Assembly: GCA_965201155.1 (NCBI GenBank)
Contig: OZ241752.1
Location: 719,047 to 783,046 of the forward strand
Direction of reading: 5' to 3'
Length of the DNA: 64,000 nucleotides
Origin: Alphaproteobacteria bacterium
GTDB lineage: Bacteria; Pseudomonadota; Alphaproteobacteria; UBA7887
Shown here: positions 1 to 64,000 of the stretch, piece by piece
How positions within the stretch are numbered: position 1 is the stretch's first letter
How the letters are laid out: every line of letters begins with the position of its first letter
Position numbers and translations under genes: made by a program
Notes under the pieces: generated by a model
Databases searched by the model: none
What the model was told of the DNA's origin: nothing
The model's input: only the letters and a program-made list of their open reading frames with translations

Positions 1-515
1 ACGCCCTGGCCATGATATTTGCCCTTGACCAACGCGCCCTCATAGCGCTTGCCGTCCGGCGAGGTCAGCGTGCCGGTGCCGGTGACGGCATCTTGCTGAA
101 ATTCCCCCACATAGACACGGCCGTTGGCGTAGGCGAGTTCGCCCATGCCGTGCATGCGCCCGTCACGAAACTCTCCTTCATAGATGCTGCCGCTGGCAAA
201 ACGCCGCACGCCCACGCCGTGAAACTTGCCGGCAAGAAACGCGCCTTCATAGCGACCGCCATCAGGAAAGGTGAGAGCGCCGGCGCCGGTGATCACATTG
301 TCACGGAATTCGCCTTCATAGATGCTGCCATCGGCATAGGTGAGCTTGCCCTCGCCGTGCATGCGGCCATTGTCCAACGCGCCTTCATAGAGGCTGCCGG
401 AAGGGAAGGCGATCGAGCCGTGCGTCAGCGCATCGCCGGCGGGTGGCTCCTGGCCGGAGGCGGGCAGCGCCGCCAGCAGCGCCGCAGCGCACACCGCGAG
501 GAACATTCGGGACAT
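1..515 (-). CDS. MORN-repeat protein with an N-terminal signal peptide. The start codon is at 515 and the 3' end runs off the window start.
   Basis: The reverse-strand translation beginning MSRMFLAVCAAALLAALPASG has a hydrophobic signal peptide. It is followed by repeated YEGxxxxGxxHGxGxxxxxxGxxYxGEF MORN-type units. The + strand ORF 12..623 is its antisense shadow. Confidence 0.6.
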   Translation of the reverse strand, partial: MSRMFLAVCAAALLAALPASGQEPPAGDALTHGSIAFPSGSLYEGALDNGRMHGEGKLTYADGSIYEGEFRDNVITGAGALTFPDGGRYEGAFLAGKFHGVGVRRFASGSIYEGEFRDGRMHGMGELAYANGRVYVGEFQQDAVTGTGTLTSPDGKRYEGALVKGKYHGQG

Positions 516-754
516 TGCAACGACTCCTGCCAAAAGTTGACGAACGCGAGAGCCGGCGGGCACGGCCGCCGCGCCGGCAAGGGAGCGGTCGCGACGCCGA
601 ACAGGATATTGCCAAGGCATTGAACAGGGAAATCTCGCAATTCGCCTTATGTGCCGTTATAGGCAGAGGCATGACACGCCCGCATCAGCCACCCGCTGCA
701 TAAGTCGCCGATGCGGCCCCTTCAAGGAAAAAATGCGCCTGCGCAGGAGCAGTC

Positions 755-1291
755 ATGTCACTGGAAAGCCTGATCCGCATCGTGCCCCACCATCCCCGGC
801 CGGGAATCATGTTTCGCGATATTACAACCTTGCTGGCGGACGCGGACGGCTTTGCCGCGGCCATCGAAGCCATGGCCGAGCGCCATGGACGCGGCGCGAA
901 CGGACCCATCGACAAGATCGCCGCCGTCGAGGCGCGGGGGTTCATCATCGGCGCGCCGCTTGCCTGCCGCATGGGCGTCGGATTCGTACCGGTGCGGAAA
1001 AAAGGCAAGCTGCCGGCGGCGACTCTCAGCCGCGACTACCAACTGGAATACGGCTCGGACACGATCGAAATCCACGCTGACGCGATCATGGCGGGAGAGC
1101 GCGTGCTGCTGGTGGACGATCTGCTGGCCACCGGTGGGACGGCCGCAGCGACGGCAGCGCTGATCGAACAGGCGGGCGGGGTTGTCGCAGCGTGCAGTTT
1201 TCTGGTGGACCTGCCCGATGTGGGCGGGCGGGCGCTGCTCGAAGGGAAGGGATATACCGTTCACGCACTGTGTACATTTACCGGGGAATGA
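755..1291 (+). CDS. apt: adenine phosphoribosyltransferase
   Basis: 178 aa with the PRPP-binding motif VLLVDDLLATGGT, typical of type I phosphoribosyltransferases of Apt size. Confidence 0.9.
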   Translation: MSLESLIRIVPHHPRPGIMFRDITTLLADADGFAAAIEAMAERHGRGANGPIDKIAAVEARGFIIGAPLACRMGVGFVPVRKKGKLPAATLSRDYQLEYGSDTIEIHADAIMAGERVLLVDDLLATGGTAAATAALIEQAGGVVAACSFLVDLPDVGGRALLEGKGYTVHALCTFTGE

Positions 1292-1316
1292 CGGCGCGGC
1301 AGCGCTCCCTGCAAGG

Positions 1317-2018
1317 TCAGGCGGGGGCGGCGACCTCCAGCGCGTAACCGGCCGAGCGGACGGTGCGGATGATGTCCGACGCGCCGTCAATGTTGACGGC
1401 CTTGCGCAGGCGGCGGATATGCACGTCAACGGTGCGCGGCTCGATACAGATTTCGCGGCCCCACACCGCGTCGAGCAGTTGTTCGCGGCTGAAGACCCGC
1501 GAGGGGTGTTCGAGAAAATGTCTGAGCAGGCGGAATTCGGTGGGGCCCAGATGCACAAGGCGCCCGCCGCGATAGACGCGGAACGTATCCAGGTCCATGG
1601 CAATATCTGCATGTTCAAGGCGCCTGCTTTGCAGCGCCGGGCGAGTCCGGCGCAGCACGGCCCGCACCCGCGCGATGAGTTCACGGGGTGAAAACGGCTT
1701 CGGCACATAGTCGTCGGCGCCGCTGTCGAGGCCGCGCACACGGTCTTCCTCTTCGGTTCGTGCGGTGAGCATGATGATCGGCACCGACCTCGTGTCAGGG
1801 GACCGGCGCAGGCTGCGGCACACCTCGAGGCCGGAGACGGACGGGAGCATCCAGTCGAGGACGACAAGGTCCGGCTTCGCTTCGCGGACCATTTGCAGGG
1901 CGGCTTCGCCGTCATGCGCCTCCCTGACGAGGAACCCGTCACGCTCAAGGTTATAGCGCAGCATTGTCGCTATGCCCTTTTCGTCCTCGACAAGGAGGAT
2001 GGAGGGTTGAACTCTCAC
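1317..2018 (-). CDS. phoB: phosphate regulon response regulator PhoB (OmpR family)
   Basis: N-terminal receiver domain (LLVEDE...D...K) and C-terminal winged-helix domain. Position immediately downstream of phoU and pstB. Confidence 0.9.
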   Translation of the reverse strand: MRVQPSILLVEDEKGIATMLRYNLERDGFLVREAHDGEAALQMVREAKPDLVVLDWMLPSVSGLEVCRSLRRSPDTRSVPIIMLTARTEEEDRVRGLDSGADDYVPKPFSPRELIARVRAVLRRTRPALQSRRLEHADIAMDLDTFRVYRGGRLVHLGPTEFRLLRHFLEHPSRVFSREQLLDAVWGREICIEPRTVDVHIRRLRKAVNIDGASDIIRTVRSAGYALEVAAPA

Positions 2019-2746
2019 CGGGTTGCCCTTTCGTTTCCGTCATCGCCGGCGAAGGTCGCCGTATTGTCGGATTTCGGACGCTCGCCGATATTGCGCTCGC
2101 CCGTTTCGCGGAACCTGATGACCTCGGAGATATTGGTTGCGTGGTCGGCGATCCGCTCAAGGTTCTTCGCGGCAAAAAGCAGATGGGTGCACGGCGTAAT
2201 ATTGCGCGGGTCTTCCATCATGTAGGTCAATAGCTGGCGGAACAATCCGTTGTAGATTTCGTCCACCTCCTGGTCGCTTCGCCATACACGAACCGCCTTT
2301 TCAACATCCTGCTCGATATAGGCGTCGAGGACTTCCTTCACCATGGTCTGGACGCGCGCCGCCATGTTCGGAATGACCCACAACGATTCGAGTTCCCGGG
2401 TTTGCGCCAGGGCGATGGAACGCTTGGCGATATTGGCAGCAAGGTCGCCCATGCGCTCGAGGTCGCCGGAGACGCGCAGCGCCCCCATGATGCCGCGCAG
2501 GTCGACCGCCATCGGTTGGCGCAAGGCGATCATGCGCATGGCGAGGCGCTCCACCTCGTGCTCCAGCGAGTCTATGGCGGCGTCACCGGCAACCACCTGG
2601 CGTCCGGCTTCGCTGTCGCGCGCGACCATGGCGCGGGTCGCGGCGGCGATCTGGTTTTCCACCATGCCGCCCATTTGCAGGACAAGGTTCGTGAGTTGCG
2701 CCAGTTCGTCGTCGTATGACTGAACCGTGTGGTCAGCCTCTATCAT
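2015..2746 (-). CDS. phoU: phosphate signalling complex protein PhoU
   Basis: 243 aa with the duplicated PhoU helical-repeat signature (ERIGD, ERMGD). Located between pstB and phoB. Confidence 0.9.
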   Translation of the reverse strand: MIEADHTVQSYDDELAQLTNLVLQMGGMVENQIAAATRAMVARDSEAGRQVVAGDAAIDSLEHEVERLAMRMIALRQPMAVDLRGIMGALRVSGDLERMGDLAANIAKRSIALAQTRELESLWVIPNMAARVQTMVKEVLDAYIEQDVEKAVRVWRSDQEVDEIYNGLFRQLLTYMMEDPRNITPCTHLLFAAKNLERIADHATNISEVIRFRETGERNIGERPKSDNTATFAGDDGNERATR

Positions 2747-2776
2747 GCGCTCGCCCTCCCCCGTTTGCCGCCGGCG

Positions 2777-3601
2777 CTAGCCGAAGCGACCGGTGATGTA
2801 GTCCTGCGTTCGCTGTTGTCCGGGATTGGTGAAAATCAACTCGGTATCGTCAAATTCCACGAGCTCGCCAAGATGAAAAAACGCTGTGCGCTGGGACACG
2901 CGAGCCGCCTGCTGCATGTTATGGGTGACGATGACAATGGTGTAATGCGACCGCAGATCGTCGATCAGCTCCTCGATCCTGGCGGTGGCGATGGGGTCGA
3001 GCGCCGAGCAGGGTTCGTCCATCAGAATCACTTCCGGATTGATGGCGATGGCGCGCGCGATGCAGAGGCGCTGTTGCTGGCCGCCGGAAATGCCGGTGCC
3101 AGGCTGGTGCAGGCGGTCGCTGACTTCCTCCCACAAGCCGGCGCGGCGCAGGCTGGTCTCGACAATTTCATCCATTTCAGCACGGGTGGGGGCGAGACCG
3201 TGAATACGCGGTCCGTAGGCGATGTTTTCGTAGATCGACTTGGGAAACGGGTTCGGCTTCTGAAATACCATGCCGACACGCGTGCGAAGCTGCACCACGT
3301 CAACGCTGCGCGCGTAGATGTCGGCCCCGTCGAGCAGGATGTCGCCGGTCACGCGGCACGCTGCAATGGTGTCGTTCATGCGGTTGATGCAGCGAAGAAA
3401 GGTGGATTTGCCGCAGCCCGAAGGGCCGATGAATGCCGTGACTTCGTTTTCGGCGATGTCGATGGCGACGCCCTTGATCGCATGCGTTTCGCCGTAGAAG
3501 ACATCGACATTCCGGGCGGTGATCTTGGCGCGCGATTGCGGGCGGCCATTGCGCGATACGGTCATCTCTACCATCGCCGTTCGAATTTTCTGCGCAGCCA
3601 T
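2777..3601 (-). CDS. pstB: phosphate ABC transporter ATP-binding protein PstB
   Basis: Walker [10 protein letters not shown], signature LSGGQQQR and Walker B ILMDEP. Carries the PstB-type N-terminal extension. Confidence 0.95.
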
Positions 3602-4881
3602 ACGGCCGTCGCGTTCATGCAGATGAGGAAGCCGAGAAGCACCATGATCGCGGCAGCAGTGCGTTCGGCAAACGCGCGTTCGGGGCTGTCGGCCCAGATG
3701 AAGATTTGCACCGGCAACACGGTGGCCGAGTCGAGGGGGCCGGACGGCACATCGGCGATGAAAGCGACCATGCCAATCATCAACAGCGGCGCGGTTTCGC
3801 CAAGCGCCTGCGCCGCACCGATGATGGAGCCGGTGAGCACGCCCGGCAAGGCCAGCGGCATGACATGGTGCATGACAACCTGCATGTGCGAGGCGCCCAC
3901 GCCAAGCGCGGCCTCGCGGATCGACGGCGGCACAGCCTGCAAGGCGGCGCGCGTGGCGATGATGACGGTCGGCAAGGTCATCAACGCCAGCACCATGCCG
4001 CCGACAAGCGGCGCGGAGCGCGGCATGCCGAAGAAATTGAGGAAGACCGCGAGGCCCAGCAGCCCGAACACAATGGACGGAACGGCCGCCAGATTGTTGA
4101 TGTTGACCTCGATCAGGTCGGTCCAGCGGCTCTTGGGGGCAAATTCCTCAAGATATATGGAGGCGAGTACGCCCACCGGGACGCTGATGAGAAGGCAGAT
4201 CAACAGTGTCCAGAACGACCCGACGGCGGCGCCCCGGATTCCCGCAAGCTCCGGCTCGCGCGAATCGGCGGCGGTGAAAAAGCGCGTGTTGAAGCGTTTT
4301 TTCACGCGGCCCTCGGCCGCCAGCGCATCGATCCAGCCAAGCTGGCTGTCGCTGACCGGGCGCAGGCGCTCCTCGATTTCGCGGGAGAACCGCCCCTTGA
4401 TCAACATGTCCACATCGTCGGAGGCGAGCAGCACCACCTCCTGCCGCGCGCCGATGAGAGACGGGTCCGCCAGTACCATGTCGCGCAGCAACAGGTCATT
4501 GCCGGAACTCATGATGCGGGACAGCGCGCGCCGGTCGCGCCGGGACTGTACTTCGGGGAAGCGCTCATAGAGCGCGCCGTGCACCAGGGCGGTGAAATTG
4601 GCGCGGCGGATAACGGCCGGATCGCCGCTGCCGGCGGGGTCGATCACCGCGGCCTCGAAAGTGATGGGCAGGGTGATGGTGGTCTGTTGAAACGCAGACC
4701 AGCCCTTGAGGACGATGCTGCCGAGCAGTGTCGCGAGAATCGCGAGGGCAAGGATGATGGCCAGCACGCCGACGGCGCGAAACCGGCGTTCCGAAGCGTG
4801 CCGCCGGCGCAGGCGTGCATCTTCGGAAATGCGGGACTCATTGCCGGCCGTATGACCGGTCGGTTGGACGAGGTCAGCCAT
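3568..4881 (-). CDS. pstA: phosphate ABC transporter permease PstA
   Basis: Polytopic membrane protein. Position between pstC and pstB. Confidence 0.9.
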
Positions 4882-4925
4882 GGCGAGTCACCGGCAGGCG
4901 GGCGCGCATGGCGATGGAACGGGTG

Positions 4926-6308
4926 TCATTCATAGACCTCGCGGTAGCGCCGCACCACGCGCAGCGCGATGACATTGAGCGTGAGGGTAACCAGAAACAG
5001 GGTGAGACCGAGCGCGAAGGCGGCGAGCGTCTTGGCGCTGTCGAACTCCTGGTCGCCGACGAGCAGCGTGACGATCTGCACCGTCACCGTGGTCACCGCC
5101 TCCATGGGGTTTGCGGTGAGGTTGGCGGCAAGGCCGGCGGCCATGACGACGATCATGGTTTCGCCGATCGCACGCGACACCGCCAGCAGGATGGCGGCGA
5201 CGACCCCCGGCAGGGCGGCGGTCAACACGATGCGGCGGATGGTTTCGGAGTGCGTGGCGCCCAGCGCGTAGGAGCCGTCGCGCAGGGTTTGCGGCACGGC
5301 GTTGATCACATCGTCCGACAGCGAAGAGATGAAGGGGATGATCATGAATCCCATAACCATGCCGGCGGCCAGGGCGCTTTCCGAATCCACCGACAGCCCC
5401 AACGCCTCGCCGCCCTGGCGCAGCAGCGGCGCCACGGTGAGGGCGGCGAAAAAGCCATAAACGACGGTGGGGACGCCGGCGAGAATCTCAAGCAAGGGCT
5501 TTACTACGGCGCGCAGGCGCGCATCCGCGTATTCCGACAGATACACCGCGGACATGAGGCCGATGGGGACAGCGACAAGCATGGCGATGAACGTGACAAG
5601 CAAGGTGCCAGCAAACAGCGGCACGGCGCCGAACGCCCCCGAAGCGCCGACCTGGTCGCTGCGGATGGCGGTTTGCGGGCTCCATTTCAGGCCGAACAGG
5701 AATTCGTCGACGGGCACTTTGGCGAAAAAGCGTATCGACTCGAAGGTGAGAGAGAGAACGATGCCGAGGGTGGTGAGAATGGCGATCGTCGAGCAGGCGA
5801 CAAGCGTGATGCGCATCACGCGTTCCACGCGGTCACGCGCGCGGAGCCGCGGTGTGATTTTTTTCTGCGCGTACAGCAGGCCGAGAATGGCGGCGGCGAT
5901 GGCGGCGACCGCCAGCGCCATGGCGCCGATGGTCCGGTACTGGTTGAGTTGTTCGGCGGCGGCCAGGATTTCGGGACTGCTGTTGACGCTGAAGGCGCTG
6001 CCTGCCGCCGCATTGCGGATGTCGTTCATCAGCAGGCCGAACTTGTCGGCCGACAGCGCCTGCATCTCGGGCGGTAGACTGGCGCCGATCACTGCTTCCA
6101 CGATCACCGGCTGGGCGATGAGCCAAGCAGAAGCGATGATCAGACTCGGCAGGCCGCACCAAAGCGCGACATAGCTGCCGTAATAGACGGGAAGCGCCTG
6201 CAGGCGGTGCAATTGCCCACCCACCGCCGCCGCGGATTCGCGGCGGCCAGTGACGTAGCCGATCATCACAAGGGCCAGCACGGCCCCGATCATGACGGTG
6301 AGCGGCAT
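4926..6308 (-). CDS. pstC: phosphate ABC transporter permease PstC
   Basis: Polytopic permease with an EAA-like loop. Position between pstS and pstA. Confidence 0.9.
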   Translation of the reverse strand: MPLTVMIGAVLALVMIGYVTGRRESAAAVGGQLHRLQALPVYYGSYVALWCGLPSLIIASAWLIAQPVIVEAVIGASLPPEMQALSADKFGLLMNDIRNAAAGSAFSVNSSPEILAAAEQLNQYRTIGAMALAVAAIAAAILGLLYAQKKITPRLRARDRVERVMRITLVACSTIAILTTLGIVLSLTFESIRFFAKVPVDEFLFGLKWSPQTAIRSDQVGASGAFGAVPLFAGTLLVTFIAMLVAVPIGLMSAVYLSEYADARLRAVVKPLLEILAGVPTVVYGFFAALTVAPLLRQGGEALGLSVDSESALAAGMVMGFMIIPFISSLSDDVINAVPQTLRDGSYALGATHSETIRRIVLTAALPGVVAAILLAVSRAIGETMIVVMAAGLAANLTANPMEAVTTVTVQIVTLLVGDQEFDSAKTLAAFALGLTLFLVTLTLNVIALRVVRRYREVYE

Positions 6309-6344
6309 GGCGCCGGCGTCTCGCGGTGCAGGTGCGCGGAGCGC

Positions 6345-7400
6345 CTACATTGCCAGCGGCGCGAGATCGAGCGCGGCGGCGCGAACGGCAGCGCGCTCTG
6401 CATCCGGGAGAGGAATCAACCCCTTGTCGGCAAGGTAGCCTTCCGGCCCCCAGGCGTTTTCACTCGTGAACTCATCGACAAACTCCACCATGCCGGGGAT
6501 GACGCCGGCATGGGCGTTCTTGACATAGAGATACAGCGAGCGGGAAACCGGGTAGTCGGTATCGGAGATCGATTCGAAGGTGGGTTCGACGCCGTCGATC
6601 AGGCTGCCCTGGACGTTGTCGGCGCTCTGGTCGAGGAAACTGAAACCAAACACGCCGAACGCGGCCGGATTGGCAATGAGTTTCTGAACGATGAGGACAT
6701 CGTTCTCGCCGGCCTCGACATACGCGCCGTCTTCCCGGACGGCGTGGCAGACCGCCTTGTAGCGATTCTTGTTCTCGCCCCTCAGCGCCTTGAGCGCGGG
6801 GAAGGCCTTGCAGCCGCCTTCCAGCGCCAGTTCGGCGAAGGCGTCGCGCGTGCCGGAAGTCGGCGGCGGGCCGAGAACCTCGATCTCGGTATCGGGGAGC
6901 GACGGGTCGATCTCGCTCCAGCGGTTATAGGGATTGGGGATCAGTTCCGAACCGTCGTCATTGGCGGGAACATCCTTGGCGAGGGCGAGAAACAACTGGC
7001 GCAGGGTGAGTTCAGCCTGCGGGGCGGAGCGGGAATTGGCGATGACAACGCCGTCAAAACCGATCTTCACTTCGGTGATCTCGGCAACGCCGTTGGCGGC
7101 GCAGAGATCGACTTCCGACTGCTTGATGCGCCGCGAAGCGTTGGTCATGTCGGGGTGGCCAATGCCGAGACCGGAGCAGAAAAGTTTCAGTCCGCCGCCG
7201 GAACCTGTGCTTTCAACCACCGGGGTCCGGAAGTCGGTGACCTTTCCGAATTGTTCGGCAACGGCGGTGGAAAACGGGAACACAGTCGAGGATCCGACGA
7301 TGCGAATCTGGTCGCGAGCTGCGGCCGCGGCGGAAACCGCAAGCGCCGCCAGGCCGACCGCCGCAAAGGCTTTCAGTTTCACGGGTGACTCTCCTGTCAA
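6345..7400 (-). CDS. pstS: phosphate ABC transporter substrate-binding protein PstS
   Basis: Signal peptide (KLKAFAAVGLAALAVSAAAAA) followed by a PBP domain with the TSGSGGG phosphate-binding loop. Confidence 0.9.
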   Translation of the reverse strand: MTGESPVKLKAFAAVGLAALAVSAAAAARDQIRIVGSSTVFPFSTAVAEQFGKVTDFRTPVVESTGSGGGLKLFCSGLGIGHPDMTNASRRIKQSEVDLCAANGVAEITEVKIGFDGVVIANSRSAPQAELTLRQLFLALAKDVPANDDGSELIPNPYNRWSEIDPSLPDTEIEVLGPPPTSGTRDAFAELALEGGCKAFPALKALRGENKNRYKAVCHAVREDGAYVEAGENDVLIVQKLIANPAAFGVFGFSFLDQSADNVQGSLIDGVEPTFESISDTDYPVSRSLYLYVKNAHAGVIPGMVEFVDEFTSENAWGPEGYLADKGLIPLPDAERAAVRAAALDLAPLAM

Positions 7401-7469
7401 ACGGAGCGTGAGACGAATATCCGCCGTCTACGCCCCCCGCAAAAAGATGATATGACGTTTGTATTACGG

Positions 7470-8924
7470 TTATGTGTCCGGGTGCTCCGACGGTGTCGTC
7501 TCCGCCCTGTCGGCGCGTTTCAGGCGAATGCCGAACCGGCTGCCCTCGCCCAGCACGCTGTGCACCTGAAATGCGCCGCGGTGACGCCGGACAATGTGCT
7601 TGACGATGGCGAGGCCGAGGCCGGTGCCGCCAAACTCGCCTGAGCGCGCCTTGTCGACGCGAAAGAAGCGCTCGGTGAGGCGCGGCAGGTATTCGTCGGG
7701 TATTCCGGGTCCGTCATCGCGGACGGACATGGTGACCGTTTCCGATTCGACGGCGGATGAGACAATCACGGCGCCGGATGCGTTGCCGTATTTGATCGCG
7801 TTGTCGATGAGGTTCTGAAACGCCAGCGCCAGTTCATCGGGATCGCCCATTACCGGCGGCAGCGGTTCGTGGAGATCGATCTGCACGCGGACATTGCGCG
7901 ACCGGGCCTGCCAGGCGAGCGCTTCGGCGGCGCGCGCGATCACGGGTTCCAGGTGAACCGTCCCGGTCGGGGCGCTGTGTTCGCTGCTTTCGATTCGCGA
8001 CAGGCTGAGCAGATCATCGACGAGGCGGCCGATGCGCGCGGCATGGTCGTGCATCATGGTGAGGAATTCGCCGCGCATGGCGTCATCGTCGCGGGCCGGT
8101 CCTTGCAGGGTCTCGATCACGCCGAGGAGTGTTGTGAGCGGCGTGCGGATTTCATGGCTGGCATTGGCGACAAAATCCGCGCGCTGGTGCTCGCTGCGCT
8201 TGCCCGCGGTGATGTCGCGGAGCATGAGCACAGCGCGCGCCGCGGAAACGGGTTCCAGGGAGCGGAGTTCGCAGGCATAGATTTTGCTGTCATCCGCGGA
8301 GTCGGCGGTGAATTCGCATTGCGCCGATGCGCTGCCGGAGAGCACCTCGTCAGCAGCGGCAAGCAGGGGCGGGGCGCGAATCACGGTTGCCAAAGCGCGC
8401 CCCTCAAGCTGACTTCCGAACACCTCTTCCGCGCTGCGATTGGCAAACCGGATGGAATGCGCGTTATCAAGCAGAAACAGCGGTTCCGGCAATCGTTCAA
8501 CCATGGCATTCAGCAAGCGGACATGGTCGGCGGCAGCTCCATGGCGCGTGCGCCATTCACGGTCAATGCGAATCAGCGCGGTGGACAAGGGCTGCCCAAA
8601 TCCGGACCCCAGGGATGCCGGCGGCTCCGCTGCCGGGTCGCGGGCGATACGGACGGAATAGGTACGGACAGCAGCGACAGCGGCGGTAACAGGCCATAGC
8701 CCGATGGTCAGGGCAGCCAGGACCAGGAGCCACGACGACGACGCGACGAGCGCCGGCACGGCGCCCAGAACCGCCGCCGCCGCCAGCACGAGGGCGGCGG
8801 GGAGTGATGCAAAAAATGCAACGCGGGCGCAGGGCGTGAGGCGTTCGCGCAGCTCTGCCGCGGCGCGGGTGTTCGGTTGCAGCGAGTCAGGCAGGGGCGC
8901 GCGCCCGATTGCGAATTGCTTCAT
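7470..8924 (-). CDS. phoR: phosphate regulon sensor histidine kinase PhoR
   Basis: Two N-terminal TM helices, a PAS-like region, an H-box (SHEIRTPLT) and HATPase motifs (DDGPGIP, GGTGLGLAIV). The start overlaps the 3' end of maeB by 38 bp, so the true start may be a downstream non-ATG codon. Confidence 0.85.
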   Translation of the reverse strand: MKQFAIGRAPLPDSLQPNTRAAAELRERLTPCARVAFFASLPAALVLAAAAVLGAVPALVASSSWLLVLAALTIGLWPVTAAVAAVRTYSVRIARDPAAEPPASLGSGFGQPLSTALIRIDREWRTRHGAAADHVRLLNAMVERLPEPLFLLDNAHSIRFANRSAEEVFGSQLEGRALATVIRAPPLLAAADEVLSGSASAQCEFTADSADDSKIYACELRSLEPVSAARAVLMLRDITAGKRSEHQRADFVANASHEIRTPLTTLLGVIETLQGPARDDDAMRGEFLTMMHDHAARIGRLVDDLLSLSRIESSEHSAPTGTVHLEPVIARAAEALAWQARSRNVRVQIDLHEPLPPVMGDPDELALAFQNLIDNAIKYGNASGAVIVSSAVESETVTMSVRDDGPGIPDEYLPRLTERFFRVDKARSGEFGGTGLGLAIVKHIVRRHRGAFQVHSVLGEGSRFGIRLKRADRAETTPSEHPDT

Positions 8925-11178
8925 GGGCGGCGAAGGTGGCGAAATTGACGATATCGGCGACAGTCGCGCCGAGCGGCACGATCTGCACCGGCTTTTCCAT
9001 GCCCATCAACAGCGGCCCCAGGACCGTGCCGCCGCCGAGTTCCTGAAGCAGTTTGGTGGAAATGTTGGCGCTGTGGAGGGCGGGCATCACCAGCACGTTG
9101 GCCGGACCCGACAGGCGGCAGAACGGATAGAGTTCGCGAAGGTCCGTGTTGAGCGCCACATCGGCGGCGATTTCGCCGTCATATTCAAAATCGACGCCGC
9201 GCTGGTCGAGCAGCTCGATAGCTTCGCGCACACGGACCCCGCGCTCGCGCAGCGGGTTGCCATAGGTGGAGAAAGACAACAGGGCGACGCGGGGTTCGTG
9301 CCCCATCTCGCGCGCCTTGGCGGCGCTTTGGCAAGCAATATCCGCCAGTTCTGCCGGCGTCGGCAGTTCCGTCACCGTGGAATCCGCAATAAACACGGTC
9401 CGGTCACGCATCACGGCAATGGAAAGGCCGAGACGCATTTCACCGCGGCGCGGATCGAGCACACGGCTGATTTCCTCCAGCGCCACATAGTAGCTGCGGG
9501 TAATGCCTGTCACCATGCCGTCAGCATGGCCATGTGCTACCATGCAGGCGCCGAACACATTGCGGTCCTGGTTCACCATGCGCTGGCAATCGCGGTGAAG
9601 ATATCCTTCACGCTGCAAGCGGGCATAGAGAAAGTCGGTGTAGTCCGTGTTTCGCTTGCTGAGCCGCGCATTGTGAATTTCGAGGCCCGGTGTTTCACGC
9701 AAGCCGATAGCCGCCATGGTTTCGTGAATGCGGTGCTCCCGCCCGATCAGCAAGGAAGTGCCGAAGCCGTTGGCGCTCCATTGAAGCGCGGCGCGGATGA
9801 CCTTTTCCTCCTCACCCTCGGCGAAAACGAGCCGCATGGGGTTGGCATGAACCTGCGCCTGAATGCGGTGCATGCTGGCGGCGGTGGGGTCGAGACGGGC
9901 CTCAAGCTCATGCTGGTACTGGTCAAAGTCGGTGATGGGGCGGCCGGCGACGCCGCTGTCCATCGCCGCGCGCGCCACCGCCATCGGCACACGTGAAATG
10001 AGGCGCGGGTCGAACGGTTTGGGGATGATGTAATCAGGGCCGTACTGGAGTCTCTGCGCGCCGTAGGCGTTGGCGACCTCGTCGGGCACATCCTCGCGCG
10101 CCAGTTCTGCAAGGGCATAGGCCGCGGCCACCTTCATGGCGTCGTTTATGGTGGTCGCGCGAACATCGAGCGCGCCGCGAAAGATATAGGGAAACCCCAG
10201 CACGTTGTTGACCTGATTGGGGTAGTCGGAGCGCCCGGTGGCCATGATGGCGTCGCCGCGCACGGCGGCAACCGCTTCCGGCGTGATTTCGGGGTCGGGG
10301 TTGGCCATGGCGAAAATGACGGGCCGCGCCGACATGGACCGCACCATGTCCGCTGTTACCGCATTCCTGACCGACAGGCCGAAAAATACGTCCGCGCCAG
10401 CCACCGCTTCTTCCAGGGTGCGCAGCGGGGTATCGACGGCATGAGCGGACTTCCACTGGTTCATGCCGGCTTCGCGGCCCTGATAGACGACCCCGCGCGT
10501 GTCACAGAGAATGGCGTGGTCGTGAGGCAGGCCCATCTGCTTGAGAAGTTCGAGGCAGGCTATGCCGGCGGCGCCGGCGCCGTTGCACACCACACGCGCC
10601 TCCGCGAGGCCTCGCCCGGTAAGATGCAGGGCGTTGACGAGACCGGCGGCGGCAATGATTGCGGTGCCGTGCTGGTCGTCGTGAAACACGGGCACATCCA
10701 GCGTTTCGCGCAGGCGCTGCTCGATGATGAAGCATTCCGGCGCCTTGATGTCCTCAAGGTTGATCCCGCCCCAGCTCTTGCCGAGAAACCGCACGCAATT
10801 GACGAATTCGTCGACATCTTCGGTATCGACTTCGAGGTCTATGCCGTCAATATCGGCGAAGCGCTTGAACAGGACCGCCTTCCCTTCCATGACCGGCTTG
10901 GACGGCAGGGCTCCCAGATTGCCGAGACCGAGGACAGCGGTGCCGTTGGAAATCACGGCAACGATATTGCCGCGCGAAGTGTAATCGTAGGAGACTTCCG
11001 GCGCTTTCTCGATTTCCAGACAGGGCGCGGCAACGCCGGGAGAATAGGCGAGCGACAGGTCATGCGCCGTGGTCAGCGGCTTGGTCGCCTGAATCTCGAT
11101 TTTCCCGGGTTTGCCGGCGGCATGAAACGCCAAGGCGTCGGCGTCGGTGACTTGCACGGAGACGGATGGTCTGGGCAT
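8887..11178 (-). CDS. maeB: NADP-dependent malic enzyme: malic enzyme domain fused to a phosphotransacetylase-like domain
   Basis: 763 aa. The N-terminal malic enzyme NAD(P)-binding region and the C-terminal PTA-like domain match the characteristic MaeB architecture. Confidence 0.9.
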   Translation of the reverse strand: MPRPSVSVQVTDADALAFHAAGKPGKIEIQATKPLTTAHDLSLAYSPGVAAPCLEIEKAPEVSYDYTSRGNIVAVISNGTAVLGLGNLGALPSKPVMEGKAVLFKRFADIDGIDLEVDTEDVDEFVNCVRFLGKSWGGINLEDIKAPECFIIEQRLRETLDVPVFHDDQHGTAIIAAAGLVNALHLTGRGLAEARVVCNGAGAAGIACLELLKQMGLPHDHAILCDTRGVVYQGREAGMNQWKSAHAVDTPLRTLEEAVAGADVFFGLSVRNAVTADMVRSMSARPVIFAMANPDPEITPEAVAAVRGDAIMATGRSDYPNQVNNVLGFPYIFRGALDVRATTINDAMKVAAAYALAELAREDVPDEVANAYGAQRLQYGPDYIIPKPFDPRLISRVPMAVARAAMDSGVAGRPITDFDQYQHELEARLDPTAASMHRIQAQVHANPMRLVFAEGEEEKVIRAALQWSANGFGTSLLIGREHRIHETMAAIGLRETPGLEIHNARLSKRNTDYTDFLYARLQREGYLHRDCQRMVNQDRNVFGACMVAHGHADGMVTGITRSYYVALEEISRVLDPRRGEMRLGLSIAVMRDRTVFIADSTVTELPTPAELADIACQSAAKAREMGHEPRVALLSFSTYGNPLRERGVRVREAIELLDQRGVDFEYDGEIAADVALNTDLRELYPFCRLSGPANVLVMPALHSANISTKLLQELGGGTVLGPLLMGMEKPVQIVPLGATVADIVNFATFAAHEAIRNRARAPA

Positions 11179-11269
11179 CAGCCGGGTACGCCTGTTTCAG
11201 CGTCTGTTCAATAACTTGGCGACACTCTAAGCTTTGCTTTCAAAGCCGTAAAGCAGCGCAAGGCCAGGA

Positions 11270-13957
11270 TTGTTCATAGCCATGCCCCGAGAGGCGCCAA
11301 CAACGAAGCGGCGGCAGCCGCCCCCCGCCACCCCGATGATGGCGCAGTATCTTGACATCAAAAGCCGCCACAAGGACGCCCTGTTGTTTTACCGCATGGG
11401 CGACTTTTATGAAATGTTTTTCGATGACGCAGTGCAGGCGGCTGCAACTCTCGATATCACCCTGACTCGCCGGGGCCGGCACAAGGACGCTGATATTCCG
11501 ATGTGCGGTGTACCGGTCCACAGTCACGAGTCCTATCTGGAACGCTTGATTCGCGCTGGATACAAGGTTGCCATTTGCGAGCAGACGGAAGAGCCGGAGA
11601 AAGCGCGCGAGCGCGGCTCAAAATCTGTCGTGGCGCGCGAAGTCATTCGCGTCATCACCCCCGGCACACTGACCGAGGACAATCTGCTGGATGCGCGCGC
11701 GCATAACCATCTAGCGGCGGTGGCGTGTGTGAACGGTGCCTGGGGCGCTGCGTGGCTTGAAATGTCAACCGGCGAGTTCACAGTCGCGGCGCCGCGGCCG
11801 GACGGGGTGGCCGCACTGCTGGCACAGGTTTCACCCGGCGAACTGCTGGCGCCGGAGGTATTGGGCGACACGCCGGCGCTGCGGGCGTGGGATACCGTGC
11901 TGACCACACTGCCGGCGGTGCGCTTCGATTCCGCCGGCGCGGCGCGGCGGCTCGGCGAAATCTACCGTGTCGCCACGCTCGACTCGTTCGGGAATTTCAG
12001 CCGCGCCGAAATCGCCGCCGCCGGCGCCCTGATCGACTATGTGGACCTGACGCAAAAAGGACGGCGCGCGCGCCTGGCCCCGCCGCGCCGGCAGGAAGAC
12101 GGCGCGGTCATGGCGATCGACGCCGCCACACGCCGCAATCTGGAACTGGTGACCGCGCTGGACGGAAAGCGCCGGGGCAGTCTGCTCGATGTGATCGACC
12201 GCACGCAGACCGCCGGCGGCGGGCGCCTGCTGGCGGCGCGGCTGGCAGCTCCCCTTACCGATATCGCCGCAATCGATGCCCGCCTCGACTCGGTGGGGTT
12301 TTTCGCGGCCGTCGATACGGCACGGGAGGCGGTGCGGGACAGTCTGGCGAACTGCCCCGACCTGGAACGGGCGCTCAGCCGCATTTGCGTGGGACGCGGC
12401 GGGCCACGTGATCTCGCGGCGCTGCGCGACACGCTCCAGCGCGCCGCTGCGCTGGCGGCCGCCCTGCGGACCGCAGGCGCGGACGGGCTGGCACCTCTGC
12501 CGGCGGCGCTGGCGGCCGCGGTATCGCGCCTCGGCCCGCATGATGTGCTGATCGACCGGCTGACCCGGGCGTTGGGCCCGAACCCGCCGCTGCTCGCCCG
12601 CGACGGCGGCTTCATCGCCGCCGGCTATGCCGAGGCGCTCGACGAACAGCGCACGCTGCGCGACGAAAGCCGGCGCCTGATCAGCGGCTTGCAGACGAAC
12701 TACGCGAAAGAGACGGGCATCGCGGCGCTGAAGATCAAGCACAACAATGTCCTGGGGTATTTTGTCGAGGTCAACGCCGGCAGCGGCAGGCGGCTGCTGG
12801 ACAATGACGGGTTCATCCACCGGCAGACCATGGCCAGCGCCATGCGTTTCACCACCACGGCGCTGGCAGAACTCGCGGACAATATCGCCCGTGCCGCGGA
12901 CCGGGCGCTGGCCATCGAACTGGAATTGTTCAACGACCTGACGGGTGAAGTGACGGCGCGCGCCGACGATATCGCGGCCAGCGCACGGGCGCTGGCCAAA
13001 ATTGACGTGGCAGCGGCAGGCGCGGTGCTGACGGCAGAACGGAATTACTGCCGGCCTGTGGTGGATACCAGTCGTGACTTTTCGGTTTCGGGTGGGCGCC
13101 ACCCGGTGGTGGAAGCGTTGGCGGTCGACGGCGCCGCAGGTTTTGTCGCCAATGACTGCACCCTGGCCGATGAAGGGCGGCTTTGGTTGCTCACCGGCCC
13201 GAACATGGCCGGCAAAAGTACCTTCCTGCGGCAAAACGCCCTGATCGCGGTGCTCGCGCAAGCAGGCTGCCATGTTCCTGCGCAGGCCTGCCGGATCGGC
13301 GCGGTGGACCGTTTGTTTAGCCGCGTCGGCGCCGCCGACGATCTGGCGCGCGGGCGCTCCACATTCATGGTCGAAATGGTGGAAACAGCAGCCATCCTGA
13401 ATCAGGCCGGGCAGCGGGCGCTGGTCATCCTCGATGAAATCGGGCGCGGCACTGCGACATGGGACGGATTATCGATCGCGTGGGCGACGATCGAGCATTT
13501 GCACGCGGTGAATCGCTGCCGCGCACTGTTTGCCACGCATTATCACGAACTGACCGGGTTGGCAGACACGCTGGACCATCTTGCCTGCTACACCATGCGG
13601 GTGCAGGAATGGCAGGGCGAAGCGGTATTTCTGTACGAGGTCGCCGCGGGCGCCGCCGACCGTTCCTATGGCATCCACGTCGCGCAGCTGGCGGGAATGC
13701 CGGCGGCCGTGATTGCGCGGGCGGAGGCAGTCCTGAAACTGCTGGAAAGTGATGGCCAGCGTCCGTCCGCAGCGCGGATTACCGATGATCTGCCGCTGTT
13801 CGCTGCAGCACGGCAGGTGCCCGAAGCGTCCTGCGAAGCGGCAGAGACCGAGCCGCCGGCGGTGGCGCTGCTGCGTTCCGTCGATGCCGACTCCCTGACG
13901 CCGCGCGACGCGCTGGAGCTTGTATACCGCTTGCGGGAAATGCTGGACGGCGCCTGA
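11270..13957 (+). CDS. mutS: DNA mismatch repair protein MutS
   Basis: Contains MMAQYLDIK...[15 protein letters not shown] (mismatch-binding domain) and Walker [10 protein letters not shown]. The start may be the internal ATG at about 11333. Confidence 0.95.
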
Positions 13958-13980
13958 ACGGCGCGTCGCGCGGCGTCAGG

Positions 13981-15015
13981 CTATCGCCGTTTCCGGCGCT
14001 GGCGCCGCCAAGCCCTGATATAGGCCTTGCAATGCTCGTCGCGGCCGGTCAGCACATCTTCGGCAAGGCGGTAGCTTTCCGACTCGCGGTCGATCGCGAA
14101 GACTTCGGGCGGGAAACTCGAAACGGGATTGATGATTCCGCTGTCAGCTCCGGCCTCCACCGCCATGATCATAAACACGTCATTAATCGTCTTGCGCGCC
14201 GGAATGCCGAACGACACGTTGGAAAAACCGCCGGTGATATGAATTTCCGGCCCGTGGCGCGCGCGCAGCCCGCGAATCGCATCAATACCGTGGGCACCAA
14301 ATGCGCCGTCCACCGAGATGGGGAAATATAGCGGGTCGATGTAGATTTCGGAATCCGGGAATCCGAGCTTCCGCGCTGCGTCCACCATGCGCGAGGCGTT
14401 GTCGATGCGAGCCTCCGCGCTGTCGGGCATCCCGGTATCGCCGGCTGCCGTCACCACCACTTCCGCGTTATGCCGGCGCGCGAGATCCAGCGCATCCTTG
14501 CGCTCCAGCGACGCCGAATTGAGCAGCGGGCGCGGCCCTGCCGGATCGCTCGCCTCCAGGCCGGCAGCTATGATGTCCACGTTCGATGAGTCCACGGAAA
14601 CCGGCCGCGCGCTCAAGTCCTGAACAAACCGCACCAACCATGCGATCGCCGCTGTCTGTTCGTCGAACCGCACCGAAATTTCATCGACATTCACATCGAG
14701 AAAATCCGCCTCCGACGCTTCCTGCGCCCGGATGATGGAGCGCAGATACCGCGCGCATTCGTCATCACCCTCCATGGCGCCGCGCACGGCGATCATCACA
14801 TGCTTCACGCGCCCTTCGTCATAGTCCTGCGTGCGCTGCGCCCAGTCCGGAACCGGCAGCAGGCGCGGCTCGCCATCGGCGTCGGTGTAGCGGACGGCCG
14901 GTCCGCCTGCATCCTCCGGTGCGAAGCGACCGCCGCGTTTCATGACCACACGGGTCGTGTGCATGTTTTCGCCGATGACGACGAATTCGCCATTGGGGGC
15001 GGCGTCTAGCTTCAT
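13981..15015 (-). CDS. pterin-binding (DHPS/MtrH-like) methyltransferase. Probable role: methylcorrinoid:tetrahydrofolate methyltransferase (MT II).
   Basis: 344 aa TIM-barrel pterin-binding family protein (GENMHTT near the N-terminus). It is the last gene of the operon containing a corrinoid protein and a RACo activator. Confidence 0.7.
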   Translation of the reverse strand: MKLDAAPNGEFVVIGENMHTTRVVMKRGGRFAPEDAGGPAVRYTDADGEPRLLPVPDWAQRTQDYDEGRVKHVMIAVRGAMEGDDECARYLRSIIRAQEASEADFLDVNVDEISVRFDEQTAAIAWLVRFVQDLSARPVSVDSSNVDIIAAGLEASDPAGPRPLLNSASLERKDALDLARRHNAEVVVTAAGDTGMPDSAEARIDNASRMVDAARKLGFPDSEIYIDPLYFPISVDGAFGAHGIDAIRGLRARHGPEIHITGGFSNVSFGIPARKTINDVFMIMAVEAGADSGIINPVSSFPPEVFAIDRESESYRLAEDVLTGRDEHCKAYIRAWRRQRRKRR

Positions 15016-16673
15016 CCCGTCCTCCGTCGCGGCACCGGCGCCGCGAAACGCGCCGGCATGGGTTTGAACTGGCAGCCGTCGACGAACAACTCGAAAAAAT
15101 CAGGCGTCATTTCCAGTTCCACATGTTCGATCTTCTTCACCAGCGCTTCCAGCCGCAGCCGCTCGGGCGCCGACAGGAGCACCATTCGTGCGCCGGCGGC
15201 AGCGGCGTTGCCCACCTTGTCGATGCGTTCCACCGGAACCGGCGCCAGCAACCCGATATCGATCGCGTTTCGCGGGTCCACATAGGTTGCGAACCCGCCC
15301 GCGAGATAGAGTTTGTCTATCGCCTGCGGGTCGATGCCCAGTTGGCGCAGGACAATAAATTGTCCGCAATAGTTCGCGGCCTTGGCCTGACCGAGATTGC
15401 TCGCGTCGCGGCGCGAAAACGCGATTCCCCGCTCGCGCACCAGCGGAAGCGCGAACACCTTGCGCCCGGCGGCGAACACGCCTTTTGCCGTCATCATGCC
15501 GTGACGGCGCAATTCCGCCAGCAAATCGATGAGGCCCGATCCGCACAGCCCGTCGGGCGGCCTGTCGCCGATGGTTTGCCACGAGAAACCGTCGCCTGCC
15601 ACTGAAATGGACTCGATCGCGCCCGCCACTGCGGGCATTCCATATTCGACGAGCCCGCCCTCGAAGGCAGGGCCGGCAGGGCATGACGCAGCGGCAATGC
15701 GCCCGCCTGCCGCCACCACAACTTCCGTATTGGTACCCATGTCCACCAGCATCACCGCTTCGCCGGTGTGCTCGGAGAGACCGATGGCAGCGAGGCACGC
15801 TGCCGTATCAGCGCCGACATGACTGGCAATCAGCGGTGGGCTGTAGGCCCGGGCCCGGCGGTTGACCCGCAGGCCCAGCGACCAGGCATCAACCGACAGC
15901 GCAGTACTGTCTCGCCGCCCTGCGGCAAACTCATATTCCACCAATGATTTGTATGGCTTCTGGCCAATCGACTGCACATCATGGCCGAAGAAAATATCGC
16001 GCATTGTCGTATTGCCGGCAATCACGATCTCGTAAATCTCGCGGCGGGCAATGCCGTGGCGGCGCGCCAGATTCCGGATTTCGCGATTGAGTGCGGTGAC
16101 GACGGCCTGCTGAAGTTCTCCCTGCCCCGCCTCCCCGGCATAGGAGATGCGCGTCATCACGTCGCTGCCGGCAAAACGCTGCGGGTTTTCGAACGCCACC
16201 GCCGCCACCGACTCACCGGTTTCCAGATCGACCAGGTCCATTACCACCGTGGTCGTTCCGAGATCGACGGCAAGGCCGAGAATGCGTCCGCGATAGTGGT
16301 CGACGAGGGCGTCACCGTAAAACACATCGCCGCCGCGCCGCGTCACCATGGGAGCGCGGTCGAGGGTCGCGCGAGGCGCGCCTACAGTGACGATGCGCGG
16401 CCGCCGCCGCAGGGGGGCAAACACCACCTCGACATCGTCTGCGACGAGCACCGCCTGACAGGCCAGCCGATAGGGGTCGCGCAAGAAGGATTCCGCTTCG
16501 CTGCGCGGATTCAGCGCATCCATCCCGCGCGTGACTTCGACCACGCATTCGTGACAGCGTCCCGTGCGGCGGCATGAGGTAGCGACTTCGACCGCCAGTG
16601 CATCGGCATAGTCGAAAATGCTGCGCCCCACCGTCGCGCGATGCGCTGTGCCGTCGTGGCGAACCTGGCTCAC
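15012..16673 (-). CDS. reductive activator of corrinoid proteins (RACo-like): N-terminal 2Fe-2S ferredoxin domain plus ASKHA ATPase domain
   Basis: N-terminal plant-type ferredoxin Cys pattern C-x4-C-x2-C...C (CRRTGRCHEC...C). Large C-terminal acetate/sugar-kinase-like domain (DLGTTTVV, DMGTNTE). Coding regions overlap with both flanking genes. Confidence 0.75.
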   Translation of the reverse strand: MSQVRHDGTAHRATVGRSIFDYADALAVEVATSCRRTGRCHECVVEVTRGMDALNPRSEAESFLRDPYRLACQAVLVADDVEVVFAPLRRRPRIVTVGAPRATLDRAPMVTRRGGDVFYGDALVDHYRGRILGLAVDLGTTTVVMDLVDLETGESVAAVAFENPQRFAGSDVMTRISYAGEAGQGELQQAVVTALNREIRNLARRHGIARREIYEIVIAGNTTMRDIFFGHDVQSIGQKPYKSLVEYEFAAGRRDSTALSVDAWSLGLRVNRRARAYSPPLIASHVGADTAACLAAIGLSEHTGEAVMLVDMGTNTEVVVAAGGRIAAASCPAGPAFEGGLVEYGMPAVAGAIESISVAGDGFSWQTIGDRPPDGLCGSGLIDLLAELRRHGMMTAKGVFAAGRKVFALPLVRERGIAFSRRDASNLGQAKAANYCGQFIVLRQLGIDPQAIDKLYLAGGFATYVDPRNAIDIGLLAPVPVERIDKVGNAAAAGARMVLLSAPERLRLEALVKKIEHVELEMTPDFFELFVDGCQFKPMPARFAAPVPRRRTG

Positions 16674-16990
16674 GCGTCGTCTGTGCGGCGTCGGGCGGCA
16701 GCGCGCTCGCGAATGGTCCTGATCCGGCGTTTCGCGCGCTCACGGCTGTCAGGGCGGGTTTCCCACGCCAGCCGATAGTCGAAGCGCCCGTCATGAGTGC
16801 AAGCGGGTCGTTCGCCGTCCCCCATATCCAGCTGGCTGCGGCAGCGAATATGTGCGGTACAGCGGTCGTGCCGGTCGCGATAGGGGCAGCGCGTCTGCGC
16901 CTGCACCTCGGCATGGCCGACCATTTCGCCGAATATCTCGGTGATGCGGTCCAACCGCTTCTGCAGTTCGTCCTTGTCGGGTTTGGGCAT
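16670..16990 (-). CDS. small Cys/His-rich hypothetical protein within the corrinoid methyltransferase operon
   Basis: 106-aa ORF that overlaps the RACo start by 4 bp and lies 21 bp downstream of the corrinoid protein gene. Eight Cys/His residues cluster in the middle region and the C-terminus is basic. No family was recognised. Confidence 0.35.
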   Translation of the reverse strand: MPKPDKDELQKRLDRITEIFGEMVGHAEVQAQTRCPYRDRHDRCTAHIRCRSQLDMGDGERPACTHDGRFDYRLAWETRPDSRERAKRRIRTIRERAAARRRTDDA

Positions 16991-17011
16991 GGCGGTGAAA
17001 CGGCGTACCGG

Positions 17012-17761
17012 TCAATCGTCGGCTGTAGACAGTTCCTTCGCCAGCGCGACACAGGCGAGCGCGTCCTTGCCATAGCCGTCCGCGCCCATATCGTCGGCAA
17101 ATTCCTGCGTTACCGGCGCACCGCCGACCATGATGCGCACATCGTCGCGCAGGTCGGCATCGATGAAGGCTTCGATGGTCTTGCCCATATTCGGCATGGT
17201 CGTGGTCAGCAGCGCCGACATCCCCAAAACGCGCGCATCATGTTCCTCGACCGCCTCGATGAAGTCGTCCTCCGAGGTGTCGACCCCCAGATCGTGCACC
17301 ACAAACCCGGCGCCGCGCAGCATCATGATGCAGAGATTCTTGCCGATATCGTGCAGGTCGCCTTTTACCGTTCCCATCACCACGGTACCGATGGGTTCGA
17401 TCCCCGACGCCGACAGGATCGGTTCGATATGACCCATTCCCGCCTTCATCGCCCGGGCGCAGGCCAGCACTTCGGGAACGAAGATGAAGTTTTCCCGAAA
17501 CTTGATCCCCACAATCCCCATGCCGGCGATAAGCCCGTCATCCATGATCTCCAGCGCTTCGATACCTTCGTCGAGCGCCTGGCGGGTCAGTGCGTCCACT
17601 TCATCATCGTCGCCTTCAATGATACCCGCGGCAATGGCCTGCATGAGCGGGCGGATACGCGCAAAAAGCTCGATGTTGCGGGTGATTTCCTCTGGCCGCT
17701 CAAGATATTCCTCGATTTCGTCACGAATGATTTCGTTGCTGATATCGCCTAGTTCGGCCAC
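17012..17761 (-). CDS. corrinoid (cobalamin-binding) protein for a methyltransferase system
   Basis: B12-binding domain motifs DxHxxG (GDLHDIGKN), SALLTTT and GG (MVGGAP). Preceded by the N-terminal helical cap domain typical of MtaC/MtmC/MtbC-type proteins. Confidence 0.85.
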   Translation of the reverse strand: MAELGDISNEIIRDEIEEYLERPEEITRNIELFARIRPLMQAIAAGIIEGDDDEVDALTRQALDEGIEALEIMDDGLIAGMGIVGIKFRENFIFVPEVLACARAMKAGMGHIEPILSASGIEPIGTVVMGTVKGDLHDIGKNLCIMMLRGAGFVVHDLGVDTSEDDFIEAVEEHDARVLGMSALLTTTMPNMGKTIEAFIDADLRDDVRIMVGGAPVTQEFADDMGADGYGKDALACVALAKELSTADD

Positions 17762-17782
17762 CGCGCCCTCCCGCCCTGCAGC

Positions 17783-18829
17783 CTATTGGAGCGGTGAGCG
17801 CGCGTTATGCCAATCGCGCACGGCTAGCGGAATCTCGCGCAGATTTTCGATCGGAGCCTGCAACGGCACGGCGCATTCCGGCCCGATCGCCTGCACTCCC
17901 GCCTCGAGATTGGCGAACACTTCCGCACGCACTTCTTCCGGCCCGCGCGCAAACAGGGTTTCCGGGTTGTTGATATTGCCGACCAGCGCGATATCGCCGT
18001 GAACGGCGTCCATCGACTCTTCGGGAGGGTTCTTGGAGTCGAAATGGAAGGCGGCCATGCCGGTTTCGGCAATGAACGGCATGCGGTCAACCGTGCGTCC
18101 GCATATGTGCAGGATCAGCGGGATCGGCAGGCGTTCGGCGAATTCCTGATGAAGCTCTTTCAGAAACCGGTCGTAATATTCGCCGCTTACCAGGTCGCCG
18201 GTAGCGTGGTCGGGCAAGGTCAGTGCATCGGCCCCGGCCTCGATCTGCGCGCGGCCAAACTGTATCGTTACTTCTTTGAGCCGTTCGAGCACCAGTTGCG
18301 CCCGTCCCGGATCGTCCAGCGTCAGGAGCAGGAACGGCTCCACGCCGAAACAATGATAGGCGAGCGACCATGGCCCCATTGTCTTGCCGATGATCGCCAC
18401 TTCGTCGCCGAAGCGCCGGCGCAGGATCTTGATCGACTCGATGACGCAGGTCATGTCCGGATGAAGGAGCAGATCGTTCGGGATGGCGATCTCGTCCGCG
18501 TCCGTCCAGATCGGCTCACGCATGCGCACGGTCGGCCAGTTGTCCTTTTGCTCCCACTGCATCTTGCAGCCCAGCGCCGAAGACTCCTGAATGATCGAAA
18601 AGACGGGCATGATGGAATCAAACCCGAGATCGGTATAGCTGGTGGCAGCGAGGCGGGCCATCAATTCCGGGTCGCGATTGGCAACCGGAAACGGGGCTTC
18701 CACAAGGTCCATCAATTCGACGGTCGCCACCGATGTGGGGTTGCACACCGGCGTGCGGTCAACCGGTTGGCGCGCCAGCGCCGCCAGCACCCGTTCCCGC
18801 GAAGTCATCGACGCTACCTTTTCGGTCAT
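17783..18829 (-). CDS. uroporphyrinogen-decarboxylase-family methyltransferase (MtaA/CmuA-like). Probable role: zinc-dependent substrate:corrinoid methyltransferase (MT I).
   Basis: 348 aa, URO-D fold. H-x-C-G zinc-ligand motif (ILHICGRT) and a downstream Cys (GPECAVP) as in MtaA. First enzymatic gene of the operon. Confidence 0.8.
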   Translation of the reverse strand: MTEKVASMTSRERVLAALARQPVDRTPVCNPTSVATVELMDLVEAPFPVANRDPELMARLAATSYTDLGFDSIMPVFSIIQESSALGCKMQWEQKDNWPTVRMREPIWTDADEIAIPNDLLLHPDMTCVIESIKILRRRFGDEVAIIGKTMGPWSLAYHCFGVEPFLLLTLDDPGRAQLVLERLKEVTIQFGRAQIEAGADALTLPDHATGDLVSGEYYDRFLKELHQEFAERLPIPLILHICGRTVDRMPFIAETGMAAFHFDSKNPPEESMDAVHGDIALVGNINNPETLFARGPEEVRAEVFANLEAGVQAIGPECAVPLQAPIENLREIPLAVRDWHNARSPLQ

Positions 18830-18867
18830 ATCGGCCTCCCGCTTCCTCGAAGCATTCCCGGGTGTGT

Positions 18868-19554
18868 TCAGTTTTGCGCGCTGGGCGCTGCCAGCACGCC
18901 GCGCGTCGCCTGCATTTCTATCTCGCGCATCACTGCGCGCAGATTCAACGCGCGAACCATCAGCAACCCGATCAGTGGATCATGGGCAGTGCCGCAGTGA
19001 AAAGCGATGTCATTGTCGCTTTCCGATACCGCCTGCATTTCGGCGAGACGGACGAGGCCGCGCGCCACCGCCTTTACGCGCCGCGGATCACCATCTTCAC
19101 CGCGGACGCGATAGCGTCCGCCGCCGAGGGGTTCGACACGGATTGTCTGGTTGGACTTCTTGTCAAACACTTCCATGGGGCGCGGTGGCGGCGGCGCGCC
19201 CGGCGGTGCCTTGCAGGCGTCCAGAAAAAGCCGGCGAACCGCCAAGCGGTGCGGCGCGCCGCAGGTAAACCGCACAGCGCGCGGGCCGTCGCCGGCGACC
19301 ATGCCACCAAGCGTTTTCATCGCGTCCGCCACACCCTGCAAGCGCTCATCGGCGCCAGCGATTCGACTATAGGAATGAACCGTGAACGCGGTTGCATCGC
19401 CAGCCCGCCGCTCATAAAGGGCGATCGAGATGTCGTGAAACTGGGGGTCCATCGAGAACAGCTCAATCCGCCGCCCCAGATCGACGATACCCATGCGATG
19501 CTCCGCGCATTCCGCGATAATCACGACCATACATACCTGTACGGACGCCAACAA
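18868..19554 (-). CDS. hypothetical protein at the 5' end of the corrinoid methyltransferase operon
   Basis: 228-aa ORF only 38 bp upstream of the MT I gene on the same strand. No family was recognised and the start is uncertain. Confidence 0.4.
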   Translation of the reverse strand: MLASVQVCMVVIIAECAEHRMGIVDLGRRIELFSMDPQFHDISIALYERRAGDATAFTVHSYSRIAGADERLQGVADAMKTLGGMVAGDGPRAVRFTCGAPHRLAVRRLFLDACKAPPGAPPPPRPMEVFDKKSNQTIRVEPLGGGRYRVRGEDGDPRRVKAVARGLVRLAEMQAVSESDNDIAFHCGTAHDPLIGLLMVRALNLRAVMREIEMQATRGVLAAPSAQN

Positions 19555-19616
19555 ACAAGCGCGCCCGGCGACCGCCGCCCAGACAGCATGTGAGTGGACC
19601 TGTCGGGTCCGCCGGA

Positions 19617-20576
19617 TTAGGCGCCCGGCGAAAACTCCGCGCGCAAGCGGCGCCGGCGATAACGCGCCAGATAGTCCGGCGCCACCGCCTCCAGTGCCGC
19701 CGGAGAAATGCCAAGATCGGAAAACCGCACAATATCGGGATCGGCGCTGACGATATTGTCAGATGCCAGCATCGCGATCTGGTCGCGTGTCAGCGGCGGT
19801 TCCGGGAGGAGCTCGAGAAACATCGCCTTGAAGGACAGCAAGGCGGTCGGCACGGGCACCAGGAATCTCTGCCGCCCGGTAACGTCCAGAACGAACTGAA
19901 GCAGGTCACGGAAGGTGTAGATTGCCGGACCACCGAGCTCATGACTCCGGCCGGCGGATTCCGCGCGGCCCGCCGCGCGCAGCACTGCTTCCGCCACATC
20001 TTCCACGTGCACCGGCTGAAACCGGGTGCGCCCGCCCCTGACCAGAGGCAGGGCGGGGACGATTCGCGCCAGCGCCGCAAATCGGTTCAGAAAGTCATCC
20101 TCCACTCCGAACACAGCGGAGGGGCGCAAAATGACCGCGTGGGGAAAGGCGGAGCGGACAGCGATCTCGCCCGCCGCCTTGCTGCGTCCATAAGCGGCGG
20201 GCGAATTCGGGTCTGCACCCAATGCCGAGAGGTGAACAAGCTGCGCCGCGCCCGCCTGCGCGGCGGCTTCGGCGACATGCCGCGCGCCCTGCACATGCAC
20301 GTCCGCGAAACTCCGGCGTGCAGTCTCGGACAGGATGCCGACCATATTGACAATGAGATCGGAGCGGTCGACTGCCGCCGCGACCGCCGCCGCATTGCCG
20401 ATATCGACGGCAATCGGCAGAACCTGGCCGACATCCCCTGTGGTTCTCAGGAACCCTGCGCGTTCCGGGTGCCGAACACCGACGATAACCCGCGCGCCCG
20501 CCTTCGCCAGCCTTTCCACCACATAGCGGCCGATAAAGCCGGACCCGCCGAATATCGTGGCCTGCGATATCGTCAT
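19617..20576 (-). CDS. NAD(P)H-binding NmrA/NDUFA9-like atypical SDR
   Basis: N-terminal Rossmann motif IFGGSGFIGRYVV. Overall similarity to the complex-I NDUFA9 / NmrA family. Confidence 0.7.
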   Translation of the reverse strand: MTISQATIFGGSGFIGRYVVERLAKAGARVIVGVRHPERAGFLRTTGDVGQVLPIAVDIGNAAAVAAAVDRSDLIVNMVGILSETARRSFADVHVQGARHVAEAAAQAGAAQLVHLSALGADPNSPAAYGRSKAAGEIAVRSAFPHAVILRPSAVFGVEDDFLNRFAALARIVPALPLVRGGRTRFQPVHVEDVAEAVLRAAGRAESAGRSHELGGPAIYTFRDLLQFVLDVTGRQRFLVPVPTALLSFKAMFLELLPEPPLTRDQIAMLASDNIVSADPDIVRFSDLGISPAALEAVAPDYLARYRRRRLRAEFSPGA

Positions 20577-20753
20577 GAGTGTGTCACGGAATCCGCGCTG
20601 CTCCCGTTGTCCGCCACAGAGCTTGCCCTACCTTGCCGGGCCGCGCCAGTGCAAAGTTCGTTGACAGCGTGCCCTGTGTGGCGTAGTCACGGCTCAGGCT
20701 AGGGCCGCCGGCCGCTGTCGCGCGACGCGCGGCGAAAGCGGGCGTTCGCCTGT

Positions 20754-20840
<87 letters not shown>

Positions 20841-20877
20841 CGAACACGGCTTCAACCCGCTCCGCCCGGGGGGCGGC

Positions 20878-21489
20878 ATGACGATTCACCTGCACCGCTA
20901 CGACCTTCCCGACAATGCCGAATTCGACGGCGATATCGCCGTTGACACCGAAACACGCGGCCTGCGCCTGGGGCGCGATCGACTGTGCCTTGTGCAACTG
21001 TCGGACGGCCGGGGCGCCGCGCATCTGGTCCATTTCCCGACGCCGGACTTTTCCGCGCCAAACCTGCGCGCGCTTCTGGCCGATGAGAACCGCGCCAAGC
21101 TCTTCCACTATGCGCGGTTCGACGTCGCTGTTTTGCGCGTGACATTCGGCCTCACCTGCCGGCCGGTTTATTGCACCAAGATCGCCTCCCGCCTCGCGCG
21201 CACCTATACCGACCGCCACGGCCTGAAAGACCTGACAGGAGAATTGCTGAGTGTTTCCCTGTCCAAGGAGCAGCAAAGTTCCGACTGGGCGGCACCCGAA
21301 CTCAGCGCTGCCCAGCAGGCCTATGCGGCAGCCGATGTGCTGTATCTTCACCGCTTGCGCGAGCGTCTGAATATCATGCTGGCGCGCGACGAGCGGGGCG
21401 CGCTGGCCGATGCCTGCTTCGCGTTCGTCCCCGTGCGCGCGGCGCTCGACATAGCCGGCTGGGGCGAGGAAGACATCTTCGCGCATTGA
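20878..21489 (+). CDS. 3'-5' exonuclease domain protein (RNase D-like)
   Basis: DEDD-type exonuclease motifs (IAVDTET, LVQL, HYARFD, Y..AA.DV). The upstream ATG at 20791 would overlap the tRNA, so the start is taken at MTIHLHRYDL. Confidence 0.75.
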   Translation: MTIHLHRYDLPDNAEFDGDIAVDTETRGLRLGRDRLCLVQLSDGRGAAHLVHFPTPDFSAPNLRALLADENRAKLFHYARFDVAVLRVTFGLTCRPVYCTKIASRLARTYTDRHGLKDLTGELLSVSLSKEQQSSDWAAPELSAAQQAYAAADVLYLHRLRERLNIMLARDERGALADACFAFVPVRAALDIAGWGEEDIFAH

Positions 21490-21490
21490 T

Positions 21491-22543
21491 TTGGTCCCTG
21501 CCTTCAGCCAGAATTGCAGGCACTCGCCGATCCTGACCAGGGCACCCAGCCAAGTGACCGATACCCTGCTCCAGCGGCGCCGGGCAGCGCAGGCGGACAG
21601 TCTGACAGCCGGGCGGCGCGTCCTTGAAACCGAAGCTGCGGCGCTGGTTAACTTGGCGCGGGCACTCGACAACAGTTTTGCCGAGGCCGTGTCCATGCTG
21701 GCGCGGACCACCGGCCGCATCATGACCACCGGCATCGGGAAATCCGGTCACATCGCCCGCAAGATTGCCGCCACACTCGCCTCCACAGGCACCCCCGCCA
21801 GCTACGTCCATCCCGCCGAGGCGCGCCACGGCGACCTTGGAATGATCACGCCCGTCGATCTTGTTCTCGCACTGTCAAATTCCGGCGAAACAGCGGAGCT
21901 GAACGACATTGTCGAACATGCCGCCCGCCACGGCATTCCCCTGATTGCCATTGTGGGACGCGCCGAGAGCACCCTGGCGCGCCGCGCCGCCCTGGCGCTG
22001 ACACTGGTCGACGCGCCGGAAGCCTGCCCCAACGGCCTCGCGCCGACCACCTCCACCACCATGACAATGGCGTTGGGCGACGCTCTTGCTGTCGCGCTCA
22101 TGGAGCGCGCCGGATTCACCGGCGCCGCTTTTCGTCTGCTGCATCCGGGCGGCAGCCTCGCCGCGCGCCTCTCCACCGTTGCCGACCTCATGCACACCGG
22201 CAGCGAGGTGCCATGTATCGGAACCGAAGCGGAAATGAGCGCTGCGGTCGTGGAAATGACTGCCAAGAGCTTCGGCTGTGTCGGCATCACCGACCCCTGC
22301 GGCCGGCTGGTCGGAATCATCACCGACGGCGATCTCCGCCGCCATATGACTGCAGATCTGCTGAGCCTTGCCGTCACCGAAGTGATGACACCGGAGCCGC
22401 GTGTGATCGCGCCGGAACGCCTTGCGGGCGAAGCGCTGCTCACCATGACCACACACAAGATCAGCGCCCTGTTCGTGGTCGATGACGGCCTCCCCATCGG
22501 CATCCTGCATTATCATGACTGCCTGCGCGCAGGCCTTGGGTGA
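21491..22543 (+). CDS. kdsD: arabinose-5-phosphate isomerase (SIS domain plus tandem CBS domains)
   Basis: SIS motif TGIGKSGHIARKIAATLASTG followed by C-terminal CBS pairs. Immediately upstream of lptC-lptA-lptB. Confidence 0.9.
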   Translation: MVPAFSQNCRHSPILTRAPSQVTDTLLQRRRAAQADSLTAGRRVLETEAAALVNLARALDNSFAEAVSMLARTTGRIMTTGIGKSGHIARKIAATLASTGTPASYVHPAEARHGDLGMITPVDLVLALSNSGETAELNDIVEHAARHGIPLIAIVGRAESTLARRAALALTLVDAPEACPNGLAPTTSTTMTMALGDALAVALMERAGFTGAAFRLLHPGGSLAARLSTVADLMHTGSEVPCIGTEAEMSAAVVEMTAKSFGCVGITDPCGRLVGIITDGDLRRHMTADLLSLAVTEVMTPEPRVIAPERLAGEALLTMTTHKISALFVVDDGLPIGILHYHDCLRAGLG

Positions 22544-23229
22544 GGCGGGTGCGCGGTCCCCTGCAACTGCAATCCGCCCTTGCCGGCGCCGAGCGGTCGG
22601 AAGTTGCGATTTCCGGTGCGATGCGCGCCGAAGCAGGGTGGCGCCGCCGCGTCAGCGTCATGCGAATCCTCCTGCCGGCGGCCGCCGTCGGTCTTGCCGC
22701 CGCTGTGGTGGGCTGGCCCCTGCTCGGCGGACTGCGCGACACGTTCCATATGGAACTGATGGATTCGGACCTGGCAATCAGCAACCGCGATTCCGTCATC
22801 CGTCCACGCTTCGAAAGCACCGACACCGACCGCCGCCCCTATACGGTCAACGCCGAAAAGGCGTGGCGCCCCGCCACCGGCGGCAACCAGGTCTTTCTCG
22901 TTCGCCCGGAAGCCAATATGACGGCGGCCGATGGCGACCGTATCACCATGGCTGCGCAGGAAGGCGTGCTCGACCGCGACCGCGAAACATTGCGCCTGAC
23001 CGGAGGCGTCGACGTGAACACCGGTTCAGGACTGGAATTGCAAACGGGCTCCGCCCTGCTTGACATGCAGGCGATGAGGGCGACAACGCATGAATCGGTG
23101 CGCGGACACGCTCCGTGGGGAACGCTGGAGGCATCGGAATGCGCGTATTGGTTCGAAAAACGCATGATCCGCTGCATCGGGCGCCCCACCCTCATCGTAT
23201 TTCCGAGCCGGTTGGAAGGAGAAGGCTGA
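22540..23229 (+). CDS. lptC: LPS export system protein LptC
   Basis: N-terminal TM anchor and a periplasmic beta-jellyroll domain. Conserved position between kdsD and lptA. Confidence 0.7.
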   Translation: MRRVRGPLQLQSALAGAERSEVAISGAMRAEAGWRRRVSVMRILLPAAAVGLAAAVVGWPLLGGLRDTFHMELMDSDLAISNRDSVIRPRFESTDTDRRPYTVNAEKAWRPATGGNQVFLVRPEANMTAADGDRITMAAQEGVLDRDRETLRLTGGVDVNTGSGLELQTGSALLDMQAMRATTHESVRGHAPWGTLEASECAYWFEKRMIRCIGRPTLIVFPSRLEGEG

Positions 23230-23756
23230 TGCGAAACACGGCAATCTGGTCAGTGCTGGCTCCCTTGCTGTGGCTGATCGCCGGCTCGGCGGCCGCGCAA
23301 TTCGAAGCGGATTCCAACGCGCCGGTCGAAATCACCGCAGACGCGCTGGAATGGATGAATGAGGAGCGTATCGCGATTGCCCGCGGCAATGCCGACGCCG
23401 TTCAGGGCCGCTATCGCCTGCATGCCGACGTGCTGACTGCCCATTTCCGCAGTGACGACGACAATTCGGGCGATACCGTGCAGGATGGCATTCGCATGAT
23501 CGAAGCGGACGGCAATGTCCGCCTGGAAACTCCCGACGAAACGGTCCGCGGCGCCGCGGGAACCTACGATGTCGAAAACGGCCTTGTTTCGCTGGTCGGG
23601 GAGGTCGTGCTGGCGCAAGGCGAGAGCGTGGCGCGCGGCGACCGCCTGGAAATGAATCTGAATACCGGGGTCAGCCGCCTGACAGCCCTGCCCGCCAGCG
23701 GCAGGCGCGTCTCCGCCGTTTTCACGCCAAACCAGGACGAAAGCGACACCGAATGA
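23229..23756 (+). CDS. lptA: LPS transport periplasmic protein LptA (OstA-like)
   Basis: Signal peptide (MRNTAIWSVLAPLLWLIAGSAAAQ) followed by an OstA N-terminal-like beta-jellyroll domain. Position between lptC and lptB. Confidence 0.8.
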   Translation: MRNTAIWSVLAPLLWLIAGSAAAQFEADSNAPVEITADALEWMNEERIAIARGNADAVQGRYRLHADVLTAHFRSDDDNSGDTVQDGIRMIEADGNVRLETPDETVRGAAGTYDVENGLVSLVGEVVLAQGESVARGDRLEMNLNTGVSRLTALPASGRRVSAVFTPNQDESDTE

Positions 23757-24526
23757 CCGGTCCCGGGCACAGCAGGCCGACGGGCCCCCGTCTCGTTGCC
23801 GAAGCCGAAGGACTCGTCGCGCGCCATCTCGGCAAGAGCTATCGGCGGCGCCCCGTGCTGCGCGATGTTTCGGTGGCAGTGCGTCGCGGGGAAGTCGTCG
23901 GGCTGCTCGGCCCCAATGGCGCCGGCAAAACGACCTGTTTCTATCTCATGACCGGCCTGCTTGCCGCCGATACCGGGCAGGTTGCGATCGACGGCCACGA
24001 CATCACCGACCTTCCCATGTATCGCCGCGCCCGCCTCGGAGTCGGCTATCTGCCGCAGGAAGCCTCGTTCTTTCGTGGTCTCACTGTCGAAAACAATATC
24101 CGCGTGGTTCTGGAAGTCGTGGAACCGGTGCGCGAACGGCGCGAGGCCGCGCTGGACGAGTTGCTCGCCGAGTTTTCCATCACCCATCTGCGGCATACCC
24201 CGGCAATGGCGCTCTCCGGCGGCGAACGCCGCCGCATCGAAATCGCCCGCACCCTGGCTTCCCGTCCCGGTTTCATGCTGCTGGACGAGCCGCTCGCCGG
24301 CATCGACCCCATCGCCGTTTCGGAAATCCGCGAGCTGATCGCCCATCTCAAGGATCGCGGTATCGGCGTGTTGATCACCGATCACAATGTGCGCGACGCG
24401 CTGGATATCGTCGACCGCGCCTATGTCCTCCATGACGGCCTCGTGATGATGGACGGCGAACCGGACGAAATCGTCGTTCATGAAGGAGTCCGGCAAGTCT
24501 ATCTGGGTCACGGCTTTCGCCTGTAG
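23753..24526 (+). CDS. lptB: LPS export ABC transporter ATP-binding protein LptB
   Basis: Walker A GPNGAGKTT, signature LSGGERRR, Walker B LLDEP. Located immediately upstream of rpoN. Confidence 0.9.
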   Translation: MTGPGHSRPTGPRLVAEAEGLVARHLGKSYRRRPVLRDVSVAVRRGEVVGLLGPNGAGKTTCFYLMTGLLAADTGQVAIDGHDITDLPMYRRARLGVGYLPQEASFFRGLTVENNIRVVLEVVEPVRERREAALDELLAEFSITHLRHTPAMALSGGERRRIEIARTLASRPGFMLLDEPLAGIDPIAVSEIRELIAHLKDRGIGVLITDHNVRDALDIVDRAYVLHDGLVMMDGEPDEIVVHEGVRQVYLGHGFRL

Positions 24527-24567
24527 AAGCGGCGATCGCGCGCAGGAACAACATCGCAAATTCAGGA

Positions 24568-25932
24568 ATGAGCGGGCTGCGGCTCGAACAGCGACCCGGC
24601 CAGACACTGGTCATCACCCCTCATTTGCAGCAGGCGATCCGCATGCTGCAAATGTCGAATCCGGAGCTGAACGCCTGGCTCGACCGCGAACTGCTGCAAA
24701 ACCCCCTGCTGGAACGGGCACCGCCAGAAAGCCCCGTGGAGCCGCCGGCTGCCTTCGGCAATGGCGGGGAACGGGAAACCGCGCGGGAAAGCGGCAAGCA
24801 CGATCCGCTCGACCCTCCTGACTTCGTCCCGGAACCCCCGGACCGACCGCCGGGCTTGCGTGAGCACATCGCCCGCCAGATCGCGCTCGAAACGGCCGAT
24901 CCGCGGGAGCGCATGATCTGCAGCCAACTGATCGATTCCCTCGACAATGCCGGCTATTTTGTCGGCGACCTTGCTGCCATCGGTAAACATCTGGGCTGCC
25001 CGCGCGGAGAGGTTGAACGCGCCCTTGCCCGCCTGCAAGCGTGCGAACCGACCGGTGTGGGCGCGCGGTCGCTGCGTGAGTGCCTTGCCCTGCAACTTGC
25101 CGGGCGCAGGTTGCTTGACCCGGCCATGCAGCGCTTGCTGGACCGTCTCGACCTTCTTGCCCGCCGCGACCTCGCAGCACTGGCGGCTCATTGCCGGGTC
25201 GATGACGACGCCGTCATTGCCCGCGTAAAGATCATCCGCAGTCTCGACCCCAAGCCCGGCGCAGGTTTCGGGGCAGGACCGGTACAGACCATCACCCCGG
25301 ATATTTTTGCCCACCCGAAACAGGGTGGTGGATGGACGGTGGTCCTCAACAGCGAGGCCCTGCCCCGCCTGTTGATCGACCGCCACTATGAGGCACGGAT
25401 TCGGCAGAGTGCCCGCGAGCGCGCCGAGACGATCTGGATTCGCGAAAAAACCCGCGCTGCGAACTGGCTGCTGCGCGCCCTCGACCAGCGCGCCGAAACG
25501 ATTCTGAAAGTTGCTGCCGAACTGGTGCGACAGCAAGAGGCGTTTCTGGATAACGGCGTCCGCCACCTTCGCCCGCTCACCCTGCGGGTTGTCGCCAGCG
25601 AAATCTCCCTGCATGAAAGCACCGTTAGCCGCGCGGCCGCCAATCGGTTCATCGCTACGCCGCGCGGCATTTTCGAGTTGAAATATTTCTTCTCGGCGGC
25701 AATTCCCGCCGCCAATTGCGGCGGCTCCCTTGCCGCCGAAGCGGTGCGCCAGCGCATTCGCGACCTGATCGACAATGAGTCGCCTTCATGTGTCCTGTCC
25801 GACGACCGGTTGGCGGCACTGTTGCGTGAATCGGGCGTAGAAATTGCTCGAAGAACTGTGTCCAAATACCGAAAATCATTGAATATTTTATCATCAACGG
25901 AACGCCGGCGCGAGAAATTTTCGCGGATTTGA
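24568..25932 (+). CDS. rpoN: RNA polymerase sigma-54 factor
   Basis: N-terminal activator-interacting region (LQQAIRMLQMS), the RpoN box ARRTVSKYR and the C-terminal HTH. Confidence 0.95.
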   Translation: MSGLRLEQRPGQTLVITPHLQQAIRMLQMSNPELNAWLDRELLQNPLLERAPPESPVEPPAAFGNGGERETARESGKHDPLDPPDFVPEPPDRPPGLREHIARQIALETADPRERMICSQLIDSLDNAGYFVGDLAAIGKHLGCPRGEVERALARLQACEPTGVGARSLRECLALQLAGRRLLDPAMQRLLDRLDLLARRDLAALAAHCRVDDDAVIARVKIIRSLDPKPGAGFGAGPVQTITPDIFAHPKQGGGWTVVLNSEALPRLLIDRHYEARIRQSARERAETIWIREKTRAANWLLRALDQRAETILKVAAELVRQQEAFLDNGVRHLRPLTLRVVASEISLHESTVSRAAANRFIATPRGIFELKYFFSAAIPAANCGGSLAAEAVRQRIRDLIDNESPSCVLSDDRLAALLRESGVEIARRTVSKYRKSLNILSSTERRREKFSRI

Positions 25933-26059
25933 GAGCGCTCGGAAAGGCGATCCGTTGACGCCGCAAGACACCTTGATTACAGTTTCGATCCTGTTTACCA
26001 GCGAGCGAGCGGCCCTGATTAGACGGGCCAAGTCGCGGCACAGTTGATCGTTCGGGCTT

Positions 26060-26641
26060 ATGCAAGTCTTCGTTAGCGGAAAACATATCAATCTCGGTGA
26101 CGCGCTGCGTGAACGCGTCGAACAACGCCTGACGGCCAGAGTCGGCAAGTATTTCAACCATGCGCTTGATGCGCAGGTGCAGTTCTCCAAGGCTCGCCAC
26201 CTGTTCCGCAGCGATATTTCGGTCCACGCCCGACGCGGGGTGTCCGTGCAGGCCCATGGTGAAGCCGACGACATCCAAGCGGCGTTCGATATCACTGTGG
26301 AGCGCATCGAAAAGCGGCTGCGGCGATTCAAGCGGCGCCTTACCGATCATCACCGTGCACCGGCCATTGACGACGCGAACGACATTCTTCGCCAAACCGT
26401 TCTGGCAGCCGAGAACGAGGAGGAACCGGAGCCCGAGGCCGATGGCGACACGCCCATCACCATCGCTGAATCAACAACCCCGATCCACTTGCTCACAGTG
26501 AGCGAAGCCGTGATGCGCCTCGAACTGGCGCAACTGCCTGTGCTCATGTTCCGCAATAGCGGCAATGGGCGCTACAACGTGGTGTATCGGCGCGATGACG
26601 GCAATGTCGGGTGGCTGGACCCGGCAGCGGAGCGCGCCTGA
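26060..26641 (+). CDS. hpf: ribosome hibernation promoting factor (long HPF)
   Basis: N-terminal sigma-54-modulation-protein/S30EA fold plus a C-terminal extension. Conserved position after rpoN. Confidence 0.9.
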   Translation: MQVFVSGKHINLGDALRERVEQRLTARVGKYFNHALDAQVQFSKARHLFRSDISVHARRGVSVQAHGEADDIQAAFDITVERIEKRLRRFKRRLTDHHRAPAIDDANDILRQTVLAAENEEEPEPEADGDTPITIAESTTPIHLLTVSEAVMRLELAQLPVLMFRNSGNGRYNVVYRRDDGNVGWLDPAAERA

Positions 26642-27108
26642 TGCTCTTCGACTCCCTGCTGTCGCGGGAGGCCGTGCTGGCGGACCTGAAGGCGAAGAGC
26701 AAGAAGCAAGCCCTGCATGAACTGGCGAAGCACGCCGCCGATCTCACCACGGTGGACTGCCGCCGGATTTTTGACGCCCTCATCGACCGCGAGCGTCTCG
26801 GCAGCACGGGTGTTGGCAACGGAATTGCCATCCCCCACGCGAGGCTGACGGAAATCAACCGCCTGTGGGGTCTGTTCGCCCGTTTTGTCTCGCCCGTGCC
26901 CTTCAATGCCATTGATGACGAGCCGGTGGACCTCATGTTCATGCTTCTCGCACCGCAATCCTGCGGCGCCGAACATCTCAAGGCGCTCAGCCGCGTTTCC
27001 CGCATGCTGCGCGACAGGGCGCAGTGCGCGCGCTTGCGCGGCGCCAATGGCGCGGATGCGCTTTTCTCCATCCTCGTCAAACCCGACGCCCAGCATAACG
27101 CCGCCTGA
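26641..27108 (+). CDS. ptsN: PTS IIA-like nitrogen regulatory protein (EIIA-Ntr)
   Basis: PTS EIIA type-2 fold with the active-site His region GIAIPHAR. The start ATG overlaps the hpf stop codon by 1 nt. Confidence 0.9.
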   Translation: MLFDSLLSREAVLADLKAKSKKQALHELAKHAADLTTVDCRRIFDALIDRERLGSTGVGNGIAIPHARLTEINRLWGLFARFVSPVPFNAIDDEPVDLMFMLLAPQSCGAEHLKALSRVSRMLRDRAQCARLRGANGADALFSILVKPDAQHNAA

Positions 27109-27144
27109 ATCTCGCGGCCCAACCGGCCTGCCGGCCGCACTTCC

Positions 27145-27582
27145 GTGCTTCCCCTGCATGCAACCTGCGTCGCCATGGAGGGGCGCGGCGTGCTGTTGCG
27201 CGGCTGTTCGGGCGCCGGTAAATCAGACCTCGCCCTGCGTCTGATCGACGGTGGTGCCACCCTCGTCGCCGACGATCAGGTGGTGCTGCGCCCTGTTGGC
27301 GGGAAAGTCGTGGCCGCCGCGCCGCCCGCCCTGCGCGGATTGCTCGAAGTCCGCGGCCTCGGGATTGTGCGCCTGCCGGTGTGTGATGCCGCGCCGCTGG
27401 CGCTGGTCGCCGACCTCCGCCCCGCCCGCGCGATCGAACGCATGCCGGAACCTGCAACCTGCACCTTGTGCGGAATTGCCCTTCCATTGCTCGCTGTCGC
27501 CGCCCGGCACGCTTCCACTGCCGCATTCATCCGTGTCGCGCTTCGCGCCTATACGGCGCGGGAATCCCTCACTGCTCCTTGA
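27145..27582 (+). CDS. hprK: HPr kinase/phosphorylase, short alphaproteobacterial form (C-terminal kinase domain only)
   Basis: P-loop GCSGAGKSDLAL plus the LEVRGLGI signature. 145 aa, lacking the N-terminal domain. Confidence 0.8.
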   Translation: MLPLHATCVAMEGRGVLLRGCSGAGKSDLALRLIDGGATLVADDQVVLRPVGGKVVAAAPPALRGLLEVRGLGIVRLPVCDAAPLALVADLRPARAIERMPEPATCTLCGIALPLLAVAARHASTAAFIRVALRAYTARESLTAP

Positions 27583-28543
27583 TATAGGGAATGCCGCTGG
27601 CGCGCGGGGCAACCGCCTTGCCGACAAATCCCGCCAGCACGATCACTGTCAATATGAAGGGCAGCGCCTGGATGAACTGAACCGGCATCACCCCGACGCC
27701 GGGAATATCGACACCCTGCAAGCGCACCTGAAGCGCATCCGCAAATGCGAACAAAAGGCACGCAAATAACGTCGGCCACGGCCGCCATTTGCCGAAAATC
27801 AATGCTGCCAACGCGATGAAACCCTGCCCCGCCGACATGTCGCGAAGAAACGATGCGGTTTGCGCGGTCGAAAGCCAGGCGCCGGCAACCCCGCAAAACA
27901 GGCCCGTCAACAGCAGCGCCCGATAGCGCAGCCCGCTCACCGAGATGCCAGCGGTATCAACTGCCTCAGGATTCTCGCCGACCGCCCGCAGCCGCAACCC
28001 GAAACGGGTACGGTACAGGACCCATGCCGTCAGCGGCGCCGCGGCAAATGCCGCATAAACGAGAATGAAATGGCCGCTCAGTATTTCCGAATATATCGCA
28101 CCGATGACGGGAACGCCGCTCAGGGTCTCCGACAAGGGCAGTTCGAGGGGGCGGAAGCGGGCGTCGCCGGCAAGCGACGGTGTCTGGCCGCCCAGGCGAA
28201 ACCACGCCAGCGCCAATGTCGGCGCGAGGCCGGCAACCAGGATGTTGATCGCCATGCCGGAAACAACCTGATTGCCCTTGTGGGTGATGCACGCATAGCC
28301 GTGGAGGAGCGCCAGCGCCAGCGAACAGGCGATGCCGCATCCCAAGCCTGTCCATGCCGAGCCGGAGACCGCCGCGCCGGCAGCGGCGGCAAAGGCGGCG
28401 CCCAGCATCTTGCCTTCCAGGGCAATGTCGATCACGCCCGCACGCTCGCAAAACAGGCCCCCCAGAGCGGCCAGAATCAACGGCGTCGCCACGCGCAGCG
28501 TGGCGTCCGTCATCAGCACCAGAAAGGTGAAGAACTCCGCCAT
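27569..28543 (-). CDS. ABC transporter permease (BMP/nucleoside family)
   Basis: Polytopic membrane protein in an operon with a duplicated ATPase and a BMP-family binding protein. The start is placed at MAEFFTFL. Confidence 0.8.
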   Translation of the reverse strand: MAEFFTFLVLMTDATLRVATPLILAALGGLFCERAGVIDIALEGKMLGAAFAAAAGAAVSGSAWTGLGCGIACSLALALLHGYACITHKGNQVVSGMAINILVAGLAPTLALAWFRLGGQTPSLAGDARFRPLELPLSETLSGVPVIGAIYSEILSGHFILVYAAFAAAPLTAWVLYRTRFGLRLRAVGENPEAVDTAGISVSGLRYRALLLTGLFCGVAGAWLSTAQTASFLRDMSAGQGFIALAALIFGKWRPWPTLFACLLFAFADALQVRLQGVDIPGVGVMPVQFIQALPFILTVIVLAGFVGKAVAPRASGIPYIKEQ

Positions 28544-28544
28544 C

Positions 28545-29690
28545 TCATCGCGCCGCAGAGCGGAACAGGCGCATGAGCGCAACCGCGATGCGCGGACCGA
28601 ACGCATGTTCCAGGCCGCCGCTGAACAGGATGATGAGACCCTGAATCGCTACCACCATGTCACGGTTCACGGACGGCATATCGAACGCCAATTCCGCACC
28701 GCCCTGATACAGCGCACCGAACAACACCGCCGCGAGGAATATTCCCACGGGATGATTCCGCCCCATCAGCGCCACGGCGATGCCGACAAATCCGAATCCG
28801 GCCGTGAAGTCCAGGATCAGCCGGTGATGCACGCCCATGATCTCGTTGAGGCCGACCAGTCCGGCCAGCGCCCCTGAGACGGTCATCGCCAGAAATATAT
28901 TCCGCGCCGGTGAAATACCCGCATATACCGCGGCGGCCGGGTTCTCCCCGACAGCGCGAATTTCATAACCCCAGCGCGTGCGCCAGATCAGGACCCAGAC
29001 CGCTGCCAACGCCGCCAGCGCCACCAGAAATGACAGGTTGAGCGACGATCGCGGGAGGGCGATACCTATCCCTGCCAGGGCCTCATGCATGAAGGGCAGC
29101 CGGGCGGAGGTCGAAAATTCGCGGCTCTGCGGCGCCTGCTGGCCGGGTTCGATCAGCACCTCCACCAGAAGCCAGGTCATCAGCGCCGCAGCGATGAAGT
29201 TGAACATGATGGTGGTGATGACGATATGGCTGCCACGCCGCGCCTGGAGCCATGCCGGAACGGCAGCCCAGGCGGCGCCGAACAGCATCGCCGCCGCCAT
29301 CCCTGTCAGAATAACCAGCGGCGCAGGCCATCCGCCAAGGAACAAACCCGTCAGGCCAACTCCCAGCCCGCCCAGATATGCCTGCCCTTCGCCGCCGATA
29401 TTGAACAGGTTGCAGTGAAAGGCGACCGCAACCGCAAGCCCGGTGAAAATGAAGTTTGTCGCGTAATACAGCGTGAAACCGACAAATTCGAGATTACCGA
29501 ACGCGCCGAGGACAAGCAGACGCAGGGCGAGCAGCGGGTCTTCGCCGATCAACGCGATGATGACCCCGGCGGCAGTGAAGGCGGCGACAAGATTCACTGC
29601 CGGCACAACTATGTGAGCAACCCAGCGCGGAAGAGCCGCGGCCGTCTGGCCGGACGGCACCATGGCTTCAGGCGGCGAGCGGCCGTTCAC
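28545..29690 (-). CDS. ABC transporter permease (BMP/nucleoside family)
   Basis: Polytopic membrane protein adjacent to the ATPase gene. The start may be the internal MVPSGQ. Confidence 0.8.
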   Translation of the reverse strand: MNGRSPPEAMVPSGQTAAALPRWVAHIVVPAVNLVAAFTAAGVIIALIGEDPLLALRLLVLGAFGNLEFVGFTLYYATNFIFTGLAVAVAFHCNLFNIGGEGQAYLGGLGVGLTGLFLGGWPAPLVILTGMAAAMLFGAAWAAVPAWLQARRGSHIVITTIMFNFIAAALMTWLLVEVLIEPGQQAPQSREFSTSARLPFMHEALAGIGIALPRSSLNLSFLVALAALAAVWVLIWRTRWGYEIRAVGENPAAAVYAGISPARNIFLAMTVSGALAGLVGLNEIMGVHHRLILDFTAGFGFVGIAVALMGRNHPVGIFLAAVLFGALYQGGAELAFDMPSVNRDMVVAIQGLIILFSGGLEHAFGPRIAVALMRLFRSAAR

Positions 29691-31206
29691 CGGCCATCAT
29701 GAGTCCCAGATTTCTCTCGGTCGCCTGATGCGGCGTCACTTCACCCATGATTTCGCCGCCGAACATGACCAGAATGCGGTCGGCCAGAACCATGATCTCG
29801 TCGAGCTCCACCGAAACCAGCAGGATTGCGCCGCCCGCATCCCGCATCGCAACCAGGCGCCGGTGAATCTGCTCCACTGCGCCAATATCCACACCGCGCG
29901 TCGGCTGCCCTACCAGCAGCAGGTCGGGACGTGTTTCCAACTCGCGCGCCAGGACCAGTTTTTGCTGATTTCCACCACTGAATGACCGTGCACGTTGCTG
30001 CGGAGCGCGCGGGCGAATATCGTAATTCGCCATTTTCGCCGCAGTGTCGGCGATAATCGCCTCCCGCCGCATCACCGCCCACCCCCCATGCGGGCGCCGG
30101 TTGTGATGGCCGAGCACGACATTCTCCCAGGCACGAAACGCCCCGACCAGCCCCATGCGCTGGCGGTCCTCGGGAACATGGGCGATGCCGCAGTCGCGGC
30201 GTCCGCCCGCCACCCCTGCCCGGTCGGGCAGCGGCTCGCCACGAAAAACCATGCGGCCGGAGTCGGCGCCGCGAATGCCCGCCAGCGCCTCCAGCAACTC
30301 CGACTGCCCATTGCCTGCAACTCCGGCGATGCCGACAATCTCACCCGCGTGCACCGTGAAGCTCACATCCCGGACGCGCATGACGCCGCGTGCATCCGAG
30401 ACATGCAGGTTTTCCACCGCAAGGATCGCCCCGCCGCGCCGCGCCGCCGCCTTGTTCACCCGCGGCAGAACCGGACGCCCCACCATCATTTCCGCAATCG
30501 CCTCGCGCGACACCTCCGCCGTCTGCAGACTGGCCGCCACGCGCCCCCGCCGCATGACGGTCACCGCGTCCGTCAACGCCATGATCTCGTGCAGCTTGTG
30601 TGTGATCAGGATCACCGTCTTGCCGCGCGCGCGCAGCCCGCGCAAGATGCGAAACAAATGGCCGGTTTCCTCGGGCGTCAGCACCCCGGTTGGCTCATCC
30701 AGAATCAATATTTCGGCGCCCCGATACAGGGCTTTCAGGATTTCCACCCGCTGGCGCAGACCGACAGGAAGCTCCTCGACTACCGCGTCCGGGTCGACCT
30801 CCAGCGCGTAGGTGTGTTCGAGACGTTCGAGATGCTCGCGCGCGGCGTCGAGGCCGGCGCGCAGCATGTGCCCGCTCTCTGCCCCCAGCACCAGATTTTC
30901 CAGCACAGTAAAAGGCTCCACCAGCATGAAATGCTGGTGCACCATGCCGACGCCCAGCGCCAGCGCATCCGCAGGACCGCCTATGCGCGCTTGCCGGCCG
31001 TTGATGAATATGGCGCCGGAGTCAGCCTGGTAATAGCCGAACGCGATCCGCATCGCCGTGGACTTGCCGGCGCCGTTTTCGCCCACAATGCCGTGAATCG
31101 TGCCACGCTCGACCGCCAGGGACGCATGGTCGTTGGCATGAACGGGGCCGAACCATTTGTCGATCCCCCGCAATTCGAGCGCGGGCGCCCCGGGGGGCGA
31201 AGCCAT
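29668..31206 (-). CDS. ABC transporter ATP-binding protein with two fused ATPase domains
   Basis: Two Walker A motifs (GENGAGKST and a second P-loop), two ABC signatures and two Walker B motifs, typical of nucleoside/sugar-type ABC ATPases. Confidence 0.9.
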   Translation of the reverse strand: MASPPGAPALELRGIDKWFGPVHANDHASLAVERGTIHGIVGENGAGKSTAMRIAFGYYQADSGAIFINGRQARIGGPADALALGVGMVHQHFMLVEPFTVLENLVLGAESGHMLRAGLDAAREHLERLEHTYALEVDPDAVVEELPVGLRQRVEILKALYRGAEILILDEPTGVLTPEETGHLFRILRGLRARGKTVILITHKLHEIMALTDAVTVMRRGRVAASLQTAEVSREAIAEMMVGRPVLPRVNKAAARRGGAILAVENLHVSDARGVMRVRDVSFTVHAGEIVGIAGVAGNGQSELLEALAGIRGADSGRMVFRGEPLPDRAGVAGGRRDCGIAHVPEDRQRMGLVGAFRAWENVVLGHHNRRPHGGWAVMRREAIIADTAAKMANYDIRPRAPQQRARSFSGGNQQKLVLARELETRPDLLLVGQPTRGVDIGAVEQIHRRLVAMRDAGGAILLVSVELDEIMVLADRILVMFGGEIMGEVTPHQATERNLGLMMAGERPLAA

Positions 31207-31224
31207 GGCAGAATACGCGCCGCT

Positions 31225-32202
31225 TCAGTCCGCCTGATACCCCTGCACGACGATCACCCCAGCGATGATATCCTGGCGCGCGCGTTCGATTTGCGCCTCC
31301 ATGTCGGCGGTGACAAGGCCCTGATTATATTCGTCAAGCGCCCATCCCACGCCGTCTTCGGCAAGACCCAGAATTTGCAGCCCGCTGCTCCAGGTGCCGT
31401 CGCGCGCATCCTTGAAGGCGGTGTATGTGGCGACATCCACGCGCTTGACCATGGACGTCAACATGGTGCCCGGATGGAGATGGTTCTGGTTGGAATCGAC
31501 GCCGATGGCGAGCTTGCCGGCATCCACGGCAGCCTGATACACGCCGGTGCCGGTGCCGCCCGCCGCCGCGTAAATCACATCCGCGCCGCGATCAAACTGG
31601 CTGCGCGCCAGTTCGCCGCCCCTGGCGGGATCGTTCCACGCCGCCGGCGTGGTGCCGGTCATGTTCTGGAAGACCTCGATATCCGGGTCGACATGGCGCG
31701 CGCCCTCCGCATAACCGGCCGCGAAATTGCGGATCAGGGGTATGTCCATGCCGCCGATAAAGCCGATCCTGCCCGTCTGCGACGCCAGTGCGGCCGCCAT
31801 TCCCACCAGGAACGAGCCTTCATGCTCCTTGAATATGATGGAACGCACATTGGGCAGATCCACGACACCGTCGATCAGTGCGAATTTCGTGTCGGGGAAT
31901 TCCCGCGCGGCTTTTTCCACTGCCGATGCTTGCGCAAAGCCCGTCGCCACAACCACCGCAGCGCCGCGCCGCGCCATGTTGCGAACCGCCTGTTCGCGCT
32001 GCGCCGGGCTGACGATCTCGAACTCCCGATAGTCGATCCCGGTCTCGGCACGGAAGCGTTCGGCGCCATCATACGCTGCCTGATTGAATGATTTGTCAAA
32101 TTTGCCGCCCATGTCAAAAATGAGGGCGACACTGAAATCCTCCGCCGACGCCGGATGCGTCACGGCAAGTGCAACGAGGACAAGGGCGATAACGCGGTTC
32201 AT
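31225..32202 (-). CDS. BMP-family (basic membrane protein) ABC substrate-binding protein, probably nucleoside-binding
   Basis: Signal peptide MNRVIALVLVALAVTHPASA followed by a BMP/PnrA-like periplasmic domain. The start is placed at MNRVI rather than the ORF-track upstream ATG. Confidence 0.85.
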   Translation of the reverse strand: MNRVIALVLVALAVTHPASAEDFSVALIFDMGGKFDKSFNQAAYDGAERFRAETGIDYREFEIVSPAQREQAVRNMARRGAAVVVATGFAQASAVEKAAREFPDTKFALIDGVVDLPNVRSIIFKEHEGSFLVGMAAALASQTGRIGFIGGMDIPLIRNFAAGYAEGARHVDPDIEVFQNMTGTTPAAWNDPARGGELARSQFDRGADVIYAAAGGTGTGVYQAAVDAGKLAIGVDSNQNHLHPGTMLTSMVKRVDVATYTAFKDARDGTWSSGLQILGLAEDGVGWALDEYNQGLVTADMEAQIERARQDIIAGVIVVQGYQAD

Positions 32203-32337
32203 GTGACAGCCTCTCCTGTATCGTGGGCGCAAATTGCGACAAAACCTTCCGCTGCGGCAGGCAGCCTGTAATGACAGAATGGCGCTGGCATTGTAAACAC
32301 ACGCCACAGGGCCGGTAACGCCGCAAGGGAGCCGAAG

Positions 32338-33024
32338 ATGGGTGAGTCACAAGGCAGTATGGTCGACATGACGGCGGCCGATGAGCACCGCTTTCAGGCG
32401 TATCACGCCGAAAGCCGGGGCGAACGCGGGCGCCGCGGCGGACTCGTCGTGGTTCAGGAAATTTTCGGAGTCAACGACCATATCCGCGATGTCTGCGACC
32501 GTTTCGCCGGTGCCGGATACGAAGTCTACGCGCCAGCCTTGTTCGATCGCGTGGAGCGTGGAGTCGAACTCGGCTATGACGAAGCAGACATACAGACAGG
32601 GCTGGGCCTGATGCGCCGCGCCGACATGACCCACGCCGTGCTAGATGTGCAAAGCTGTGTCGCATCCCTGCGCGGCGGCGGCGCGGTTGGCGTTGTCGGC
32701 TACTGCTGGGGAGGGCGCGTGACCTGGGTCACGGCCGGCCGCGCCATCGGCGTCGCTGCCGCCGTCTGCTACTATGGCGGCGGCATCCACGAACATCTCG
32801 ACCTCGGTCCGCAATGCCCCGTCATGCTGCATTTCGGACGCGAAGACACAGGTATTCCATTGGAAACCGTGGAGAGCATCCGCACCGCCCATCCCGGCCA
32901 GACCTTCCACCTCTATGACGCCGGGCACGGATTCAACTGCGACCGCCGCGGCTCATGGGACGAAACCTCCGCCGCGGAAGCCTTGTCGCGTACGCTGGCG
33001 TTCTTCGCGGAACATATCGGCTGA
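32338..33024 (+). CDS. dienelactone hydrolase family protein
   Basis: Alpha/beta hydrolase with nucleophile motif GYCWGG and a DLH-family C-terminal His region. Confidence 0.8.
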   Translation: MGESQGSMVDMTAADEHRFQAYHAESRGERGRRGGLVVVQEIFGVNDHIRDVCDRFAGAGYEVYAPALFDRVERGVELGYDEADIQTGLGLMRRADMTHAVLDVQSCVASLRGGGAVGVVGYCWGGRVTWVTAGRAIGVAAAVCYYGGGIHEHLDLGPQCPVMLHFGREDTGIPLETVESIRTAHPGQTFHLYDAGHGFNCDRRGSWDETSAAEALSRTLAFFAEHIG

Positions 33025-33037
33025 AAGGGGCAATATC

Positions 33038-33427
33038 ATGCGACTGTTTCTCGCTCTGGCGGCAATGATTGTCATGTCCGGTGCCTGGTCCGCGGAAACG
33101 CGCGCGGCGGAACTGGAAATCAAAGACATGGTCGAGGGCAGCGGCCCCGCAGCAGCGCCGGGCCACAACGTCACCGTCCATTATGATGGACGCCTCGCCG
33201 ACGGAACCCCGTTCGACAGTTCGCGCAACAGAGGCAGGCCCTTTACCTTCCGGCTGGGCGCCGGCCGCGTCATTCGGGGCTGGGAAATCGGCGTGCAGGG
33301 CATGAGGGCCGGTGGCATACGGCAACTCGTTATCCCGCCCGAACTGGGCTATGGCAGCCGCGACCTCGGTATCATTCCGCCCAACTCCACCCTTGTCTTC
33401 GATATTGAATTGCTGCGTATGGAGTAA
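33038..33427 (+). CDS. FKBP-type peptidyl-prolyl cis-trans isomerase, secreted
   Basis: Signal peptide followed by the FKBP domain (VHYDGRLADGTPFDSS...GWEIGVQGMRAGG...PPELGYG). Confidence 0.85.
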   Translation: MRLFLALAAMIVMSGAWSAETRAAELEIKDMVEGSGPAAAPGHNVTVHYDGRLADGTPFDSSRNRGRPFTFRLGAGRVIRGWEIGVQGMRAGGIRQLVIPPELGYGSRDLGIIPPNSTLVFDIELLRME

Positions 33428-33432
33428 GCGAC

Positions 33433-34329
33433 ATGACAGTCGACAAACACGTCGTCGGCATTATCGGCGGCAGCGGCGTTGACCGCCTTGACGGACTCAC
33501 TGACACGCGCTGGGAAACAGTGGAAACGCCGTGGGGAGCACCGTCGGACCAGATATTGCGCGGCGTTCTCGGCGACCAGCCCATCGCGTTTCTGCCGCGC
33601 CACGGACGCGGCCATCCGGTCTCCCCCTCGGAACTCAATTTCCGCGCCAATATCGACGCCCTGAAACGCCTCGGCTGCCGCGATATCGTCTCCCTGAGCG
33701 CTGTCGGCTCGCTCAAGGAAGAACTCGCGCCCGGAACCTTCGTGCTCGTCGATCAGTTCATCGACCGCACATTCGCCCGCCAGAAAAGTTTCTTCGGCGG
33801 CGGTGTGGTGGCCCATGTGTCGATGGCCCAGCCCGTCTGCGGCCGCATTGGCGGCCATTTGATGCGCGCGGCCGAAACGGCGGATATCCCCATGGTGCGC
33901 GGCGGCACCTATCTGGTGATGGAAGGCCCGCAATTCTCCACCCTGGCGGAATCCGAATTGTATCGGTCCTGGGGATGCGATGTGATCGGCATGACCAACA
34001 TGCCGGAAGCCAAACTCGCGCGCGAAGCAGAGATCTGTTACGCGACGGTCGCCATGGTCACCGATTACGACTGCTGGCACCCGCACCATGACGACGTCAC
34101 CGTTGAAGCGATCATCGGCGTGCTGCTGGCCAATGCGGACAAGGGGCGGCAATTGGTTCAGCATGTGGTCCCGGCCTTGTCGGCCGATACCGCGCCCTGC
34201 GCCCAGGGCTGCTGCCACGCACTCGACAGCGCGCTCATCACCGCACCGGAAAAGCGCCCCGCCGAGCGCCTCGCCATGCTCGACGCCGTCGCCGGGCGTG
34301 TCCTGCCCCCGCAAACCGGTGGCGAGTAG
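33433..34329 (+). CDS. mtnP: S-methyl-5'-thioadenosine phosphorylase
   Basis: PNP/MTAP family. Motifs include GIIGGSG, phosphate-binding HGRGH and VIGMTNMPEAKLAREAEICYA. Confidence 0.9.
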   Translation: MTVDKHVVGIIGGSGVDRLDGLTDTRWETVETPWGAPSDQILRGVLGDQPIAFLPRHGRGHPVSPSELNFRANIDALKRLGCRDIVSLSAVGSLKEELAPGTFVLVDQFIDRTFARQKSFFGGGVVAHVSMAQPVCGRIGGHLMRAAETADIPMVRGGTYLVMEGPQFSTLAESELYRSWGCDVIGMTNMPEAKLAREAEICYATVAMVTDYDCWHPHHDDVTVEAIIGVLLANADKGRQLVQHVVPALSADTAPCAQGCCHALDSALITAPEKRPAERLAMLDAVAGRVLPPQTGGE

Positions 34330-34340
34330 CGCATAGCGGT

Positions 34341-34646
34341 TCAGATCTCCTGGGTCAGTTCGAGGATTTCCCGGCTCCTGGTAACCTTGTCCTGCCAGCA
34401 GCGGTTGAATTCGCCGATCATCCGTTTGAGAGCGTCGGACTCCGCCACTCGCTTGACTTCGCTCAGATTGGCAAATTCATAGAAGGCGATGTGGACATTG
34501 TCCTCGGTCTCACTCCAGCCGCGCGAGGCGCCGGCGGCGGCAAAGGCCTCGACAGCCTCCGGCAGGTGTTTTTCCTGATACCAGGTGTCGAATGCATCCC
34601 GCACGGTGGGGTCTACCTTGGCGCGTACGATCAGGAATGCGGTCAT
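34341..34646 (-). CDS. small hypothetical protein
   Basis: 101-aa ORF with good coding character. No family was recognised. Confidence 0.4.
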   Translation of the reverse strand: MTAFLIVRAKVDPTVRDAFDTWYQEKHLPEAVEAFAAAGASRGWSETEDNVHIAFYEFANLSEVKRVAESDALKRMIGEFNRCWQDKVTRSREILELTQEI

Positions 34647-34661
34647 GAGCCTTTCTCCTTG

Positions 34662-35342
34662 TCAGGACGGGTCCGTCGCGGCGGCGTGGCCGCGATAGAG
34701 CCATGCGAAAAACGCCGTGGCCAACAGGGCGCCGACGATCTGCGCCGCAATGAAGGCAGGAGCGTCGAGCGGGCGAATGCCCGCGAAACTGTCGGTGAAC
34801 GCGCGCGCCACCGTCACCGCCGGGTTCGCGAACGATGTGGACGAGGTGAACCAGTAACCCGCGGTGATGAACAACCCTACCGCCCAGGGCACCGCTTCGG
34901 GCCGGGACCTGAGGCATCCCAGGATTGTCGCCAGCAACCCGAAGGCGGCAACGACCTCGCCTACCCATTGGCCGATACCGGCACGCGGCTTGACCCCCAG
35001 CATGAGCAGCGGCTCGAAAAACATGACATGCGCAAGCATGACGCCAAGCACGGCGCCGCCAGTCTGGGCTGCAATGTACAGAAGGGCGGCAGACGGCGCG
35101 ATTTCCTTTCGCAACGCAAAACTCAGGGTGACCGCGGGATTGAAATGCGCGCCTGAGACGGGGCCGAAAATCAGAATCAGCACGACGAGTATCGCCCCGG
35201 TGGCAAGGGTGTTGCCGAGAAGCGCCAGCGCGTCATTGCCGCCGGCGAGGCGCTCGCCCATGATTCCGGAACCGACCACAACCGCCAGCAGCAGCGCGGT
35301 TCCCAGCGTCTCGGCGGCAAGGCGCCGGCGCAGTGAGGTCAT
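34662..35342 (-). CDS. aqpZ: aquaporin (MIP family)
   Basis: Two NPA motifs (HFNPAVTLSF and FANPAVTVARAF) and six TM segments. The start is placed at MTSLRRR, because the upstream 97 codons of the ORF look non-coding. Confidence 0.85.
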   Translation of the reverse strand: MTSLRRRLAAETLGTALLLAVVVGSGIMGERLAGGNDALALLGNTLATGAILVVLILIFGPVSGAHFNPAVTLSFALRKEIAPSAALLYIAAQTGGAVLGVMLAHVMFFEPLLMLGVKPRAGIGQWVGEVVAAFGLLATILGCLRSRPEAVPWAVGLFITAGYWFTSSTSFANPAVTVARAFTDSFAGIRPLDAPAFIAAQIVGALLATAFFAWLYRGHAAATDPS

Positions 35343-35505
35343 CGGGGCGCCGGCTCGCCGCGCCCCGCAACCGGGGTGGCCTGCGCTGCGGGACAAGCTA
35401 GTATGCGCGCAGCGGCCGAAATGCCGCAAGATATAAAGCGCGGGAAGAAGATCATCTTGCAACCTGTCAACGGAATGATCGAGCAAAACAGAGGGAGACC
35501 GGGCA

Positions 35506-36123
35506 GTGGCGAAATCAGCAGAATTGCCGCGTCTGGATGCCGCGCACCGTGTCGCCGTGCGCGCCTGTCTGGACGACATAAAGGACCTTGTGGCGCGTGA
35601 CGGAGTCAACCGGGAAACGCTGGAGCGGGTCAAGATGCGCCTGGTTGCGCTGTCCCGCCGCCGTGACCTGTTCAGCTATGACCGCTTTCCGGTGATCGAC
35701 GACAATGACGGCAAGCCCAGCAGCATCTATCTCCTTGACGAAGATGAGGACCACTCCAACGCGCTGTTCGCGGTTGCGGAGCATCAGGGCAATATGTCGC
35801 CGCCGCACGATCATACGACATGGGCGGTTCTGGTCGGCATAGAGGGCGAGGAACTCAACAAGTTCTATGTCCGTCTGGACGATGGCAGCGAAGATGGGCG
35901 GGCTGAAATTCGCGAGGACAGCCAGGAGGTTGTAAAGGCGGGGACCGGGGTCGCGCTGATGCCGGACGATATTCATTCGATTCACTGCGTCACCGAAACG
36001 CCGACGCTTATCTTTCATCTTTACGGACGCTCCATCGCGCATCTCCCCGAACGGCGCTTGTTCAACATGCGGAACGGGACGAGTCGCGTATATCCCGCCC
36101 AGCCCTTCATTCATCGCCTTTGA
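35506..36123 (+). CDS. cupin-fold protein of the cysteine dioxygenase type I-like family
   Basis: Cupin motif 1 with HxH...E (SPPHDHTTWAVLVGIEGEE) and a second His-containing motif (HSIHCV). Located next to a rhodanese gene. Confidence 0.6.
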   Translation: MAKSAELPRLDAAHRVAVRACLDDIKDLVARDGVNRETLERVKMRLVALSRRRDLFSYDRFPVIDDNDGKPSSIYLLDEDEDHSNALFAVAEHQGNMSPPHDHTTWAVLVGIEGEELNKFYVRLDDGSEDGRAEIREDSQEVVKAGTGVALMPDDIHSIHCVTETPTLIFHLYGRSIAHLPERRLFNMRNGTSRVYPAQPFIHRL

Positions 36124-37772
36124 GAACGCCCGCCATGACCGCTTTGCTGACGGCGGCGGCGCTCCAAGAGCGGTTGCGCGCGAACACAGGCGAAATCGTG
36201 CTGTTCGATGTGCGCGAGCGCGGCGAGCATGCCCGCGGCCATCCGCTGTATGCCGCCAGCCTGCCCCTGAGCCGCCTGGAACTCGATATCGCGCGGCTGG
36301 CGCCGCGGCAGGGCGTGCCCCTCGTCGTGTTCGACGACGGCCCGCCCGACAACCGGGCAGCGCGCGCCGCTGAGCGGCTGCAGCTGTTCGGCTATGGCGA
36401 CGTCCGCGTGCTCGAAGGCGGCGCCGCAGGCTGGACGGATGCGGGGTTCGAACTGTTCGACGGGGTTCATGTGCCGAGCAAGGCGTTCGGCGAATTGGTG
36501 GAAGAAGCCTGCGGCACGCCTCATATGTCGGCGGACGAACTGGCGGCGCTGCAAGACGGGGGGCGCAGCCTCGTAATCCTCGACAGCCGCCCCTTCGCCG
36601 AATATCAGCGCATGAACATTCCGGGCGGAATCAATGTTCCGGGGGCCGAACTGGTGCGCTGCGTGCACGACATTGCGCCCGACCCGGACACGCTGGTGGT
36701 CGTGAACTGCGCCGGACGGACACGCTCGATCATCGGCGCGCAATCGCTGATCAATGCAGGCGTGCCCAACCCGGTTGCCGCGCTGGAAAACGGCACCATG
36801 GGCTGGACCCTTTCCGGGCGGGTGCTGGAATCGGGCCAGACTCGCAGCGGTGCGGCGCCGTCCGCTGCCGGTGCGGCATGGGCGCAGCACGCGGCGGCGG
36901 AGGTGGCCAGGCGGTTCGGCGTACCGGAGATCGACCGCGCCACCCTGGCGCAATGGCAGTCTGAAGCGGAAGAACGCACGCTTTATCTGTGCGATGTGCG
37001 CAGCGCGGCGGAATATGAAGCGGGACATTTGCCCGGTAGCCGCCACACCCCCGGGGGCCAGCTTGTGCAGGCGACGGAAACCTATGCGCCGGTGCGCGGC
37101 GCTCGCCTGGTGCTGATCGACGATGACGGGGTGCGCGCCACCATGACTGCGTCGTGGCTGATTCAGATGGGCCATGGCGAGGTAAGGGTTCTGGCGGGCG
37201 GCGTGGATGCCGGCGAACAGGAAACCGGCCCCGAACCGCGCCATGTGCCCGGCCTGTCGCCGGCGCGGCGCACCTTCGAGATTGATGTCGGACGGCTGGC
37301 GGGAATGCTGCCCGGCCGCGACATGTTGCTGATGGATTTCGCCGACAGCCGGCGCTATCGGGCGGGGCATATTGCGGGCGCCGTGTGGGGTGTGCGCGCC
37401 CGCATCAGCCGGCTTGCGGAGCGGCTGCCGGAAGCCCCCATGATAATCATCACTTCGCCGGATTCACTGCTGGCGCATCTCGCGGCGCCGGAACTGAGCC
37501 GCCATGTGCGGGCGCCGGTGCGCGTGCTGCGCGGCGGCACCGATGCCTGGGCAGCCGCCGGCCTGCCGCTGGAGGCCGGCGCCGGCACGATGCTCGATGA
37601 GGCGGACGATGTGCATCTGCTGCCTTATGACCATGCGCCCGACCAGGTAGAGGCGGCAATGCGCAACTATCTCGACTGGGAAACAGCGTTGATACCGCGT
37701 ATCGCGCGCGACGGCACGGCGCGGTTTCATATTCCGACCGGCACGGAACACAGCGCCGCCAATGCCGTCTGA
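36120..37772 (+). CDS. multi-domain rhodanese (thiosulfate/3-mercaptopyruvate sulfurtransferase-like) protein
   Basis: Multiple rhodanese modules (about four repeats). At least one catalytic loop carries Cys (VVNCAGRTRS). 550 aa. Confidence 0.8.
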   Translation: MRTPAMTALLTAAALQERLRANTGEIVLFDVRERGEHARGHPLYAASLPLSRLELDIARLAPRQGVPLVVFDDGPPDNRAARAAERLQLFGYGDVRVLEGGAAGWTDAGFELFDGVHVPSKAFGELVEEACGTPHMSADELAALQDGGRSLVILDSRPFAEYQRMNIPGGINVPGAELVRCVHDIAPDPDTLVVVNCAGRTRSIIGAQSLINAGVPNPVAALENGTMGWTLSGRVLESGQTRSGAAPSAAGAAWAQHAAAEVARRFGVPEIDRATLAQWQSEAEERTLYLCDVRSAAEYEAGHLPGSRHTPGGQLVQATETYAPVRGARLVLIDDDGVRATMTASWLIQMGHGEVRVLAGGVDAGEQETGPEPRHVPGLSPARRTFEIDVGRLAGMLPGRDMLLMDFADSRRYRAGHIAGAVWGVRARISRLAERLPEAPMIIITSPDSLLAHLAAPELSRHVRAPVRVLRGGTDAWAAAGLPLEAGAGTMLDEADDVHLLPYDHAPDQVEAAMRNYLDWETALIPRIARDGTARFHIPTGTEHSAANAV

Positions 37773-38679
37773 CGGGCGCCCGGCCGCGGGCTTCGTCGAT
37801 TCGGCAGGGCGGGTTGTTGCAGCAGATGGCCCGCCGCGACGGGTTTTCCCCACCGGCAATGCTGCCGCCGCGGCGGTATGGTGTCTGGCGCCCGAGCGGC
37901 TTGTCGGCTGGCCGGCAGCGCGCCCCGGCACGCGCGGCCCGCTTACCCTGCCGGCCGCGGAAGTGCCCATGATCTCGCTGGCGAATACGCGGACGGCAGC
38001 AGCGGCGGTGCGGGATGCACAGGCAGACCTGGTTCTCGATTTCGGAAATTGCGCGGCGCCGTTCATCGAATTTGCGGACCGGTTGCACCGGCAATCCGGC
38101 GTGCCGGTGGCGGTGGTCAGCGGTCGGCTGGCGGACACCCGTGCGAGCCTCGCGTTGATGGGGCAATTGTTCGGCCTTGCCGGACGCGCGGAGGCGCTGG
38201 CGCGGGAATGGGACAGGGCGGTGTGCGCTGTATCGGCGGCGCTTCCCGCTCCCGGCGCCGGGCCGCGGGTTCATTACGCGATCGGCCCGCGCGGCGAAAA
38301 GACCGCGCGCCGAGACTCGCTCCACGTGGAACTTCTCGACATGGTTCACGCCGTCAATGCGGCGCCGGTGGAGAGCGGCGCCGGCGGGCGGGTGGCGGTG
38401 GACCCGCAGGCGGTGGCAGAAGCGGCGCCGGACCATATCGTGACGATCGACGCCGAATTTCACGCGCGGGCCGCACAGATCGAGCCGTGGGCGAGCATGG
38501 CCGCCGTGCGCGCCGGTAGGGTGCATCTGGCGCCGGCGCCGGTCTTGTCGTGGTTCGACTTTCCGCCGTCATTCAACCGCATCATGGGGCTGCGCTGGCT
38601 GGCGCATGTGCTGTACGGCGCAGGCGCGGGCGGCGACCTCGACCGCGAGGCCCGGCATTTCCATGAGCTGTTCTACGGT

Positions 38680-38709
<30 letters not shown>
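37762..38709 (+). CDS. periplasmic binding protein, probably ABC type 2 (iron-siderophore/cobalamin-like), orphan
   Basis: 315 aa with a PBP-like two-lobe pattern. No cognate permease or ATPase is nearby. The 3' end overlaps tRNA-Arg on the opposite strand by about 30 nt, so the true stop is uncertain. Confidence 0.45.
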
Positions 38710-38756
<47 letters not shown>

Positions 38757-38805
38757 GCGTGCCGCACTCTATCAGGTTGCGCAGAGGGCGGCAAAGCGGG
38801 CGGCG

Positions 38806-41140
38806 TCAGTCGGCGCCGGCAGCGACCTTGCCACTGTCCCCGTCGGCGCTGTCCGCATCGTCGGGCGGCGGGTCCGCTGGGGTGATATCGAACGCAGCCT
38901 TTCCTTCCTCGACGCGCACCTTCACATGGCCGCCCTGTGTCAGGCTGCCGAACAACAGGGCTTCGGCCAGGGGCTTCTTGATGTGCTCCTGAATGACGCG
39001 CGCCAGGGGGCGTGCGCCGTACAGCCTGTCATAGCCCTTTTCCGCAAGCCAGCGGCGCGCATCGTCGGTGAGTTCGATAGTGACGGCGCGGTCGGCCAGC
39101 TGGGCCTCAAGCTGGACAATGAACTTGTCGACCACGCGATGCACGATTTCCGGCGGCAGATTGGAAAAGCCGATAATCGCGTCGAGCCGGTTGCGGAACT
39201 CCGGTGTGAACATCCGGTCGATGACTTCGCGGTCATCGCCGGTGCGCGCCTCGCGTCCAAAGCCGATTGCCGGCTTGGCAAGTTCGGACGCGCCGGCATT
39301 GGTCGTCATGATGAGGATGACATTGCGGAAATCCACCGATTTTCCGTTGTGGTCGGTGAGCTTTCCGTGGTCCATCACCTGCAGGAGTATGTTGAACAGG
39401 TCGGGATGCGCCTTTTCGATTTCATCGAGCAGGAGCACAGCGTGCGGGTGCTGGTCGATGGCGTCGGTGAGGAGCCCGCCCTGATCGAAGCCGACATAGC
39501 CCGGCGGCGCGCCAATGAGCCGCGAAACAGTATGGCGCTCCATATATTCGGACATGTCGAAGCGGGTGAGTTCAATCCCCATGATCGCAGCGAGTTGGCG
39601 TGCGACTTCCGTCTTGCCGACACCCGTGGGGCCGGAAAACAGGTAGTTGCCGATCGGCTTTTCCGGTTCGCGCAAGCCGGCGCGGGCCAGCTTGATGGCG
39701 CCGGTAAGCGTCTCGATGGCTGAATCCTGCCCGAACACGACGGTTTTCAGACTGGTTTCCAGCGAAGAAAGCATGGCCTTGTCGTCACGGCTGACGCTCT
39801 TCGGGGGAATGCGGGCGATCTTCGCGACGATGCGTTCGATTTCATCTTCGTTGATGGTGGTCTTGCGGCGGTCTTCGGGCAGCAATACCTGGGCAGCGCC
39901 GACTTCGTCGATGACATCGATCGCCTTGTCGGGCAATTTCCGGTCGCCGATATAACGCGCCGACAGCTTGACCGCGGAACGCAGGGCGTCGTCGGTATAT
40001 TCCACCCGGTGATATTCCTCGTAATAGGGCTTGAGGCCCTCGAGAATCTTCACGGCATCGTCGATGGACGGCTCGTCTATGTCGATTTTCTGGAAGCGGC
40101 GAACGAGCGCGCGGTCTTTTTCGAAGTAGTTTCGATATTCCTTGTATGTGGTCGACCCCATGCAGCGCAGGCTGCCGTTTTGCAGGGCGGGCTTGAGCAG
40201 ATTGGAAGCGTCCATGGCGCCGCCGGAGGTGGCGCCCGCGCCGATCACCGTGTGAATTTCATCGACGAACAGGATGGCGCCGTCATGCTGTTCCAGTTCG
40301 GCGAGCACGGCCTTCACTCGCTCCTCGAAATCGCCGCGATAGCGTGTGCCGGCAAGCAGCGAACGAACCCATGTCGAGGGCAAATATGACAGCGTTGTCG
40401 AGGACATCCGGCACTTCGCCGTCAACGATGCGCTTGGCGAGACCTTCGGCAATGGCAGTCTTGCCAACCCCCGGGTCGCCGACAAACAGCGGATTGTTCT
40501 TGGTGCGCCGGCATAATATCTGCACCGTGCGCTCCACTTCGTCGCCGCGGCCGATAAGCGGATCGATGCGCCCGTCGCGTGCTTTCTGGTTGAGGTCGAC
40601 GCAATAGGCTTCGAGGGCCGCCTGCCCCTGCTTGGCGTTTTTCTCGTCCTCCTGTTCGGCGCCTTCCTTGTTGGCGCCTGAAGGGGTGCGCGAGTCGGAC
40701 ATGCCGGGCCGCTTGGCGACGCCGTGGCTGATATAGCTCACGGCATCGAGCCGGGTCATGTCCTGCTGCTGCATGAAATACACGGCGTGCGATTCGCGTT
40801 CCGAGAAGATCGCGACAAGCACATTGGCGCCTGTAACTTCCTGGCGGCCGGAGTTCTGCACATGGTGCACTGCGCGCTGGATGACCCGCTGGAAACTTGC
40901 GGTGGGGCGGGCATCGGAGGTCGGTTCGGGAAGCAGGACCGACCCGTCCTCATCGAGAAAATCCTCAAGAGCGGCGCGCAACTTGTCGATGTCGACATTG
41001 CAGGCGCGCAATACGGCGACCGAGTCCTGATCTTCGGTGAGCGACAGCAGCAGATGTTCGAGCGTTGCGAACTCGTGCCCGCGCGCATTGGCGTGAGCAA
41101 GTGCGCGATGCAGCGATTCTTCCAGCGTTTTGGACAACAT
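38806..41140 (-). pseudogene. clpA: ATP-dependent Clp protease ATP-binding subunit ClpA, interrupted by a +4 frameshift (tandem TTCG duplication at about 40360-40367)
   Basis: Two ORFs (40283..41140 N-terminal, 38806..40485 C-terminal) together encode a complete ClpA: N-domain, AAA+ D1 with [10 protein letters not shown]2 with GPTGVGKTE. On the coding strand the junction reads ggTTCGTTCGctg, which breaks the conserved [18 protein letters not shown]. Confidence 0.6.
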
Positions 41141-41156
41141 GGCTCGGCTCTCCGGA

Positions 41157-41486
41157 TCAATCTTTTTCGAGCGTGCACTGAAGCGGATGCTGGTTCTGCT
41201 TCGCGAAATCCATCACCTGCGTCACCTTGCTTTCAGCAACTTCATAGGAATATACGCCGCAGATGCCGACACCGCGCCGGTGCACATGCAGCATGATGCG
41301 GGTTGCCTCCTCGCGCGACTTGCGAAAAAACCGCTCCAGCACGTACACGACGAACTCCATGGGCGTGTAGTCGTCATTGAGTAGCAACACCTTGTACATA
41401 GAGGGTTTCTTGGTGCGAGGCTTGGTTCGCGTCACGGTGCCCACATGGAGGCCGCCGCCGTCGCGATCGTCGTCGTCGTCCGCCAT
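41157..41486 (-). CDS. clpS: ATP-dependent Clp protease adaptor ClpS
   Basis: 109 aa. Acidic N-terminus (MADDDDD) followed by the ClpS core [24 protein letters not shown]. Immediately upstream of clpA. Confidence 0.9.
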
Positions 41487-41955
41487 TGCGGTGCGCCGTC
41501 GGGCTGGAAGGGGGTGAGGCATCGCTATCACACCCTCAAGACGGCCTCTCGTCTGACGGACTGCCGCGTCCTGCATCTCTGCGCTGCCTCTCTGCCGGCA
41601 CGGTCGGTTGCCTGTCATGATAGCCCATTCCCGCCCGCCGCATAACCCGCGCCTTGCGGCGCGCCAAGTCCACAGGAAGCGGGATTTGCGAGCGTGCCGG
41701 CTGTCGTCGCACGAAGCCACCTAAATTCCGGTAATGCATCGGGGCGCGAGAGACGAGCCATACAGGCTACACAACGGCCAGTTAGTGCTATAGGCCTTCC
41801 GCCATTCCGTGGCCCGGTTCCGGGTACTCGCATTACCAATGCGCCGACCGACCGAACGCTGGTCACATAACCGCATTCATCTTCCGATGGTTTGAACGAT
41901 CAGCAAGCAAGAGCGAAGCGTTCCTAGATGGGAGGTTCACATACCTCAAATTCAC

Positions 41956-42149
41956 TCAACGATCAGCCAAACGTCGCAATTCAGCTTGATACCGAGATAT
42001 CAAGACATTGATCGGCTCCGCGCGCTTAAAGAATGTTTGAGAGTCAACACCGTCCTCGGCGGTCAGTTTCGCAGCATTTCTTATCGTTTTGATAGCCCCT
42101 TTTCCCACTTGATTAGTCCAGTTTGGGAAACCCACCTGCGCGACCTTAA
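41956..42149 (-). pseudogene. Fic/Doc-family protein, displaced 3' portion (last 63 codons)
   Basis: Removing the IS and one TTAA copy joins ...EEVGVK to VAQVGFPNW... in a single frame, giving a 296-aa ORF that ends at 41956. Confidence 0.7.
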
Positions 42150-43432
42150 GGGAGGCTCTCAAAATCGCCTACTTTTCTCATTTATGTTGTATAATCCGGG
42201 TTGTTGTCTCGGGAGGCGGATTTGATGGGCATGCCGGGTTTTTTCGATCTTGAAGAACGGTTCGCAAAGCTTGACGGATTGGGCGATCCGTTGGCGAAGC
42301 TGTCCGGTTCTGTGAACTGGGAAGGGTTTCGCCCGGCGCTGGACGCGGCACTGTCGAAGCCGCGCAAGAGCAATGCCGGTCGCAGGGAATACGACCGGGT
42401 TCTCATGTTCCGGGTTCTGGTCTTGCAGCAAATGTACAACCTGAGCGACGACCAGACAGAGTTCCAGATCCGGGACCGCTATTCGTTCGCCCGGTTCCTG
42501 GGGCTGCATCCCGAGGATACGGTGCCCGATGCAAAGACCATCTGGCGGTTTCGGGAGAACCTGAAACTCGCGGAGGCGTTTGACAGCCTGTTTTCGGAAC
42601 TGTCCTCGCAGATCGAGGACCAGGGCTATGTGGCGCGCAGGGGACAGATCGTGGATGCGAGCTTTGTGAAGGCGCCGCGTCAACGCAACAGCCGCGACGA
42701 GAACGCACAGGTGAAGGCGGGGAAGGTTCCGTCCGAATGGTCGCAGAAGAAGCGTCGTCACAAGGACACCGACGCACGCTGGACGCGCAAGAGAAATGAA
42801 ACCCATTACGGATACAAGAACCACATCAGCGTGGACCGTGCGTATCGTCTTGTCCGTCGCTGGGAGGCGAGCGATGCGGCGTGTCACGACAGCAAGATGT
42901 TCGAACAGGTGCTTGATGAGACGAATACCAGTGGCGCTGTCTGGGCCGACAGTGCCTACAGCAGTCGCCACCATGAGGCGTTGCTGGCCGAACGAGGCTG
43001 GCGCAGCCACATTCACCGCAAGGGGCATCGCAACCGCCCCTTGCCTGTGCGCTCCCAGGAAGCCAACCGCAAGCGTTCGAAGGTGCGCGCGGTCGTCGAA
43101 CATGTCTTTGCTCAACACGAAGCGATGGGCGGCAAGCGGGTCAGGACTATCGGCATGGTCCGGGCACGCTTCAAGATCGGCATGATGAACCTGGTGTACA
43201 ACCTGCGCCGGCTTGTCTGGCTGCGGGCGAACCACCGGCCCCTCTGCTGCGACAGGGTTCAATAGAATGCCGAACACGGGGGGCCTATGTGCCCTGTGAA
43301 CCGTTTCAGGCTCTCCAACCGCTGTCGGGAACCGTTTTCCCCACCTGATCCGTAGTTCCACCGACTCTTTCATCCCCACAAAACCGACAAATCAACCAAG
43401 GAAAACAAGAAATCAAATTACGAGAGCCTCCC
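42150..43432 (+). mobile_element. IS5-family insertion sequence (about 1283 bp) with terminal inverted repeats GGGAGGCTCTC and a 4-bp TTAA target-site duplication
   Basis: Left end GGGAGGCTCTC at 42150-42160, right end GAGAGCCTCCC at 43422-43432. Flanking direct repeats TTAA at 42146-42149 and 43433-43436, consistent with IS5 insertion into YTAR targets. A single transposase ORF lies inside. Confidence 0.85.
42201..43265 (+). CDS. IS5-family DDE transposase
   Basis: 354-aa ORF with an N-terminal DUF772-like region (FRVLVLQQMYNLSDDQTE) and a DDE domain. The likely start is MGMPGFF at 42225. Confidence 0.85.
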   Translation: MLSREADLMGMPGFFDLEERFAKLDGLGDPLAKLSGSVNWEGFRPALDAALSKPRKSNAGRREYDRVLMFRVLVLQQMYNLSDDQTEFQIRDRYSFARFLGLHPEDTVPDAKTIWRFRENLKLAEAFDSLFSELSSQIEDQGYVARRGQIVDASFVKAPRQRNSRDENAQVKAGKVPSEWSQKKRRHKDTDARWTRKRNETHYGYKNHISVDRAYRLVRRWEASDAACHDSKMFEQVLDETNTSGAVWADSAYSSRHHEALLAERGWRSHIHRKGHRNRPLPVRSQEANRKRSKVRAVVEHVFAQHEAMGGKRVRTIGMVRARFKIGMMNLVYNLRRLVWLRANHRPLCCDRVQ

Positions 43433-44133
43433 TTAACACCAACTTCTTCCTTTTCACCCAATATACCAAACACTTTTCGCCGTTCTTCTATTCGCACCAG
43501 ATCAATTGTATTTCCTCTAGGATTTTGAAGATCATAGCCGAACGAGTTCAATATAGTTTTTAGTTCTCTAAAAGTGACCGTGTAGTATTTTTTATCTAAC
43601 TTTCGCGTATGCTTTTTCAAGAAATAGGATATATAATTGACTTGAGCATCAGCTTTATCTGAGCACTTTCGCTCTAATTCTTGATAACGCCTGGATTTAC
43701 GGAAATTACCTTTGGCCACATCTACCGCAAAATCCTCTAACTCTCTGTGGCCTATTATCGGAACTAAGTTTAACTTTTGAAGATGATAAACTAACGACAA
43801 AAAAGCCGTTCTCTTGTTAGCGTCGTAAAATGGATGATCTTTAATCAAACCAAAAAATAACGTTGCGCAGATATCCCAATTGGACTCCCATTTTCGTCTT
43901 CCGGCGAACATAACATGTTGACGATGAAGTGCAGAATGAAGAAGATTCATGTCCTTGGGTCCGATACCGCCCAGCCCACGTCCTCGAGCAAAGAAGTGAT
44001 CAGCAATCAAGTAGTGCGCTTTTAGCACATCCTTTATTCCAAGATAACCCGGCCCAGAATAGGGATCTTCATCGTCGAGTGATGCCAAAGATGATTGATA
44101 GGATATCCGAATTGGCTCAGCTAAGTACTGCAC
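43433..44133 (-). pseudogene. Fic/Doc (Fido)-family protein, 5' portion (codons 1 to about 233), truncated by the IS5 insertion
   Basis: Doc-type active-site motif HPFYDANKR (HxFx[D/N][A/G]NKR). About 45% GC, against about 65% for the window. The frame continues into the IS end. Confidence 0.75.
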
Positions 44134-44222
44134 GCTGTCTCTTCCCTCATTCTCGTACCAACCGGCTAGGCGGTGAATTCAACCGCAAGCGCAATAATCT
44201 GGGGGCCTTCGTCGAGTTGTCT

Positions 44223-44558
44223 TCAGGGTGATGCGGTGTGCAGCAATCGCCGCATGGCCGTGTCAAAGCTGTAGACGCCACCCAGCGATTCACTGGAGTG
44301 CGATGCGGCGCGCAATGCCTTGAACACGATCAGCGCATCGGTGAAGTCGGTCCCATCTGCCGGCACGGCATTCCGGTACGCTTGCAGGGCGTGCCACACA
44401 ACCTGTTCATCCTCGAAACGAATATTGGTGTCGTTGAACAGCCCTTCAAGAACCCTCACAAGTTCTGCTTTGGTCAGCCGATATTTGCGCCCGGCGAGAG
44501 TCCATACAGCTTCCGCCAGCACAACATCGGTGATCACCACGGTCCCTGCAGCATCCAT
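44223..44558 (-). CDS. PIN-domain (VapC-like) toxin
   Basis: 111 aa with PIN acidic residues: N-terminal VVITDVV (first Asp), middle RFEDEQ, and C-terminal DFTDALIV plus FDTA. 89 bp upstream of the Fic/Doc gene on the same strand. Confidence 0.65.
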   Translation of the reverse strand: MDAAGTVVITDVVLAEAVWTLAGRKYRLTKAELVRVLEGLFNDTNIRFEDEQVVWHALQAYRNAVPADGTDFTDALIVFKALRAASHSSESLGGVYSFDTAMRRLLHTASP

Positions 44559-45162
44559 GACAGAGTCCGCACGCGCCGCCTGAGCCTCGTCATCATGCAG
44601 CAGTTAGCGGAGCAGAACATTGCTATCCACGACGATCAAGGCGTCGACCCGTCAAGAGCATCCTGCGAGGAATCCTCGTCGGCAATTGCAGTGTCGCCGG
44701 CTATGTTCCGAAGGATCCCCTTGGCCGCGCCGGCAGTCTTCGGCACAATGGTAATTCGACCTTCGGCGACAAAGCTGCGGTATTCGCTCCCCGGCTCGAT
44801 CCCGACTTCCCTGTACTGATTGATGGGGGGAGGGTGATCTGGCGTTTTGCGCGCGCTCGCGGCATCGGATGGTCCTTCCCGGCATGGCGGGCTCGGGTTT
44901 GCAATGCCATTTTCTTTACCATTCCCCAAATTGCCGCGAGGCCAGTCCGCCCCGGCGAAACAGCACAATCGCGCATAGCACGCCGGATTGGCGGCCTTGC
45001 CGGGGTCGGGAGAGAGGCGCTGGGAAAACAGGCGGCGGCCCTGCGCCGGGGAGATGCATAAAGTATTGAAAGAATGAACTGTTTCGGACGGTATGTCGGG
45101 CGGGGATTTTGTGCTTGTCAGGTTTTGAATTTCATGATAGCCTAGTGTCAGAACTTCACGGG

Positions 45163-45196
45163 GCCTCTTCACGGGGCCTCTTCACGTATTAAGAGT
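45163..45196 (+). repeat. tandem 13-bp direct repeat (CTTCACGGGGCCT, 2.5 copies) in the 5' leader of the lipoprotein gene
   Basis: The sequence reads cttcacggggcctcttcacggggcctcttcacg. An imperfect hairpin agaggcctcgtaagaggtctct follows at 45207-45228. Confidence 0.8.
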
Positions 45197-45262
45197 AGAG
45201 GCCTCGTAAGAGGTCTCTCACTGGAGGCTCCCCAACCGAATCATTATGGGGGTCCTCCATCA

Positions 45263-46948
45263 ATGACACTTCCAAGAAGCTCTCTCGCGGTCATGTTGGC
45301 CGCGCTTGTTGCGGCGGGCTGCAGCGATAGTGATAGCTCGCCCCCTGCCATGCCACAAACTCCGCCTGAAACGCCTGCACCGACGGTCCATAACCTGGAA
45401 CTCCCGGCGGGCGACCTTGGCTCGCTTGCCGCCGGTATGCTGATGCTTGGCGCTGGCGATACCGCAACCCGCGGCAATGTCGAGTTTTCGTGCCCTGCCG
45501 GTGGAGATGCGTGCAGTATCGAAGTCATGGACAGTGTCGGCACGCTGACAGCGCAGTCGACCGGCGGCATGGCGACGGCCATGATGGTCGAGATGCTGGA
45601 AGATCCGATGCCGACGGTCCATATGCTGGAACTCCCGGCCGGCGACCTCGGCTCGCTTGGCGCCGGTATGCTGATGCTTGGCGCCGGCGATACCGCAACC
45701 CGCGGCAATGTCGAGTTTTCGTGCCCTGCCGGTGGAGATGCGTGCAGTATCGAAGTCACGGACAGCCTCGGCACGCTGACAGCGAAGTCGACCGGCGGCA
45801 TGGCGACGGCCATGATGGTCGAGATGCATGTTGACCCGGATCCGGCGGTCCATAGCGTCATGCTGCCGAGCGGCGCCAAGGCCGGCGGCCTCTCCGCAGG
45901 CAACACCATGGTCACCGCCGGCGCCAGCAGGATGGTCGGCAATTTCGTTTTCACCTGCGCCGCCGGCGCGATGGATTGTAACATTGAAGTGTATGAGAAC
46001 CTCGGAGTTCTCATGGCCAAATCAACCGGCGGCATGGCAACGGTGATACCGTTGTCGATGTACCTGCCGGGCGATACGCCCACATCTCCGGCCACGGCCT
46101 TCGGTTTCCTCAATGACGAGATGCTGCCTGATATCTCGATGTGGAAGATGGACGGCGGCAAGTTGGTGAAGCCGATGACCAAGAAGGAGGCTTTTGCAGC
46201 GGCGATTACGGGCGCCAACGATACAACCACCGGGGTTATGTCTCACATAGAGCTCGACAATGGAAGTCGTGTCGGCGTTAGTGGATTTTCCATGGTAGGA
46301 GATGGCAAAGGCATGGAATATAGCCAGCTAGCCATGGCCGGAGGTTATCTACGTGGCGACACAACGGCAGATTCCTCAGACCTTGGTGGGTTCGACGGAT
46401 ATAGCCTGATGGGTGCCCTGACCACTGGCGCGGACAGAAGTTGGACCGCTGAGGCGCTGGTTTTCTCGGACGGGGCTGAGGACGGAGCCACAAACTTCGG
46501 CATCTGGGCTGCTGATTTTGGAGATGTCCACAGTGCTGACCTCATGAGGGTGGGCGTGTTTGCTCAACTGCCGAGCATGGCCGGGAGTAGCTTTGCGGAT
46601 GATGTTTTAGGCGGCATGGCCACCTACTCCGGTGGAGCCGCTGGCTTTATCGCCGGCAACGACATGAATGATGTCTGGACAGGCGTGGTCGACCTGAATG
46701 CCAATTTCACGCAGGGAAATGAAACTATCGGCGGCATGATCAGAAGTGGCAGCATCCCGACCATTACACTTAGCCCCCAACGCGTTGACGCCATCTCGAC
46801 CATGATGAAAGGTCGCGCGTTGGCCAAAGTGGCGGGTGCGCCGGAAGGAAGATGGAACTGGGCCTTCAGCGATGACGCAGGGCAAGTCGGCGGCACGGTT
46901 GATGTATCCAACATCATCGGTGCTTTCGGCGCGCACCGGAACTACTAG
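45263..46948 (+). CDS. surface lipoprotein with three N-terminal 77-aa Cys-pair modules (two near-identical) and a TbpB/fHbp-like C-terminal beta-barrel domain. Methionine-rich.
   Basis: Signal peptide plus lipobox LVAAGC. Modules carry FSCPAGGDACSIEV and a recurring STGGMATAMMVEM motif. C-terminal pattern GGMATYSGGAAGFIA...VWTGVVDLNANFTQGN.TIGGMI...GRWNWAFS...VGGTVDV.NIIGAFGA matches lipoprotein 8-strand barrel handles. Confidence 0.8.
   Translation: MTLPRSSLAVMLAALVAAGCSDSDSSPPAMPQTPPETPAPTVHNLELPAGDLGSLAAGMLMLGAGDTATRGNVEFSCPAGGDACSIEVMDSVGTLTAQSTGGMATAMMVEMLEDPMPTVHMLELPAGDLGSLGAGMLMLGAGDTATRGNVEFSCPAGGDACSIEVTDSLGTLTAKSTGGMATAMMVEMHVDPDPAVHSVMLPSGAKAGGLSAGNTMVTAGASRMVGNFVFTCAAGAMDCNIEVYENLGVLMAKSTGGMATVIPLSMYLPGDTPTSPATAFGFLNDEMLPDISMWKMDGGKLVKPMTKKEAFAAAITGANDTTTGVMSHIELDNGSRVGVSGFSMVGDGKGMEYSQLAMAGGYLRGDTTADSSDLGGFDGYSLMGALTTGADRSWTAEALVFSDGAEDGATNFGIWAADFGDVHSADLMRVGVFAQLPSMAGSSFADDVLGGMATYSGGAAGFIAGNDMNDVWTGVVDLNANFTQGNETIGGMIRSGSIPTITLSPQRVDAISTMMKGRALAKVAGAPEGRWNWAFSDDAGQVGGTVDVSNIIGAFGAHRNY
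45380..45841 (+). repeat. tandem direct repeat of 2 x 231 bp, about 94% identical, within the lipoprotein coding sequence
   Basis: Copy 1 spans 45380-45610 and copy 2 spans 45611-45841. Both begin ccgacggtccat and both contain ...ggcaatgtcgagttttcgtgccctgccggtggagatgcgtgcagtatcgaagtc... Confidence 0.9.
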
Positions 46949-46999
46949 TCACAAGGTGTTTTGCGTCCCCAGTTGAGCCCGTCTGTCGGACGCAAAGCG

Positions 47000-47026
47000 G
47001 AAGGGCGGCGCCGGTCGCCGCCCTTC
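47000..47026. terminator. GC-rich hairpin between the convergent lipoprotein and osmC genes; possible bidirectional terminator
   Basis: Perfect 11-bp stem GAAGGGCGGCG / CGCCGCCCTTC with a 5-nt loop. There is no clear U-tract. Confidence 0.4.
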
Positions 47027-47054
47027 CTTCGTGAGATGCGCCGGGTTTCGACGG

Positions 47055-47579
<525 letters not shown>

Positions 47580-48747
47580 CCTCTCCTCATGGCCGCCGCA
47601 TTGCGCGCTCTCGCGGTTGCCGCGGCCGAAATTGTTTCCGTGCGGTTCGTCCCTATGGGATATTGCGCAGCGCGGCAATGCTTTTGCAATGCAGCACCTG
47701 CCCGGATGCGCGAAAAGCAAGGAGCCGGCGTCATCCCCCGAATACCGCTGTTCGCCGCACCCGAAGCGGCGAGAAGAGCCTGCGCCGCTGCTGCCAGGCC
47801 AGCTATGCCGCCCAGAGCCGGTCCAGGCCGCGCGGCATCATCGCCCGCGTCGAGGCATCCATCAAGCACGGCGTGTGCACCCGCTTCATCGTCCGCCGGG
47901 AAGCCAACCAATGCCGCCTGTTCCTCCATACCGCAGCCTGTTGGCTGCTCTGGCAACTCAGAAACGCGGCATCAAGGCGCTCGCGTTGGCGAACCGCCAC
48001 ATTCCACACAATCCGCGCCACATTCCTGAAAATCGCGGTGCGGGTTCAGCAGCGGAAATCCCGCATCGCCCTCTGAATGCCGCAGCACACGCCAAACCAG
48101 CCGATGCTCGCGATCATGCTCCAACGCCTTGCCGCTCAAGGGCCTTGACCAACGCGGCAAGTGCCGCAGACCACCTCCAAACACCAACCCACAAACCAAG
48201 ACAAATCAGCCACACAAAACCCGTAAAGCCGGGCGAAAAAACTCGCCTATACGACAACAGAATATCGCGTCATGAATAATGCGGGATTTGGCGGTCGAGG
48301 ACTTTCGGGACCTGTTTGCGGCGCACGGCGTCCCGCAACCAGTTGAGCTATGAGGCGTAGTGGTCCCGCACCATGGCGCTGAATTGGTGGACACCAACGC
48401 GATCATGACCGGCGACATTGCGCTCGACCAAGGTGAAGCTTCGCTGTGGGCGCACGCGCTCAGCCGTGACGATGATTGGAAACTGTGCGGGCCGGACAAA
48501 GCGAGCCCGCGTTGCGGGGTGAGGCTCGGGTTCCGCGATCGATTGGTGTCGCTGGAAGATTTACTGCTGGACATCGGCCATCGGCCCCGGACCGCCCTTC
48601 GTGAAGCCTATACGAGGCGATGGCACAAGAGGGCGCTGGGCAAGATCATATTCGCGGAACGAGGCTGAAATCGTGCGGGACGATGGATTGACGGCGCCTC
48701 AAGTTTAGCATATGCTTGGCATATGTATAGGCCCACGTGAGCTAGCC

Positions 48748-48990
48748 ATGACTTCGCCCCCGCGCCATGCACGCCTCTTTCGCAATGGCCGCAACCAGGC
48801 GGTCCGCATCCCCCGCGAGTTCGAAATGGCGGCCGACGAGGTTCTCATCTACCGGGAAGACCGCCGCCTCGTAATAGAGCCGGTGGAGCGCCCGCCTGCT
48901 TTGGTCGAGGTTCTGTCGGGTCTGGAGCCCCTGGACGAGGATTTCCCGGACATTGCCGACCCGCCTGCGGAGCCCGAAAACCTCCTTTGA
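48748..48990 (+). CDS. vapB: VapB-type antitoxin (AbrB/SpoVT-like)
   Basis: ARLFRNGRNQAVRIPREFEM...DEVLIYREDRRLVIEPV is the typical swapped-hairpin antitoxin sequence. Located immediately upstream of a PIN gene. Confidence 0.8.
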   Translation: MTSPPRHARLFRNGRNQAVRIPREFEMAADEVLIYREDRRLVIEPVERPPALVEVLSGLEPLDEDFPDIADPPAEPENLL

Positions 48991-48993
48991 ACC

Positions 48994-49398
48994 ATGCTCG
49001 ATCTTCAATACTTGCTGGACACGAATGTGGTCTCACATTTGGTCCGCCGGCCGGACAGCCACTTGGCGCACCGGGTTTCCGCTCTGGAGCCTGGAAGTTT
49101 CGGGATCAGCGTGATCGTCGCCGCCGAGCTTCGATACGGCGCAGTCCGTCGCGGCTCGCCTCGCCTGACGGGGCAATTGGAGGCAATACTTTCAGTGATC
49201 GATGTACTTCCCCTGGAGGAGCCGGTGGATCGGCATTATGGCGCGATCCGAACCCATCTGGAGCGCATCGGTCAGCCCATAGGCCACAATGACCTGCTGA
49301 TCGCAGCCCATACGAGAGCCCTTTCGGCAACACTGATCACCAACAATGTCGGCGAATTCCGCCATGTCCCCTCGCTCCTGGTCGAAGACTGGCAATGA
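48994..49398 (+). CDS. vapC: VapC PIN-domain ribonuclease toxin
   Basis: PIN motifs: N-terminal LLDTNVVS, middle AAELRYG and C-terminal NDLLIAAHTRALSATLITNNVGEF. Confidence 0.9.
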   Translation: MLDLQYLLDTNVVSHLVRRPDSHLAHRVSALEPGSFGISVIVAAELRYGAVRRGSPRLTGQLEAILSVIDVLPLEEPVDRHYGAIRTHLERIGQPIGHNDLLIAAHTRALSATLITNNVGEFRHVPSLLVEDWQ

Positions 49399-49452
49399 AA
49401 TTGCGCGTGTCGTTTTGGCATGGGCACAGGACGAATGTGCTGACGGGCGCCG

Positions 49453-49770
49453 TCAGGCGACGGCACTCAGACCGTTCTTCTCGACCAATGTCAGCAATTT
49501 CAGCGAAGCGCCCCGCGGCCGCTTCTCTCCGCGCTCCCACTGGCTCACCAGACCCTTCGTCCCGTTCAGGTGGCGGGCGAACACCGCCTGACTGGCCTTC
49601 TCGCGAAGCCGAAGCGCGCGAATATCCTCCGGCGTCATTTTCTCCACCGGCGTGAGGCACATCTCATCGAACGCCCGCGTGGTTCGCTTCGACATCACAC
49701 CAGCCTCTGCCAGACCGAATGCGGCCTCATGCGCGGCTGCCAGCGCCTCGCTCCTGTATCGCTTCGTCAT
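49453..49770 (-). CDS. XRE-family HTH regulator, HigA-like antitoxin type, solitary
   Basis: 106 aa from MTKRYRSE. HTH region KASQAVFARHLNGTKGLVSQWERGEKRP is typical of HigA antitoxins that pair with RelE/HigB toxins. No toxin ORF is adjacent. Confidence 0.7.
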   Translation of the reverse strand: MTKRYRSEALAAAHEAAFGLAEAGVMSKRTTRAFDEMCLTPVEKMTPEDIRALRLREKASQAVFARHLNGTKGLVSQWERGEKRPRGASLKLLTLVEKNGLSAVA

Positions 49771-49820
49771 CGCATGCCACCTCGATAATCGCTCCTGCCG
49801 CTTCCCGGGAGCAATATCTC

Positions 49821-49849
49821 CAAAAAGCAGGGGCCTCCGAAGAGGCCCC
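49821..49849 (-). terminator. intrinsic-terminator-like hairpin with T-tract, minus-strand sense, lying upstream of the higA-like gene
   Basis: Plus strand reads caaaaagca-GGGGCCTC-cgaa-GAGGCCCC. On the minus strand this is an 8-bp GC stem followed by TGCTTTTTG. Confidence 0.4.
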
Positions 49850-50044
49850 GCGCCCTGCGGTCGAAACCACAAGGGGAATTGCCGACAGGTTCGGTCGCTG
49901 GCAGGCAAAAATCAACCCCGTATTGTGATTCAAGATCGTGTTCTGAGCGGTGGTGCAAGAGCATGGTGTCTGTGGCGGTATCCGGCAGTCAACGCCCCTG
50001 CTCCCGTATCACACCCCGGGGGCACAACCTGATATAAGGCCGGC

Positions 50045-52135
50045 ATGTCGGAAATTGACTCGCGTCCCCGTATTGCCGTCGATATCGGCGGTACGTTTAC
50101 GGATATTGCTCTTGAGGCGCCCGGTGGGCGGTTGTTCACGCGCAAGGTACTGACGACTCCGCAAGCGCCTGCGGATGCGGTTCTGGAGGGTCTGGAAGGG
50201 ATATTGGCCGATGCCGCCATTGCCGCGGGGGATATCGGGCTGATCCTGCATGGCACGACGCTCGCGACCAACGCCATCATCGAACGCGCGGGGGCCTGCA
50301 CCGCGTTGATCGTAACCGAGGGCTTTCGCGATTCGGTCGAAATGGCCTACGAAAACCGTTTCGAGCAATATGACATCAATGTCGACAAGCCCAAACCGCT
50401 GGTGCCGCGCTATTTGCGGCTGCCGGTGCGCGAACGCATGTCCGCCGGCGGACATATCGTCACACCGCTCGACGAGGAGTCGGTCCGCGCCCTGCTTCCG
50501 GTGCTTGAGGACGAGGGGGTCGAGAGTGTCGCCATAGGTCTCATCCACGCCTATGCCAATCCCGGCCACGAGCAGCGTGTGGCGGAGATCATCAGCGCTG
50601 CGCGGCCCGATCTCTGGATCACCGAAGCGGCTGCCGTATGCCCTGAAATCCGCGAATATGAGCGCCTTTCCACGGCCTGCGCAAACGCCTATGTCCGGCC
50701 TCTCATGGCGCGCTATCTCGACGACCTGGCGGCGCGCCTGAAGCAGGCGGGCTTCACTTGCCCCATGCTGCTCATGATGTCGAGCGGCGGCCTGACCACC
50801 CTTGAAACTGCACGGCGCTTCCCGGTGAGGCTGGTCGAGTCCGGCCCTGCGGGCGGCGCCATCATGGCCAGCCGGGTGGCGGTCGAAAGCGCGCTTGCGC
50901 AGGCCCTGTCGTTCGACATGGGCGGGACCACAGCGAAAATCTGCCTGATCGATGACGGCGCCGCCGATACTGCGCGCGGCTTCGAGGTTGCGCGCGCCTA
51001 TCGGTTCAGCAAGGGCAGCGGCCTGCCTTTGCAGATTCCGGTGATTGAAATGGTGGAAATCGGCGCCGGCGGCGGCTCGATCGCCCGCATAGACGCCCTG
51101 GACCGTATTCGCGTCGGACCGGAAAGCGCTGGCGCCGATCCCGGACCCGCCTGCTATGCCCGCGGCGGCAATGACGCCACCGTCACCGACGCCGACCTGC
51201 TGGTCGGAAGGCTGGACCCTGATGACTTCGCCGGCGGTGCATTTCCGCTTGCACCGGAGCGCGCAGCAGCCACCATGAATGCCGCAGTGGCCGCGCCGCG
51301 AGGGTTTGACGCCGTCGATGCGGCCCTGGCCGTCTCCGAAGTGGTGGAGGAGGCCATGGCCAATGCTGCGCGGGTGCATGCGGTGGAACGCGGCAAGGCG
51401 CTGGAAGCGCGAACTCTGATCGCGTTTGGCGGCGCGGCGCCGCTTCATGCGGCGGCGCTGGCGCGCAAACTTGGCATTGGCCGCGTCCTCGTGCCATCCG
51501 GCGCCGGCGTTTGTTCGGCAATCGGCTTCCTGCGTGCACCGATTTCCTATGAAGTGGTGCGCAGCCACTATATGCGCCTTGACTGGTTCGAACCGTCGCG
51601 GGCCAACGCCCTGTTTGCTGAAATGCACGCCGAGGCCGCCGCGGTGGTGCGTCTGGGCGCCCCGGAGGGGCCTCTCCGCGAAAGCCGCTGGATTTCCATG
51701 CGCTATTCGGGCCAGGGGCATGAGATCACCGTGCCCTTGCCGACCACACCGTGGGATGAGGGGGCTGCCGCCGCGATCGAGGCAGCATTCGCCGAGGTCT
51801 ATCGCGAGCATTACGGCCGCACCATTCCGGGGGTCGAGGTGGAAATCATCAACTGGGCGCTGACCCTGAGCACCGAAACGCCGCCGCCGCATCCGCGCCC
51901 GTCCGCACCGCCCGCGGCTGCGCCGCGGCCGGAGGGTGTGCGGTCCGTGCGGTTTGCCGGCGCGGGCGGCAGCGCAGCCTTGGTGGAAGCGCCGGTCTAT
52001 CGGCGCAGCGCCTTGCCGCCCGGCTGCGAGATTAACGGCCCGGCGCTGATTGCCGAGACACAAACTACGACGCTCGTTCCGCCGCGCGGGCGCGCCCGCA
52101 TCGACTCCGCAGGCCATATCGACATGAGCCTGTAA
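50045..52135 (+). CDS. hyuA: hydantoinase/oxoprolinase family, subunit A
   Basis: N-terminal ASKHA motif IAVDIGGTFTDI and length typical of HyuA/OplA. Confidence 0.9.
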   Translation: MSEIDSRPRIAVDIGGTFTDIALEAPGGRLFTRKVLTTPQAPADAVLEGLEGILADAAIAAGDIGLILHGTTLATNAIIERAGACTALIVTEGFRDSVEMAYENRFEQYDINVDKPKPLVPRYLRLPVRERMSAGGHIVTPLDEESVRALLPVLEDEGVESVAIGLIHAYANPGHEQRVAEIISAARPDLWITEAAAVCPEIREYERLSTACANAYVRPLMARYLDDLAARLKQAGFTCPMLLMMSSGGLTTLETARRFPVRLVESGPAGGAIMASRVAVESALAQALSFDMGGTTAKICLIDDGAADTARGFEVARAYRFSKGSGLPLQIPVIEMVEIGAGGGSIARIDALDRIRVGPESAGADPGPACYARGGNDATVTDADLLVGRLDPDDFAGGAFPLAPERAAATMNAAVAAPRGFDAVDAALAVSEVVEEAMANAARVHAVERGKALEARTLIAFGGAAPLHAAALARKLGIGRVLVPSGAGVCSAIGFLRAPISYEVVRSHYMRLDWFEPSRANALFAEMHAEAAAVVRLGAPEGPLRESRWISMRYSGQGHEITVPLPTTPWDEGAAAAIEAAFAEVYREHYGRTIPGVEVEIINWALTLSTETPPPHPRPSAPPAAAPRPEGVRSVRFAGAGGSAALVEAPVYRRSALPPGCEINGPALIAETQTTTLVPPRGRARIDSAGHIDMSL

Positions 52136-52208
52136 CGGGGAAACGGGCCGCGCGGAGCGCCCTTGTCGACGAAACTGCCGGGTTGTTCGATAATCCCGGA
52201 AACTTACC

Positions 52209-53930
52209 ATGCATGCCGGAGGTGTTGCCATGACAGCGAGACCTGAACCAACCGCACTCGACCGCCAGCTCATGTGGGACAGGCTGAACGCGGTGGTGGA
52301 AGAACAGGCGCAGACGTTGATCCGCACGGCGTTCAGCAATACCGTCCGCGAGGCGGGCGACCTTTCCGCCGGGGTGTTTGACCTTGCCGGTAGGATGCTC
52401 GCGCAGGCGGTGACCGGAACGCCCGGCCATGTCAACGCCATGGCGGCGTCGGTGCAGCATTTCATCGACTGCTTTCCGGTGGCGGAGATGAGCCCCGGCG
52501 ATGTCTACATCACCAACGACCCATGGCGGGCCACCGGACATTTGCATGACTTCACGGTGGTGACACCGTGTTTTCGCGGTGAACGCGCAGTGGGTTTCCT
52601 GGCATCGACGGCGCATGTGGTCGATGTCGGCGGGCGCGGTTTCGGGCCGGACGCACGCCAAGTTTATGAAGAAGGCATTTTCGTGCCGATCATGAAGCTG
52701 ATGGATGCCGGCCGCATCGACGAGTCACTGATCCGGCTGGTGCGCGCCAATGTCCGTGAACCGACCCAGCTTGAGGGAGACTTTCATTCGCTCGCCGCGT
52801 GCAATGAGGTGGGCTGCCGCCGCCTGATCGAAATGATGGCGGGTTTCGGACTCGACGATCTCGGCGCTCTTGCCGATTACATCATCGACACTTCGCACCG
52901 CGCCATGCTGCGCCAGATCAGCGCCTTGCCGGCCGGCACATGGCGCTATGCCATGCGAATCGACGGGTATGAAACACCCGTTGATCTGGTTGCCTCCCTG
53001 ACCGTCGGCCCTGACGGCATGGATATCGACTTTGACGGCACCTCGGGCGTATCCGATTTCGGCATCAACGTACCGCTGCCCTATACGCAGGCCTACGCCA
53101 CCTTCGGCGCGCGCTGCATTATCGGATCGGACGTGCCCAACAATGCCGGCTCGTTGGCGGCGGTGCGCGTGACCGCGCCGGAAAATTGCATCCTGAATGC
53201 GCGGCCGCCGCGCGCCGTGGCAGCGCGCCACGCCATCGGCCAGATGCTGCCCGATGTGGTTCTCGGCTGCCTGCATCAGGCAGTGCCGGATATCGGCCCG
53301 GCCGAGGGTACGTCGTGTCTCTACAATTTCGTGCTCTATGGCGGCGGCGGCATAGCCGACGGCCATGGCGCGCACGCCAATGCGACTCCGTTCACTATCA
53401 CGCTGTTTCACAATGGCGGCACCGGCGCGCGCCCGGCGAAGGACGGATTGTCGGCAACGGCGTTTCCATCAGGTGTACGCAACACGCCGGTGGAAATCAA
53501 CGAGGCAATCTCACCCATTTTGGTGAAACGCAAGGAATACCGGACGGATTCCGCCGGCGCCGGCCGCTCGCGCGGCGGTCTGGGGCAGGTGATGGAGATC
53601 ACCAGTCTGGACGGTGCGCCGTTTGCCGTCTCGTCGATGTTTGACCGCGTCCGCTTTCCGCCGCGCGGACGCGCCGGCGGGCGCAACGGCACTGCCGGGC
53701 GCATGACTCTCGCAAGCGGGAAGGAACTGCGCCCCAAGGGCCGCCAGACCGTCCCGGCGGGCGATACCCTGGTCATCGAGATGCCCGGCGGCGGCGGCTA
53801 TGGCGATCCTTCCTCGCGGCCGGCAGCGTTGATCGCCGACGATGTGCGCAACGGTCTGGTGAGCCCTGAGGCAGCCGCCGCACATTACGGCGCCGCCATG
53901 GATTTGAACGAGGAAAATTTGCCCGAATAA
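52209..53930 (+). CDS. hyuB: hydantoinase/oxoprolinase family, subunit B
   Basis: 573 aa of the hydantoinase_B family, immediately downstream of hyuA. Confidence 0.9.
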   Translation: MHAGGVAMTARPEPTALDRQLMWDRLNAVVEEQAQTLIRTAFSNTVREAGDLSAGVFDLAGRMLAQAVTGTPGHVNAMAASVQHFIDCFPVAEMSPGDVYITNDPWRATGHLHDFTVVTPCFRGERAVGFLASTAHVVDVGGRGFGPDARQVYEEGIFVPIMKLMDAGRIDESLIRLVRANVREPTQLEGDFHSLAACNEVGCRRLIEMMAGFGLDDLGALADYIIDTSHRAMLRQISALPAGTWRYAMRIDGYETPVDLVASLTVGPDGMDIDFDGTSGVSDFGINVPLPYTQAYATFGARCIIGSDVPNNAGSLAAVRVTAPENCILNARPPRAVAARHAIGQMLPDVVLGCLHQAVPDIGPAEGTSCLYNFVLYGGGGIADGHGAHANATPFTITLFHNGGTGARPAKDGLSATAFPSGVRNTPVEINEAISPILVKRKEYRTDSAGAGRSRGGLGQVMEITSLDGAPFAVSSMFDRVRFPPRGRAGGRNGTAGRMTLASGKELRPKGRQTVPAGDTLVIEMPGGGGYGDPSSRPAALIADDVRNGLVSPEAAAAHYGAAMDLNEENLPE

Positions 53931-53998
53931 CCAGGTTTTTCGGGGCGCCTTTATTTCGGGATTTGCGGTCGGTCCATTCGCTCGCGTCGGCAAAGCGC

Positions 53999-54883
53999 TC
54001 AAGTCAGGCGGCTGCGCGCGATCTCGATATATTCCGGGTTGATGTCGATCCCGATGCTGTTTCGGCCTGCGCGCTGCGCAGCGAGACAGGTTGTCCCCGA
54101 TCCTGCGAAGGGGTCGAGCACGGTCTGTCCCTCGGCAGAGAACAGGCGGATCAGGTGCTCGCAGAGCTTGACAGGCTTCGGTGTCAGGTGGCCGTTGAAG
54201 CGGTCCCTGGCCTCTTTCTCGACCGTCATGACGGTTTCCGGCACGCGCGCGGTGAGGCTGTGCCGCGGGTCGATCAGCCCGGTCCCATATGCCAGCCAGT
54301 TATCAACAAAGGTTCCTTCGCGCGGCTTCTGCGCGCAGAGGATTGCCTCGAACTGCGGCCGAAGCTGCGGCGTCCGCCGGCCGTCCAGCGCCTTCAGGGC
54401 GTGGGCCTTCTGATCGTCCGTCACGTCGGCTCTGCGCCGGACGAAATGGTCCATGGTGAACGCCTTGAACTGCGCCTTCCTTGTGAAGCGCCATGCGAAA
54501 GCATCCCGGACCTCGAAGCCGGCATCTTCGACCGCCACGGCGGCCCGATGATAAAGGCGCGGGGCAGCGAACAGCAGCAGAAAGCCTCCGGGTTTCAGCA
54601 CACGCAGCAATTCGGCCGCAATGGGGGCGAGGAACGCCTGAAGATTCTTTGCCTGTTCCCGGTCGAACTTCATACCGACGGGCAGACCGCCGATGACGTC
54701 CGCACATTTCTTCGAGCGTTCTATGTCCGGCGGGCTCCAAGCGTCATCAAGTCGGTCGAGAAAGTATGGCGGGTCCGTCACCACAAGATGAACGCTCCCA
54801 TCCGCCATATCCGCCAGTAGGTCCCGACAATCTCCCGAATGCAATGCGACGCAGGAATGACCCTCGCCTCTGGCGTTGCTCAT
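53999..54883 (-). CDS. beta-class DNA methyltransferase (N6-adenine or N4-cytosine), orphan
   Basis: Motif IV DPPY lies near the N-terminus (VVTDPPYF) and motif I FAGSGTT near the C-terminus. No restriction endonuclease gene is adjacent. Confidence 0.85.
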   Translation of the reverse strand: MSNARGEGHSCVALHSGDCRDLLADMADGSVHLVVTDPPYFLDRLDDAWSPPDIERSKKCADVIGGLPVGMKFDREQAKNLQAFLAPIAAELLRVLKPGGFLLLFAAPRLYHRAAVAVEDAGFEVRDAFAWRFTRKAQFKAFTMDHFVRRRADVTDDQKAHALKALDGRRTPQLRPQFEAILCAQKPREGTFVDNWLAYGTGLIDPRHSLTARVPETVMTVEKEARDRFNGHLTPKPVKLCEHLIRLFSAEGQTVLDPFAGSGTTCLAAQRAGRNSIGIDINPEYIEIARSRLT

Positions 54884-55012
54884 GCTTTTTCCTTATGCGC
54901 CGGAATAATCGGCCATCATCACTATGGCACATAAGGAACGTAAAAGAAACGAGTGTTTCCCGGCCAGTCCGATCATCCCGCAGTGAACACACGCACCGAC
55001 TCGCCGGCGTCC

Positions 55013-56794
55013 TCACGCCGCATGGCGCACGGCGCTGTCGGCCAAGACTTCGAGACAGTCGCCCTCCATCGGCAGGGTCAGCACGTGCGCGCGATGCCAT
55101 AGCGCGTAAAACAACAGGGTCCATGCTGCGGCCGCCGCGCGGCGGCCGCGTTGGACAAACAGCGGGGCCACGGCGCCGGGACGGCAGAGTTCGCCGATTC
55201 CCGGCTGTGCCGCAACCAGGGGACCAAGTTCTGCGCCGCGCGCGGCAATCCACTCCGCAATCGGCGTGGCGGCCTGTCCGTTTTCACCCCAGGCCGGCAG
55301 TTTCGGCGCCGCCTGCGCCAGCCAGCGATTCAGCAATCGTTCGCGCGGGCGGCGCGCCATCTTCAACTCCCGGGGAAGCCGAAAGGCGAATTGTGCAAGG
55401 TCCCGGTCGAGAAAAGGTGCCTGAAAGTTCAGCCCGTGCGCCGCGAGGCAGCGGTCCCGGCCGGGCAGTTGTGCGAAAGCCAGCGGCCTATCGATATCCG
55501 CCGCCTGCGCCGCCTGCAGGCGGTCATGCCCGGCAAGGTCTGCGCCACCCTCCGGATCTGCATGATCCCATGGGCTGGACGGCGCCGCGCGCAGCACCCC
55601 AAGACCGGAAAATATACCGGGCGGATTCATTCTCCCGCCCAGCCATGCAGGGCGCGCGGTGCTGAGATACTGCTGCCGCGCAGCAAACAGTTCCCGCGCG
55701 CCGACCACCGAAAGCACCGTCTCCACCTCGCCGGACGCTGCTGCAGCAAGCGCGTGGTGAACCGTGAGCACAGGATCGGCGCAAGGATCGTCCAGCAAGG
55801 CGGCAATTTCCGGAAGGCTGCGCCAGAACTGCGCCTGGTCGAAAGTGATCTCGGTATGTGCGACTCCCAGCGCTTGCGCCGCCGCGGCGGCGCGGCTCTT
55901 CCCCGCAGCACTGGGCAAGCGGACTGTCCAGGCACGCAAGCGGCGTGCGCTCTCGCGCGCCGCTGCGGCAAGCAGAACGCCGGAACTCGCACTTTCCGAA
56001 AGAAATATCCCGCAGGCGCCGCCCCCCGACCGGCAGGCGGAAACGGTATCTTTCAGAAGCCTGTCAAGTTCTGCCAGCGCCGCCGCAGGCTTCTGTTTGC
56101 GCGGGCCGCCGTCAGGCAGCGCAGCGCGGCGCCGGCGTTCGACGATGCGGCAGCTGCTGACCGCCGCCGACTCGCCCGGCAGCACGCGCTTGACATGGCT
56201 ATAGACGGAGTCGCGCCCGCTGCTGAAACCGCGCTGGAGAAATTCGCCCAGCGGCGCCTGGGCCAATTCCCGCGGGGCCATGCCGGCGGCGAGCAAGGCG
56301 CGCGGCCGCGACGCAAATGCGAAATAGTTGTGCCGCTCCACATAATAGAGCGGTCTGACTCCGAACGCGTCGCGGGCGAGGACAAGGCGGTCCGCTTCCG
56401 CATCATGCAGGGCCGCCGCAAAGGAACCGCGCAGCATGGCGGTAAAATCCAGCCCGCGGTGGCGATAGAATTCCTCGGCGGTCCAGGCGATGTCCCGCGC
56501 CGCGGCAGCAGAAACGCCGGCCTCGACGGCCACAGCAGATCCGCCGCTTTCGCGTGGCGGCTCTTCTGCAGGTGCGGGCGGCGGCAGGCATACCATCGCC
56601 AGGCCGGGGGCGCGATGCCAGTTGCTGCCCGCGCCAAACGCGCGTTCGAACCGGTCGCGCAACGGAGCGCCGGGTTTCCAGCGGCGTGTGGTCATGACAC
56701 CGCCAATGCCGCTCATGCTGCGGTCCTGCCGGCCCGTGCGGCAGGCACTGCTCACGAGAAGGCGCGTTCGATATCCATCGCGGCGCGGTCCCAA
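55013..56794 (-). CDS. asparagine synthetase B-like protein (Ntn-glutaminase-like N-domain plus synthetase domain) lacking the N-terminal Cys nucleophile
   Basis: RDAFGVRPLYY matches the AsnB RDxFGIKPLYY block. The synthetase domain carries a PP-loop-like SGG region. The N-terminus reads MSGIGGV instead of MCGI; the start is uncertain. Confidence 0.7.
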   Translation of the reverse strand: MGPRRDGYRTRLLVSSACRTGRQDRSMSGIGGVMTTRRWKPGAPLRDRFERAFGAGSNWHRAPGLAMVCLPPPAPAEEPPRESGGSAVAVEAGVSAAAARDIAWTAEEFYRHRGLDFTAMLRGSFAAALHDAEADRLVLARDAFGVRPLYYVERHNYFAFASRPRALLAAGMAPRELAQAPLGEFLQRGFSSGRDSVYSHVKRVLPGESAAVSSCRIVERRRRAALPDGGPRKQKPAAALAELDRLLKDTVSACRSGGGACGIFLSESASSGVLLAAAARESARRLRAWTVRLPSAAGKSRAAAAAQALGVAHTEITFDQAQFWRSLPEIAALLDDPCADPVLTVHHALAAAASGEVETVLSVVGARELFAARQQYLSTARPAWLGGRMNPPGIFSGLGVLRAAPSSPWDHADPEGGADLAGHDRLQAAQAADIDRPLAFAQLPGRDRCLAAHGLNFQAPFLDRDLAQFAFRLPRELKMARRPRERLLNRWLAQAAPKLPAWGENGQAATPIAEWIAARGAELGPLVAAQPGIGELCRPGAVAPLFVQRGRRAAAAAWTLLFYALWHRAHVLTLPMEGDCLEVLADSAVRHAA

Positions 56795-57795
56795 CTGACG
56801 CTTCGCTGCCGCTGCCGCGCCTCGCCGCTGAACCGCGTAAACATGGCGTCGTCATCGAGCAGACGCGCTGTGTAGTCGGCAAAGGCCTCGTCATTTGCCG
56901 CGGCGTAGCCTGTCATCCCGTTGCGAATACGCTCGTCGGCCGCGCCGATCGGGCGCACCACCGCCGGCAGGCCGACCGCCTGCGATTCGGCGAGAGTGTG
57001 GCACATCACATCGCGCGAGCTGGAAGGATAAAGATGCACCCGCGACGTACGGTACGTCTCGATCATGTCCGGGTCCGCGGCAGGGTTCTGGATCCGCACG
57101 CCGCGCGCGGCCGCTTCCTGCGCCCGCTCGAGCAGCGGCGCCACCGGTTCGGGCAGGCGCGCCCCATCCTCCCCGGCTGCCAGCAGGGCGGAAAATATGT
57201 GCAGTTCCGCCCATGGCACATGGGTGTGGACCTTGCTGCACCAGACATCGAGAAGCCAATCCAGCCCGCGCAGCGGATGGCTGGTGAACACCGCCCGCCG
57301 CGACGTTGCGGATTCCATCTCACCGGCTTCGCGAAATCCCTTCGGCACCCCCATGACCATGGTGATGGCGGGCAGGCTGTGCAGCGCCGGCGGAACCGTC
57401 TGGCTGTGCGCAATGCCCTGTAACATGATGGTCGGCTTGTATTCGCGAATGCACGCATGGGCTGGGGCGGTGGAAATCGTGTCGCCGGGGGCGGACATCA
57501 GCAGCGCCCGCCCGCCGGCATTGGTGATCATGCGCAGCAGCACGGGGTCGCGATGGGCGATCACAACGTCGCTGTGCGCGGCCTCGCAATCGTCGAGCGG
57601 CTGCCAGCTCACCCCGTCAATCACCACCGACGCATCGCAGCGGTTGAACACCCGCACCATATGGCCGCGCGCCGACAGCGCTTCCGCCAGCCCGGCCACG
57701 GCTTTCTCTCCGCCGCCCAGTGCCCGCTCATTCTGGGTGGCGCCGTGAAACGGCACCGAGTCATCAAGAAAGGTGATCAGCATCGGCCCTCGCAA
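56752..57795 (-). CDS. glycosyltransferase family 1 (GT4-like)
   Basis: GT-B fold with a C-terminal E..E region (HTLAESQAVGLPAV) typical of GT1 enzymes. Confidence 0.8.
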   Translation of the reverse strand: MRGPMLITFLDDSVPFHGATQNERALGGGEKAVAGLAEALSARGHMVRVFNRCDASVVIDGVSWQPLDDCEAAHSDVVIAHRDPVLLRMITNAGGRALLMSAPGDTISTAPAHACIREYKPTIMLQGIAHSQTVPPALHSLPAITMVMGVPKGFREAGEMESATSRRAVFTSHPLRGLDWLLDVWCSKVHTHVPWAELHIFSALLAAGEDGARLPEPVAPLLERAQEAAARGVRIQNPAADPDMIETYRTSRVHLYPSSSRDVMCHTLAESQAVGLPAVVRPIGAADERIRNGMTGYAAANDEAFADYTARLLDDDAMFTRFSGEARQRQRSVSWDRAAMDIERAFS

Positions 57796-57836
57796 CGCTC
57801 CTTTGACGCCGCCGCGGCGGCGGCCATACTGAAACC

Positions 57837-58664
57837 ATGACGAACTACCTGGTGCAACCCGACCCGGGCGACCCGCGCCTCACCGAAGCGGTGCACGGTA
57901 TCGACCATGACGGCCGCCCCGTCGAAACGCGGGTGACGGTGGAACGACCGCTCACCCTGTTTTTGAACGACCAGGAAATCGTCACCATGATGACCATAGG
58001 CGACTATCCAGTGTATCTCGCCGTGGGGTTTCTCGCCAATCAGAACATGCTGGCACCCGACGACGACATCACCGCCGTCGACCATGATGACGATCTTGAC
58101 GTGGTAGTGGTGCGCACTGCGCGCGCCACGAATTACGAGGAAAAACTGAAACGCCGCATACAGACCTCCGGTTGCGCCCAGGGCACCGTTTTCGGCGACA
58201 TCATGCAGAGTTTCGAGGGGGCGCACCTGACCGGGGACACCCGCCTGCGCACCTCCTGGATCGCCGCGCTCGCCAAGAGCATCAACACCACTCCCAGCCT
58301 CTATCTCGAAGCCGGCGCGATTCACGGCTGCGTTCTCTGCTCCGGCGACAGGCCGCTCATCTACATGGAGGATGTCGGCCGGCACAATGCGGTGGACAAG
58401 ATTGCCGGATATATGCGGCTGCACGACGTTACCGCAGGCGACAAGATATTCTACACGACGGGGCGCCTGACCAGCGAGATGGTCATCAAGACCGTGCATA
58501 TGGGAATCCCGATTCTGATCTCCCGCTCGGGCTTCACGTCCTGGGGGGTCGAACTGGCGCGCACCGCCGGCCTGACACTGGTCGGGCGCGCGCGCGGCCG
58601 CCGCTTTCTCGTGCTTGCCGGAGATCACCGGCTGATCTTCGATACCGACCCGGAAACGGCATGA
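57837..58664 (+). CDS. fdhD: formate dehydrogenase accessory sulfurtransferase FdhD
   Basis: FdhD family with the conserved Cys-containing loop SGCAQGT. Confidence 0.9.
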   Translation: MTNYLVQPDPGDPRLTEAVHGIDHDGRPVETRVTVERPLTLFLNDQEIVTMMTIGDYPVYLAVGFLANQNMLAPDDDITAVDHDDDLDVVVVRTARATNYEEKLKRRIQTSGCAQGTVFGDIMQSFEGAHLTGDTRLRTSWIAALAKSINTTPSLYLEAGAIHGCVLCSGDRPLIYMEDVGRHNAVDKIAGYMRLHDVTAGDKIFYTTGRLTSEMVIKTVHMGIPILISRSGFTSWGVELARTAGLTLVGRARGRRFLVLAGDHRLIFDTDPETA

Positions 58665-59275
58665 ACCCGCCGGTGGTCGGCGTGCTGCTGGCGGGCGGCC
58701 GCGCCCGGCGCATGGGCGGGGGCGACAAATGCCTCCGGCCGCTGGGCGGGCGCCCGCTGCTGGAGCACATCATCGCGCGCGCCGGCCCGCAAGTGGCGCG
58801 GCTGATCATCAATGCGAATGACGATCCGGCGCGTTTCGCGGAATGGTCGCTGCCGGTCGTCGGCGACAGTGTCGGCGGCCGGCCGGGGCCGCTTGCCGGA
58901 GTACTGGCGGGAATGGACTGGGCCGCGGCCCACGCACCGAAGGCGCCCCTCATTGCCACCTTCGCGACCGACGCGCCGTTCCTCCCCGCCGACCTGGTGG
59001 CCGGGCTGGCGCGTCATGTCACGAAATCGCAGCCACTGGCGTGCGCCGTATCGGCGGGCCGGGCGCATCCCGTATTCGGCCTGTGGCCGGTGGCGCTGCG
59101 CGCGGACCTGCGCAAGGCGCTGACTGGAGAAGGCGTGCGCAAGGTCGACGTCTGGACTGCGCGTCACGGCCTCGCCGAGGTTGATTTTCCGTTTTCCCGA
59201 ATCGATCCCTTCTTCAACGTCAACCGGCCGGAGGACCTTGCGCGGGCGGAAGAGCTGCTCGCCGCCGGGGCGTGA
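58661..59275 (+). CDS. mobA: molybdenum cofactor guanylyltransferase MobA
   Basis: N-terminal motif VLLAGGRARRMGG.DK. The start ATG overlaps the fdhD stop. Confidence 0.85.
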   Translation: MNPPVVGVLLAGGRARRMGGGDKCLRPLGGRPLLEHIIARAGPQVARLIINANDDPARFAEWSLPVVGDSVGGRPGPLAGVLAGMDWAAAHAPKAPLIATFATDAPFLPADLVAGLARHVTKSQPLACAVSAGRAHPVFGLWPVALRADLRKALTGEGVRKVDVWTARHGLAEVDFPFSRIDPFFNVNRPEDLARAEELLAAGA

Positions 59276-59288
59276 GTTCCGCCGCTTG

Positions 59289-59927
59289 TCACTTGCGCGG
59301 AGACCATTGCGAGGGAAGCAGGAGCGTCGATGTCATGGTCTCGATCGCCGGCACGTTCGCGGCGAGGAAAGCCCCCCAATCCGGGTCGGCCTGTGACGCC
59401 GCGCGCGCTTCCCGGCGCGCCTTGAAACTGGAATAGGCCCACAGATGCAGCACTTCATTGGGGTCGGGCGCCTGGCTCACCCATACGCCGATATTCCGTG
59501 AATAGCGTTCGCGTGCCGGCATGGCCTCGACCATCGCCTGCGCCCATCCGGCAGCGTGGCCGGGCGCCACGCGGTAAATCCGCAACTCATAGATATTGCC
59601 CTCGCCGTCGGGCGCCTGCATGTCGCGCGCCGGGGTGAGGATGCGCACATGCTGCGAGAGAATGTGCGGGCGGATCAGCGGCACATATTCGTTGCGCCAT
59701 GCTTCCAGCTTGCCCAGTTCGCCGCGCAGCCGGTCCATCTCCGCAATACTGTCATAGCGCCACAGATGGACATACTGGTTGAGCGCGCCGATTTCGCTGG
59801 AAAAATGGCCTTCCAGTACGCCGTACTTGTCGCCTTCGCGAATGCGCCGTGCGACCGTGCCCGAGGCTTCGAGCACCTTGCCGACGGTTCCTGCCTTGCA
59901 AGTGTAGATGCGGAGTTGATGGATCAT
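59289..59927 (-). CDS. NIPSNAP-family protein (duplicated dimeric alpha/beta barrel)
   Basis: 212 aa from MIHQLRIY with two NIPSNAP-like halves (YELRIY repeated). The ORF-track N-terminal extension looks non-coding. Confidence 0.7.
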   Translation of the reverse strand: MIHQLRIYTCKAGTVGKVLEASGTVARRIREGDKYGVLEGHFSSEIGALNQYVHLWRYDSIAEMDRLRGELGKLEAWRNEYVPLIRPHILSQHVRILTPARDMQAPDGEGNIYELRIYRVAPGHAAGWAQAMVEAMPARERYSRNIGVWVSQAPDPNEVLHLWAYSSFKARREARAASQADPDWGAFLAANVPAIETMTSTLLLPSQWSPRK

Positions 59928-60384
59928 GTTTTCTCCTCCGGCGCCGCGTTCGTGCGCGGGCGGATACGTTGCCATATGCCATCGGCGGTCACTGCAAGAA
60001 CGCCGTCGGCGGTGAGTTCGGCGCGCAGGAATATGGTGCGCTTGCCGGCTTTCAGCGCCCGGGCGCGGCCCTCCACCCAGGCGCCGACGCGGACCGGTCT
60101 CATGAACTGGGTGTTCAGCGACACGGTAGCCGAAATACTGTCGGCGGCGCGCGCCGCGATATTGCCGCACAGCGTGTCGGTGAACGCCATCAGCGCACCG
60201 CCGTGGGCCACGCCGTTGCGGTTGGCGTGCCGCTCCAGAACACGAAAGCCCATGATGAGGTCGAGCTGGCGGCCGGTAACGAAATAGGGTCCGATGCGTT
60301 CGCTGAAACGCCCGTCGCGGGCTTCATAGAGCTTGAAGCCGTGCGGCGGGCGGGCAATGGTGAAAGGGTCGTCGATCGTGTCCA
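59924..60384 (-). CDS. hotdog-fold acyl-CoA thioesterase (PaaI/YbgC-like)
   Basis: 153 aa. HGG motif (NGVAHGGALMAFTD) typical of PaaI-type thioesterases. Confidence 0.75.
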
Positions 60385-60446
60385 TGGCGCCTATGATAGC
60401 CGGGCCGGCGCGGCGCGTCAGGCAGTTGAACGGGGAGGGTGAGGAT

Positions 60447-61163
60447 ATGCTCGACGGAAAGATCGCCATCGTGACCGGCGGCGGCAGCGGTATCGGCAAG
60501 GCAATCGCACAGGCATTTGCCGGGGCCGGCGTGCGCGTGACCATTATCGGCCGCACACTGGAGAAGCTGGAACAGGCGGCGGCGGATATAAACGGCGCGG
60601 TCGATGCCGCAGCATGCGACATAACCGACGAAACGCAGGTGGAAGCGACATTCGACGCCGTGGTCGCGCGCTGCGGCCATATCGACATCCTCGTCAACAA
60701 TGCCGGCATGTCCGCGCCCGCCCCCACCGAAGACATCGAGGCGGCGCGGTGGCGTGAGGTGATCGAGGTCAATCTGACCGGCGCGTTCCTGTGTTCGCGC
60801 GCCGCGTTTCGCCGCATGATTCCGCGCAAATCCGGCCGCATCATCAATATCGGCAGCATTTCGGCGCAGATGTCGCGCCCCGACCAGGCATCCTACACGG
60901 CGAGCAAATTCGGCCTGGAAGGCCTCACGCGCTCGCTGGCACTGGATGGACGCGAGCACGGAATCGCCGCCGGAATCATCCATCCCGGCAATGTCGCCAC
61001 TGAACTCTGGCGCGGACGCGAGGAAGTGGCGCAGCGCGAGGGCCTGATCCCGCTCGCAGACCTCGGCCGCACCGCCGTCGCCATGGCCGGCATGGACCCG
61101 GCGGTCAACATGTTGAGCACTATTGTCTTGCCGGTGACACAGCCCTATATCGGGCGCGGCTGA
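60447..61163 (+). CDS. short-chain dehydrogenase/reductase
   Basis: TGGGSGIGKA cofactor motif, NNAG, and the catalytic S...Y..SK triad (YTASK). Confidence 0.85.
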   Translation: MLDGKIAIVTGGGSGIGKAIAQAFAGAGVRVTIIGRTLEKLEQAAADINGAVDAAACDITDETQVEATFDAVVARCGHIDILVNNAGMSAPAPTEDIEAARWREVIEVNLTGAFLCSRAAFRRMIPRKSGRIINIGSISAQMSRPDQASYTASKFGLEGLTRSLALDGREHGIAAGIIHPGNVATELWRGREEVAQREGLIPLADLGRTAVAMAGMDPAVNMLSTIVLPVTQPYIGRG

Positions 61164-61206
61164 GCAGGCGCAGCCCTTCGGGCGTCGCGAACTTGAGGAG
61201 ACGCCA

Positions 61207-62148
61207 ATGGCGCGGGCGCTGGTTTTCCCCGGTCAGGGGTCACAGAAAGTTGGGAGCGGAAAGGCATTGCATGATGCCTTCGCCGCCGCGCGCGAGGTAT
61301 TCCAGGAAGTGGACGACGCGCTCGGTGAACATCTCAGCCGGGTGATTTTTGAAGGCCCCGAGGACGTGCTCACCCTGACCGAAAACACCCAGCCCGCGCT
61401 GATGGCCGTCTCGCTCGCCGTTGTGCGTGTGCTGGAACGCGAGGCGGGAATCGCCCCGGCCGACCTCGGCGCCTGCGTTGCCGGCCATTCTTTGGGCGAA
61501 TATTCGGCGCTGGCCGCCGCCGGCGCCCTTGGCCTCGCCGACACGGCGCGCCTGCTGCGGCGGCGCGGACAGGCCATGCAGCAGGCCGTGCCAGTGGGCG
61601 ACGGCGCAATGATCGCCGTTCTCGGGCTGTCGCTGGAGGATGTCCGCGTCGTTGCCGAAGAGGCGTCAGAAGGCGAAGTATGCGAGATCGCCAACGATAA
61701 CGCGCCGGGACAGGTGGTGCTGTCGGGCGCAGCGGCGGCGGTATCCCGGGCGGCGGATGCAGCACGGGCGCGCGGCGCGCGGCGCGTGCTGCCCCTGCCG
61801 GTCAGCGCGCCCTTTCACTGCCGCCTGCTCGAACCGGCGGCAGAGGCGATGCGCGAGGCGCTGGCGGACATCACCCTGGCCGCCCCCACCCCGCCGCTGA
61901 TCGCCAATGTCACTGCGGAGCCGGTGCAGGAGCCTCACGCCATTCGCCGCCTGCTGGTGGAACAGGTGACAGCCACCGTGCGCTGGCGCGAAAGCGTCCT
62001 GAGAATGAAGGAACACGACGTAGATACGCTGGTCGAGTGCGGCGCGGGGAATGTGCTTGCCAATCTCACGCGGCGCATCGACCGCGGCATGACAGGGTTG
62101 TCGATGCTCGCTCCCGGCGATATCGAAGCGTTCACCGCGCGGCTGTGA
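61207..62148 (+). CDS. fabD: malonyl CoA-ACP transacylase
   Basis: GQGSQ plus active-site GHSLGEYSALAAAG. Position upstream of fabG-acpP-fabF. Confidence 0.95.
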   Translation: MARALVFPGQGSQKVGSGKALHDAFAAAREVFQEVDDALGEHLSRVIFEGPEDVLTLTENTQPALMAVSLAVVRVLEREAGIAPADLGACVAGHSLGEYSALAAAGALGLADTARLLRRRGQAMQQAVPVGDGAMIAVLGLSLEDVRVVAEEASEGEVCEIANDNAPGQVVLSGAAAAVSRAADAARARGARRVLPLPVSAPFHCRLLEPAAEAMREALADITLAAPTPPLIANVTAEPVQEPHAIRRLLVEQVTATVRWRESVLRMKEHDVDTLVECGAGNVLANLTRRIDRGMTGLSMLAPGDIEAFTARL

Positions 62149-62168
62149 GCATTTCGGGGGAGCGGGCG

Positions 62169-62906
62169 ATGTTCGATCTGACAGGCAAGGCGGCGCTCAT
62201 CACCGGCGCCTCCGGCGGTATAGGCAGCGCCGTCGCGCGCACACTGCACACTGCCGGCGCCGCGGTCGCGCTGTCCGGCACACGGCGCGAGCGCCTCGAT
62301 GCGCTGGCGGCAGAGCTTGGCGAGCGCAGCATCGCGCTGCCCTGCGACCTGGCCGACGGCGCTGCCGTTGCGGCCCTGGCGCGGGAAGCTGAATCAACGC
62401 TGGGGCAGCTTGATATCCTGGTGAACAATGCGGGCCTCACCCGTGACGGCCTGGCGCTGCGCATGAAGGATGCCGACTGGCAGCAGGTGATCGACATCAA
62501 CCTCACCGCCGCGTTTCGCCTCTCACGTGCAGCGTTGCGCGGCATGATGCGCCGCCGCCATGGCCGCATCATCAATGTCACATCGGTGGTCGGTGTTGCC
62601 GGCAATGCCGGGCAGGCGAACTACGCCGCCTCCAAGGCGGGGCTGATCGGCATGAGCAAGGCGCTGGCGGCGGAAGTCGCCGCCCGCGGCATCACCGTGA
62701 ACTGCCTCGCACCGGGCATGATCGACACCGCCATGACCCAGGCCCTGAACGAGGCGCAGCGCGCGCGCATCGTCGCGGAAATACCCGCCGGACACCTTGG
62801 CGCGGCGGGTGACATTGCGGCCGCCGCACTGTATCTGGCCTCCGACGAGGCCGCCTATGTCACCGGTCAGACCTTGCACGTCAATGGCGGCATGGTGATG
62901 GTGTAG
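62169..62906 (+). CDS. fabG: 3-oxoacyl-ACP reductase
   Basis: [16 protein letters not shown], and the catalytic Y..SK (NYAASKAG). Position between fabD and acpP. Confidence 0.95.
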
Positions 62907-63057
62907 ACACCTCAAACCCGTGACCGACTCCCGCAGGCATTGCCGAAAGTCGCCGCGGGGATCATATAGCCACGAGGCAGCATCTGTGTTACCAACGGAC
63001 GGTAGCAACCGCGCTGCCCGGGCCAGCGCACCGTCAATAATTTACAGGAAACAAATG

Positions 63058-63300
63058 ATGAGTGAGGGCAATAACGTCGCCGCGCGAGTCAAGAAGATCG
63101 TCGTTGAACATTTGGGCATCGACGAGGCAAAGGTAACGGAAAGCGCAAGCCTGATGGATGACCTCGGCGCCGACAGTCTCGACGCCGTCGAGATGGTCAT
63201 GGCGTTCGAGGAGGAATTCGGCTGCGAAATCCCCGACGATGTCGCAGACAAGATCGTGACCGTGCAGGACGCGATCGACTTCATCAATCAGCAGGTCTGA
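63058..63300 (+). CDS. acpP: acyl carrier protein
   Basis: 80 aa with the phosphopantetheine attachment motif [10 protein letters not shown]. Confidence 0.95.
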
Positions 63301-63331
63301 CCACGCCGGCGCCGAGAGACAGGATTCACGG

Positions 63332-64000
63332 ATGAGCGACCGCAAGCGCGTCGTCGTTACCGGGCTTGGTCTGGTCACGCCGCTTGCCAACGGCGTGCGG
63401 GCCAGCTGGCGCCGCCTCCTGAACGCGGAATCGGGTATTCGGCGCATCGACCGCGTCGATGTCTCCGACATGCCTTCGCAAATTGCGGGGCAGGTTCCCG
63501 ATGCCGATGCGGAGCACGGCTTCAACGCCGACAAGTACGTCCCGCCTCGCGAACAGCGCCGGATGGACAGGTTCATCCACTACACGATGGGCGCGGCGGC
63601 GCAAGCCGTCGAAGACGCCGATTGGGGCCCGTATGATTCCGAATCGCTGGAGCGCACGGGGGTTCTGATCGGGTCGGGAATCGGCGGCCTGCCCGGCATC
63701 GAGGCCGCCACGCTCACCCTCGCCGAAAAGGGCCCGCGGCGGGTCAGTCCCTTCTTCATCCCCTCCAGCCTCATCAATCTGGCTTCCGGCCAGGTGTCGA
63801 TCCGTTACGGCTTCAAGGGTCCCAATCACGCGGTGGTGACGGCGTGCTCCACCGGCGCCCACGCTATCGGCGATGCGGCGCGGCTGATTCAGGCCGGCGA
63901 CGCCGATGTTATGGTCGCCGGCGGCGCAGAATCCACCATCTCGCGCCTGTGCGTCGCCGGCTTCGCCGCTGCCCGGGCCCTGTCCACCGGCTTCAACGAC
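63332..64000 (+). CDS. fabF: 3-oxoacyl-ACP synthase II, N-terminal part (continues beyond the window)
   Basis: RVVVTGLGLVTPL N-terminus and KAS II family sequence. Position after acpP. Confidence 0.9.
   Translation, partial: MSDRKRVVVTGLGLVTPLANGVRASWRRLLNAESGIRRIDRVDVSDMPSQIAGQVPDADAEHGFNADKYVPPREQRRMDRFIHYTMGAAAQAVEDADWGPYDSESLERTGVLIGSGIGGLPGIEAATLTLAEKGPRRVSPFFIPSSLINLASGQVSIRYGFKGPNHAVVTACSTGAHAIGDAARLIQAGDADVMVAGGAESTISRLCVAGFAAARALSTGFND

Follow-up and report, generated by a model that had tools for sequence, protein, structure and literature searches.

A minus-strand operon of six genes, abbreviated H, A, C, s, R and T in the order of transcription, encodes a corrinoid-dependent module that probably shuttles a methyl group between folate and a sulfur compound. 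The best reading, to which a probability of roughly 0.45 is assigned, is that the module would act as a methylthio-compound:corrinoid methyltransferase feeding a folate/methionine methyl hub of the MtgBCDE type. Its gene content, motifs, conservation and synteny were observed directly. All six genes point in the same direction within 13981-19494 (Table 1), separated by gaps of 38 bp (H to A), 21 bp (A to C) and 21 bp (C to s) and by overlaps of 4 bp each (s/R and R/T), exactly the tight packing reported in the earlier note. The four profile assignments proposed there were all matched, and its view of an MT I and a corrinoid protein that are unfused and served by their own reactivase also held, A and C being separate genes with R in the same operon. 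At least six phyla, with 80+ loci in all, share the gene order H-A-C-s-R(-T), showing that the arrangement is not due to chance. No paper describing this operon was found in the literature.

Table 1. Genes of the operon; coordinates are counted from the first letter of the window, i.e., the whole 64-kb stretch of DNA that was analysed.
Gene	Coordinates	Strand	Product	Family or domains
H	18868..19494	-	208-aa orphan protein	no family match
A	17783..18829	-	MtaA/CmuA-family (URO-D fold) zinc methyltransferase	PF01208, TIGR01463
C	17012..17761	-	corrinoid (B12-binding) protein, cap + Rossmann domains	PF02607 + PF02310
s	16670..16990	-	106-aa four-Cys module	no family match in profile searches
R	15012..16673	-	RACo-type ATP-dependent reductive activase	Fer2 + Raco_middle + RACo_C_ter
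T	13981..15015	-	pterin-binding methyltetrahydrofolate:corrinoid methyltransferase	PF00809

The product of A matched the URO-D profile at 1e-64 and scored 249.3 bits with TIGR01463 (mtaA_cmuA), above the curated cutoff of 235.4, which places it in this family, while its scores with the MtaA/MtbA equivalog models stayed below their cutoffs (NF040654, 224.6 bits vs. 400; NF041608, 189.7 bits vs. 600). It is not a true uroporphyrinogen decarboxylase (HemE), the alternative identity raised in the earlier note, as TIGR01464 gave 63.6 bits vs. a cutoff of 303. The alignment with the MtaA of PDB entry 4AY7 covered the full length (E 4.7e-53) with the zinc ligands in register, such that the H-x-C ... 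C of 4AY7 corresponds to His241-Cys243-Cys319 of A, the first two of which are read in the sequence as the motif H241-I-C243-G. These His/Cys/Cys ligands are invariant in 30 homologues, and the mean column identity of A across phyla is 76%. By sequence, A is archaeal MtaA-like, with methanogen MtaA as its nearest relative. In the UroD superfamily, a His-Cys-Cys site is the mark of S/Se methyltransferases, the Cys being replaced in O-methyltransferases (Kountz & Balskus, PMC10418091), and CdmB, MtvB and other haloalkane or O-demethylase MT I proteins form a separate clade without zinc (PMC13222342). Given its His-Cys-Cys ligands and its proximity to MtaA, A probably carries out methyl transfer to or from sulfur, possibly selenium. 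A precedent within the MtaA family is MtpA, which serves as MT I on the thioether 3-methylthiopropionate (MMPA).

Directly upstream of A lies H in 89 of the 89 related loci, i.e., H is the obligate upstream partner of this MtaA-like enzyme, and the invariable adjacency suggests that the two proteins probably function as a complex. H contains an internal tandem duplication with an F-x-C-G-x3-H motif in each half, and C78, H82, C167 and H171 (41 sequences) as well as the C-terminal tail RGVLAAPSAQ are invariant. The earlier note started H at TTG 19554; the start is most likely ATG 19494 instead, since GGAG is located 7 nt upstream of it and all homologues begin there. Searches of H against Pfam, NCBIfam and PDB sequences gave no match, and its AlphaFold2 model, although confidently predicted (pLDDT 91, pTM 0.86), matched no solved fold. 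A set of 1.84 billion proteins contained 284 representatives of H, none of them a true fusion. The small protein s carries the conserved pattern RCPY-x4-D-x-CTA-x3-C-x2-Q ... C-x2-D-x3-DYR-x-AW and is present, with its four Cys conserved, in 83 of the 89 loci. Because s is fused onto the N-terminus of RACo in some lineages (L089, 645 aa; L090; L093), it may be an activase accessory that partners R. The "hypothetical" ORF H and the small Cys/His-rich ORF s of the earlier note are both conserved core subunits rather than bystanders.

The remaining three proteins are of recognizable types. C matched PF02607 (2e-21) and PF02310 (9e-29), contains D-L-H-D-I-G, S-A-L and G-G (the DxHxxG, SxL and GG motifs) and is 73-93% identical across loci; its top NCBIfam match was an MtgC-type model at 205 bits, below the cutoff of 370. 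R contains the three RACo domains (2Fe-2S ferredoxin, RACo middle and C-terminal ASKHA ATPase), with PF00111 (8e-7), PF17651 (1.5e-43) and PF14574 (1e-64) all above their cutoffs, and its Cys motif reads C34/C40/C43/C72; an AcsV-like model gave 278 bits, below its cutoff. T matched PF00809 (2.4e-20) and PRK07535 (187 bits, below the cutoff of 259), has a conserved N-terminal extension of ~90 aa and adjoins R in 55 of the 89 loci. Its nearest solved relative is the MT II of a D. hafniense O-demethylase (4O0Q, 2e-29), followed by MeTr and then MetH. The "MtrH/DHPS-like" label given to T earlier needs correction, T being of the MeTr/MetH-Fol type, with an MtrH match of only 18 bits.

The closest relatives come from MAGs that carry the label Alphaproteobacteria. 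The module is no peculiarity of that class, being seen also in Latescibacterota, Gemmatimonadota, Acidobacteriota, Poribacteria and Planctomycetota. The phyla that bear it are mostly uncultured. The earlier statement that the neighbourhood holds no hint at the substrate is correct for the 64-kb window, which offers neither a transporter nor a regulator, but does not extend to the relatives, where the module is often accompanied by MTHFR, a methyltransferase acting on homocysteine, a kinase resembling MtnK and a regulator of the GntR/FCD type. The regulator is divergently placed and of the carboxylate-sensing NanR/LldR type, and the kinase, located inside the operon, has methylthioribose kinases as its only relatives, its MtnK-like match being below the curated cutoff. 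In seven alphaproteobacterial loci, a DmdB-like acyl-CoA ligase is divergent from H, with 3-(methylthio)propionyl-CoA ligase as the top model (633-636 bits, below the curated cutoff). Kinase, GntR regulator and ligase are missing from the window, and each is limited to part of the phylogeny. Relatives from other phyla have MTHFR, a PF02574 homocysteine methyltransferase and PF13769 added to the cluster.

Direction and substrate are inferred from these accessory genes of the relatives. On the preferred reading, A together with H would be the substrate-specific MT I, demethylating a small methylthio compound, such as MMPA, dimethylsulfide/methanethiol or a methylthio-sugar/acid, and placing the methyl group on the cobalt of C, which would bear it. 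In general terms, methyl exchange with C would be carried out by A for a sulfur (possibly selenium) compound and by T for tetrahydrofolate (THF), while R and s would use ATP and a low-potential electron to reduce oxidised Co(II) back to its active Co(I) state. From C, the methyl group would move onward through T to THF and, in relatives with the extra module, to homocysteine. The closeness of T to a catabolic MT II (4O0Q) and the catabolic-style genes added by relatives (GntR/FCD regulator, MtnK-like kinase), along with the DmdB-like ligase, argue for this reading.

This would be how the Ruegeria hub MtgB/MtgC/MtgD/MtgE works, except that an MtaA-like enzyme replaces MtgB. As in the module, a corrinoid protein that stands alone, a pterin-binding methyltransferase and an activase of the RamA/RACo type occur in the MtgBCDE/split methionine synthase hub known from Ruegeria pomeroyi and Phaeobacter inhibens (PMC12478193, PMC5764234), and the module hosts are presumably aerobic, with relatives carrying an MTHFR paralogue and the PF02574 homocysteine module. 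In contrast, MtgB belongs to the MttB family, H and s are extra here, and T, with its additional N-terminal region, shares only ~33% identity with the "methyltetrahydrofolate cobalamin methyltransferase" of Sinorhizobium/Paracoccus. The operon is not MtgBCDE itself, as no MttB-superfamily MtgB (PF06253) was found in it or in any Pfam-annotated neighbourhood; DUF1638 was likewise not seen. Genetic work in R. pomeroyi has demonstrated a modular donor/hub/acceptor model (Mausz et al. 2025, PMC12478193), which the MTHFR, PF02574 and PF13769 modules of other phyla match. The methanogen enzymes MtaA, MtbA, MtsA and MtpA resemble A in fold, TIGR01463 family and His-Cys-Cys zinc site, and are likewise partnered by a separate corrinoid protein (MtaC/MtgC-like) and by an ATP-dependent activase. 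However, A falls short of the MtaA/MtbA equivalogs, the module hosts are bacterial and lack a CoM/methanogenesis context, and the module is coupled to a THF methyltransferase and has in H an obligate partner unknown in methanogens.

The opposite direction, doubtful though deserving of serious consideration, would make the operon an analogue of cobalamin-dependent methionine synthase that is divided into several proteins and reactivated by RACo, with T passing the methyl group of CH3-THF to C and A using CH3-C to methylate a thiol (homocysteine to methionine, or sulfide or another thiol to methanethiol or a thioether). In that case, all four MetH functional modules, i.e., zinc thiol activation, folate binding, B12 binding and reactivation, would be present in H-A-C-s-R-T as separate proteins, and thiol methylation is both the favourable direction and the native one of MtaA. 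Split MetH with RamA-type activases is established in Phaeobacter and Ruegeria (PMC5764234, PMC12478193), and the association of the cluster in relatives with MTHFR, core-MetE-like, MetF and Cys/Met-PLP genes suits biosynthesis equally well, which counts against the preferred reading. In the window, tblastn with a PF02574 protein found no homologue available as an alternative homocysteine module. However, a bona fide PF02574 module shares the cluster with A in at least 11 related loci, which would make A redundant there as a homocysteine methylase; neither a SAM nor a B12 riboswitch was found ahead of the operon, it is unusual for methionine biosynthesis to involve a kinase and a GntR/FCD regulator that senses a substrate, and T is nearer to catabolic MT II than to MetH. 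MetH itself is rejected, as PF02574 and the AdoMet activation domain are both absent from the operon. By identity, the operon is likewise none of the loci that the earlier note had named as possible alternatives (cmuABC, mtgABC and MetH).

Two other substrate classes are much less probable. Demethylation of dimethylselenide/methylselenol or methylation of selenide by A, the activity suggested for Mlp2/SdmC in type 1 mlp clusters, is compatible with the His-Cys-Cys site and has a precedent, as selenide is methylated in vitro by Mlp2, which is MtaA-like, and dimethylselenide use requires sdmC (PMC10418091), and methyl-S/Se metabolism is proposed for both systems. It is nevertheless very unlikely: type 1 mlp clusters encode two or three distinct Mlps, at least Mlp2 and Mlp3, without a THF methyltransferase and in obligate anaerobes (Kountz & Balskus 2023, PMC10418091), whereas the module has a single MtaA-like gene along with T, H and s, in other phyla and in hosts that are not obligate anaerobes, and no selABD genes were seen in the neighbourhoods examined. 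Activation of an aryl methyl ether or of CH3Cl/CH3Br with transfer to THF, the leading analogy of the earlier note, is highly improbable. The analogy stands for the architecture, since a URO-D enzyme, a B12-binding protein, a pterin-binding methyltransferase and a RACo-type activator occur in one operon as in acetogen/Desulfitobacterium O-demethylases and Cdm, with T nearest to 4O0Q, and the pairing of MTHFR with a pterin methyltransferase is also found in the cmu pathway. It is weak for the MT I, as A is closest to MtaA, probably in the MtaA/SCMT branch, and keeps both Cys zinc ligands, which sets it apart from the OdmB/VdmB/MtvB/CdmB clade, where O-demethylases lose them (PMC10418091, PMC13222342), and would predict S/Se rather than O/halide substrates; those systems also lack counterparts of H and s, and the module hosts are not acetogens. 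In aerobic Alphaproteobacteria, CmuAB likewise passes a methyl group to THF by way of a corrinoid, with MTHFR-type oxidation as the next step, but CmuA is a fused methyltransferase-corrinoid protein and cmu encodes no reductive activase. In a tblastn of A against plasmids (a collection that may lack pCMU01), the best match was 27% identical and none of the 25 of 33 records listed was annotated as cmuA; membership of CmuAB is rejected.

Methyl transfer from a thioether to Co(I) is thermodynamically unfavourable (uphill), and from a thioether to THF even more so, given methionine-synthase energetics, so net flux in the direction preferred here would need a strong pull by product removal. The specific proposal that H-A-C-s-R-T is a cobalamin-dependent methylthioether demethylase of aerobic bacteria, with a Cys2His2 partner of unseen fold, is rather unlikely as it stands. 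To our knowledge, no gene has ever been assigned to the demethylation of MMPA to 3-mercaptopropionate, a step of DMSP degradation postulated from physiology. The "DMS methyltransferase" of Thiobacillus ASN-1 and Methylophaga thiooxydans was also postulated from physiology, and its gene is still unidentified (PMC6548844). If the proposal is true, the module would be the long-sought enzyme for these two gene-less activities.

The operon consists of six head-to-tail open reading frames (ORFs) on the minus strand, with spacings of 38, 21, and 21 bp followed by two 4-bp overlaps, in line with the earlier note. Profile searches, which that note had proposed for each ORF, assigned four of them, i.e., the zinc methyltransferase A, the corrinoid protein C, the activase R, and the methyltransferase T, and returned no family match for either the first ORF (H) or the 106-aa ORF (s). 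The nearest solved structure to T is the MT II of a Desulfitobacterium O-demethylase (4O0Q, 2e-29), with acetogen MeTr and MetH ranking behind it. Protein A stayed below the equivalog cutoffs of MtaA and MtbA as well as below that of HemE, and tblastn against plasmids gave at most 27% identity for A and at most 33% for T. The possibilities raised earlier, that A is a true HemE or that the operon is a known cmuABC or mtgABC locus recognizable by high identity, were rejected together with MetH on the basis of these profile scores and low plasmid identities. A megablast search of the operon against plasmids also gave no match. The start codon of H (208 aa) is almost certainly ATG 19494, because a GGAG lies upstream, the public gene calls agree, and all homologues begin there. 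A promoter and terminator scan of the operon gave hits at chance level only.

Features of the window and of related loci (L numbers, loci in other genomes), with assignments and, for the operon proteins, identity to the window protein across related loci
Feature	Sequence	Position	Strand	Assignment	Identity
Operon	Window	13981-19554	-	Six ORFs
H	Window	18868-19494	-		42-73%
A	Window	17783-18829	-	URO-D fold; PF01208 at 1e-64; TIGR01463 249 bits vs. cutoff 235 (passed)	75-85%
C	Window	17012-17761	-	Corrinoid protein; PF02607 + PF02310	73-93%
s	Window	16670-16990	-		38-82%
R	Window	15012-16673	-	RACo activase; Fer2 + Raco_middle + RACo_C_ter	55-78%
T	Window	13981-15015	-	Pterin-binding methyltransferase; PF00809	51-82%
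tRNA-Leu(CAG)	Window	20754-20840	+
Listed ORF	Window	20791-21489		3'-5' exonuclease domain
698-aa ORF	Window	29995-32091	+
MTA phosphorylase	Window	33433-34329	+	NF006492 498 bits, above cutoff 437
Rhodanese protein	Window	36120-37772		Three rhodanese domains
tRNA-Arg(CCG)	Window	38680-38756	-
GC dip	Window	42001-44000		52.5% GC
DDE transposase	Window	42201-43265		PF01609/DUF772
561-aa ORF	Window	45263-46948	+
Hydantoinase/oxoprolinase pair	Window	50045-53930	+	A + B subunits
Island between C and s-RACo	L059	6355-12288
Island between C and s-RACo	L065	9862-15728
Island between C and s-RACo	L054	9946-13761
Kinase K	L087	5913-6917		APH fold
Acyl-CoA ligase	L021	5506-7233	-	DmdB-type model
Acyl-CoA ligase	L052	5499-7124	-	DmdB-type model
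s-RACo fusion	L089	11887-13824		645 aa
s-RACo fusion	L090/L091	11972-13867
s-RACo fusion	L093	11959-13875
Core-MetE-like protein, DUF3775 protein, MetF	L092	5312-7861		PF01717 (MetE-like)

When one genome per species was scanned with the MtaA-like protein A, 342 stretches were found to encode a relative. The best 80 of these 342 are all from MAGs, which belong to Alphaproteobacteria, Latescibacterota, Gemmatimonadota, Acidobacteriota (Bryobacterales, Terriglobia), Poribacteria, and Planctomycetota and were recovered from sponge, deep-lake, groundwater, and soil samples; none is from a cultured host. Loci were mapped by tblastn of the six window proteins combined with GC3-based gene calling, which replaced longest-ORF calling because the latter produced spurious antisense ORFs in GC-rich loci. 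The order H-A-C-s-R was found in nearly all mapped loci, with T coming next in 55 of 89. The identities of A and C are high for a comparison between phyla, and the mean column identity of A across phyla is 76%. Several Latescibacterota and Gemmatimonadota genomes carry an island of 1–6 kb between the C gene and the s-RACo gene, a recurrent insertion site, encoding a HerA-like ATPase, a DNA methylase, a Tse2-like toxin, a SNF2 helicase, and HTH proteins. These inserts were dismissed as a clue to function, their content being defence or mobile genes, and Poribacteria loci with H-A alone were set aside, as a transposase interrupts the module there.

The two ORFs previously described as hypothetical and as small and Cys/His-rich are in fact conserved, integral parts of the module, since H lies directly upstream of A in every locus and s, with its four Cys conserved, is present in 83 of 89. 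The H family is small, with 284 representatives in a set of 1.84 billion proteins, and each member is an unnamed stand-alone protein of about 210 aa; a profile search of the 1.84 billion representatives for domain fusions of H gave frameshift or chimeric artefacts only. H is an internal duplication with an F-x-C-G-x3-H motif in both halves, in which C78, H82, C167, and H171 are invariant, as is the C-terminus RGVLAAPSAQ, and its AlphaFold2 model has a pLDDT of 91 and a pTM of 0.86. By inference, the pseudo-dyad of H would carry a Cys2His2 metal site, and H would be a stoichiometric partner of A. Several lineages encode s and RACo as a single protein of 631–645 aa in which s is the N-terminal part, suggesting that s is an accessory domain of the activase, to which it probably supplies a second metal or Fe–S site.

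Outside Alphaproteobacteria the operon is longer, with the full layout K-(g')-H-A-C-sR-(E)-F-T-v, where K stands for an APH-fold kinase, g' for a divergent GntR/FCD regulator (NanR/LldR type), E for a homocysteine-binding methyltransferase (PF02574), F for an MTHFR whose C-terminal domain is Cys-rich, and v for a PF13769 protein. The sole NCBIfam and PDB relatives of K are methylthioribose kinases, both weak matches (TIGR01767, 62 bits; 2OLC, E 8e-7), and K lies directly upstream of H in L087, in the same operon, and in 30 further loci. Seven alphaproteobacterial loci, including L021 and L052, carry an acyl-CoA ligase divergent from H, for which the best NCBIfam model is the DmdB-type 3-(methylthio)propionyl-CoA ligase at 633–636 bits, below the cutoff of 822. 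A D-2-hydroxyacid dehydrogenase is found near the module in 10 alphaproteobacterial loci and a CobW/COG0523 GTPase in 5, a family III CoA-transferase is another recurrent neighbour, and one lineage has a core-MetE-like protein, MetF, and a Cys/Met-PLP enzyme beside the module. None of these additional genes of the relatives occurs in the 64-kb window. Across the relatives, the module is regularly associated with methionine, methyl-THF, and methyl-sulfur metabolism. The hints at a substrate are drawn from lineage subsets and sub-threshold matches. Just upstream of the module in L092, the core-MetE-like protein (347 aa) is without the folate-binding half. To date, descriptions of core methionine synthases supplied with methyl groups by corrinoid proteins come from anaerobes only (PMC7857596).

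The genes flanking the operon in the window are housekeeping genes, i.e., mutS, which converges on the operon, and those for an NAD-dependent epimerase, pst/pho, malic enzyme, an rnd-like protein, kpsF, lptAB, and rpoN. They offer no clue to the substrate, in agreement with the earlier statement that the neighbourhood has no transporter or regulator hinting at it. An S-methyl-5'-thioadenosine (MTA) phosphorylase gene lies 14 kb from the operon and is followed by that of the rhodanese protein. Of two tRNA genes, that for tRNA-Leu overlaps the start of a mechanically listed exonuclease-domain ORF, and this gene therefore probably starts further downstream. The GC content, about 64% elsewhere, dips to 52.5% in a stretch that contains a DDE transposase gene, so that an insertion sequence or small island of foreign DNA may be present. 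Pfam gave no match at E ≤ 1e-4 for the 698-aa and 561-aa ORFs, which may be true orphan genes or artefacts of GC-rich sequence. A pair related to the hydantoinase/oxoprolinase subunits of the window lies upstream of the module in L021, with a caprolactamase match scoring below cutoff.

The alignment of protein A with Methanosarcina MtaA (4AY7, E 5e-53) spans the whole protein, and in it His241, Cys243, and Cys319, which are invariant across the A family, match the zinc ligands. The His-Cys-Cys set is the mark of S- and Se-methyltransferases in the UroD superfamily, in which O-methyltransferases replace one or both Cys (Kountz & Balskus, PMC10418091). Haloalkane and O-demethylase MT I enzymes (substrate:corrinoid methyltransferases) form a separate clade, and CdmB is without zinc (2026 Cdm paper, PMC13222342). 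Based on the triad, the MtaA alignment, and these clade reports, the methyl partner of A is most likely a thiol or thioether (or a selenol or selenoether). Among the candidate substrates of the earlier note, the thiols and thioethers are thus retained, and the aryl methyl ethers and methyl halides become unlikely, so that an O- or halide substrate is given small weight. Selenium, which the same triad would accommodate, is also a minor candidate. MtpA and MtsA illustrate that the enzyme family is able to serve as MT I on thioethers.

In the hub of Ruegeria pomeroyi, the donor-specific MtgB loads the corrinoid protein MtgC, which is unloaded to THF by the bidirectional MtgD or to homocysteine by MtgE; a RamA-type activase and a neighbouring MTHFR paralogue also belong to the system (PMC12478193). 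By analogy, H-A-C-s-R-T may be a hub of this type whose donor-specific enzyme is MtaA-like and directed at sulfur, where A and H would take the methyl group from a methylthio compound and T would hand it on to THF. Thioether demethylation by the module is proposed tentatively, with a probability of about 0.45, because the relatives carry a substrate-type regulator, a kinase, and a DmdB-like neighbour, T has catabolic affinity, and a corrinoid protein and an activase are dedicated to A. Co(I) methylation by 3-methylthiopropionate (MMPA) is thermodynamically unfavourable, and the energetics of methionine synthase place thioether-to-THF transfer further uphill. These thermodynamics oppose demethylation and make the reverse flow (CH3-THF to C to thiol), i.e., thiol methylation including methionine synthesis, a serious if rather unlikely rival, which the alphaproteobacterial six-gene set would suit, its products covering the four functional modules of MetH exactly. 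However, a PF02574 module stands alongside A in at least 11 clusters, and an Rfam search of the operon and eight related loci found only tRNAs and no SAM or B12 riboswitch, both of which argue against A as the homocysteine methylase.

In its mode of working, the module would resemble three-component corrinoid methyltransferases that are served by a RACo activase. In contrast to all described corrinoid methyltransferases, it pairs a THF methyltransferase with an enzyme of the MtaA type, possesses two extra conserved subunits (H and s), has a distinct phyletic range, and is linked to split-methionine-synthase modules. A type 1 mlp cluster was rejected by definition, as such clusters encode multiple Mlps, lack a THF methyltransferase, and are found in obligate anaerobes. 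A full-text literature search found no published description of such a cluster.

Corrinoid three-component methyltransferases have classically been tied to methanogens and acetogens, and their role in aerobic bacteria was recognized only recently, with MtgBCDE in 2025. The module now places an MtaA-type enzyme, putatively sulfur-directed, in soil, freshwater, groundwater, and sponge-associated bacteria, and adds two uncharacterised subunits to corrinoid systems, one of them without a structural relative in the PDB. It provides a concrete candidate, open to experiment, for the genes behind the turnover of methyl-sulfur compounds (DMS, methanethiol, MMPA, methylthio-sugars) or behind an alternative methionine route, and either outcome would touch sulfur and C1 cycling and the B12 demand of uncultured lineages.

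Follow-up and report, generated by a model that had tools for sequence, protein, structure and literature searches.

A TTAA-flanked IS5-family element within an AT-rich Doc-family gene of an alphaproteobacterial contig

Relation to IS5 and to P1 Doc

E. coli IS5 is an insertion sequence of 1195 bp, and its ends are repeats of about 16 bp starting with GGxAGG (its own end reads GGAAGGTGCGAA). The target duplication of IS5 is 4 bp long and follows YTAR, with TTAA among its four sequences (PMC5009759). In a 64,000-nt stretch of an alphaproteobacterial contig (hereafter the window), we analysed an element of close size (1283 bp) with ends of the same kind, which shares with E. coli IS5 a single DDE transposase carrying DUF772 and DDE_Tnp_1 and a 4-bp duplication at a YTAR site (PMC5009759). 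However, the transposase was merely 27% identical to InsH, the transposase of E. coli IS5 (BLASTP, over 278 aa, E = 1e-21). The assignment to the IS5 family, proposed in an initial annotation of this DNA, was borne out by the NCBIfam model NF033581, which the transposase matched with 273.5 bits (cut-off 140, E = 2e-81, profile positions 2-284 of 285) and which was likewise the best model for InsH (366 bits). With an IS5-type DDE transposase with the Pfam domains DUF772 and DDE_Tnp_1, paired terminal repeats, a single ORF and a 4-bp YTAR duplication, the element belongs to the IS5 group of the IS5 family; the TTAA duplication that had been read at its borders is compatible with the YTAR rule (PMC5009759).

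The gene in which the element lies is related to P1 Doc (3K33, 3DD7), with which its product, once restored, shares the Fic fold and the motif HxFxDANKRT. P1 Doc was the best PDB sequence match of the restored protein (E = 7.7e-7) and, as 3k33, the best structural match to the modelled Doc domain (TM-score 0.78 normalised to Doc). The two differ in size and in setting. P1 Doc has 124-126 aa, whereas the protein here has 296 aa, with added sequence at the N-terminus and a further domain of about 120 aa at the C-terminus. Furthermore, the phd-doc module has an antitoxin partner, whereas the Doc-family gene here and the loci of its homologues have neither Phd nor another adjacent antitoxin.

Anatomy of the insertion and restoration of the gene

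The initial annotation had placed an insertion sequence (IS) with inverted repeats and flanking TTAA at 42150..43432, and all of these features were found again on re-inspection of the sequence. The features are as follows (positions in the window).

41956..42149, minus strand: 3' part of the Doc-family gene, codons 234-296 plus the stop at 41956-41958
42146..42149, no strand: TTAA target-site duplication, left copy, 4 bp
42150..42165, no strand: left terminal inverted repeat GGGAGGCTCTCAAAAT, perfect for the first 11 bp
42150..43432, plus strand: complete IS5-family insertion sequence, 1283 bp, 58.8% GC (repeats, duplication, second copy)
42225..43265, plus strand: DDE transposase gene, 346 aa, ATG at 42225 (NF033581, DUF772, DDE_Tnp_1)
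43417..43432, no strand: right terminal inverted repeat ATTACGAGAGCCTCCC
43433..43436, no strand: TTAA target-site duplication, right copy, 4 bp
43437..44133, minus strand: 5' part of the Doc-family gene, codons 1-233, GTG start at 44133, 40.5% GC

The left end GGGAGGCTCTC (42150-42160) has its exact reverse complement, GAGAGCCTCCC, at 43422-43432; the arms are perfect over 11 bp and pair at 14 of 16 positions when extended to 16 bp. Each terminal 11-mer occurred only once in the 64-kb window, where about 0.03 occurrences were expected by chance (our own arithmetic), and the pair ranked first among the inverted repeats found by a repeat search of 41400-45300. No convincing repeats bounding an island around the Doc-family gene were seen in the same interval. 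The transposase gene runs on the plus strand, opposite to the Doc-family gene, and an alternative start (TTG at 42201) would lengthen its product to 354 aa. A promoter and terminator scan of 41700-45300 gave a number of sites not above that of shuffled sequence, and thus no support for an outward promoter borne by the IS.

Excision of 42150-43436 in silico, that is, of the IS with one TTAA copy, yielded a minus-strand ORF of 891 nt that starts with the GTG at 44133 and ends with the stop at 41956-41958, which agrees with the in-frame protein of 296 aa that had been foreseen. At the junction ...GEKEEVGVK passes directly into VAQVGFPNWTNQ...RLADR and the stop; codon 233 (AAG) extends through the TTAA, and the GTG is preceded by a Shine-Dalgarno-like GAGGGAAGAG. 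In its present, interrupted form the ORF (43306-44133) encodes 275 aa: 233 from native codons, the number said earlier to be left at the native promoter, and a further 42 contributed by the IS. The identical 275-aa hybrid is held in the protein database (P0001), on an NCBI/ENA contig of 2,926,781 bp.

The BLASTP check that had been proposed for the reconstituted protein gave 589 database matches at E <= 1e-5, the best of them 69% identical. Many homologues are exactly 296 aa long with 100% coverage of the restored protein, and they cross the junction (VGVK/VAQVGFP) without a gap in a 14-sequence alignment. The restored protein retains every residue that is invariant in the family and departs from consensus at 3 of the 68 columns with conservation of 90% or more (family mean 2.0, sd 1.75), indicating that its divergence does not exceed what is typical of the family. 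A 31-mer across the restored junction had no matches in the JGI metagenomes, and the uninterrupted allele of the source lineage was not found in the protein database or the JGI metagenomes, where the closest intact homologue was the one with 69% identity; the state before insertion is therefore reconstructed rather than observed.

Could the gene have been a dead pseudogene already, or could a repeated IS have been mis-joined into the locus during assembly? The contig is metagenome-derived, and several genes nearby are interrupted by frameshifts or a stop codon, among them clpA (a TTCG duplication), an AbrB-like gene (a frameshift) and a PIN toxin gene (an in-frame TAA). In addition, a second copy of the IS, on the ENA metagenome contig L001 (2926-4208), has no direct repeats, its flanks being ATCA and TTAT; that contig, whose name is tagged '3x', taken as about 3x coverage, may itself be a chimera. 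However, a mis-join would leave neither full-length inverted repeats flanked by a precise 4-bp duplication nor a reading frame that can be restored exactly. Nor does a gene that was already dead agree with a restored ORF free of stops and frameshifts and of normal conservation, and both halves are colinear with the 296-aa homologues. We consider either origin highly improbable.

The copy on L001, the only other one inspected, is full length and differs at 1 of 1283 bases (99.92% identical), and as it matches end to end, it fixes the boundaries of the element. Since it lacks a duplication, the preference for TTAA rests on the single insertion described here and on knowledge of the family. The exact 346-aa transposase is recorded in the protein database, in a 90%-identity cluster of nine members, eight of which come from the same 2.93-Mb contig; by these records the IS is present in several near-identical copies within the source genome. 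The left-end 30-mer had no matches in 185,579 species-representative genomes, and a plasmid collection held distant IS5-family relatives only (up to about 65% nucleotide identity). Four matches of a 20-mer from the IS end in the JGI metagenomes carried neither the IS nor a transposase and were set aside as chance or unrelated. The IS is therefore a distinct element, seemingly without a name, seen so far only in the source genome and on one ENA metagenome contig. From the intact duplication, the undecayed halves of the gene and the second copy with its single mismatch, we infer that the insertion was recent, and the IS, with several near-identical copies in one genome, is presumably still active and competent for transposition.

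Domains of the interrupted protein

The initial annotation had called the gene a member of the Fic/Doc family, and the restored protein does match PF02661 (39.7 bits, residues 31-118) and TIGR01550 (42.1 bits, residues 86-143, above the cut-off). The Doc-type motif HxFx(D/N)(A/G)NKR is present in its kinase-type form, as H100-P-F-Y-D-A-N-K-R-T, and among 117 family members H100, D104, K107, R108 and T109 never vary. From this motif alone, the restored protein is assumed to be an EF-Tu kinase. The AF2 model of the protein had a pLDDT of 86.8.

The setting is not that of a phd-doc module. There is no antitoxin gene (Phd/YefM, AbrB or similar) upstream of the gene here, seven homologue loci have no conserved small flanking ORF and differ in their neighbours, and the putative toxin is not a Doc domain of about 125 aa alone. 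Judged by its sequence and neighbours, the Doc-family gene is not a classical phd-doc toxin and belongs to a large family of stand-alone proteins of about 295 aa, with at least 589 members, which public sources tag as 'type II TA death-on-curing toxin'. Only one relative was present in 2.9 million viral contigs, indicating that the family is not mainly phage-borne, and a phage origin was rejected. Membership in a defence system was rejected likewise, the PADLOC candidate families PDC-S23, PDC-S04 and PDC-S05 giving only weak matches to the Fic domain.

For the C-terminal domain the order alpha-beta-beta-beta-alpha is predicted, and in the AF2 model the IS junction falls within its third strand (E225-239). 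The 3' fragment encodes the second half of this domain and the conserved ...RLADR tail, with the invariants G239, F240, P241, W243, V247, R256, L261, G266, D268 and S269 (14-sequence alignment A1). The Phd antitoxin ends at its extreme C-terminus in ...ELVNR, which the last residues of the RLAxR tail resemble.

Neither Pfam (E <= 10) nor a PDB profile search gave a meaningful match to the C-terminal domain. Its sole good structural match in the PDB was 1WHZ (TTHA1913), with a Foldseek probability of 0.98, a TM-score of 0.64 normalised to 1WHZ and a marginal E of 0.06. 1WHZ is also the protein nearest to HicA in structure (PMC3969222), and hhalign paired helix 1 to strand 2 of the domain with E. 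coli HicA (6HPB) at 34% identity, again with a marginal E (0.056). The domain is probably YcfA/HicA-like, of the dsRBD fold, although, unlike HicA/YcfA-like proteins, it has a long inserted hairpin and an additional helical tail. In HicA the catalytic His sits in the beta1-beta2 loop, in a G-S-H motif (PMC3969222), whereas this loop reads P-R-G-N-T here, without the His and with N208 nearly invariant. If related to HicA, the domain is probably a binding module instead of an RNase.

Fic proteins of classes II and III have an inhibitory helix of their own in cis. One tentative reading, which we hold as possible though far from established, is that the family is an antitoxin-less 'long Doc', in which a Doc-type kinase would be joined to a dead HicA/YcfA-like (dsRBD-type) domain and the RLAxR tail, with targeting (e.g. 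to RNA or the ribosome) or restraint in cis replacing the antitoxin. If this were true, the IS would have taken out precisely the regulatory or targeting module.

What, then, has the insertion left? By our reading, a complete IS with one DDE transposase gene moved into TTAA through standard DDE transposition, duplicating these 4 bp and entering at codon 233/234, where the C-terminal domain has its third strand. The product predicted from the part still linked to the promoter is the 275-aa hybrid, which keeps the catalytic domain, lacks the last 63 conserved residues and has gained 42 IS-encoded ones, while the 3' part is severed from the promoter and start codon. The hybrid might still be active: the complete Fic/Doc domain lies within residues 1-233, P1 Doc, active at 126 aa, covers that region alone, and neither the start codon nor the sequence upstream of it is affected, so that loss of the C-terminus could alter regulation or targeting, or even de-repress the enzyme. 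However, no block beyond the active site is more conserved than the one within the 63 lost residues (GFPxW, the DS pair and the RLAxR tail), and a cut in the middle of a beta-strand would leave half a domain with a foreign tail of 42 aa, likely misfolded and degraded. A de-repressed toxin would also face counter-selection, yet the allele is in an assembled consensus genome. We therefore regard an active hybrid as quite unlikely, and loss of normal protein function after the insertion as most likely; because the 233 retained codons span the whole catalytic domain, 'inactivation' is nevertheless something that we infer.

Target availability and comparison with other insertions

The Doc-family gene has 40% GC, whereas the window has 64%, and by this composition it is a foreign, horizontally acquired, AT-rich gene. 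Although it makes up 1.4% of the IS-excised window, 4 of the 8 TTAA sites and 16 of the 47 YTAR sites are located in it. The gene was thus probably hit because a rare target sequence is concentrated in it, not because of its function. Alternatively, the insertion could have been selected, if a stand-alone Doc-type enzyme was harmful and cells with the knock-out outcompeted the others, i.e. an adaptive disarmament of a toxin. For this, one could cite the foreign composition of the gene and its intact Doc motif without a recognisable antitoxin nearby, here or in the seven homologue loci, as well as the PIN (VapC-like) toxin gene that adjoins it upstream at a distance of 89 bp and is disabled too, by an in-frame TAA. 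However, target availability suffices to explain the hit, and the 589 matches, with widespread intact single genes, indicate that such genes are not generally lethal without a partner. Sparing of the catalytic domain would be odd for the disarmament of a toxin, and clpA, a nearby gene that is no toxin gene, is also broken, which points to general gene decay. Selection of the insertion is in our view unlikely. Our preferred reading, which we hold with high confidence, is that an IS5-group element transposed into a TTAA of an acquired, AT-rich Doc-type gene and likely abolished its normal function.

The event is real, was read correctly in the initial annotation, and is ordinary: accessory genes are routinely hit by IS elements, and the event itself carries little weight. 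What it offers is a clean and verifiable annotation, namely that the deposited 275-aa 'Fic' ORF is a hybrid pseudogene. It also illustrates in numbers how, in a GC-rich genome, an IS with a sequence-specific target is steered to foreign DNA that is AT-rich: one gene of 891 bp has half of all TTAA sites in 63 kb. Such channelling could passively filter recently acquired genes. In addition, the label 'death-on-curing toxin' may mislead for a family with an extra conserved domain and without an antitoxin partner.

The insertion is similar to those of IS elements in cas genes, in which a mobile element likewise breaks an acquired accessory gene and leaves a clean target-site duplication (PMC10359306). 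It is different from insertions in costly or toxic genes such as cas (PMC10359306) in that selection for the knock-out left no sign here and the density of targets suffices.

Boundaries and probable recency of the insertion

The annotated features around the insertion are as follows.

38680-38756, minus strand: tRNA-Arg(CCG), directly downstream of clpA
38806-41140, minus strand: clpA, as two overlapping ORFs with a +1 frameshift
41956-44133, minus strand: Doc-family gene split by the insertion sequence (IS)
42150-43432: the IS, 1283 bp
42225 (ATG, 346 aa) or 42201 (TTG, 354 aa), plus strand: start of the transposase ORF, the sole long ORF on this strand
42159-43379, minus strand: 406-aa antisense ORF, opposite the transposase gene and spanning nearly all of the IS
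44223-44648, minus strand: VapC-like PIN toxin gene, immediately upstream of the Doc-family gene
~44636-44870, minus strand: AbrB/MazE-type antitoxin remains, reaching from the upstream side into the start of the PIN gene
45263-46948, plus strand: 561-aa predicted lipoprotein, signal peptide ending ...LVAAGC

Reading of the sequence at 41800-44400, together with a script check, confirmed the span, inverted repeats and flanking TTAA of the initial annotation. The IS opens at 42150 with the 11-mer GGGAGGCTCTC and closes at 43432 with the exact reverse complement of that 11-mer; TTAA lies directly outside both ends (42146-42149 and 43433-43436). Each terminal 11-mer occurs once in the whole window (simple arithmetic over both strands, 128 kb in total, puts the number expected by chance at ~0.03). 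Among inverted repeats within 41400-45300 this pair (I1) ranked first, and lengthening it to 16 bp left 14 of 16 positions matching. Furthermore, a second copy of the IS in an ENA metagenome contig (L001, ERZ25068762:ctg108981_3x_l, 2926-4208) aligned from first to last base with one mismatch in 1283 (99.92% identical), and thus fixed the ends independently. The L001 copy adjoins a toxin-antitoxin pair (HigB-like toxin, HTH antitoxin). It has no target-site duplication (flanks ...ATCA and TTAT...), possibly because two IS copies recombined, adjoining DNA was deleted or the low-coverage assembly is chimeric.

In-silico removal of 42150-43436 left a minus-strand ORF of 891 nt (296 aa), with its GTG start at 44133 and its stop codon at 41956-41958. 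Its product scored 39.7 bits against PF02661 (Pfam Fic) and 42.1 bits against TIGR01550 ('death-on-curing family toxin'; cut-off 38.65 bits), so the in-frame restoration of a Fic/Doc protein proposed earlier was correct. Among 5.8 billion protein clusters, 589 matched at E <= 1e-5. The best was the interrupted 275-aa ORF itself (P0001), followed by intact proteins, many exactly 296 aa long, with 100% query coverage and identity up to 69%. In a 14-sequence alignment the junction ...VGVK/VAQVGFPNW... was colinear and without gap (P0002 reads VGVKVAQVGFPSW there), and the N-termini and the C-terminal LADR lined up too; the homologues across the junction that were looked for are therefore present, ungapped and full-length. 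All invariant residues of a 117-member alignment are kept in the restored protein, which is off consensus at 3 of 68 columns conserved at >=90%, inside the family spread (mean 2.0, sd 1.75; 34 of 116 members equal or exceed it). Thus, the conserved-column comparison gave no sign of decay of the Doc gene, before or since insertion.

Several features suggest that the insertion is recent: the duplication is intact, the terminal 11-mers are perfect, neither gene half shows decay, and the second copy is nearly identical. As to the empty site, a restored-junction 31-mer had no match in JGI metagenomes, and among intact proteins in the protein database the highest identity to the restored one was 69%.

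The interrupted protein and its family

The active-site motif H100-PFYDANKRT is the Doc variant, not the AMPylating Fic variant. P1 Doc phosphorylates EF-Tu, and by analogy the restored protein would have phosphotransfer activity. However, it is not a canonical Doc: P1 Doc entries, the nearest solved structures, cover only about positions 45-147. An AlphaFold model from 117 sequences (pLDDT 86.8, pTM 0.78) showed a helical Doc domain, for which 3K33 was the best PDB match (TM-score 0.78 normalised to Doc), followed by a helix (188-196), three long strands (200-206, 209-221 and 225-239), a further helix (249-258) and a tail that is also helical. When this C-terminal part was modelled separately (pLDDT 83.9), it had one good PDB match, 1WHZ/TTHA1913 (probability 0.98, TM-score 0.64 target-normalised, E = 0.06), a YcfA-like dsRBD fold and the nearest relative of HicA in structure (PMC3969222). 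Compared by profile with HicA of E. coli (HicA sequence checked against 6HPB), the domain aligned from helix 1 through strand 2 with 34% identity and a marginal E = 0.056, and the catalytic Gly-Ser-His loop of HicA is G-N-T in the restored protein. Pfam and PDB sequence searches with the C-terminal domain returned nothing. Taken together, with moderate confidence, the domain is probably YcfA/HicA-like and non-catalytic. The ~295-aa 'death-on-curing family toxins' (P0002-P0120) have a conserved C-terminal domain (residues ~176-296) with a conserved end ...RLAxR.

In the AlphaFold model the insertion point (codon 233/234) falls midway along the third strand of this domain. As annotated, only the first 233 codons remain on the native promoter; the ORF now linked to it holds residues 1-233 and 42 IS-encoded residues. 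Among the 63 codons cut off is the block that, active site aside, is best conserved in the family (GFPxW, V247, R256, L261, G266, D268, S269 and the RLAxR tail). The half-domain left behind would probably misfold, and we infer loss of normal function, though catalytic activity may be kept or deregulated in the promoter-linked product, since the entire catalytic domain is still within it.

The neighbours differed in all seven loci of homologues:

L002: DUF3644 gene
L003: S24 repressor-like gene and D12 methyltransferase, beside phage capsid genes
L004: Type ISP restriction enzyme, with the homologue directly downstream
L005-L008: housekeeping genes

No conserved small ORF or antitoxin neighbour, upstream or downstream, was found in these seven loci, and the gene upstream of the Doc gene in the window is the PIN gene, not an antitoxin, indicating that the family is a stand-alone Doc-type protein. 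The source label 'type II TA system toxin' for family members is unsupported by gene context. Only one relative was found in 2.9 million viral contigs.

Target sites and neighbouring lesions

The Doc gene is foreign by composition (GC 40.5% in the 5' part and 48.5% in the 3' part, versus 63.9% for the window). After excision of the IS and one TTAA copy, the window has eight TTAA sites, four of them inside the 891-bp Doc gene (1.4% of the length) and the others at 0.065 per kb; for YTAR, 16 of 47 sites are inside. The enrichment per kb is 36- to 69-fold (69-fold for TTAA). Because target sites are concentrated there, the Doc gene is the region's most likely landing site from target availability alone. 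Selection against a toxin may also have favoured the insertion, but target availability is sufficient and a selective story unnecessary. In GC-rich genomes, such target availability would guide IS elements with sequence-specific insertion to AT-rich, recently acquired DNA.

Other lesions were seen nearby. The one in clpA (~40363-40370, ATGGGTTCGTTCGCTGCTTGCC) is apparently a tandem TTCG duplication; taking 4 bases out restored the conserved ClpA reading. A full-length Roseomonas ClpA matched in frame -1 (aa 1-284) and frame -2 (aa 268-760). ClpA is a protease chaperone that is normally conserved; its gene here is either a true pseudogene or misassembled. The ClpA fragment was 69-79% identical to many Alphaproteobacteria ClpA (including Rhodospirillales, Acetobacteraceae and Hyphomicrobiales), and no close species representative was found by ClpA in the reference set, which makes the source an alphaproteobacterium with no near relative there. 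The PIN gene has an in-frame TAA (44604-44606, ~codon 15); with this stop read through, the Pfam PIN score was 39.3 bits (profile 1-104) versus 21 bits, partial and sub-cut-off, indicating that a second toxin gene of the same small region is disabled. The antitoxin remains are readable only with a frame change near the C-run ATCACCCTCCCCCCATCAATC, where the gene may be truly frameshifted or the homopolymer misread in sequencing, and once repaired gave a weak MazE_antitoxin match (16.6 bits, E = 0.008). The predicted lipoprotein had no Pfam match; its gene carries a tandem repeat at 45380-45827 (231 bp, 1.9 copies, 95% identity) encoding a Cys-containing ~77-aa module, seemingly followed by a more diverged third copy. 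The tRNA-Arg(CCG) lies ~3.2 kb from the Doc gene, with neither an integrase gene nor an att-like repeat to link the two.

Comparison with the IS5 group

The transposase falls in a 90%-identity cluster of nine distinct sequences, eight of them on one 2,926,781-bp contig that represents the source in NCBI/ENA, and the IS is multi-copy in its own genome; two of the eight are fragments (68 and 277 aa) that may be one frameshifted copy. The antisense ORF is most likely a GC-rich shadow ORF, not a gene. The left-end 30-mer was not found in 185,579 species-representative genomes, and the closest plasmid-borne relatives share about 63-65% DNA identity.

The transposase matched Pfam DUF772 and DDE_Tnp_1, and NCBIfam NF033581 'IS5 family transposase' with 273.5 bits (cut-off 140 bits; profile positions 2-284 of 285). 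InsH of IS5A (E. coli K-12) has the same best model (366 bits) and is 27% identical over 278 aa (E = 1e-21). The ends of IS5 start with GGAAGG and those of the IS here with GGGAGG. The target duplicated by IS5 is 4 bp long and reads 5'-YTAR-3', and TTAA is one such sequence (PMC5009759). By all these testable features the IS belongs to the IS5 group, in line with the IS5-family annotation. The insertion is real and its earlier interpretation right: it is an ordinary IS knock-out, mildly unusual only in the funnelling of target sites to AT-rich foreign DNA and in the under-described architecture of the interrupted gene, and its agent is not a known IS but a new member of a well-known group.

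Follow-up and report, generated by a model that had tools for sequence, protein, structure and literature searches.

In a 64-kb stretch of DNA (hereafter the window), clpS and a repeat-lipoprotein gene bracket 3.5 kb that hold two toxin elements, both on the minus strand: a long Doc gene that is split by an insertion sequence (IS) and, upstream of it, the remnant of a vapBC pair (Table 1).

Table 1 Features of the locus, ordered by position in the window
Feature	Coordinates	Strand	Content or basis
Long-Doc gene, 3' part (codons 235-296 + stop)	41956..42145	-	Last strand and helix of the predicted HicA-like fold; conserved helical tail ...RRLADR
IS5-family insertion sequence, 1,283 bp	42150..43432	+	Transposase profile, inverted repeats, target duplication
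Long-Doc gene, 5' part (codons 1-234)	43433..44133	-	Doc/Fido domain and first two thirds of the C-terminal domain
Spacer, 89 bp	44134..44222	-	vapC stop to Doc start; terminator-like, promoter-like and Rfam sites not found
vapC PIN-toxin pseudogene, 138 codons	44223..44639	-	TTG start at 44639; in-frame TAA at codon 12 (44606-44604)
vapB-like antitoxin pseudogene, AbrB/MazE-like, ~75 codons	44636..44865	-	Frame analysis and 75-aa homolog

Gene layout and lesions

The long Doc gene is a single-gene, AT-rich islet, and an IS5-family element that went into a TTAA site has inactivated it by splitting it after codon 234. The ORF now present on the minus strand (43306-44133, GTG start at 44133) encodes 275 aa, 234 native residues and 41 that derive from the IS, and the motif HPFYDANKR occupies codons 100-108 (43836-43810). 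When 44133-43433 is joined to 42145-41956, the frame is open throughout and encodes 296 aa; over 100% of this length, it can be aligned with numerous homologs that also have 296 aa. The first-pass annotation had placed a 296-aa Fido gene here; the ORF and its motif are real, but 296 aa is reached only after the IS is removed, and the 3' part of the gene lies outside the interval that had been annotated. The break had evidently been recognized, because a "reconstituted" gene was mentioned and the annotated interval starts at the IS boundary. Two exact-pattern scans of JGI metagenomes revealed no intact allele of this Doc gene, and PADLOC gave only motif-level matches, to the candidate system PDC-S23.

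The IS is delimited by perfect 11-bp terminal inverted repeats (GGGAGGCTCTC) and flanked by the 4-bp TTAA target duplication (42146-42149 and 43433-43436). Its transposase ORF (42201-43265) encodes a 354-aa DDE enzyme with DDE_Tnp_1 and DUF772 domains, which scores 273.5 bits against NF033581 transpos_IS5_4 (cut-off 140) over profile positions 2-284 of 285. This domain pair, the short terminal inverted repeats and the 4-bp AT-rich target duplication are those of IS5-family elements, among which the element is unremarkable; we noted no difference from them. The window contains one copy.

The upstream genes, one for a small AbrB/MazE-like antitoxin and one for a PIN RNase, make up an ordinary vapBC pair; vapB carries a frameshift and vapC a Tyr12-to-stop change. 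The vapB-like frame starts at ATG 44865, reading MPRARAKRQITLPP..., and is then shifted within a run of six C residues (44825-44830); the ORF with the ending ...EVGIEPGSEYRSFVAEGRITIVPK... is present and stops at 44636. The frameshift is exposed by a 75-aa antitoxin homolog from another locus (L089; MPRVSAKRQITLPIDQCREVGIGPGDEYRSFVADGRITIV...), which aligns across it. Full-length, this homolog matches PF04014 (MazE_antitoxin/SpoVT-AbrB) only weakly, with an E-value of 0.049 that falls short of the cut-off. Judged from its sequence, the upstream AbrB/MazE-like ORF is a decayed antitoxin, as had been proposed along with its ending, while the statement that it has no start codon was wrong.

The vapB stop codon TGA (44638-44636) overlaps the vapC start in a 4-bp TTGA. 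Upstream of the 111-aa PIN ORF (44223-44558), the frame continues past a TAA and reads TTG-IVVDSNVLLR-TAA (44639-44604); the gene is therefore a vapC of 138 codons, the 12th of which is a nonsense codon. The 111-aa ORF, initially taken for a complete PIN gene, does exist, but it is the remnant 3' of this stop in a broken vapC and lacks the catalytic Asp5. Restoring Tyr12 improves the Pfam PIN match from an E-value of 5.4e-4 (profile positions 27-104) to 3.8e-10 (positions 1-104). In an alignment of 11 VapC homologs, 65-75% identical to the restored protein, position 12 is Tyr in all 11, and D5, E43, D101 and D126 are invariant. The pair resembles VapBC systems with an AbrB/MazE-fold VapB in its small upstream antitoxin gene that overlaps the PIN toxin gene by 4 bp, in the four conserved acidic residues of the restored PIN protein, and in that a homolog of this protein is named VapC family toxin by NCBI. 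It differs from them in that both genes are disrupted and in the weak match of its antitoxin family to the Pfam MazE/AbrB model.

We consider it unlikely that the vapB and vapC lesions are sequencing or assembly errors, in which case a functional vapBC would lie beside a Doc gene genuinely disrupted by the IS. The vapB frameshift does sit in a C6 homopolymer, a typical site of long-read errors, the two genes are otherwise undamaged and 70-75% identical to intact homologs, and the single-base nonsense change in vapC could also stem from an assembly error; the source, apparently an unannotated 2.9-Mb contig, may be a metagenome assembly. However, vapC was hit by a base substitution (TAY to TAA) and not by an indel. 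In clpA, which also lies in the window, the disruption is a tandem duplication of the 4 bp TTCG and no homopolymer error, which suggests that this genome contains real pseudogenes.

The GC content of the reconstituted Doc ORF is 42.2%, 22 points under that of the whole 64-kb window (63.9%); vapBC has 58-61% and the IS 59%. A low-GC islet had been reported and is real, but the 45-48% assigned to it was too high. The horizontal acquisition proposed with it fits this drop and the same drop across the family. Flanking the islet, our search for repeats that could explain its mobility (inverted or direct, including attC- or MITE-like ends) gave only chance 7-9-mers. There were no Rfam matches in 41000-45400, and the promoter and terminator scans scored at background level.

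Domains and distribution of the long Doc family

We modeled the full-length 296-aa protein with AF2 (pLDDT 85.7, pTM 0.77) and compared its domains with known structures. A Doc-type Fido domain is predicted for the N-terminal ~175 residues, in which the kinase-type motif HPF[HY]DANKR is complete. In Foldseek, this domain matches P1 Doc (3dd7_A) with a probability of 1.0 and a TM score of 0.75 (target), and 3k33 was also matched. The Doc ORF matches the Pfam Fic/Doc family (PF02661, E 8.8e-10) and NCBIfam TIGR01550 DOC_P1 (42.1 bits against a cut-off of 38.65). The early assignment of the motif to the Doc/kinase variant was right, since HPFYDANKR, both profiles and the Foldseek match agree.

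Compared to P1 Phd/Doc, the long Doc shares the kinase-type motif HxFx[D/N][A/G]NKR, a TIGR01550 score above the cut-off and the predicted fold, and prophage carriage is possible for both. In contrast to the 126-aa P1 protein, it has 296 aa, contains extra helices in its Fido domain and carries a fused C-terminal domain of ~120 aa. In addition, it has no phd-like or other conserved upstream gene and is not found on plasmids.

The conserved C-terminal region of ~120 residues is predicted to adopt an alpha-beta-beta-beta-alpha, HicA/dsRBD-like fold (H188-197, E200-206, E209-219, E228-239 and H249-258 in the full-length model), which is followed by three short helices and ends in a conserved ...L-A-[D/N]-R. 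A separate model of the domain has the same topology (pLDDT 81.8), and mean-field direct coupling analysis (DCA) bears out the sheet and helix contacts of the prediction. Its best PDB match in Foldseek is 1whz (probability 0.98, E 0.06, TM 0.61), which is TTHA1913, a HicA-family protein (PMC3969222, PMC10865869). The putative HicA-like assignment follows from this one Foldseek match, whose E-value is modest. No Pfam family, HicA included, was matched by the C-domains of 33 members, neither NCBIfam nor Pfam holds a model for the domain, and hhalign against E. coli HicA was not significant (probability 1%). A PHROG "toxin" match had an E-value of 0.063. Matches to MADS-box (MEF2) PDB profiles were sub-threshold (E ~0.5) and taken as chance, and KA1-domain matches in the Foldseek lists were disregarded for their low probability.

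The conserved residues of the C-domain cluster at two sites, the beta1-beta2 loop (N204, P205, N208 and D211) and the GFPxW that follows beta3. Substrate binding by HicA is considered to depend on its beta1-beta2 and beta3-alpha2 loops (PMC3969222). The predicted topology, the top PDB match and the location of the conserved residues are points of likeness to HicA toxins such as TTHA1913. Unlike these, the C-domain has no Gly-Ser-His catalytic motif; its loop reads NPxxNxID and the conserved His is absent. It also differs from HicA toxins in having no Pfam HicA match and no HicB partner, and its fusion behind a Doc domain falls outside the 14 catalogued HicA contexts (Gerdes 2024).

A profile search with the C-domain matched 546 clusters, and among the 147 matches listed and examined, every full-length protein was a Doc with the domain at its C-terminal end. 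Short matches of 117-126 aa in the representative search resembled stand-alone C-domains, as in a split toxin and antitoxin; the one that we checked (L087) proved to be part of a normal fusion protein, cut off at the edge of its contig.

Family members are about 290-296 aa long with an intact HPF[HY]DANKR motif. At E<=1e-3, 589 database clusters match, and the best ones listed carry the Fic Pfam domain only. We found 162 relatives in GTDB species genomes. The long Doc occurs in Proteobacteria, Bacteroidota, Acidobacteriota, Planctomycetota and Chloroflexi, amounting to a few hundred sequence clusters, and H100, D104, N106, K107 and R108 are invariant in 41 members. In databases, members carry the label "type II toxin-antitoxin system death-on-curing family toxin". 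A cognate antitoxin gene was found neither between vapC and Doc in the window nor as a conserved neighbor across 81 Doc loci. This large, partner-less Doc family is itself uncharacterized.

The long Doc could instead be no toxin but a regulated housekeeping or signaling kinase, whose C-terminal, RNA-binding-like domain gives substrate specificity. Consistent with this are the missing antitoxin gene, the strong conservation of all 296 residues (mean column identity 59%), the chromosomal location of the family (full-length long Doc is absent among 72,556 plasmids), and the fact that a tail-less allele is tolerated in the genome of the window. We nevertheless hold this alternative to be improbable, because the distribution across phyla is patchy and the genomic contexts never repeat, in 74 of 75 loci the gene is richer in AT than the sequence on either side (mean GC difference across the 75 loci -16.6 points), two prophage contexts carry it as a moron, and it has been disrupted twice independently by an IS, once in the window and once in another long-Doc gene (L076), where the element is a related but non-identical IS5-family member. 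Patchiness, AT-richness, prophage carriage and IS hits typify mobile conflict genes rather than housekeeping genes.

The neighboring PIN and Doc genes

The first-pass annotation had combined the AbrB-like antitoxin, the PIN gene and the Doc gene into one co-transcribed, composite toxin-antitoxin or abortive-infection module, a proposal that we find scarcely credible. The three genes do lie on the same strand and are tightly spaced, with the 4-bp overlap followed by an 89-bp gap between the PIN and Fido ORFs, which we confirmed; the stretch from PIN to Doc has no terminator-like site, making vapC-Doc co-transcription possible. AbrB-type antitoxins are also known to pair with PIN toxins and with Fic/Doc toxins, with 312 AbrB-PIN and 48 AbrB-Fic/Doc occurrences (Makarova 2009, Table 2). 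However, a PIN gene is adjacent to Doc in 0 of 81 Doc-family loci: a tblastn search for the PIN protein of the window in these non-redundant loci gave a single match, ~2 kb away (L047). All-against-all clustering of the ORFs around the same 81 loci revealed no conserved neighbor family in more than 6 of them, and the Doc family occurs as a stand-alone gene in many phyla.

The context of VapC points in the same direction. A close homolog (144 aa, 70% identical) overlaps a 75-aa antitoxin gene by 4 bp, and the same two-gene pair is found in 6 of 6 places, where other genes and no Fido/Doc gene lie downstream; these six places were shown for this one homolog only and all share one context. Conserved synteny of PIN and long Doc was found neither in the 81 Doc loci nor in the six VapC places. 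The PIN gene of the window has its canonical VapB-type partner directly upstream, joined by the TTGA start/stop overlap, which speaks against a unit with Doc. The GC contents of vapBC and Doc are 16-19 points apart, and all three genes are disrupted.

We conclude that the locus probably consists of two unrelated toxin elements, acquired separately and both inactive now, whose adjacency is coincidental and which do not form a composite module. For the window, this result is mainly a correction: the PIN-Doc pairing comes down to two dead, unrelated elements side by side, and it is therefore not worth pursuing as a new composite system.

The C-terminal region and its possible role in control of the kinase

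The by-product of this analysis is possibly weightier, namely Doc kinases that are fused to a conserved domain lacking a database model and that come without an antitoxin gene. P1 Doc, a kinase with the Fic fold, has EF-Tu as its substrate; by analogy, the intact N-domain of the long Doc would phosphorylate a translation factor. Because no antitoxin gene accompanies the family, control or targeting would have to come from the fused C-terminal region, and we infer that it probably acts in cis, either regulating the kinase or directing it to a target. It may be a cis-acting inhibitor and trigger sensor, after the precedents of CapRel and EzeT, in which case the terminal helices could play the part of the C-terminal neutralizing helices of Phd. 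Alternatively, the region may be a targeting domain that binds RNA or the ribosome.

In the more specific form of the first option, the long Doc is a single-chain, self-inhibited Doc kinase, whose HicA-fold domain senses a trigger and whose tail sits in the Phd-binding groove until release; we regard this as possible, though doubtful. The trigger for the degenerate HicA-fold domain might be, for example, an RNA or a phage protein, and the self-inhibiting element would be the conserved two-helix tail ...LIxxYxxPLxRLADR-COOH. In an ungapped alignment anchored at the C-terminus, Phd residues 56-73 fall on long-Doc residues 279-296, which ranks 1 of 279 offsets (z 3.4) with a column-shuffle P of 4e-4, the test having been devised after the sequences were seen. 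In this alignment, the six hot-spot positions of Phd (PMC9207808) coincide with conserved tail positions of hydrophobic or aromatic character, and Phd-C is a known linear neutralizing element that can be transferred (PMC10440598). This Phd-like resemblance may lend weak support to cis-regulation. The comparison of the tail with Phd was negative by hhalign and by PDB profile search. In DCA, the density of couplings from the tail to the Doc domain is at background with no enrichment, while the intradomain signal is good, and the couplings of R296 follow a K296 clade.

The tolerated, tail-less allele of the window better fits a C-terminal region that is needed for activity than an antitoxin role, unless the shortened product fails to be expressed or lacks stability. 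In the window itself, the question of regulation is moot because the Doc gene is broken there.

Like CapRel(SJ46) and EzeT, the long Doc is one gene with no separate antitoxin and is sometimes prophage-borne, and it joins a toxin enzyme to a conserved non-catalytic domain that may be a cis-regulator or sensor. It differs in its chemistry, as CapRel is a tRNA pyrophosphokinase, and in that autoinhibition of the long Doc is putative. EzeT is a zeta-type UNAG kinase, whose chemistry is also unlike that of a Doc kinase. Should the C-terminal region prove to be a cis-regulator or sensor, Doc would join the small set of single-polypeptide toxin-immunity proteins, and the family would offer a tractable model for the switching of Fic-fold kinases. 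If it is a targeting domain, the substrate may differ from EF-Tu. The self-inhibited kinase, if true, would be a Doc-based counterpart of CapRel and a hitherto undescribed fusion of Doc with a HicA fold, spreading in the form of an AT-rich islet of one gene.

Decayed genes between clpS and the lipoprotein gene

The interval between clpS and a repeat-containing lipoprotein gene holds three minus-strand reading frames and one insertion sequence (IS). The locus is a gene graveyard, with a frameshift in vapB, a nonsense codon in vapC and an IS that splits the long-Doc gene. What the first-pass annotation had noticed is real, its low-GC islet included. The GC content is 42.2% in the reconstituted Doc ORF, 58.8% in the IS, 58.0% in the PIN gene, 61.3% in the antitoxin and 63.9% in the entire window.

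Features of the Doc/vapBC interval and its borders
Feature	Position	Strand	Remarks
clpA	38806-41140	minus	directly downstream of clpS; lesion at ~40360-40367
clpS ORF	41157-41720	minus	one border of the interval
IS5-family element, 1,283 bp	42150-43432		11-bp perfect terminal inverted repeats GGGAGGCTCTC; 4-bp TTAA target duplication
DDE transposase of the IS, 354 aa	42201-43265	plus	NCBIfam transpos_IS5_4, 273.5 bits against a cut-off of 140
Fido (long-Doc) ORF as encoded	44133 (GTG)-43306	minus	275 codons; HPFYDANKR at codons 100-108
PIN ORF, 111 aa	44223-44558	minus	remnant of the 138-aa vapC
Repeat-containing lipoprotein gene	45263-46948	plus	other border of the interval

The final 41 residues of the Fido ORF are read-through into the IS. 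Taking out the IS and a single TTAA copy brings 44133-43433 and 42145-41956 together as an uninterrupted 296-codon ORF. Many 296-aa proteins in the databases align with this ORF from end to end (100% of its length), the best at 69% identity. The length of 296 aa assigned earlier is therefore right for the ancestral gene, though not for the gene as encoded, and the start coordinate assigned to the module, 43433, is the exact IS boundary. A second, independent IS5-type insertion into this AT-rich family is present in an alphaproteobacterial MAG (locus L076, 2347-4528), where a different IS5-family element (~1.28 kb, 360-aa transposase, 4-bp ATCT duplication) splits a long-Doc homolog after about codon 122; the same genome has an intact copy (L057) within a Mu-like prophage.

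Sequence frame analysis extends the PIN frame upstream as TTG-I-V-V-D-S-N-V-L-L-R-TAA, with the TTG (44639-44637) overlapping the stop of the upstream ORF as TTGA. Judged by comparison with homologs, the TAA is a nonsense mutation in a formerly intact gene, because with Tyr in its place the Pfam PIN E-value falls from 5.4e-4 (over profile positions 27-104) to 3.8e-10 (over 1-104), and the restored 138-aa VapC is 65-75% identical to 11 aligned members of a large, mostly 144-aa VapC toxin family, in which Tyr12 (11 of 11 homologs) and D5, E43, D101 and D126 are invariant. The 111-aa PIN gene annotated earlier is present only as a remnant of vapC, without D5.

The genomic context of one close VapC homolog (P0322, 70% identical) was surveyed; the six places listed for it share one context, and in all six a 75-aa gene, whose product starts MPRVSAKRQITLPIDQCREVGIGPGDEYRSFVADGRITIV..., overlaps by 4 bp. 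In the window, reading from ATG 44865 gives the 13 initial residues of vapB (MPRARAKRQITLP), and the remainder (INQYREVGIEPGSEYRSFVAEGRITIVPK...) lies in another frame, with the shift inside a C6 run (44825-44830). This explains why the upstream ORF had been described as lacking a recognisable start codon. Its AbrB/MazE identity is plausible but unproven, because the intact 75-aa homolog gives a weak match to Pfam MazE_antitoxin/SpoVT-AbrB (E 0.049, under the cut-off). AbrB-PIN is the commonest of the AbrB pairings, with 312 occurrences (Makarova et al. 2009, PMC2701414). Together, the PIN ORF and the AbrB-like ORF represent one vapBC pair with both genes broken.

The vapB frameshift could be an assembly error, and so, with lower probability, could the vapC nonsense codon. 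However, the nearby clpA is likewise disrupted, here through tandem duplication of the 4 bp TTCG, which suggests that real gene decay is under way in the source genome. clpA is split into two ORFs, of 285 aa with Clp_N and of 559 aa with AAA domains, and deleting four bases from the duplication (TTCGTTCG) restores the canonical sequence; either the gene for this important protease subunit has truly become a pseudogene, or the duplication is itself an assembly error. The clpS ORF is listed with 187 aa, of which the ClpS domain covers only residues 104-183, and its true start is probably well downstream, so that the intergenic region beside the Doc 3' end would be longer than the ORF list implies. 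At the other border, the 561-aa predicted lipoprotein-like ORF, whose N-terminus ...LAALVAAGCSD resembles a lipobox, has no Pfam match and contains two near-identical ~110-aa internal repeats and a third, divergent repeat (...LELPAGDLGSLxAGMLMLGAGDTATRGNVEFSCPAGGDACSIEV...).

Neighbours and distribution of the long-Doc gene

The AbrB/MazE-like ORF, PIN gene and Fido gene had been proposed to form a composite toxin-antitoxin or abortive-infection-like module. We surveyed 80 loci encoding Doc relatives from GTDB species genomes and further ones from metagenomes. A tblastn search with the restored PIN and the antitoxin found no match adjoining Doc in the surveyed loci, and the sole PIN match was ~2 kb from the Doc gene, in locus L047; synteny of antitoxin, PIN and Fido was not conserved in these loci. 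All-against-all BLASTP clustering of all ORFs with 35 aa or more lying up to 1.5 kb from Doc in 81 loci gave no adjacent PIN gene and no family common to more than six loci, and the family of six, three Pseudoxanthomonas genomes among them, looks like vertical synteny. Same-strand ORFs within 200 bp of Doc in the surveyed loci included no recurrent small partner. Conversely, no Doc gene lies downstream of the VapC homolog P0322 in the one context surveyed, and GC content likewise sets Doc apart from vapBC. Read-through transcription from vapC into Doc could occur, since no terminator-like site was found in the 89-bp spacer, but nothing beyond this speaks for a functional PIN-Doc link, and the composite module is not supported. 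By eye, the same-strand ORFs within 200 bp of Doc include a possible RHH-type one at locus L073.

The long-Doc gene behaves everywhere as a single-gene, low-GC islet with surroundings that differ from locus to locus, across Alpha-, Beta- and Gammaproteobacteria, Bacteroidota, Acidobacteriota, Planctomycetota and Chloroflexi. Its GC content is under that of the flanks in 74 of 75 loci (among L003-L085; mean -16.6 points, up to -34), by more than 10 points in 59 of them, which makes the low-GC islet of the window a family trait rather than a local oddity. No flanking repeats or integrase were found to account for its movement, and no full-length copy was present in 72,556 plasmids. The gene occurs as a moron in prophages: in an IMG/VR contig (L086, 4983-5873) it lies amid phage tail/baseplate-like genes, with flanks resembling virion-morphogenesis and baseplate genes, and in the Mu-like prophage of L002/L057 (~5001-5891) it lies beside a Dam-type (D12-class) methyltransferase and an S24 repressor-like gene, with Mu Gp36-like and capsid genes nearby. 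Immediately 5' of the Doc start in four gammaproteobacterial loci, three of them from Pseudoxanthomonas (L008, L041, L054 and L070), we noticed a conserved DNA element that translates as ...LFELWVFEVWVI... in small spurious ORFs and may be a lineage-specific regulatory repeat.

Domain architecture of the long-Doc proteins

Long-Doc proteins (~290-296 aa; mean column identity 59% in 41 members) are labelled 'type II toxin-antitoxin system death-on-curing family toxin' by NCBI. In the AlphaFold2 model (pLDDT 85.7, pTM 0.77), the N-terminal helical domain of ~175 residues has P1 Doc as its top PDB matches (3dd7 and 3k33; probability 1.0, TM 0.75). The kinase-motif residues H100, D104, N106, K107 and R108 are invariant, in agreement with the Doc/kinase-type motif read earlier.

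Over the C-terminal ~120 residues, conservation equals that in the catalytic domain (invariant R177, L195, N204, D211, F240, P241, V247, R256, L261, G266, D268, S269, L282, L290 and L293), and no Pfam or NCBIfam model matches them; with this region, none of 33 members gave a match to any Pfam family. Modelled alone (pLDDT 81.8), this region forms a helix-strand-strand-strand-helix unit followed by three short helices, and its top PDB match is 1whz (probability 0.98, E 0.06, TM 0.61), the HicA-family protein TTHA1913 with a dsRBD-like fold (PMC3969222, PMC10865869). Mean-field DCA (254 family members, effective number 206) gave contacts (beta3-alpha2, alpha1-beta1 and hairpin) in keeping with a HicA-like fold. 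In place of the Gly-Ser-His catalytic loop of HicA, however, there is a conserved N-P-x-x-N-x-I-D, and membership of HicA by sequence was rejected (Pfam, 0 of 33 members). The predicted domain is therefore HicA-like in fold, but not a HicA.

A profile of the C-terminal region, run against 1.84 billion representatives, gave 546 clusters. In all 147 listed matches examined, the region closed the protein, and a Doc motif preceded it in each full-length one. The single short match that could be checked as a stand-alone domain was a contig-edge fragment. Fusions to Doc or Fic are not mentioned among the 14 genetic contexts of HicA that Gerdes surveyed in 2024.

Possible roles of the C-terminal region

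Although the copy in the window is dead, the family is worth carrying forward: these uncharacterised proteins fuse a catalytic domain of Doc type, bearing the kinase motif, to a conserved domain of modelled HicA-like fold and a conserved carboxy-terminus, and they have no conserved partner gene. By analogy with P1 Doc and EF-Tu, long-Doc would be a protein kinase acting on translation, with the fused region providing either control or targeting.

Control could take the form of cis-inhibition, which we consider possible but somewhat unlikely. Two core helices of the Fic fold are missing from Doc and are provided by Phd through fold complementation (PMC2686095), and the C-terminal helices of Phd are a transferable linear neutralising element (PMC10440598). 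In a post hoc, C-terminus-anchored ungapped alignment, Phd 56-73 fell on long-Doc 279-296 (best of 279 offsets, z 3.4, column-shuffle P 4e-4), placing the six Phd hot spots F56, I59, M60, H63, L67 and L70 (PMC9207808) on position 279 [I/M/L/V], L282, I283, Y286, L290 and L293; the two proteins share a [V/A]-[N/D]-R ending. However, hhalign found no similarity between the long-Doc tail and Phd, and DCA couplings between tail and Doc domain were not enriched. Moreover, what the IS in the window takes away is precisely the tail with helix alpha2, and the allele nevertheless persists, which is easier to grasp if activity depends on the C-terminal region. A role in targeting or substrate recognition is about as likely as cis-inhibition, while a non-toxic signalling role of long-Doc is improbable.

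In two Pseudoxanthomonas genomes (L054, 4913-5662; L070, 3187-3936), a divergent 249-aa paralog lies ~40 bp downstream of long-Doc. It has ~27% identity to long-Doc, HAFENGNKR, the same C-terminal domain and the ending ...RRLADL, so that this architecture reaches beyond the 296-aa group and can be tandem.

Follow-up and report, generated by a model that had tools for sequence, protein, structure and literature searches.

A probable Slam-type surface lipoprotein with repeated Cys-pair modules in an alphaproteobacterial genomic island

To our knowledge, the cargo of the Slam pathway (type 11 secretion system, T11SS) has been studied almost exclusively in animal pathogens, with regard to iron and haem piracy, complement evasion and vaccine antigens. 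Variable lipoprotein families are known elsewhere (Vlp of Mycoplasma, Vsp of Borrelia), and CusF, CopC/PcoC and the Met-rich domain of CueO are extracytoplasmic Cu(I) proteins. We compared with these systems a gene from a 64,000-nucleotide stretch of alphaproteobacterial DNA (hereafter, the window). Like the Slam cargo proteins TbpB, LbpB, fHbp, HpuA, hemophilin HphA, NHBA and PmSLP, its product has a lipobox followed by a Pro-rich tether, and a predicted eight-strand barrel that ends in a GAFGA-x-R/K type motif and has such cargo as its best PDB structural matches; its homologues, moreover, adjoin Slam genes. Unlike them, it fails the curated models PF01298 (TbpB_B_D) and NF041636 (slam_lipo), lacks an adjacent Slam gene or TonB-dependent receptor, and has as its effector a series of Cys-pair beta modules, which are neither a second handle-barrel lobe nor a haem clamp, and neither disordered nor made of alpha-helical repeats. 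About ten T11SS cargo architectures have been catalogued, none with such modules (PMC12282271). Whereas the cargo listed above comes from animal-associated bacteria, the MAG lineages that host the module are environmental (Alpha- and Gammaproteobacteria, Binatia, Nitrospirales). We consider it likely that the gene encodes a surface lipoprotein of the Slam/T11SS type, from an uncharacterised subfamily.

Lipoprotein signal, C-terminal barrel and Slam linkage

The gene is an intact open reading frame on the forward strand (45,263-46,948) encoding 561 amino acids; its leader and the parts of the gene given below lie on the same strand. The earlier note on this DNA had called the product a lipoprotein, and the translation agrees: a signal peptide (45,263-45,322, aa 1-20; MTLPRSSLAVMLAALVAAG followed by Cys) ends in the lipobox LVAAG and the predicted lipidated residue Cys20, with Ser at +2. 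Among the defining features of Slam-dependent surface lipoproteins (described in PMC5449769), the N-terminal signal peptide, the lipobox and the lipidated Cys are present. The Ser/Pro-rich stretch that follows (45,323-45,379, aa 21-39, SDSDSSPPAMPQTPPETPA), recognised from its sequence as a putative tether, has a mean pLDDT of 43 over aa 21-30 and 64 over aa 31-40 in the full-length model, with aa 18-32 below 50. The middle of the protein (46,073-46,609, aa 271-449) is a presumed handle or pedestal, homologous only to two paralogues, P0001 and P0003; in the AlphaFold model, aa 265-449 have pLDDT values below 50 and the few predicted strands are confined to residues 379-418.

The C-terminal segment (46,610-46,948 including the stop codon, aa 450-561, ending in IIGAFGAHRNY) had been likened to the eight-strand barrel of TbpB and fHbp, and structure prediction agrees with this: AF2 places eight strands within aa 452-559 (pLDDT 60-83), and the best 41 Foldseek matches in the PDB are all Slam cargo (hemophilin at 1.6e-4, TbpB, fHbp, HpuA, NHBA, LbpB and PmSLP). 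The superposition has an rmsd of 2.8 Å over 119 columns with the HpuA barrel (5ee2), and of 2.6 Å over 120 columns, with a TM of 0.76, for the NHBA barrel (5o1r). The profile search proposed alongside went the other way. The target sequence alone gives no match to Pfam or NCBIfam models even at E <= 10, nor to any PDB sequence, and PF01298 is reached only by more distant family members: 3 of 20 homologues pass it (best 8e-17), and 6 of 20 pass NF041636 (best 9.5e-15). Profile-profile comparison by hhalign nonetheless connects the query subgroup to the PF01298-positive members (88.6%, E = 2.6e-6). A barrel profile of the family matches TbpB (3.5e-4) and HpuA (4e-3) in the PDB, aligned at the extreme C terminus; the significance of these matches depends on including the more distant members, as a profile of the nearest relatives, those reachable from the query by jackhmmer, gives no significant match to TbpB or HpuA (HpuA, E = 0.24).

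A Slam gene (PF04575) lies within 10 kb in 6 of the 11 homologous loci that have context (L004, L005, L006/L011, L013, L015 and L016); it directly adjoins the family member in L005, L013, L015 and L016 and is about 0.6 kb away in L004. No Slam gene (DUF560/PF04575) was found in the whole 64-kb window, nor within about 4-10 kb on either side of P0001, P0026 or P0011, and among the 120 matches listed, out of 2,593, in a Slam-profile search, none came from the 2.93-Mb contig that carries P0001 and another paralogue, P0002. Since the window holds no Slam gene, surface export of the protein is a step that we infer. Predicted structure, profile-profile comparison and the synteny of homologues with Slam genes together support a TbpB/fHbp-type eight-strand barrel at the C terminus.

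The Cys-pair modules and the shared 5' cassette

Between the tether and the middle region lie three modules. Module 1 (45,380-45,610, aa 40-116), with the motifs CPAGGDAC and STGGMATAMMVEM, was delimited by Tandem Repeats Finder, alignment and a module HMM; module 2 follows at 45,611-45,841 (aa 117-193), and module 3 (45,842-46,072, aa 194-270), with CAAGAMDC and STGGMATVIPLSM, was delimited by alignment and the HMM, which places the three at aa 43-111, 120-188 and 197-266. Tandem Repeats Finder reports a period of 231 bp, with 1.9 copies and 95% matches over 45,380-45,827. Modules 1 and 2 are identical at 213 of 231 nucleotides and 69 of 77 amino acids, with uninterrupted stretches of identity of 73, 42 and 24 bp and differences that cluster at the linker end. 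Module 3 is about 40-45% identical to the other modules and aligns colinearly with the one module that P0003 has. The two near-identical 77-aa modules and the diverged third copy are therefore as first described; the attribution of CPAGGDAC to every module is exact for modules 1 and 2 only, because module 3 carries CAAGAMDC. We rejected an assembly artefact as the source of the repeat, which is unlikely: 18 sites distinguish the copies, and the same two-module layout recurs in a paralogue from L001, a metagenome assembled independently. In the AF2 predictions, module 1 has a pLDDT of about 90 within the full-length model and of 82, with six strands, when modelled alone.

As a domain, the Cys-pair module recurs in many proteins and is uncurated. 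We define its family here by about 62 match columns with C-x6-C, G19 and G54-G55, and all three modules of the target match. The family profile retrieves 785 protein clusters at E <= 1e-3 and, at the stricter E <= 1e-10, still 520; a profile search of genome contigs with the module alignment returned five MAG loci only. Family members carry 1-19 copies, which, with the 73 bp of perfect identity shared by modules 1 and 2, is in keeping with the earlier suggestion that repeat number can vary. Across about 650 modules, C31 and C38 (100%) and G19, G54 and G55 (92-98%) are near-invariant, and nothing else is. The module model (pLDDT 82) has no match among PDB folds (best E = 1.8). As a lead only, an independent profile finds a weak likeness (iE 1e-4 to 0.5) between the module and a Cys-hairpin in the pre-barrel handle of some homologues.

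The duplication had been taken to be very recent. Here the comparison with paralogues gives a different answer and shows that it is not private to this gene: the pair of modules 1 and 2 is part of a 5' cassette (leader, signal peptide and both modules) shared with P0001 at about 92-100% nucleotide identity. The conserved upstream region and 5' leader (45,133-45,262), which has a hairpin immediately before the start codon, is identical to the sequence upstream of P0001 (locus L001) over its last 109 nt (109/109) and nearly so to that upstream of P0003 (locus L018). From the start codon, identity to P0001 continues at about 92-98% to +550 and is random thereafter. The signal peptides of P0001 and P0003 are nearly identical to that of the target, and the C-terminal parts of the cassette-sharing paralogues are only 36-43% identical. 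Within the leader, a 13-nt tandem repeat, CTTCACGGGGCCT, occurs in 2.5 copies (45,154-45,186), against 3.5 in L001. As RNA, the leader is predicted to fold at -62.6 kcal/mol (z = -6.2); it has no match in Rfam, compensatory changes are absent among the three sequences, and a simple scan found no sigma-70-like promoter. Some sites in modules 1 and 2 group by module position and not by gene between the target and P0001 which, together with the sharing of the cassette, implies that the pair either predates the spread of the cassette or is homogenised by recombination.

Module number also differs, with three in the target, two in P0001, four in P0002 and one in P0003. The 2.93-Mb contig that carries P0001 and P0002 also holds the VapC of the window, and at least one cassette-sharing gene shares its genome with the target or comes from a near-identical one; a metagenome scan for close relatives returned one weak match. 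Judged from these alignments, the target gene is a mosaic that joins a 5' cassette, common to it and at least two other genes, to a divergent handle and barrel, and the family would therefore diversify by recombination and unequal crossing-over, and not by one recent duplication.

The surroundings are mobile in character, in line with the setting among IS and toxin-antitoxin genes that had been pointed out. The target lies in a stretch of lower GC (0.48-0.61 versus 0.67-0.70) that starts beside a tRNA-Arg gene (38,680-38,756) and includes a split ClpB-like gene. Upstream are an IS5-type transposase (42,201-43,265), a Fic/Doc gene (43,306-44,133) and a PIN fragment (44,223-44,558); downstream, an OsmC-like peroxidase-family gene (47,055-47,720) adjoins the target and is followed by a VapB/VapC pair (48,712-49,398) and an HTH protein (49,453-49,908). 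Across the loci compared, the copies of IS5 share 98.5% identity.

This arrangement recalls Mycoplasma Vlp, where likewise the 5' region and the lipoprotein signal peptide are conserved, the mature parts diverge and in-frame tandem repeats vary in number. Unlike in Vlp, to which there is no homology, the repeat is a folded 77-aa domain instead of a short peptide, and the C terminus is a Slam-type barrel. It is thus possible, if rather unlikely, that we are dealing with a family of variable surface antigens or adhesins, in which leader, signal peptide and module cassette would act as an expression site, and recombination and repeat number would vary the display. The conservation of the cassette, about 97-100% in three genes with so different C-terminal parts, speaks for this, but a conserved leader could equally be a regulatory RNA under selection. 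P0002, which as called has no signal peptide and begins within a module, would fit too, although this start may be a gene-calling error. The differing copy numbers of modules and of the 13-nt repeat, and the location of the genes among IS elements, also fit; the host, however, is an environmental bacterium under no obvious immune pressure.

Methionine content and the metal-binding question

Methionine accounts for 41 of 561 residues (7.3%); each of the modules has about 10% and the C-terminal half 5.5%. Internal Met averages 2.36% over 56 ORFs of the window that are likely coding; the target is one of them and ranks highest (binomial P ~1e-9 for the excess). The protein is thus unusually Met-rich, as the earlier note had it, and the count proposed there as a check gives a frequency that is not ordinary (7.3% versus a window mean of about 2.4%). 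Of the seven Met in a module, five occupy positions that are variable or polar across the family, and for that reason are probably exposed; they include an M-x-M on one strand.

The same note had raised the binding of Cu(I) or another metal. In that reading the target would be a surface binder of soft metals, its Met modules (MLML, STGGMATAMMVEM), possibly with the Cys pair, holding Cu(I) or Ag(I), or else an oxidant sink, its methionines being sacrificed to oxidants outside the cell, at its surface. We regard it as improbable. The target does resemble CusF, CopC/PcoC and the Met-rich domain of CueO in being extracytoplasmic and in its MxM and MxxxM clusters, and Met-rich domains of CueO-type proteins are reported to recruit Cu(I) (PMC11494321); unlike these proteins, its family has no conserved ligand set, no fold similarity (the module matches neither CusF, CopC nor cupredoxins) and no cop/cus neighbourhood. 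The Met content and its probable exposure, together with the adjoining OsmC-like gene, speak for the metal or oxidant role, but the family median is 2.9% Met per module, and an overall content of 7% or more is reached by no more than 5 of the 172 members listed. At two family columns only, Met is more frequent than any other residue (35-36%), and these two co-occur (odds ratio 2.0). We rejected a candidate His/Met/Met metal site conserved from module to module, the combination being present in 62 of 659 modules without association; His occupies family column 7 in 67% and is missing from the target. The annotated genes of the window and of the homologous loci include no cop, cus or msr gene, and an extracytoplasmic Cys pair that closes a hairpin is more likely a disulfide. 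At the family level, where near-invariance is confined to two Cys and three Gly, the metal-binding proposal thus finds no backing: the Met decoration is lineage-specific, and family conservation therefore gives it no support. The decoration is an unusual compositional signal, without functional support at present.

Proposed route to the surface and wider meaning

Very improbable, finally, is an outer-membrane lipoprotein that faces the periplasm, or an island gene in decay, its barrel a relic in a genome without a matching Slam: the lack of a Slam gene in the window and near P0001, P0026 and P0011, and the mobile lower-GC island with its PIN fragment and split ClpB-like gene, would suit it, but the reading frame is intact over 561 codons, three divergent copies keep frame, lipobox and GAFGA-type C terminus, and Slam genes are often apart from their cargo (about 52% adjacency reported; PMC5449769).

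As a Slam-type surface lipoprotein, the protein would be exported by Sec and lipidated at Cys20, a route taken from established lipoprotein biology, and, with Ser at +2, would be carried by Lol transport to the outer membrane. There, a Slam (DUF560) translocator encoded elsewhere in the genome would recognise the handle and eight-strand barrel and flip the protein to the surface. Tether and barrel would be separated by the three beta modules of about 65-77 aa and six strands each, the hairpin loop C-PAGGxA-C of each being closed, most likely by a disulfide, between the two residues that alone are invariant. The array would most plausibly form a rigid, extendable stalk or a ligand-presenting array, the effector part of the cargo; these disulfide, stalk and ligand roles we infer. 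In the lineage of the target, outward-facing variable positions of the modules would have been filled with Met, about seven per module, giving a soft, thioether-rich surface. A bolder version, which we hold to be quite improbable, makes the module a new and widespread class of Slam/T11SS effector in environmental bacteria including Binatia and Nitrospirales, re-surfaced with Met as a Cu(I)/Ag(I) scavenger or oxidant shield, with a cassette of structured leader and signal peptide swapped among recombining paralogues.

The target would belong to a cargo subfamily of soil and water bacteria, with an effector repeat domain that is uncurated, structurally unmatched and present in hundreds of protein clusters. 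If confirmed, this would add one more T11SS cargo architecture and extend the system to non-proteobacterial lineages. It would also offer a tractable case for what environmental bacteria display via the Slam pathway and for the reuse of a conserved export cassette by recombining paralogues.

A methionine-rich module protein in an apparent genomic island

The intact open reading frame at 45263..46948 (+) encodes a 561-amino-acid lipoprotein with a Slam/T11SS-type barrel, an array of an uncurated Cys-pair module and an unusual methionine content. The observation in the earlier note is real and its structural reading largely right. As it had claimed, the N-terminus reads as a lipoprotein signal peptide (MTLPRSSLAVMLAALVAAG followed by C20). 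Tandem Repeats Finder detected a 231-bp unit in 1.9 copies with 95% matches at 45380-45827. In our own register, modules 1 and 2 (amino acids 40-116 and 117-193) are identical at 213/231 nt and 69/77 residues, with mismatches mostly in the inter-module linker and perfectly identical runs of 73, 42 and 24 bp, and the third copy (amino acids 194-270) is ~40-45% identical. Two near-identical 77-amino-acid modules and a diverged third had been described, and these we recovered; the CPAGGDAC and Met-rich motifs, said to occur in every module, are not those of the third copy, which has the variants CAAGAMDC and STGGMATVIPLSM.

Neighboring genes encode an IS5-type transposase, Fic/Doc, a PIN fragment, an OsmC-like protein, VapBC and an HTH protein, matching the insertion sequence and toxin-antitoxin setting noted before. 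The region 38680-50000 looks like a genomic island: its GC content is lower (0.48-0.61 versus 0.67-0.70), it starts adjoining tRNA-Arg(ccg) (38680-38756), and it carries the IS5, Fic/Doc, PIN/VapBC and HTH genes. The remaining window is ordinary chromosome (malic enzyme, MutS, histidine kinase, Pst permease, rhodanese). We also observed a ClpB-like AAA+ chaperone gene at 38806-41140 (-) split into two overlapping frames (38806-40485 and 40283-41140), the result of a frameshift or else of an error in sequencing. An 818-amino-acid frame at 50009-52465 (-) has coding-like GC3 and no match in Pfam or PADLOC; it is flanked by the toxin-antitoxin genes on one side and by a type II methyltransferase-like gene (53999-54883) on the other.

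Methionine makes up 7.3% of the protein (~10% per module, 5.5% across its C-terminal half), more than in any other of the window's 56 likely coding frames (mean 2.36%; binomial P ~1e-9), which upholds the claim of Met richness. Across the family, the median per module is 2.9% (90th percentile 6.2%), overall content is 3.2% inside and 2.3% outside modules, and only 5 of the 172 listed module proteins have at least 7%; judged from these sequences, the enrichment is lineage-specific. Two of the seven methionines per module are family-typical. The other five are probably exposed, since the family has variable or polar residues at their positions, which alternate with those of the conserved hydrophobic core. 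The earlier note had proposed metal binding. Because family modules share no conserved His/Met/Met set, no copper genes were found near the gene and no copper protein matched the module in fold, a role in metal binding or as an oxidant sink, although possible in this lineage, lacks comparative support.

The module family and a shared 5' cassette

An HMM built from the three modules found 1-19 copies per homolog, the extreme being a 1662-amino-acid metagenome protein (P0020) with 19 consecutive modules and then a barrel. A 54-module profile, searched exhaustively over 1.84 billion cluster representatives, retrieved 785 proteins (E <= 1e-3), of which 520 reach E <= 1e-10. Among 172 module-bearing sequences examined, 116 have a lipobox and at least 91 a barrel; many others have divergent GxFGG-type termini or are fragments. 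Over ~650 modules, Cys is invariant at columns 31 and 38 (100%), Gly nearly so at columns 19, 54 and 55 (92-98%), and Pro and Asp-Gly are highly conserved at turns; His occupies column 7 in 67% (Gly in the modules studied here), and Met columns 56 and 60 in 36% and 35%, with modest co-occurrence (OR 2.0). The Cys pair probably forms a disulfide. Neither Pfam nor NCBIfam has a model for the module, and modules of this type are absent from the ~10 T11SS cargo architectures cataloged (PMC12282271).

The duplication had been described as very recent. The 5' part of the gene is a cassette common to other genes. The paralog P0001, from an independent metagenome assembly (L001), is identical over 109/109 nt upstream of the ATG and ~92-98% identical in coding sequence to about +550, beyond which identity falls to chance level; the C-terminal protein parts are 43% identical. 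In P0003 (locus L018) the leader and signal peptide are almost unchanged, but there is a single module, colinear with module 3, and handle and barrel are 36% identical overall. When the DNAs of modules 1 and 2 of our gene and of P0001 are compared, the grouping follows module position at some sites and the gene at others; the two-module arrangement therefore predates spread of the cassette or undergoes homogenization. A very recent private duplication is too simple an account. For the suggested repeat-number variation, unequal recombination is a plausible mechanism in view of the 73-bp stretch of identity. Relatives differ in module number (3, 2, 4 and 1 in our protein, P0001, P0002 and P0003).

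The three divergent genes also share a highly conserved, stable leader (window 45133-45275, L001 3611-3759, L018 70-206) with a 13-nt tandem repeat, CTTCACGGGGCCT (2.5 copies in the window and L018, 3.5 in L001), a very stable fold (-62.6 kcal/mol, z = -6.2) and a second hairpin just 5' of the ATG. It matches nothing in Rfam. Since the three sequences show no compensatory changes, we regard it as a lead only.

The C-terminal barrel and its Slam context

The protein matches no Pfam or NCBIfam model, PF01298 included, and no PDB sequence. Despite this failure of direct search, the link of its C-terminus to TbpB-type barrels, which the earlier note had drawn, is real at deeper levels. Sequence and profile searches gave 19 and 24 homologs, nearly all lipoproteins ending in a GAFGA-x-R/K type motif; 3/20 pass PF01298 TbpB_B_D (best 8e-17) and 6/20 NCBIfam NF041636, "Slam-dependent surface lipoprotein" (best 9.5e-15). 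A profile of 21 family barrels matches TbpB (3.5e-4) and HpuA (4e-3) to the last residue, a match that depends on distant members. A profile of nearer relatives only has no significant match among PDB sequences and aligns with the PF01298-positive members (hhalign probability 88.6%, E = 2.6e-6). AlphaFold2 predicts eight strands at amino acids 452-559 (pLDDT 60-83), and the first 41 Foldseek PDB matches are all Slam cargo (hemophilin, TbpB, fHbp, HpuA, NHBA, LbpB, PmSLP), barrel-only entries superposing at 2.6-2.8 Å over ~120 columns. The expected site of the handle or pedestal (amino acids 265-449) has pLDDT < 50. Four homologs (P0005 478-518, P0010 387-436, P0021 302-343, P0024 258-324) have before the barrel a handle hairpin, G-x-Y-x-C-x4-5-C-T-V-T ... 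W-x-F-x-P-D, that is not present in our protein's handle. Its resemblance to the module's second half is weak; a sub-domain of the handle may have given rise to the repeat module.

The strongest contextual evidence is synteny with Slam, recognized by PF04575 (SlipAM/DUF560), often with TPR_Slam. Slam directly adjoins a family member in three loci (L013, L015, L016) and lies close to one in L005. In an alphaproteobacterial MAG (L004 4004-20136), at least four family genes and a fifth lipobox frame cluster around one intact Slam (7772-9142), with several Slam fragments interspersed. On a Candidatus Binatia chromosome (L006/L011; 3669-5111, 10001-11764) Slam lies ~5 kb from a member, and in a Nitrospirales MAG (L003; 9866-11734, 12901-13098) a Slam fragment follows one. 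L001, L012 and L017 have no Slam in the flanks covered (~4-10 kb each side). The tally of 6/11 loci with nearby Slam is similar to the ~52% adjacency reported between Slams and lipoproteins (PMC5449769).

The 64-kb window contains no Slam gene. The window's VapC, P0001 and P0002 lie on one 2.93-Mb contig, and none of the best 120 of 2,593 Slam-profile matches comes from it; surface export in this organism is putative. T11SS is described as proteobacterial, and we observed PF04575 genes or fragments with barrel-bearing cargo in MAGs assigned outside Proteobacteria, the Binatia and Nitrospirales loci. In L013 (5368-16055), a Porin_4 - lipoprotein - Slam cassette occurs twice in inverted orientation, and such cargo may have a porin as its partner instead of a TonB-dependent receptor.
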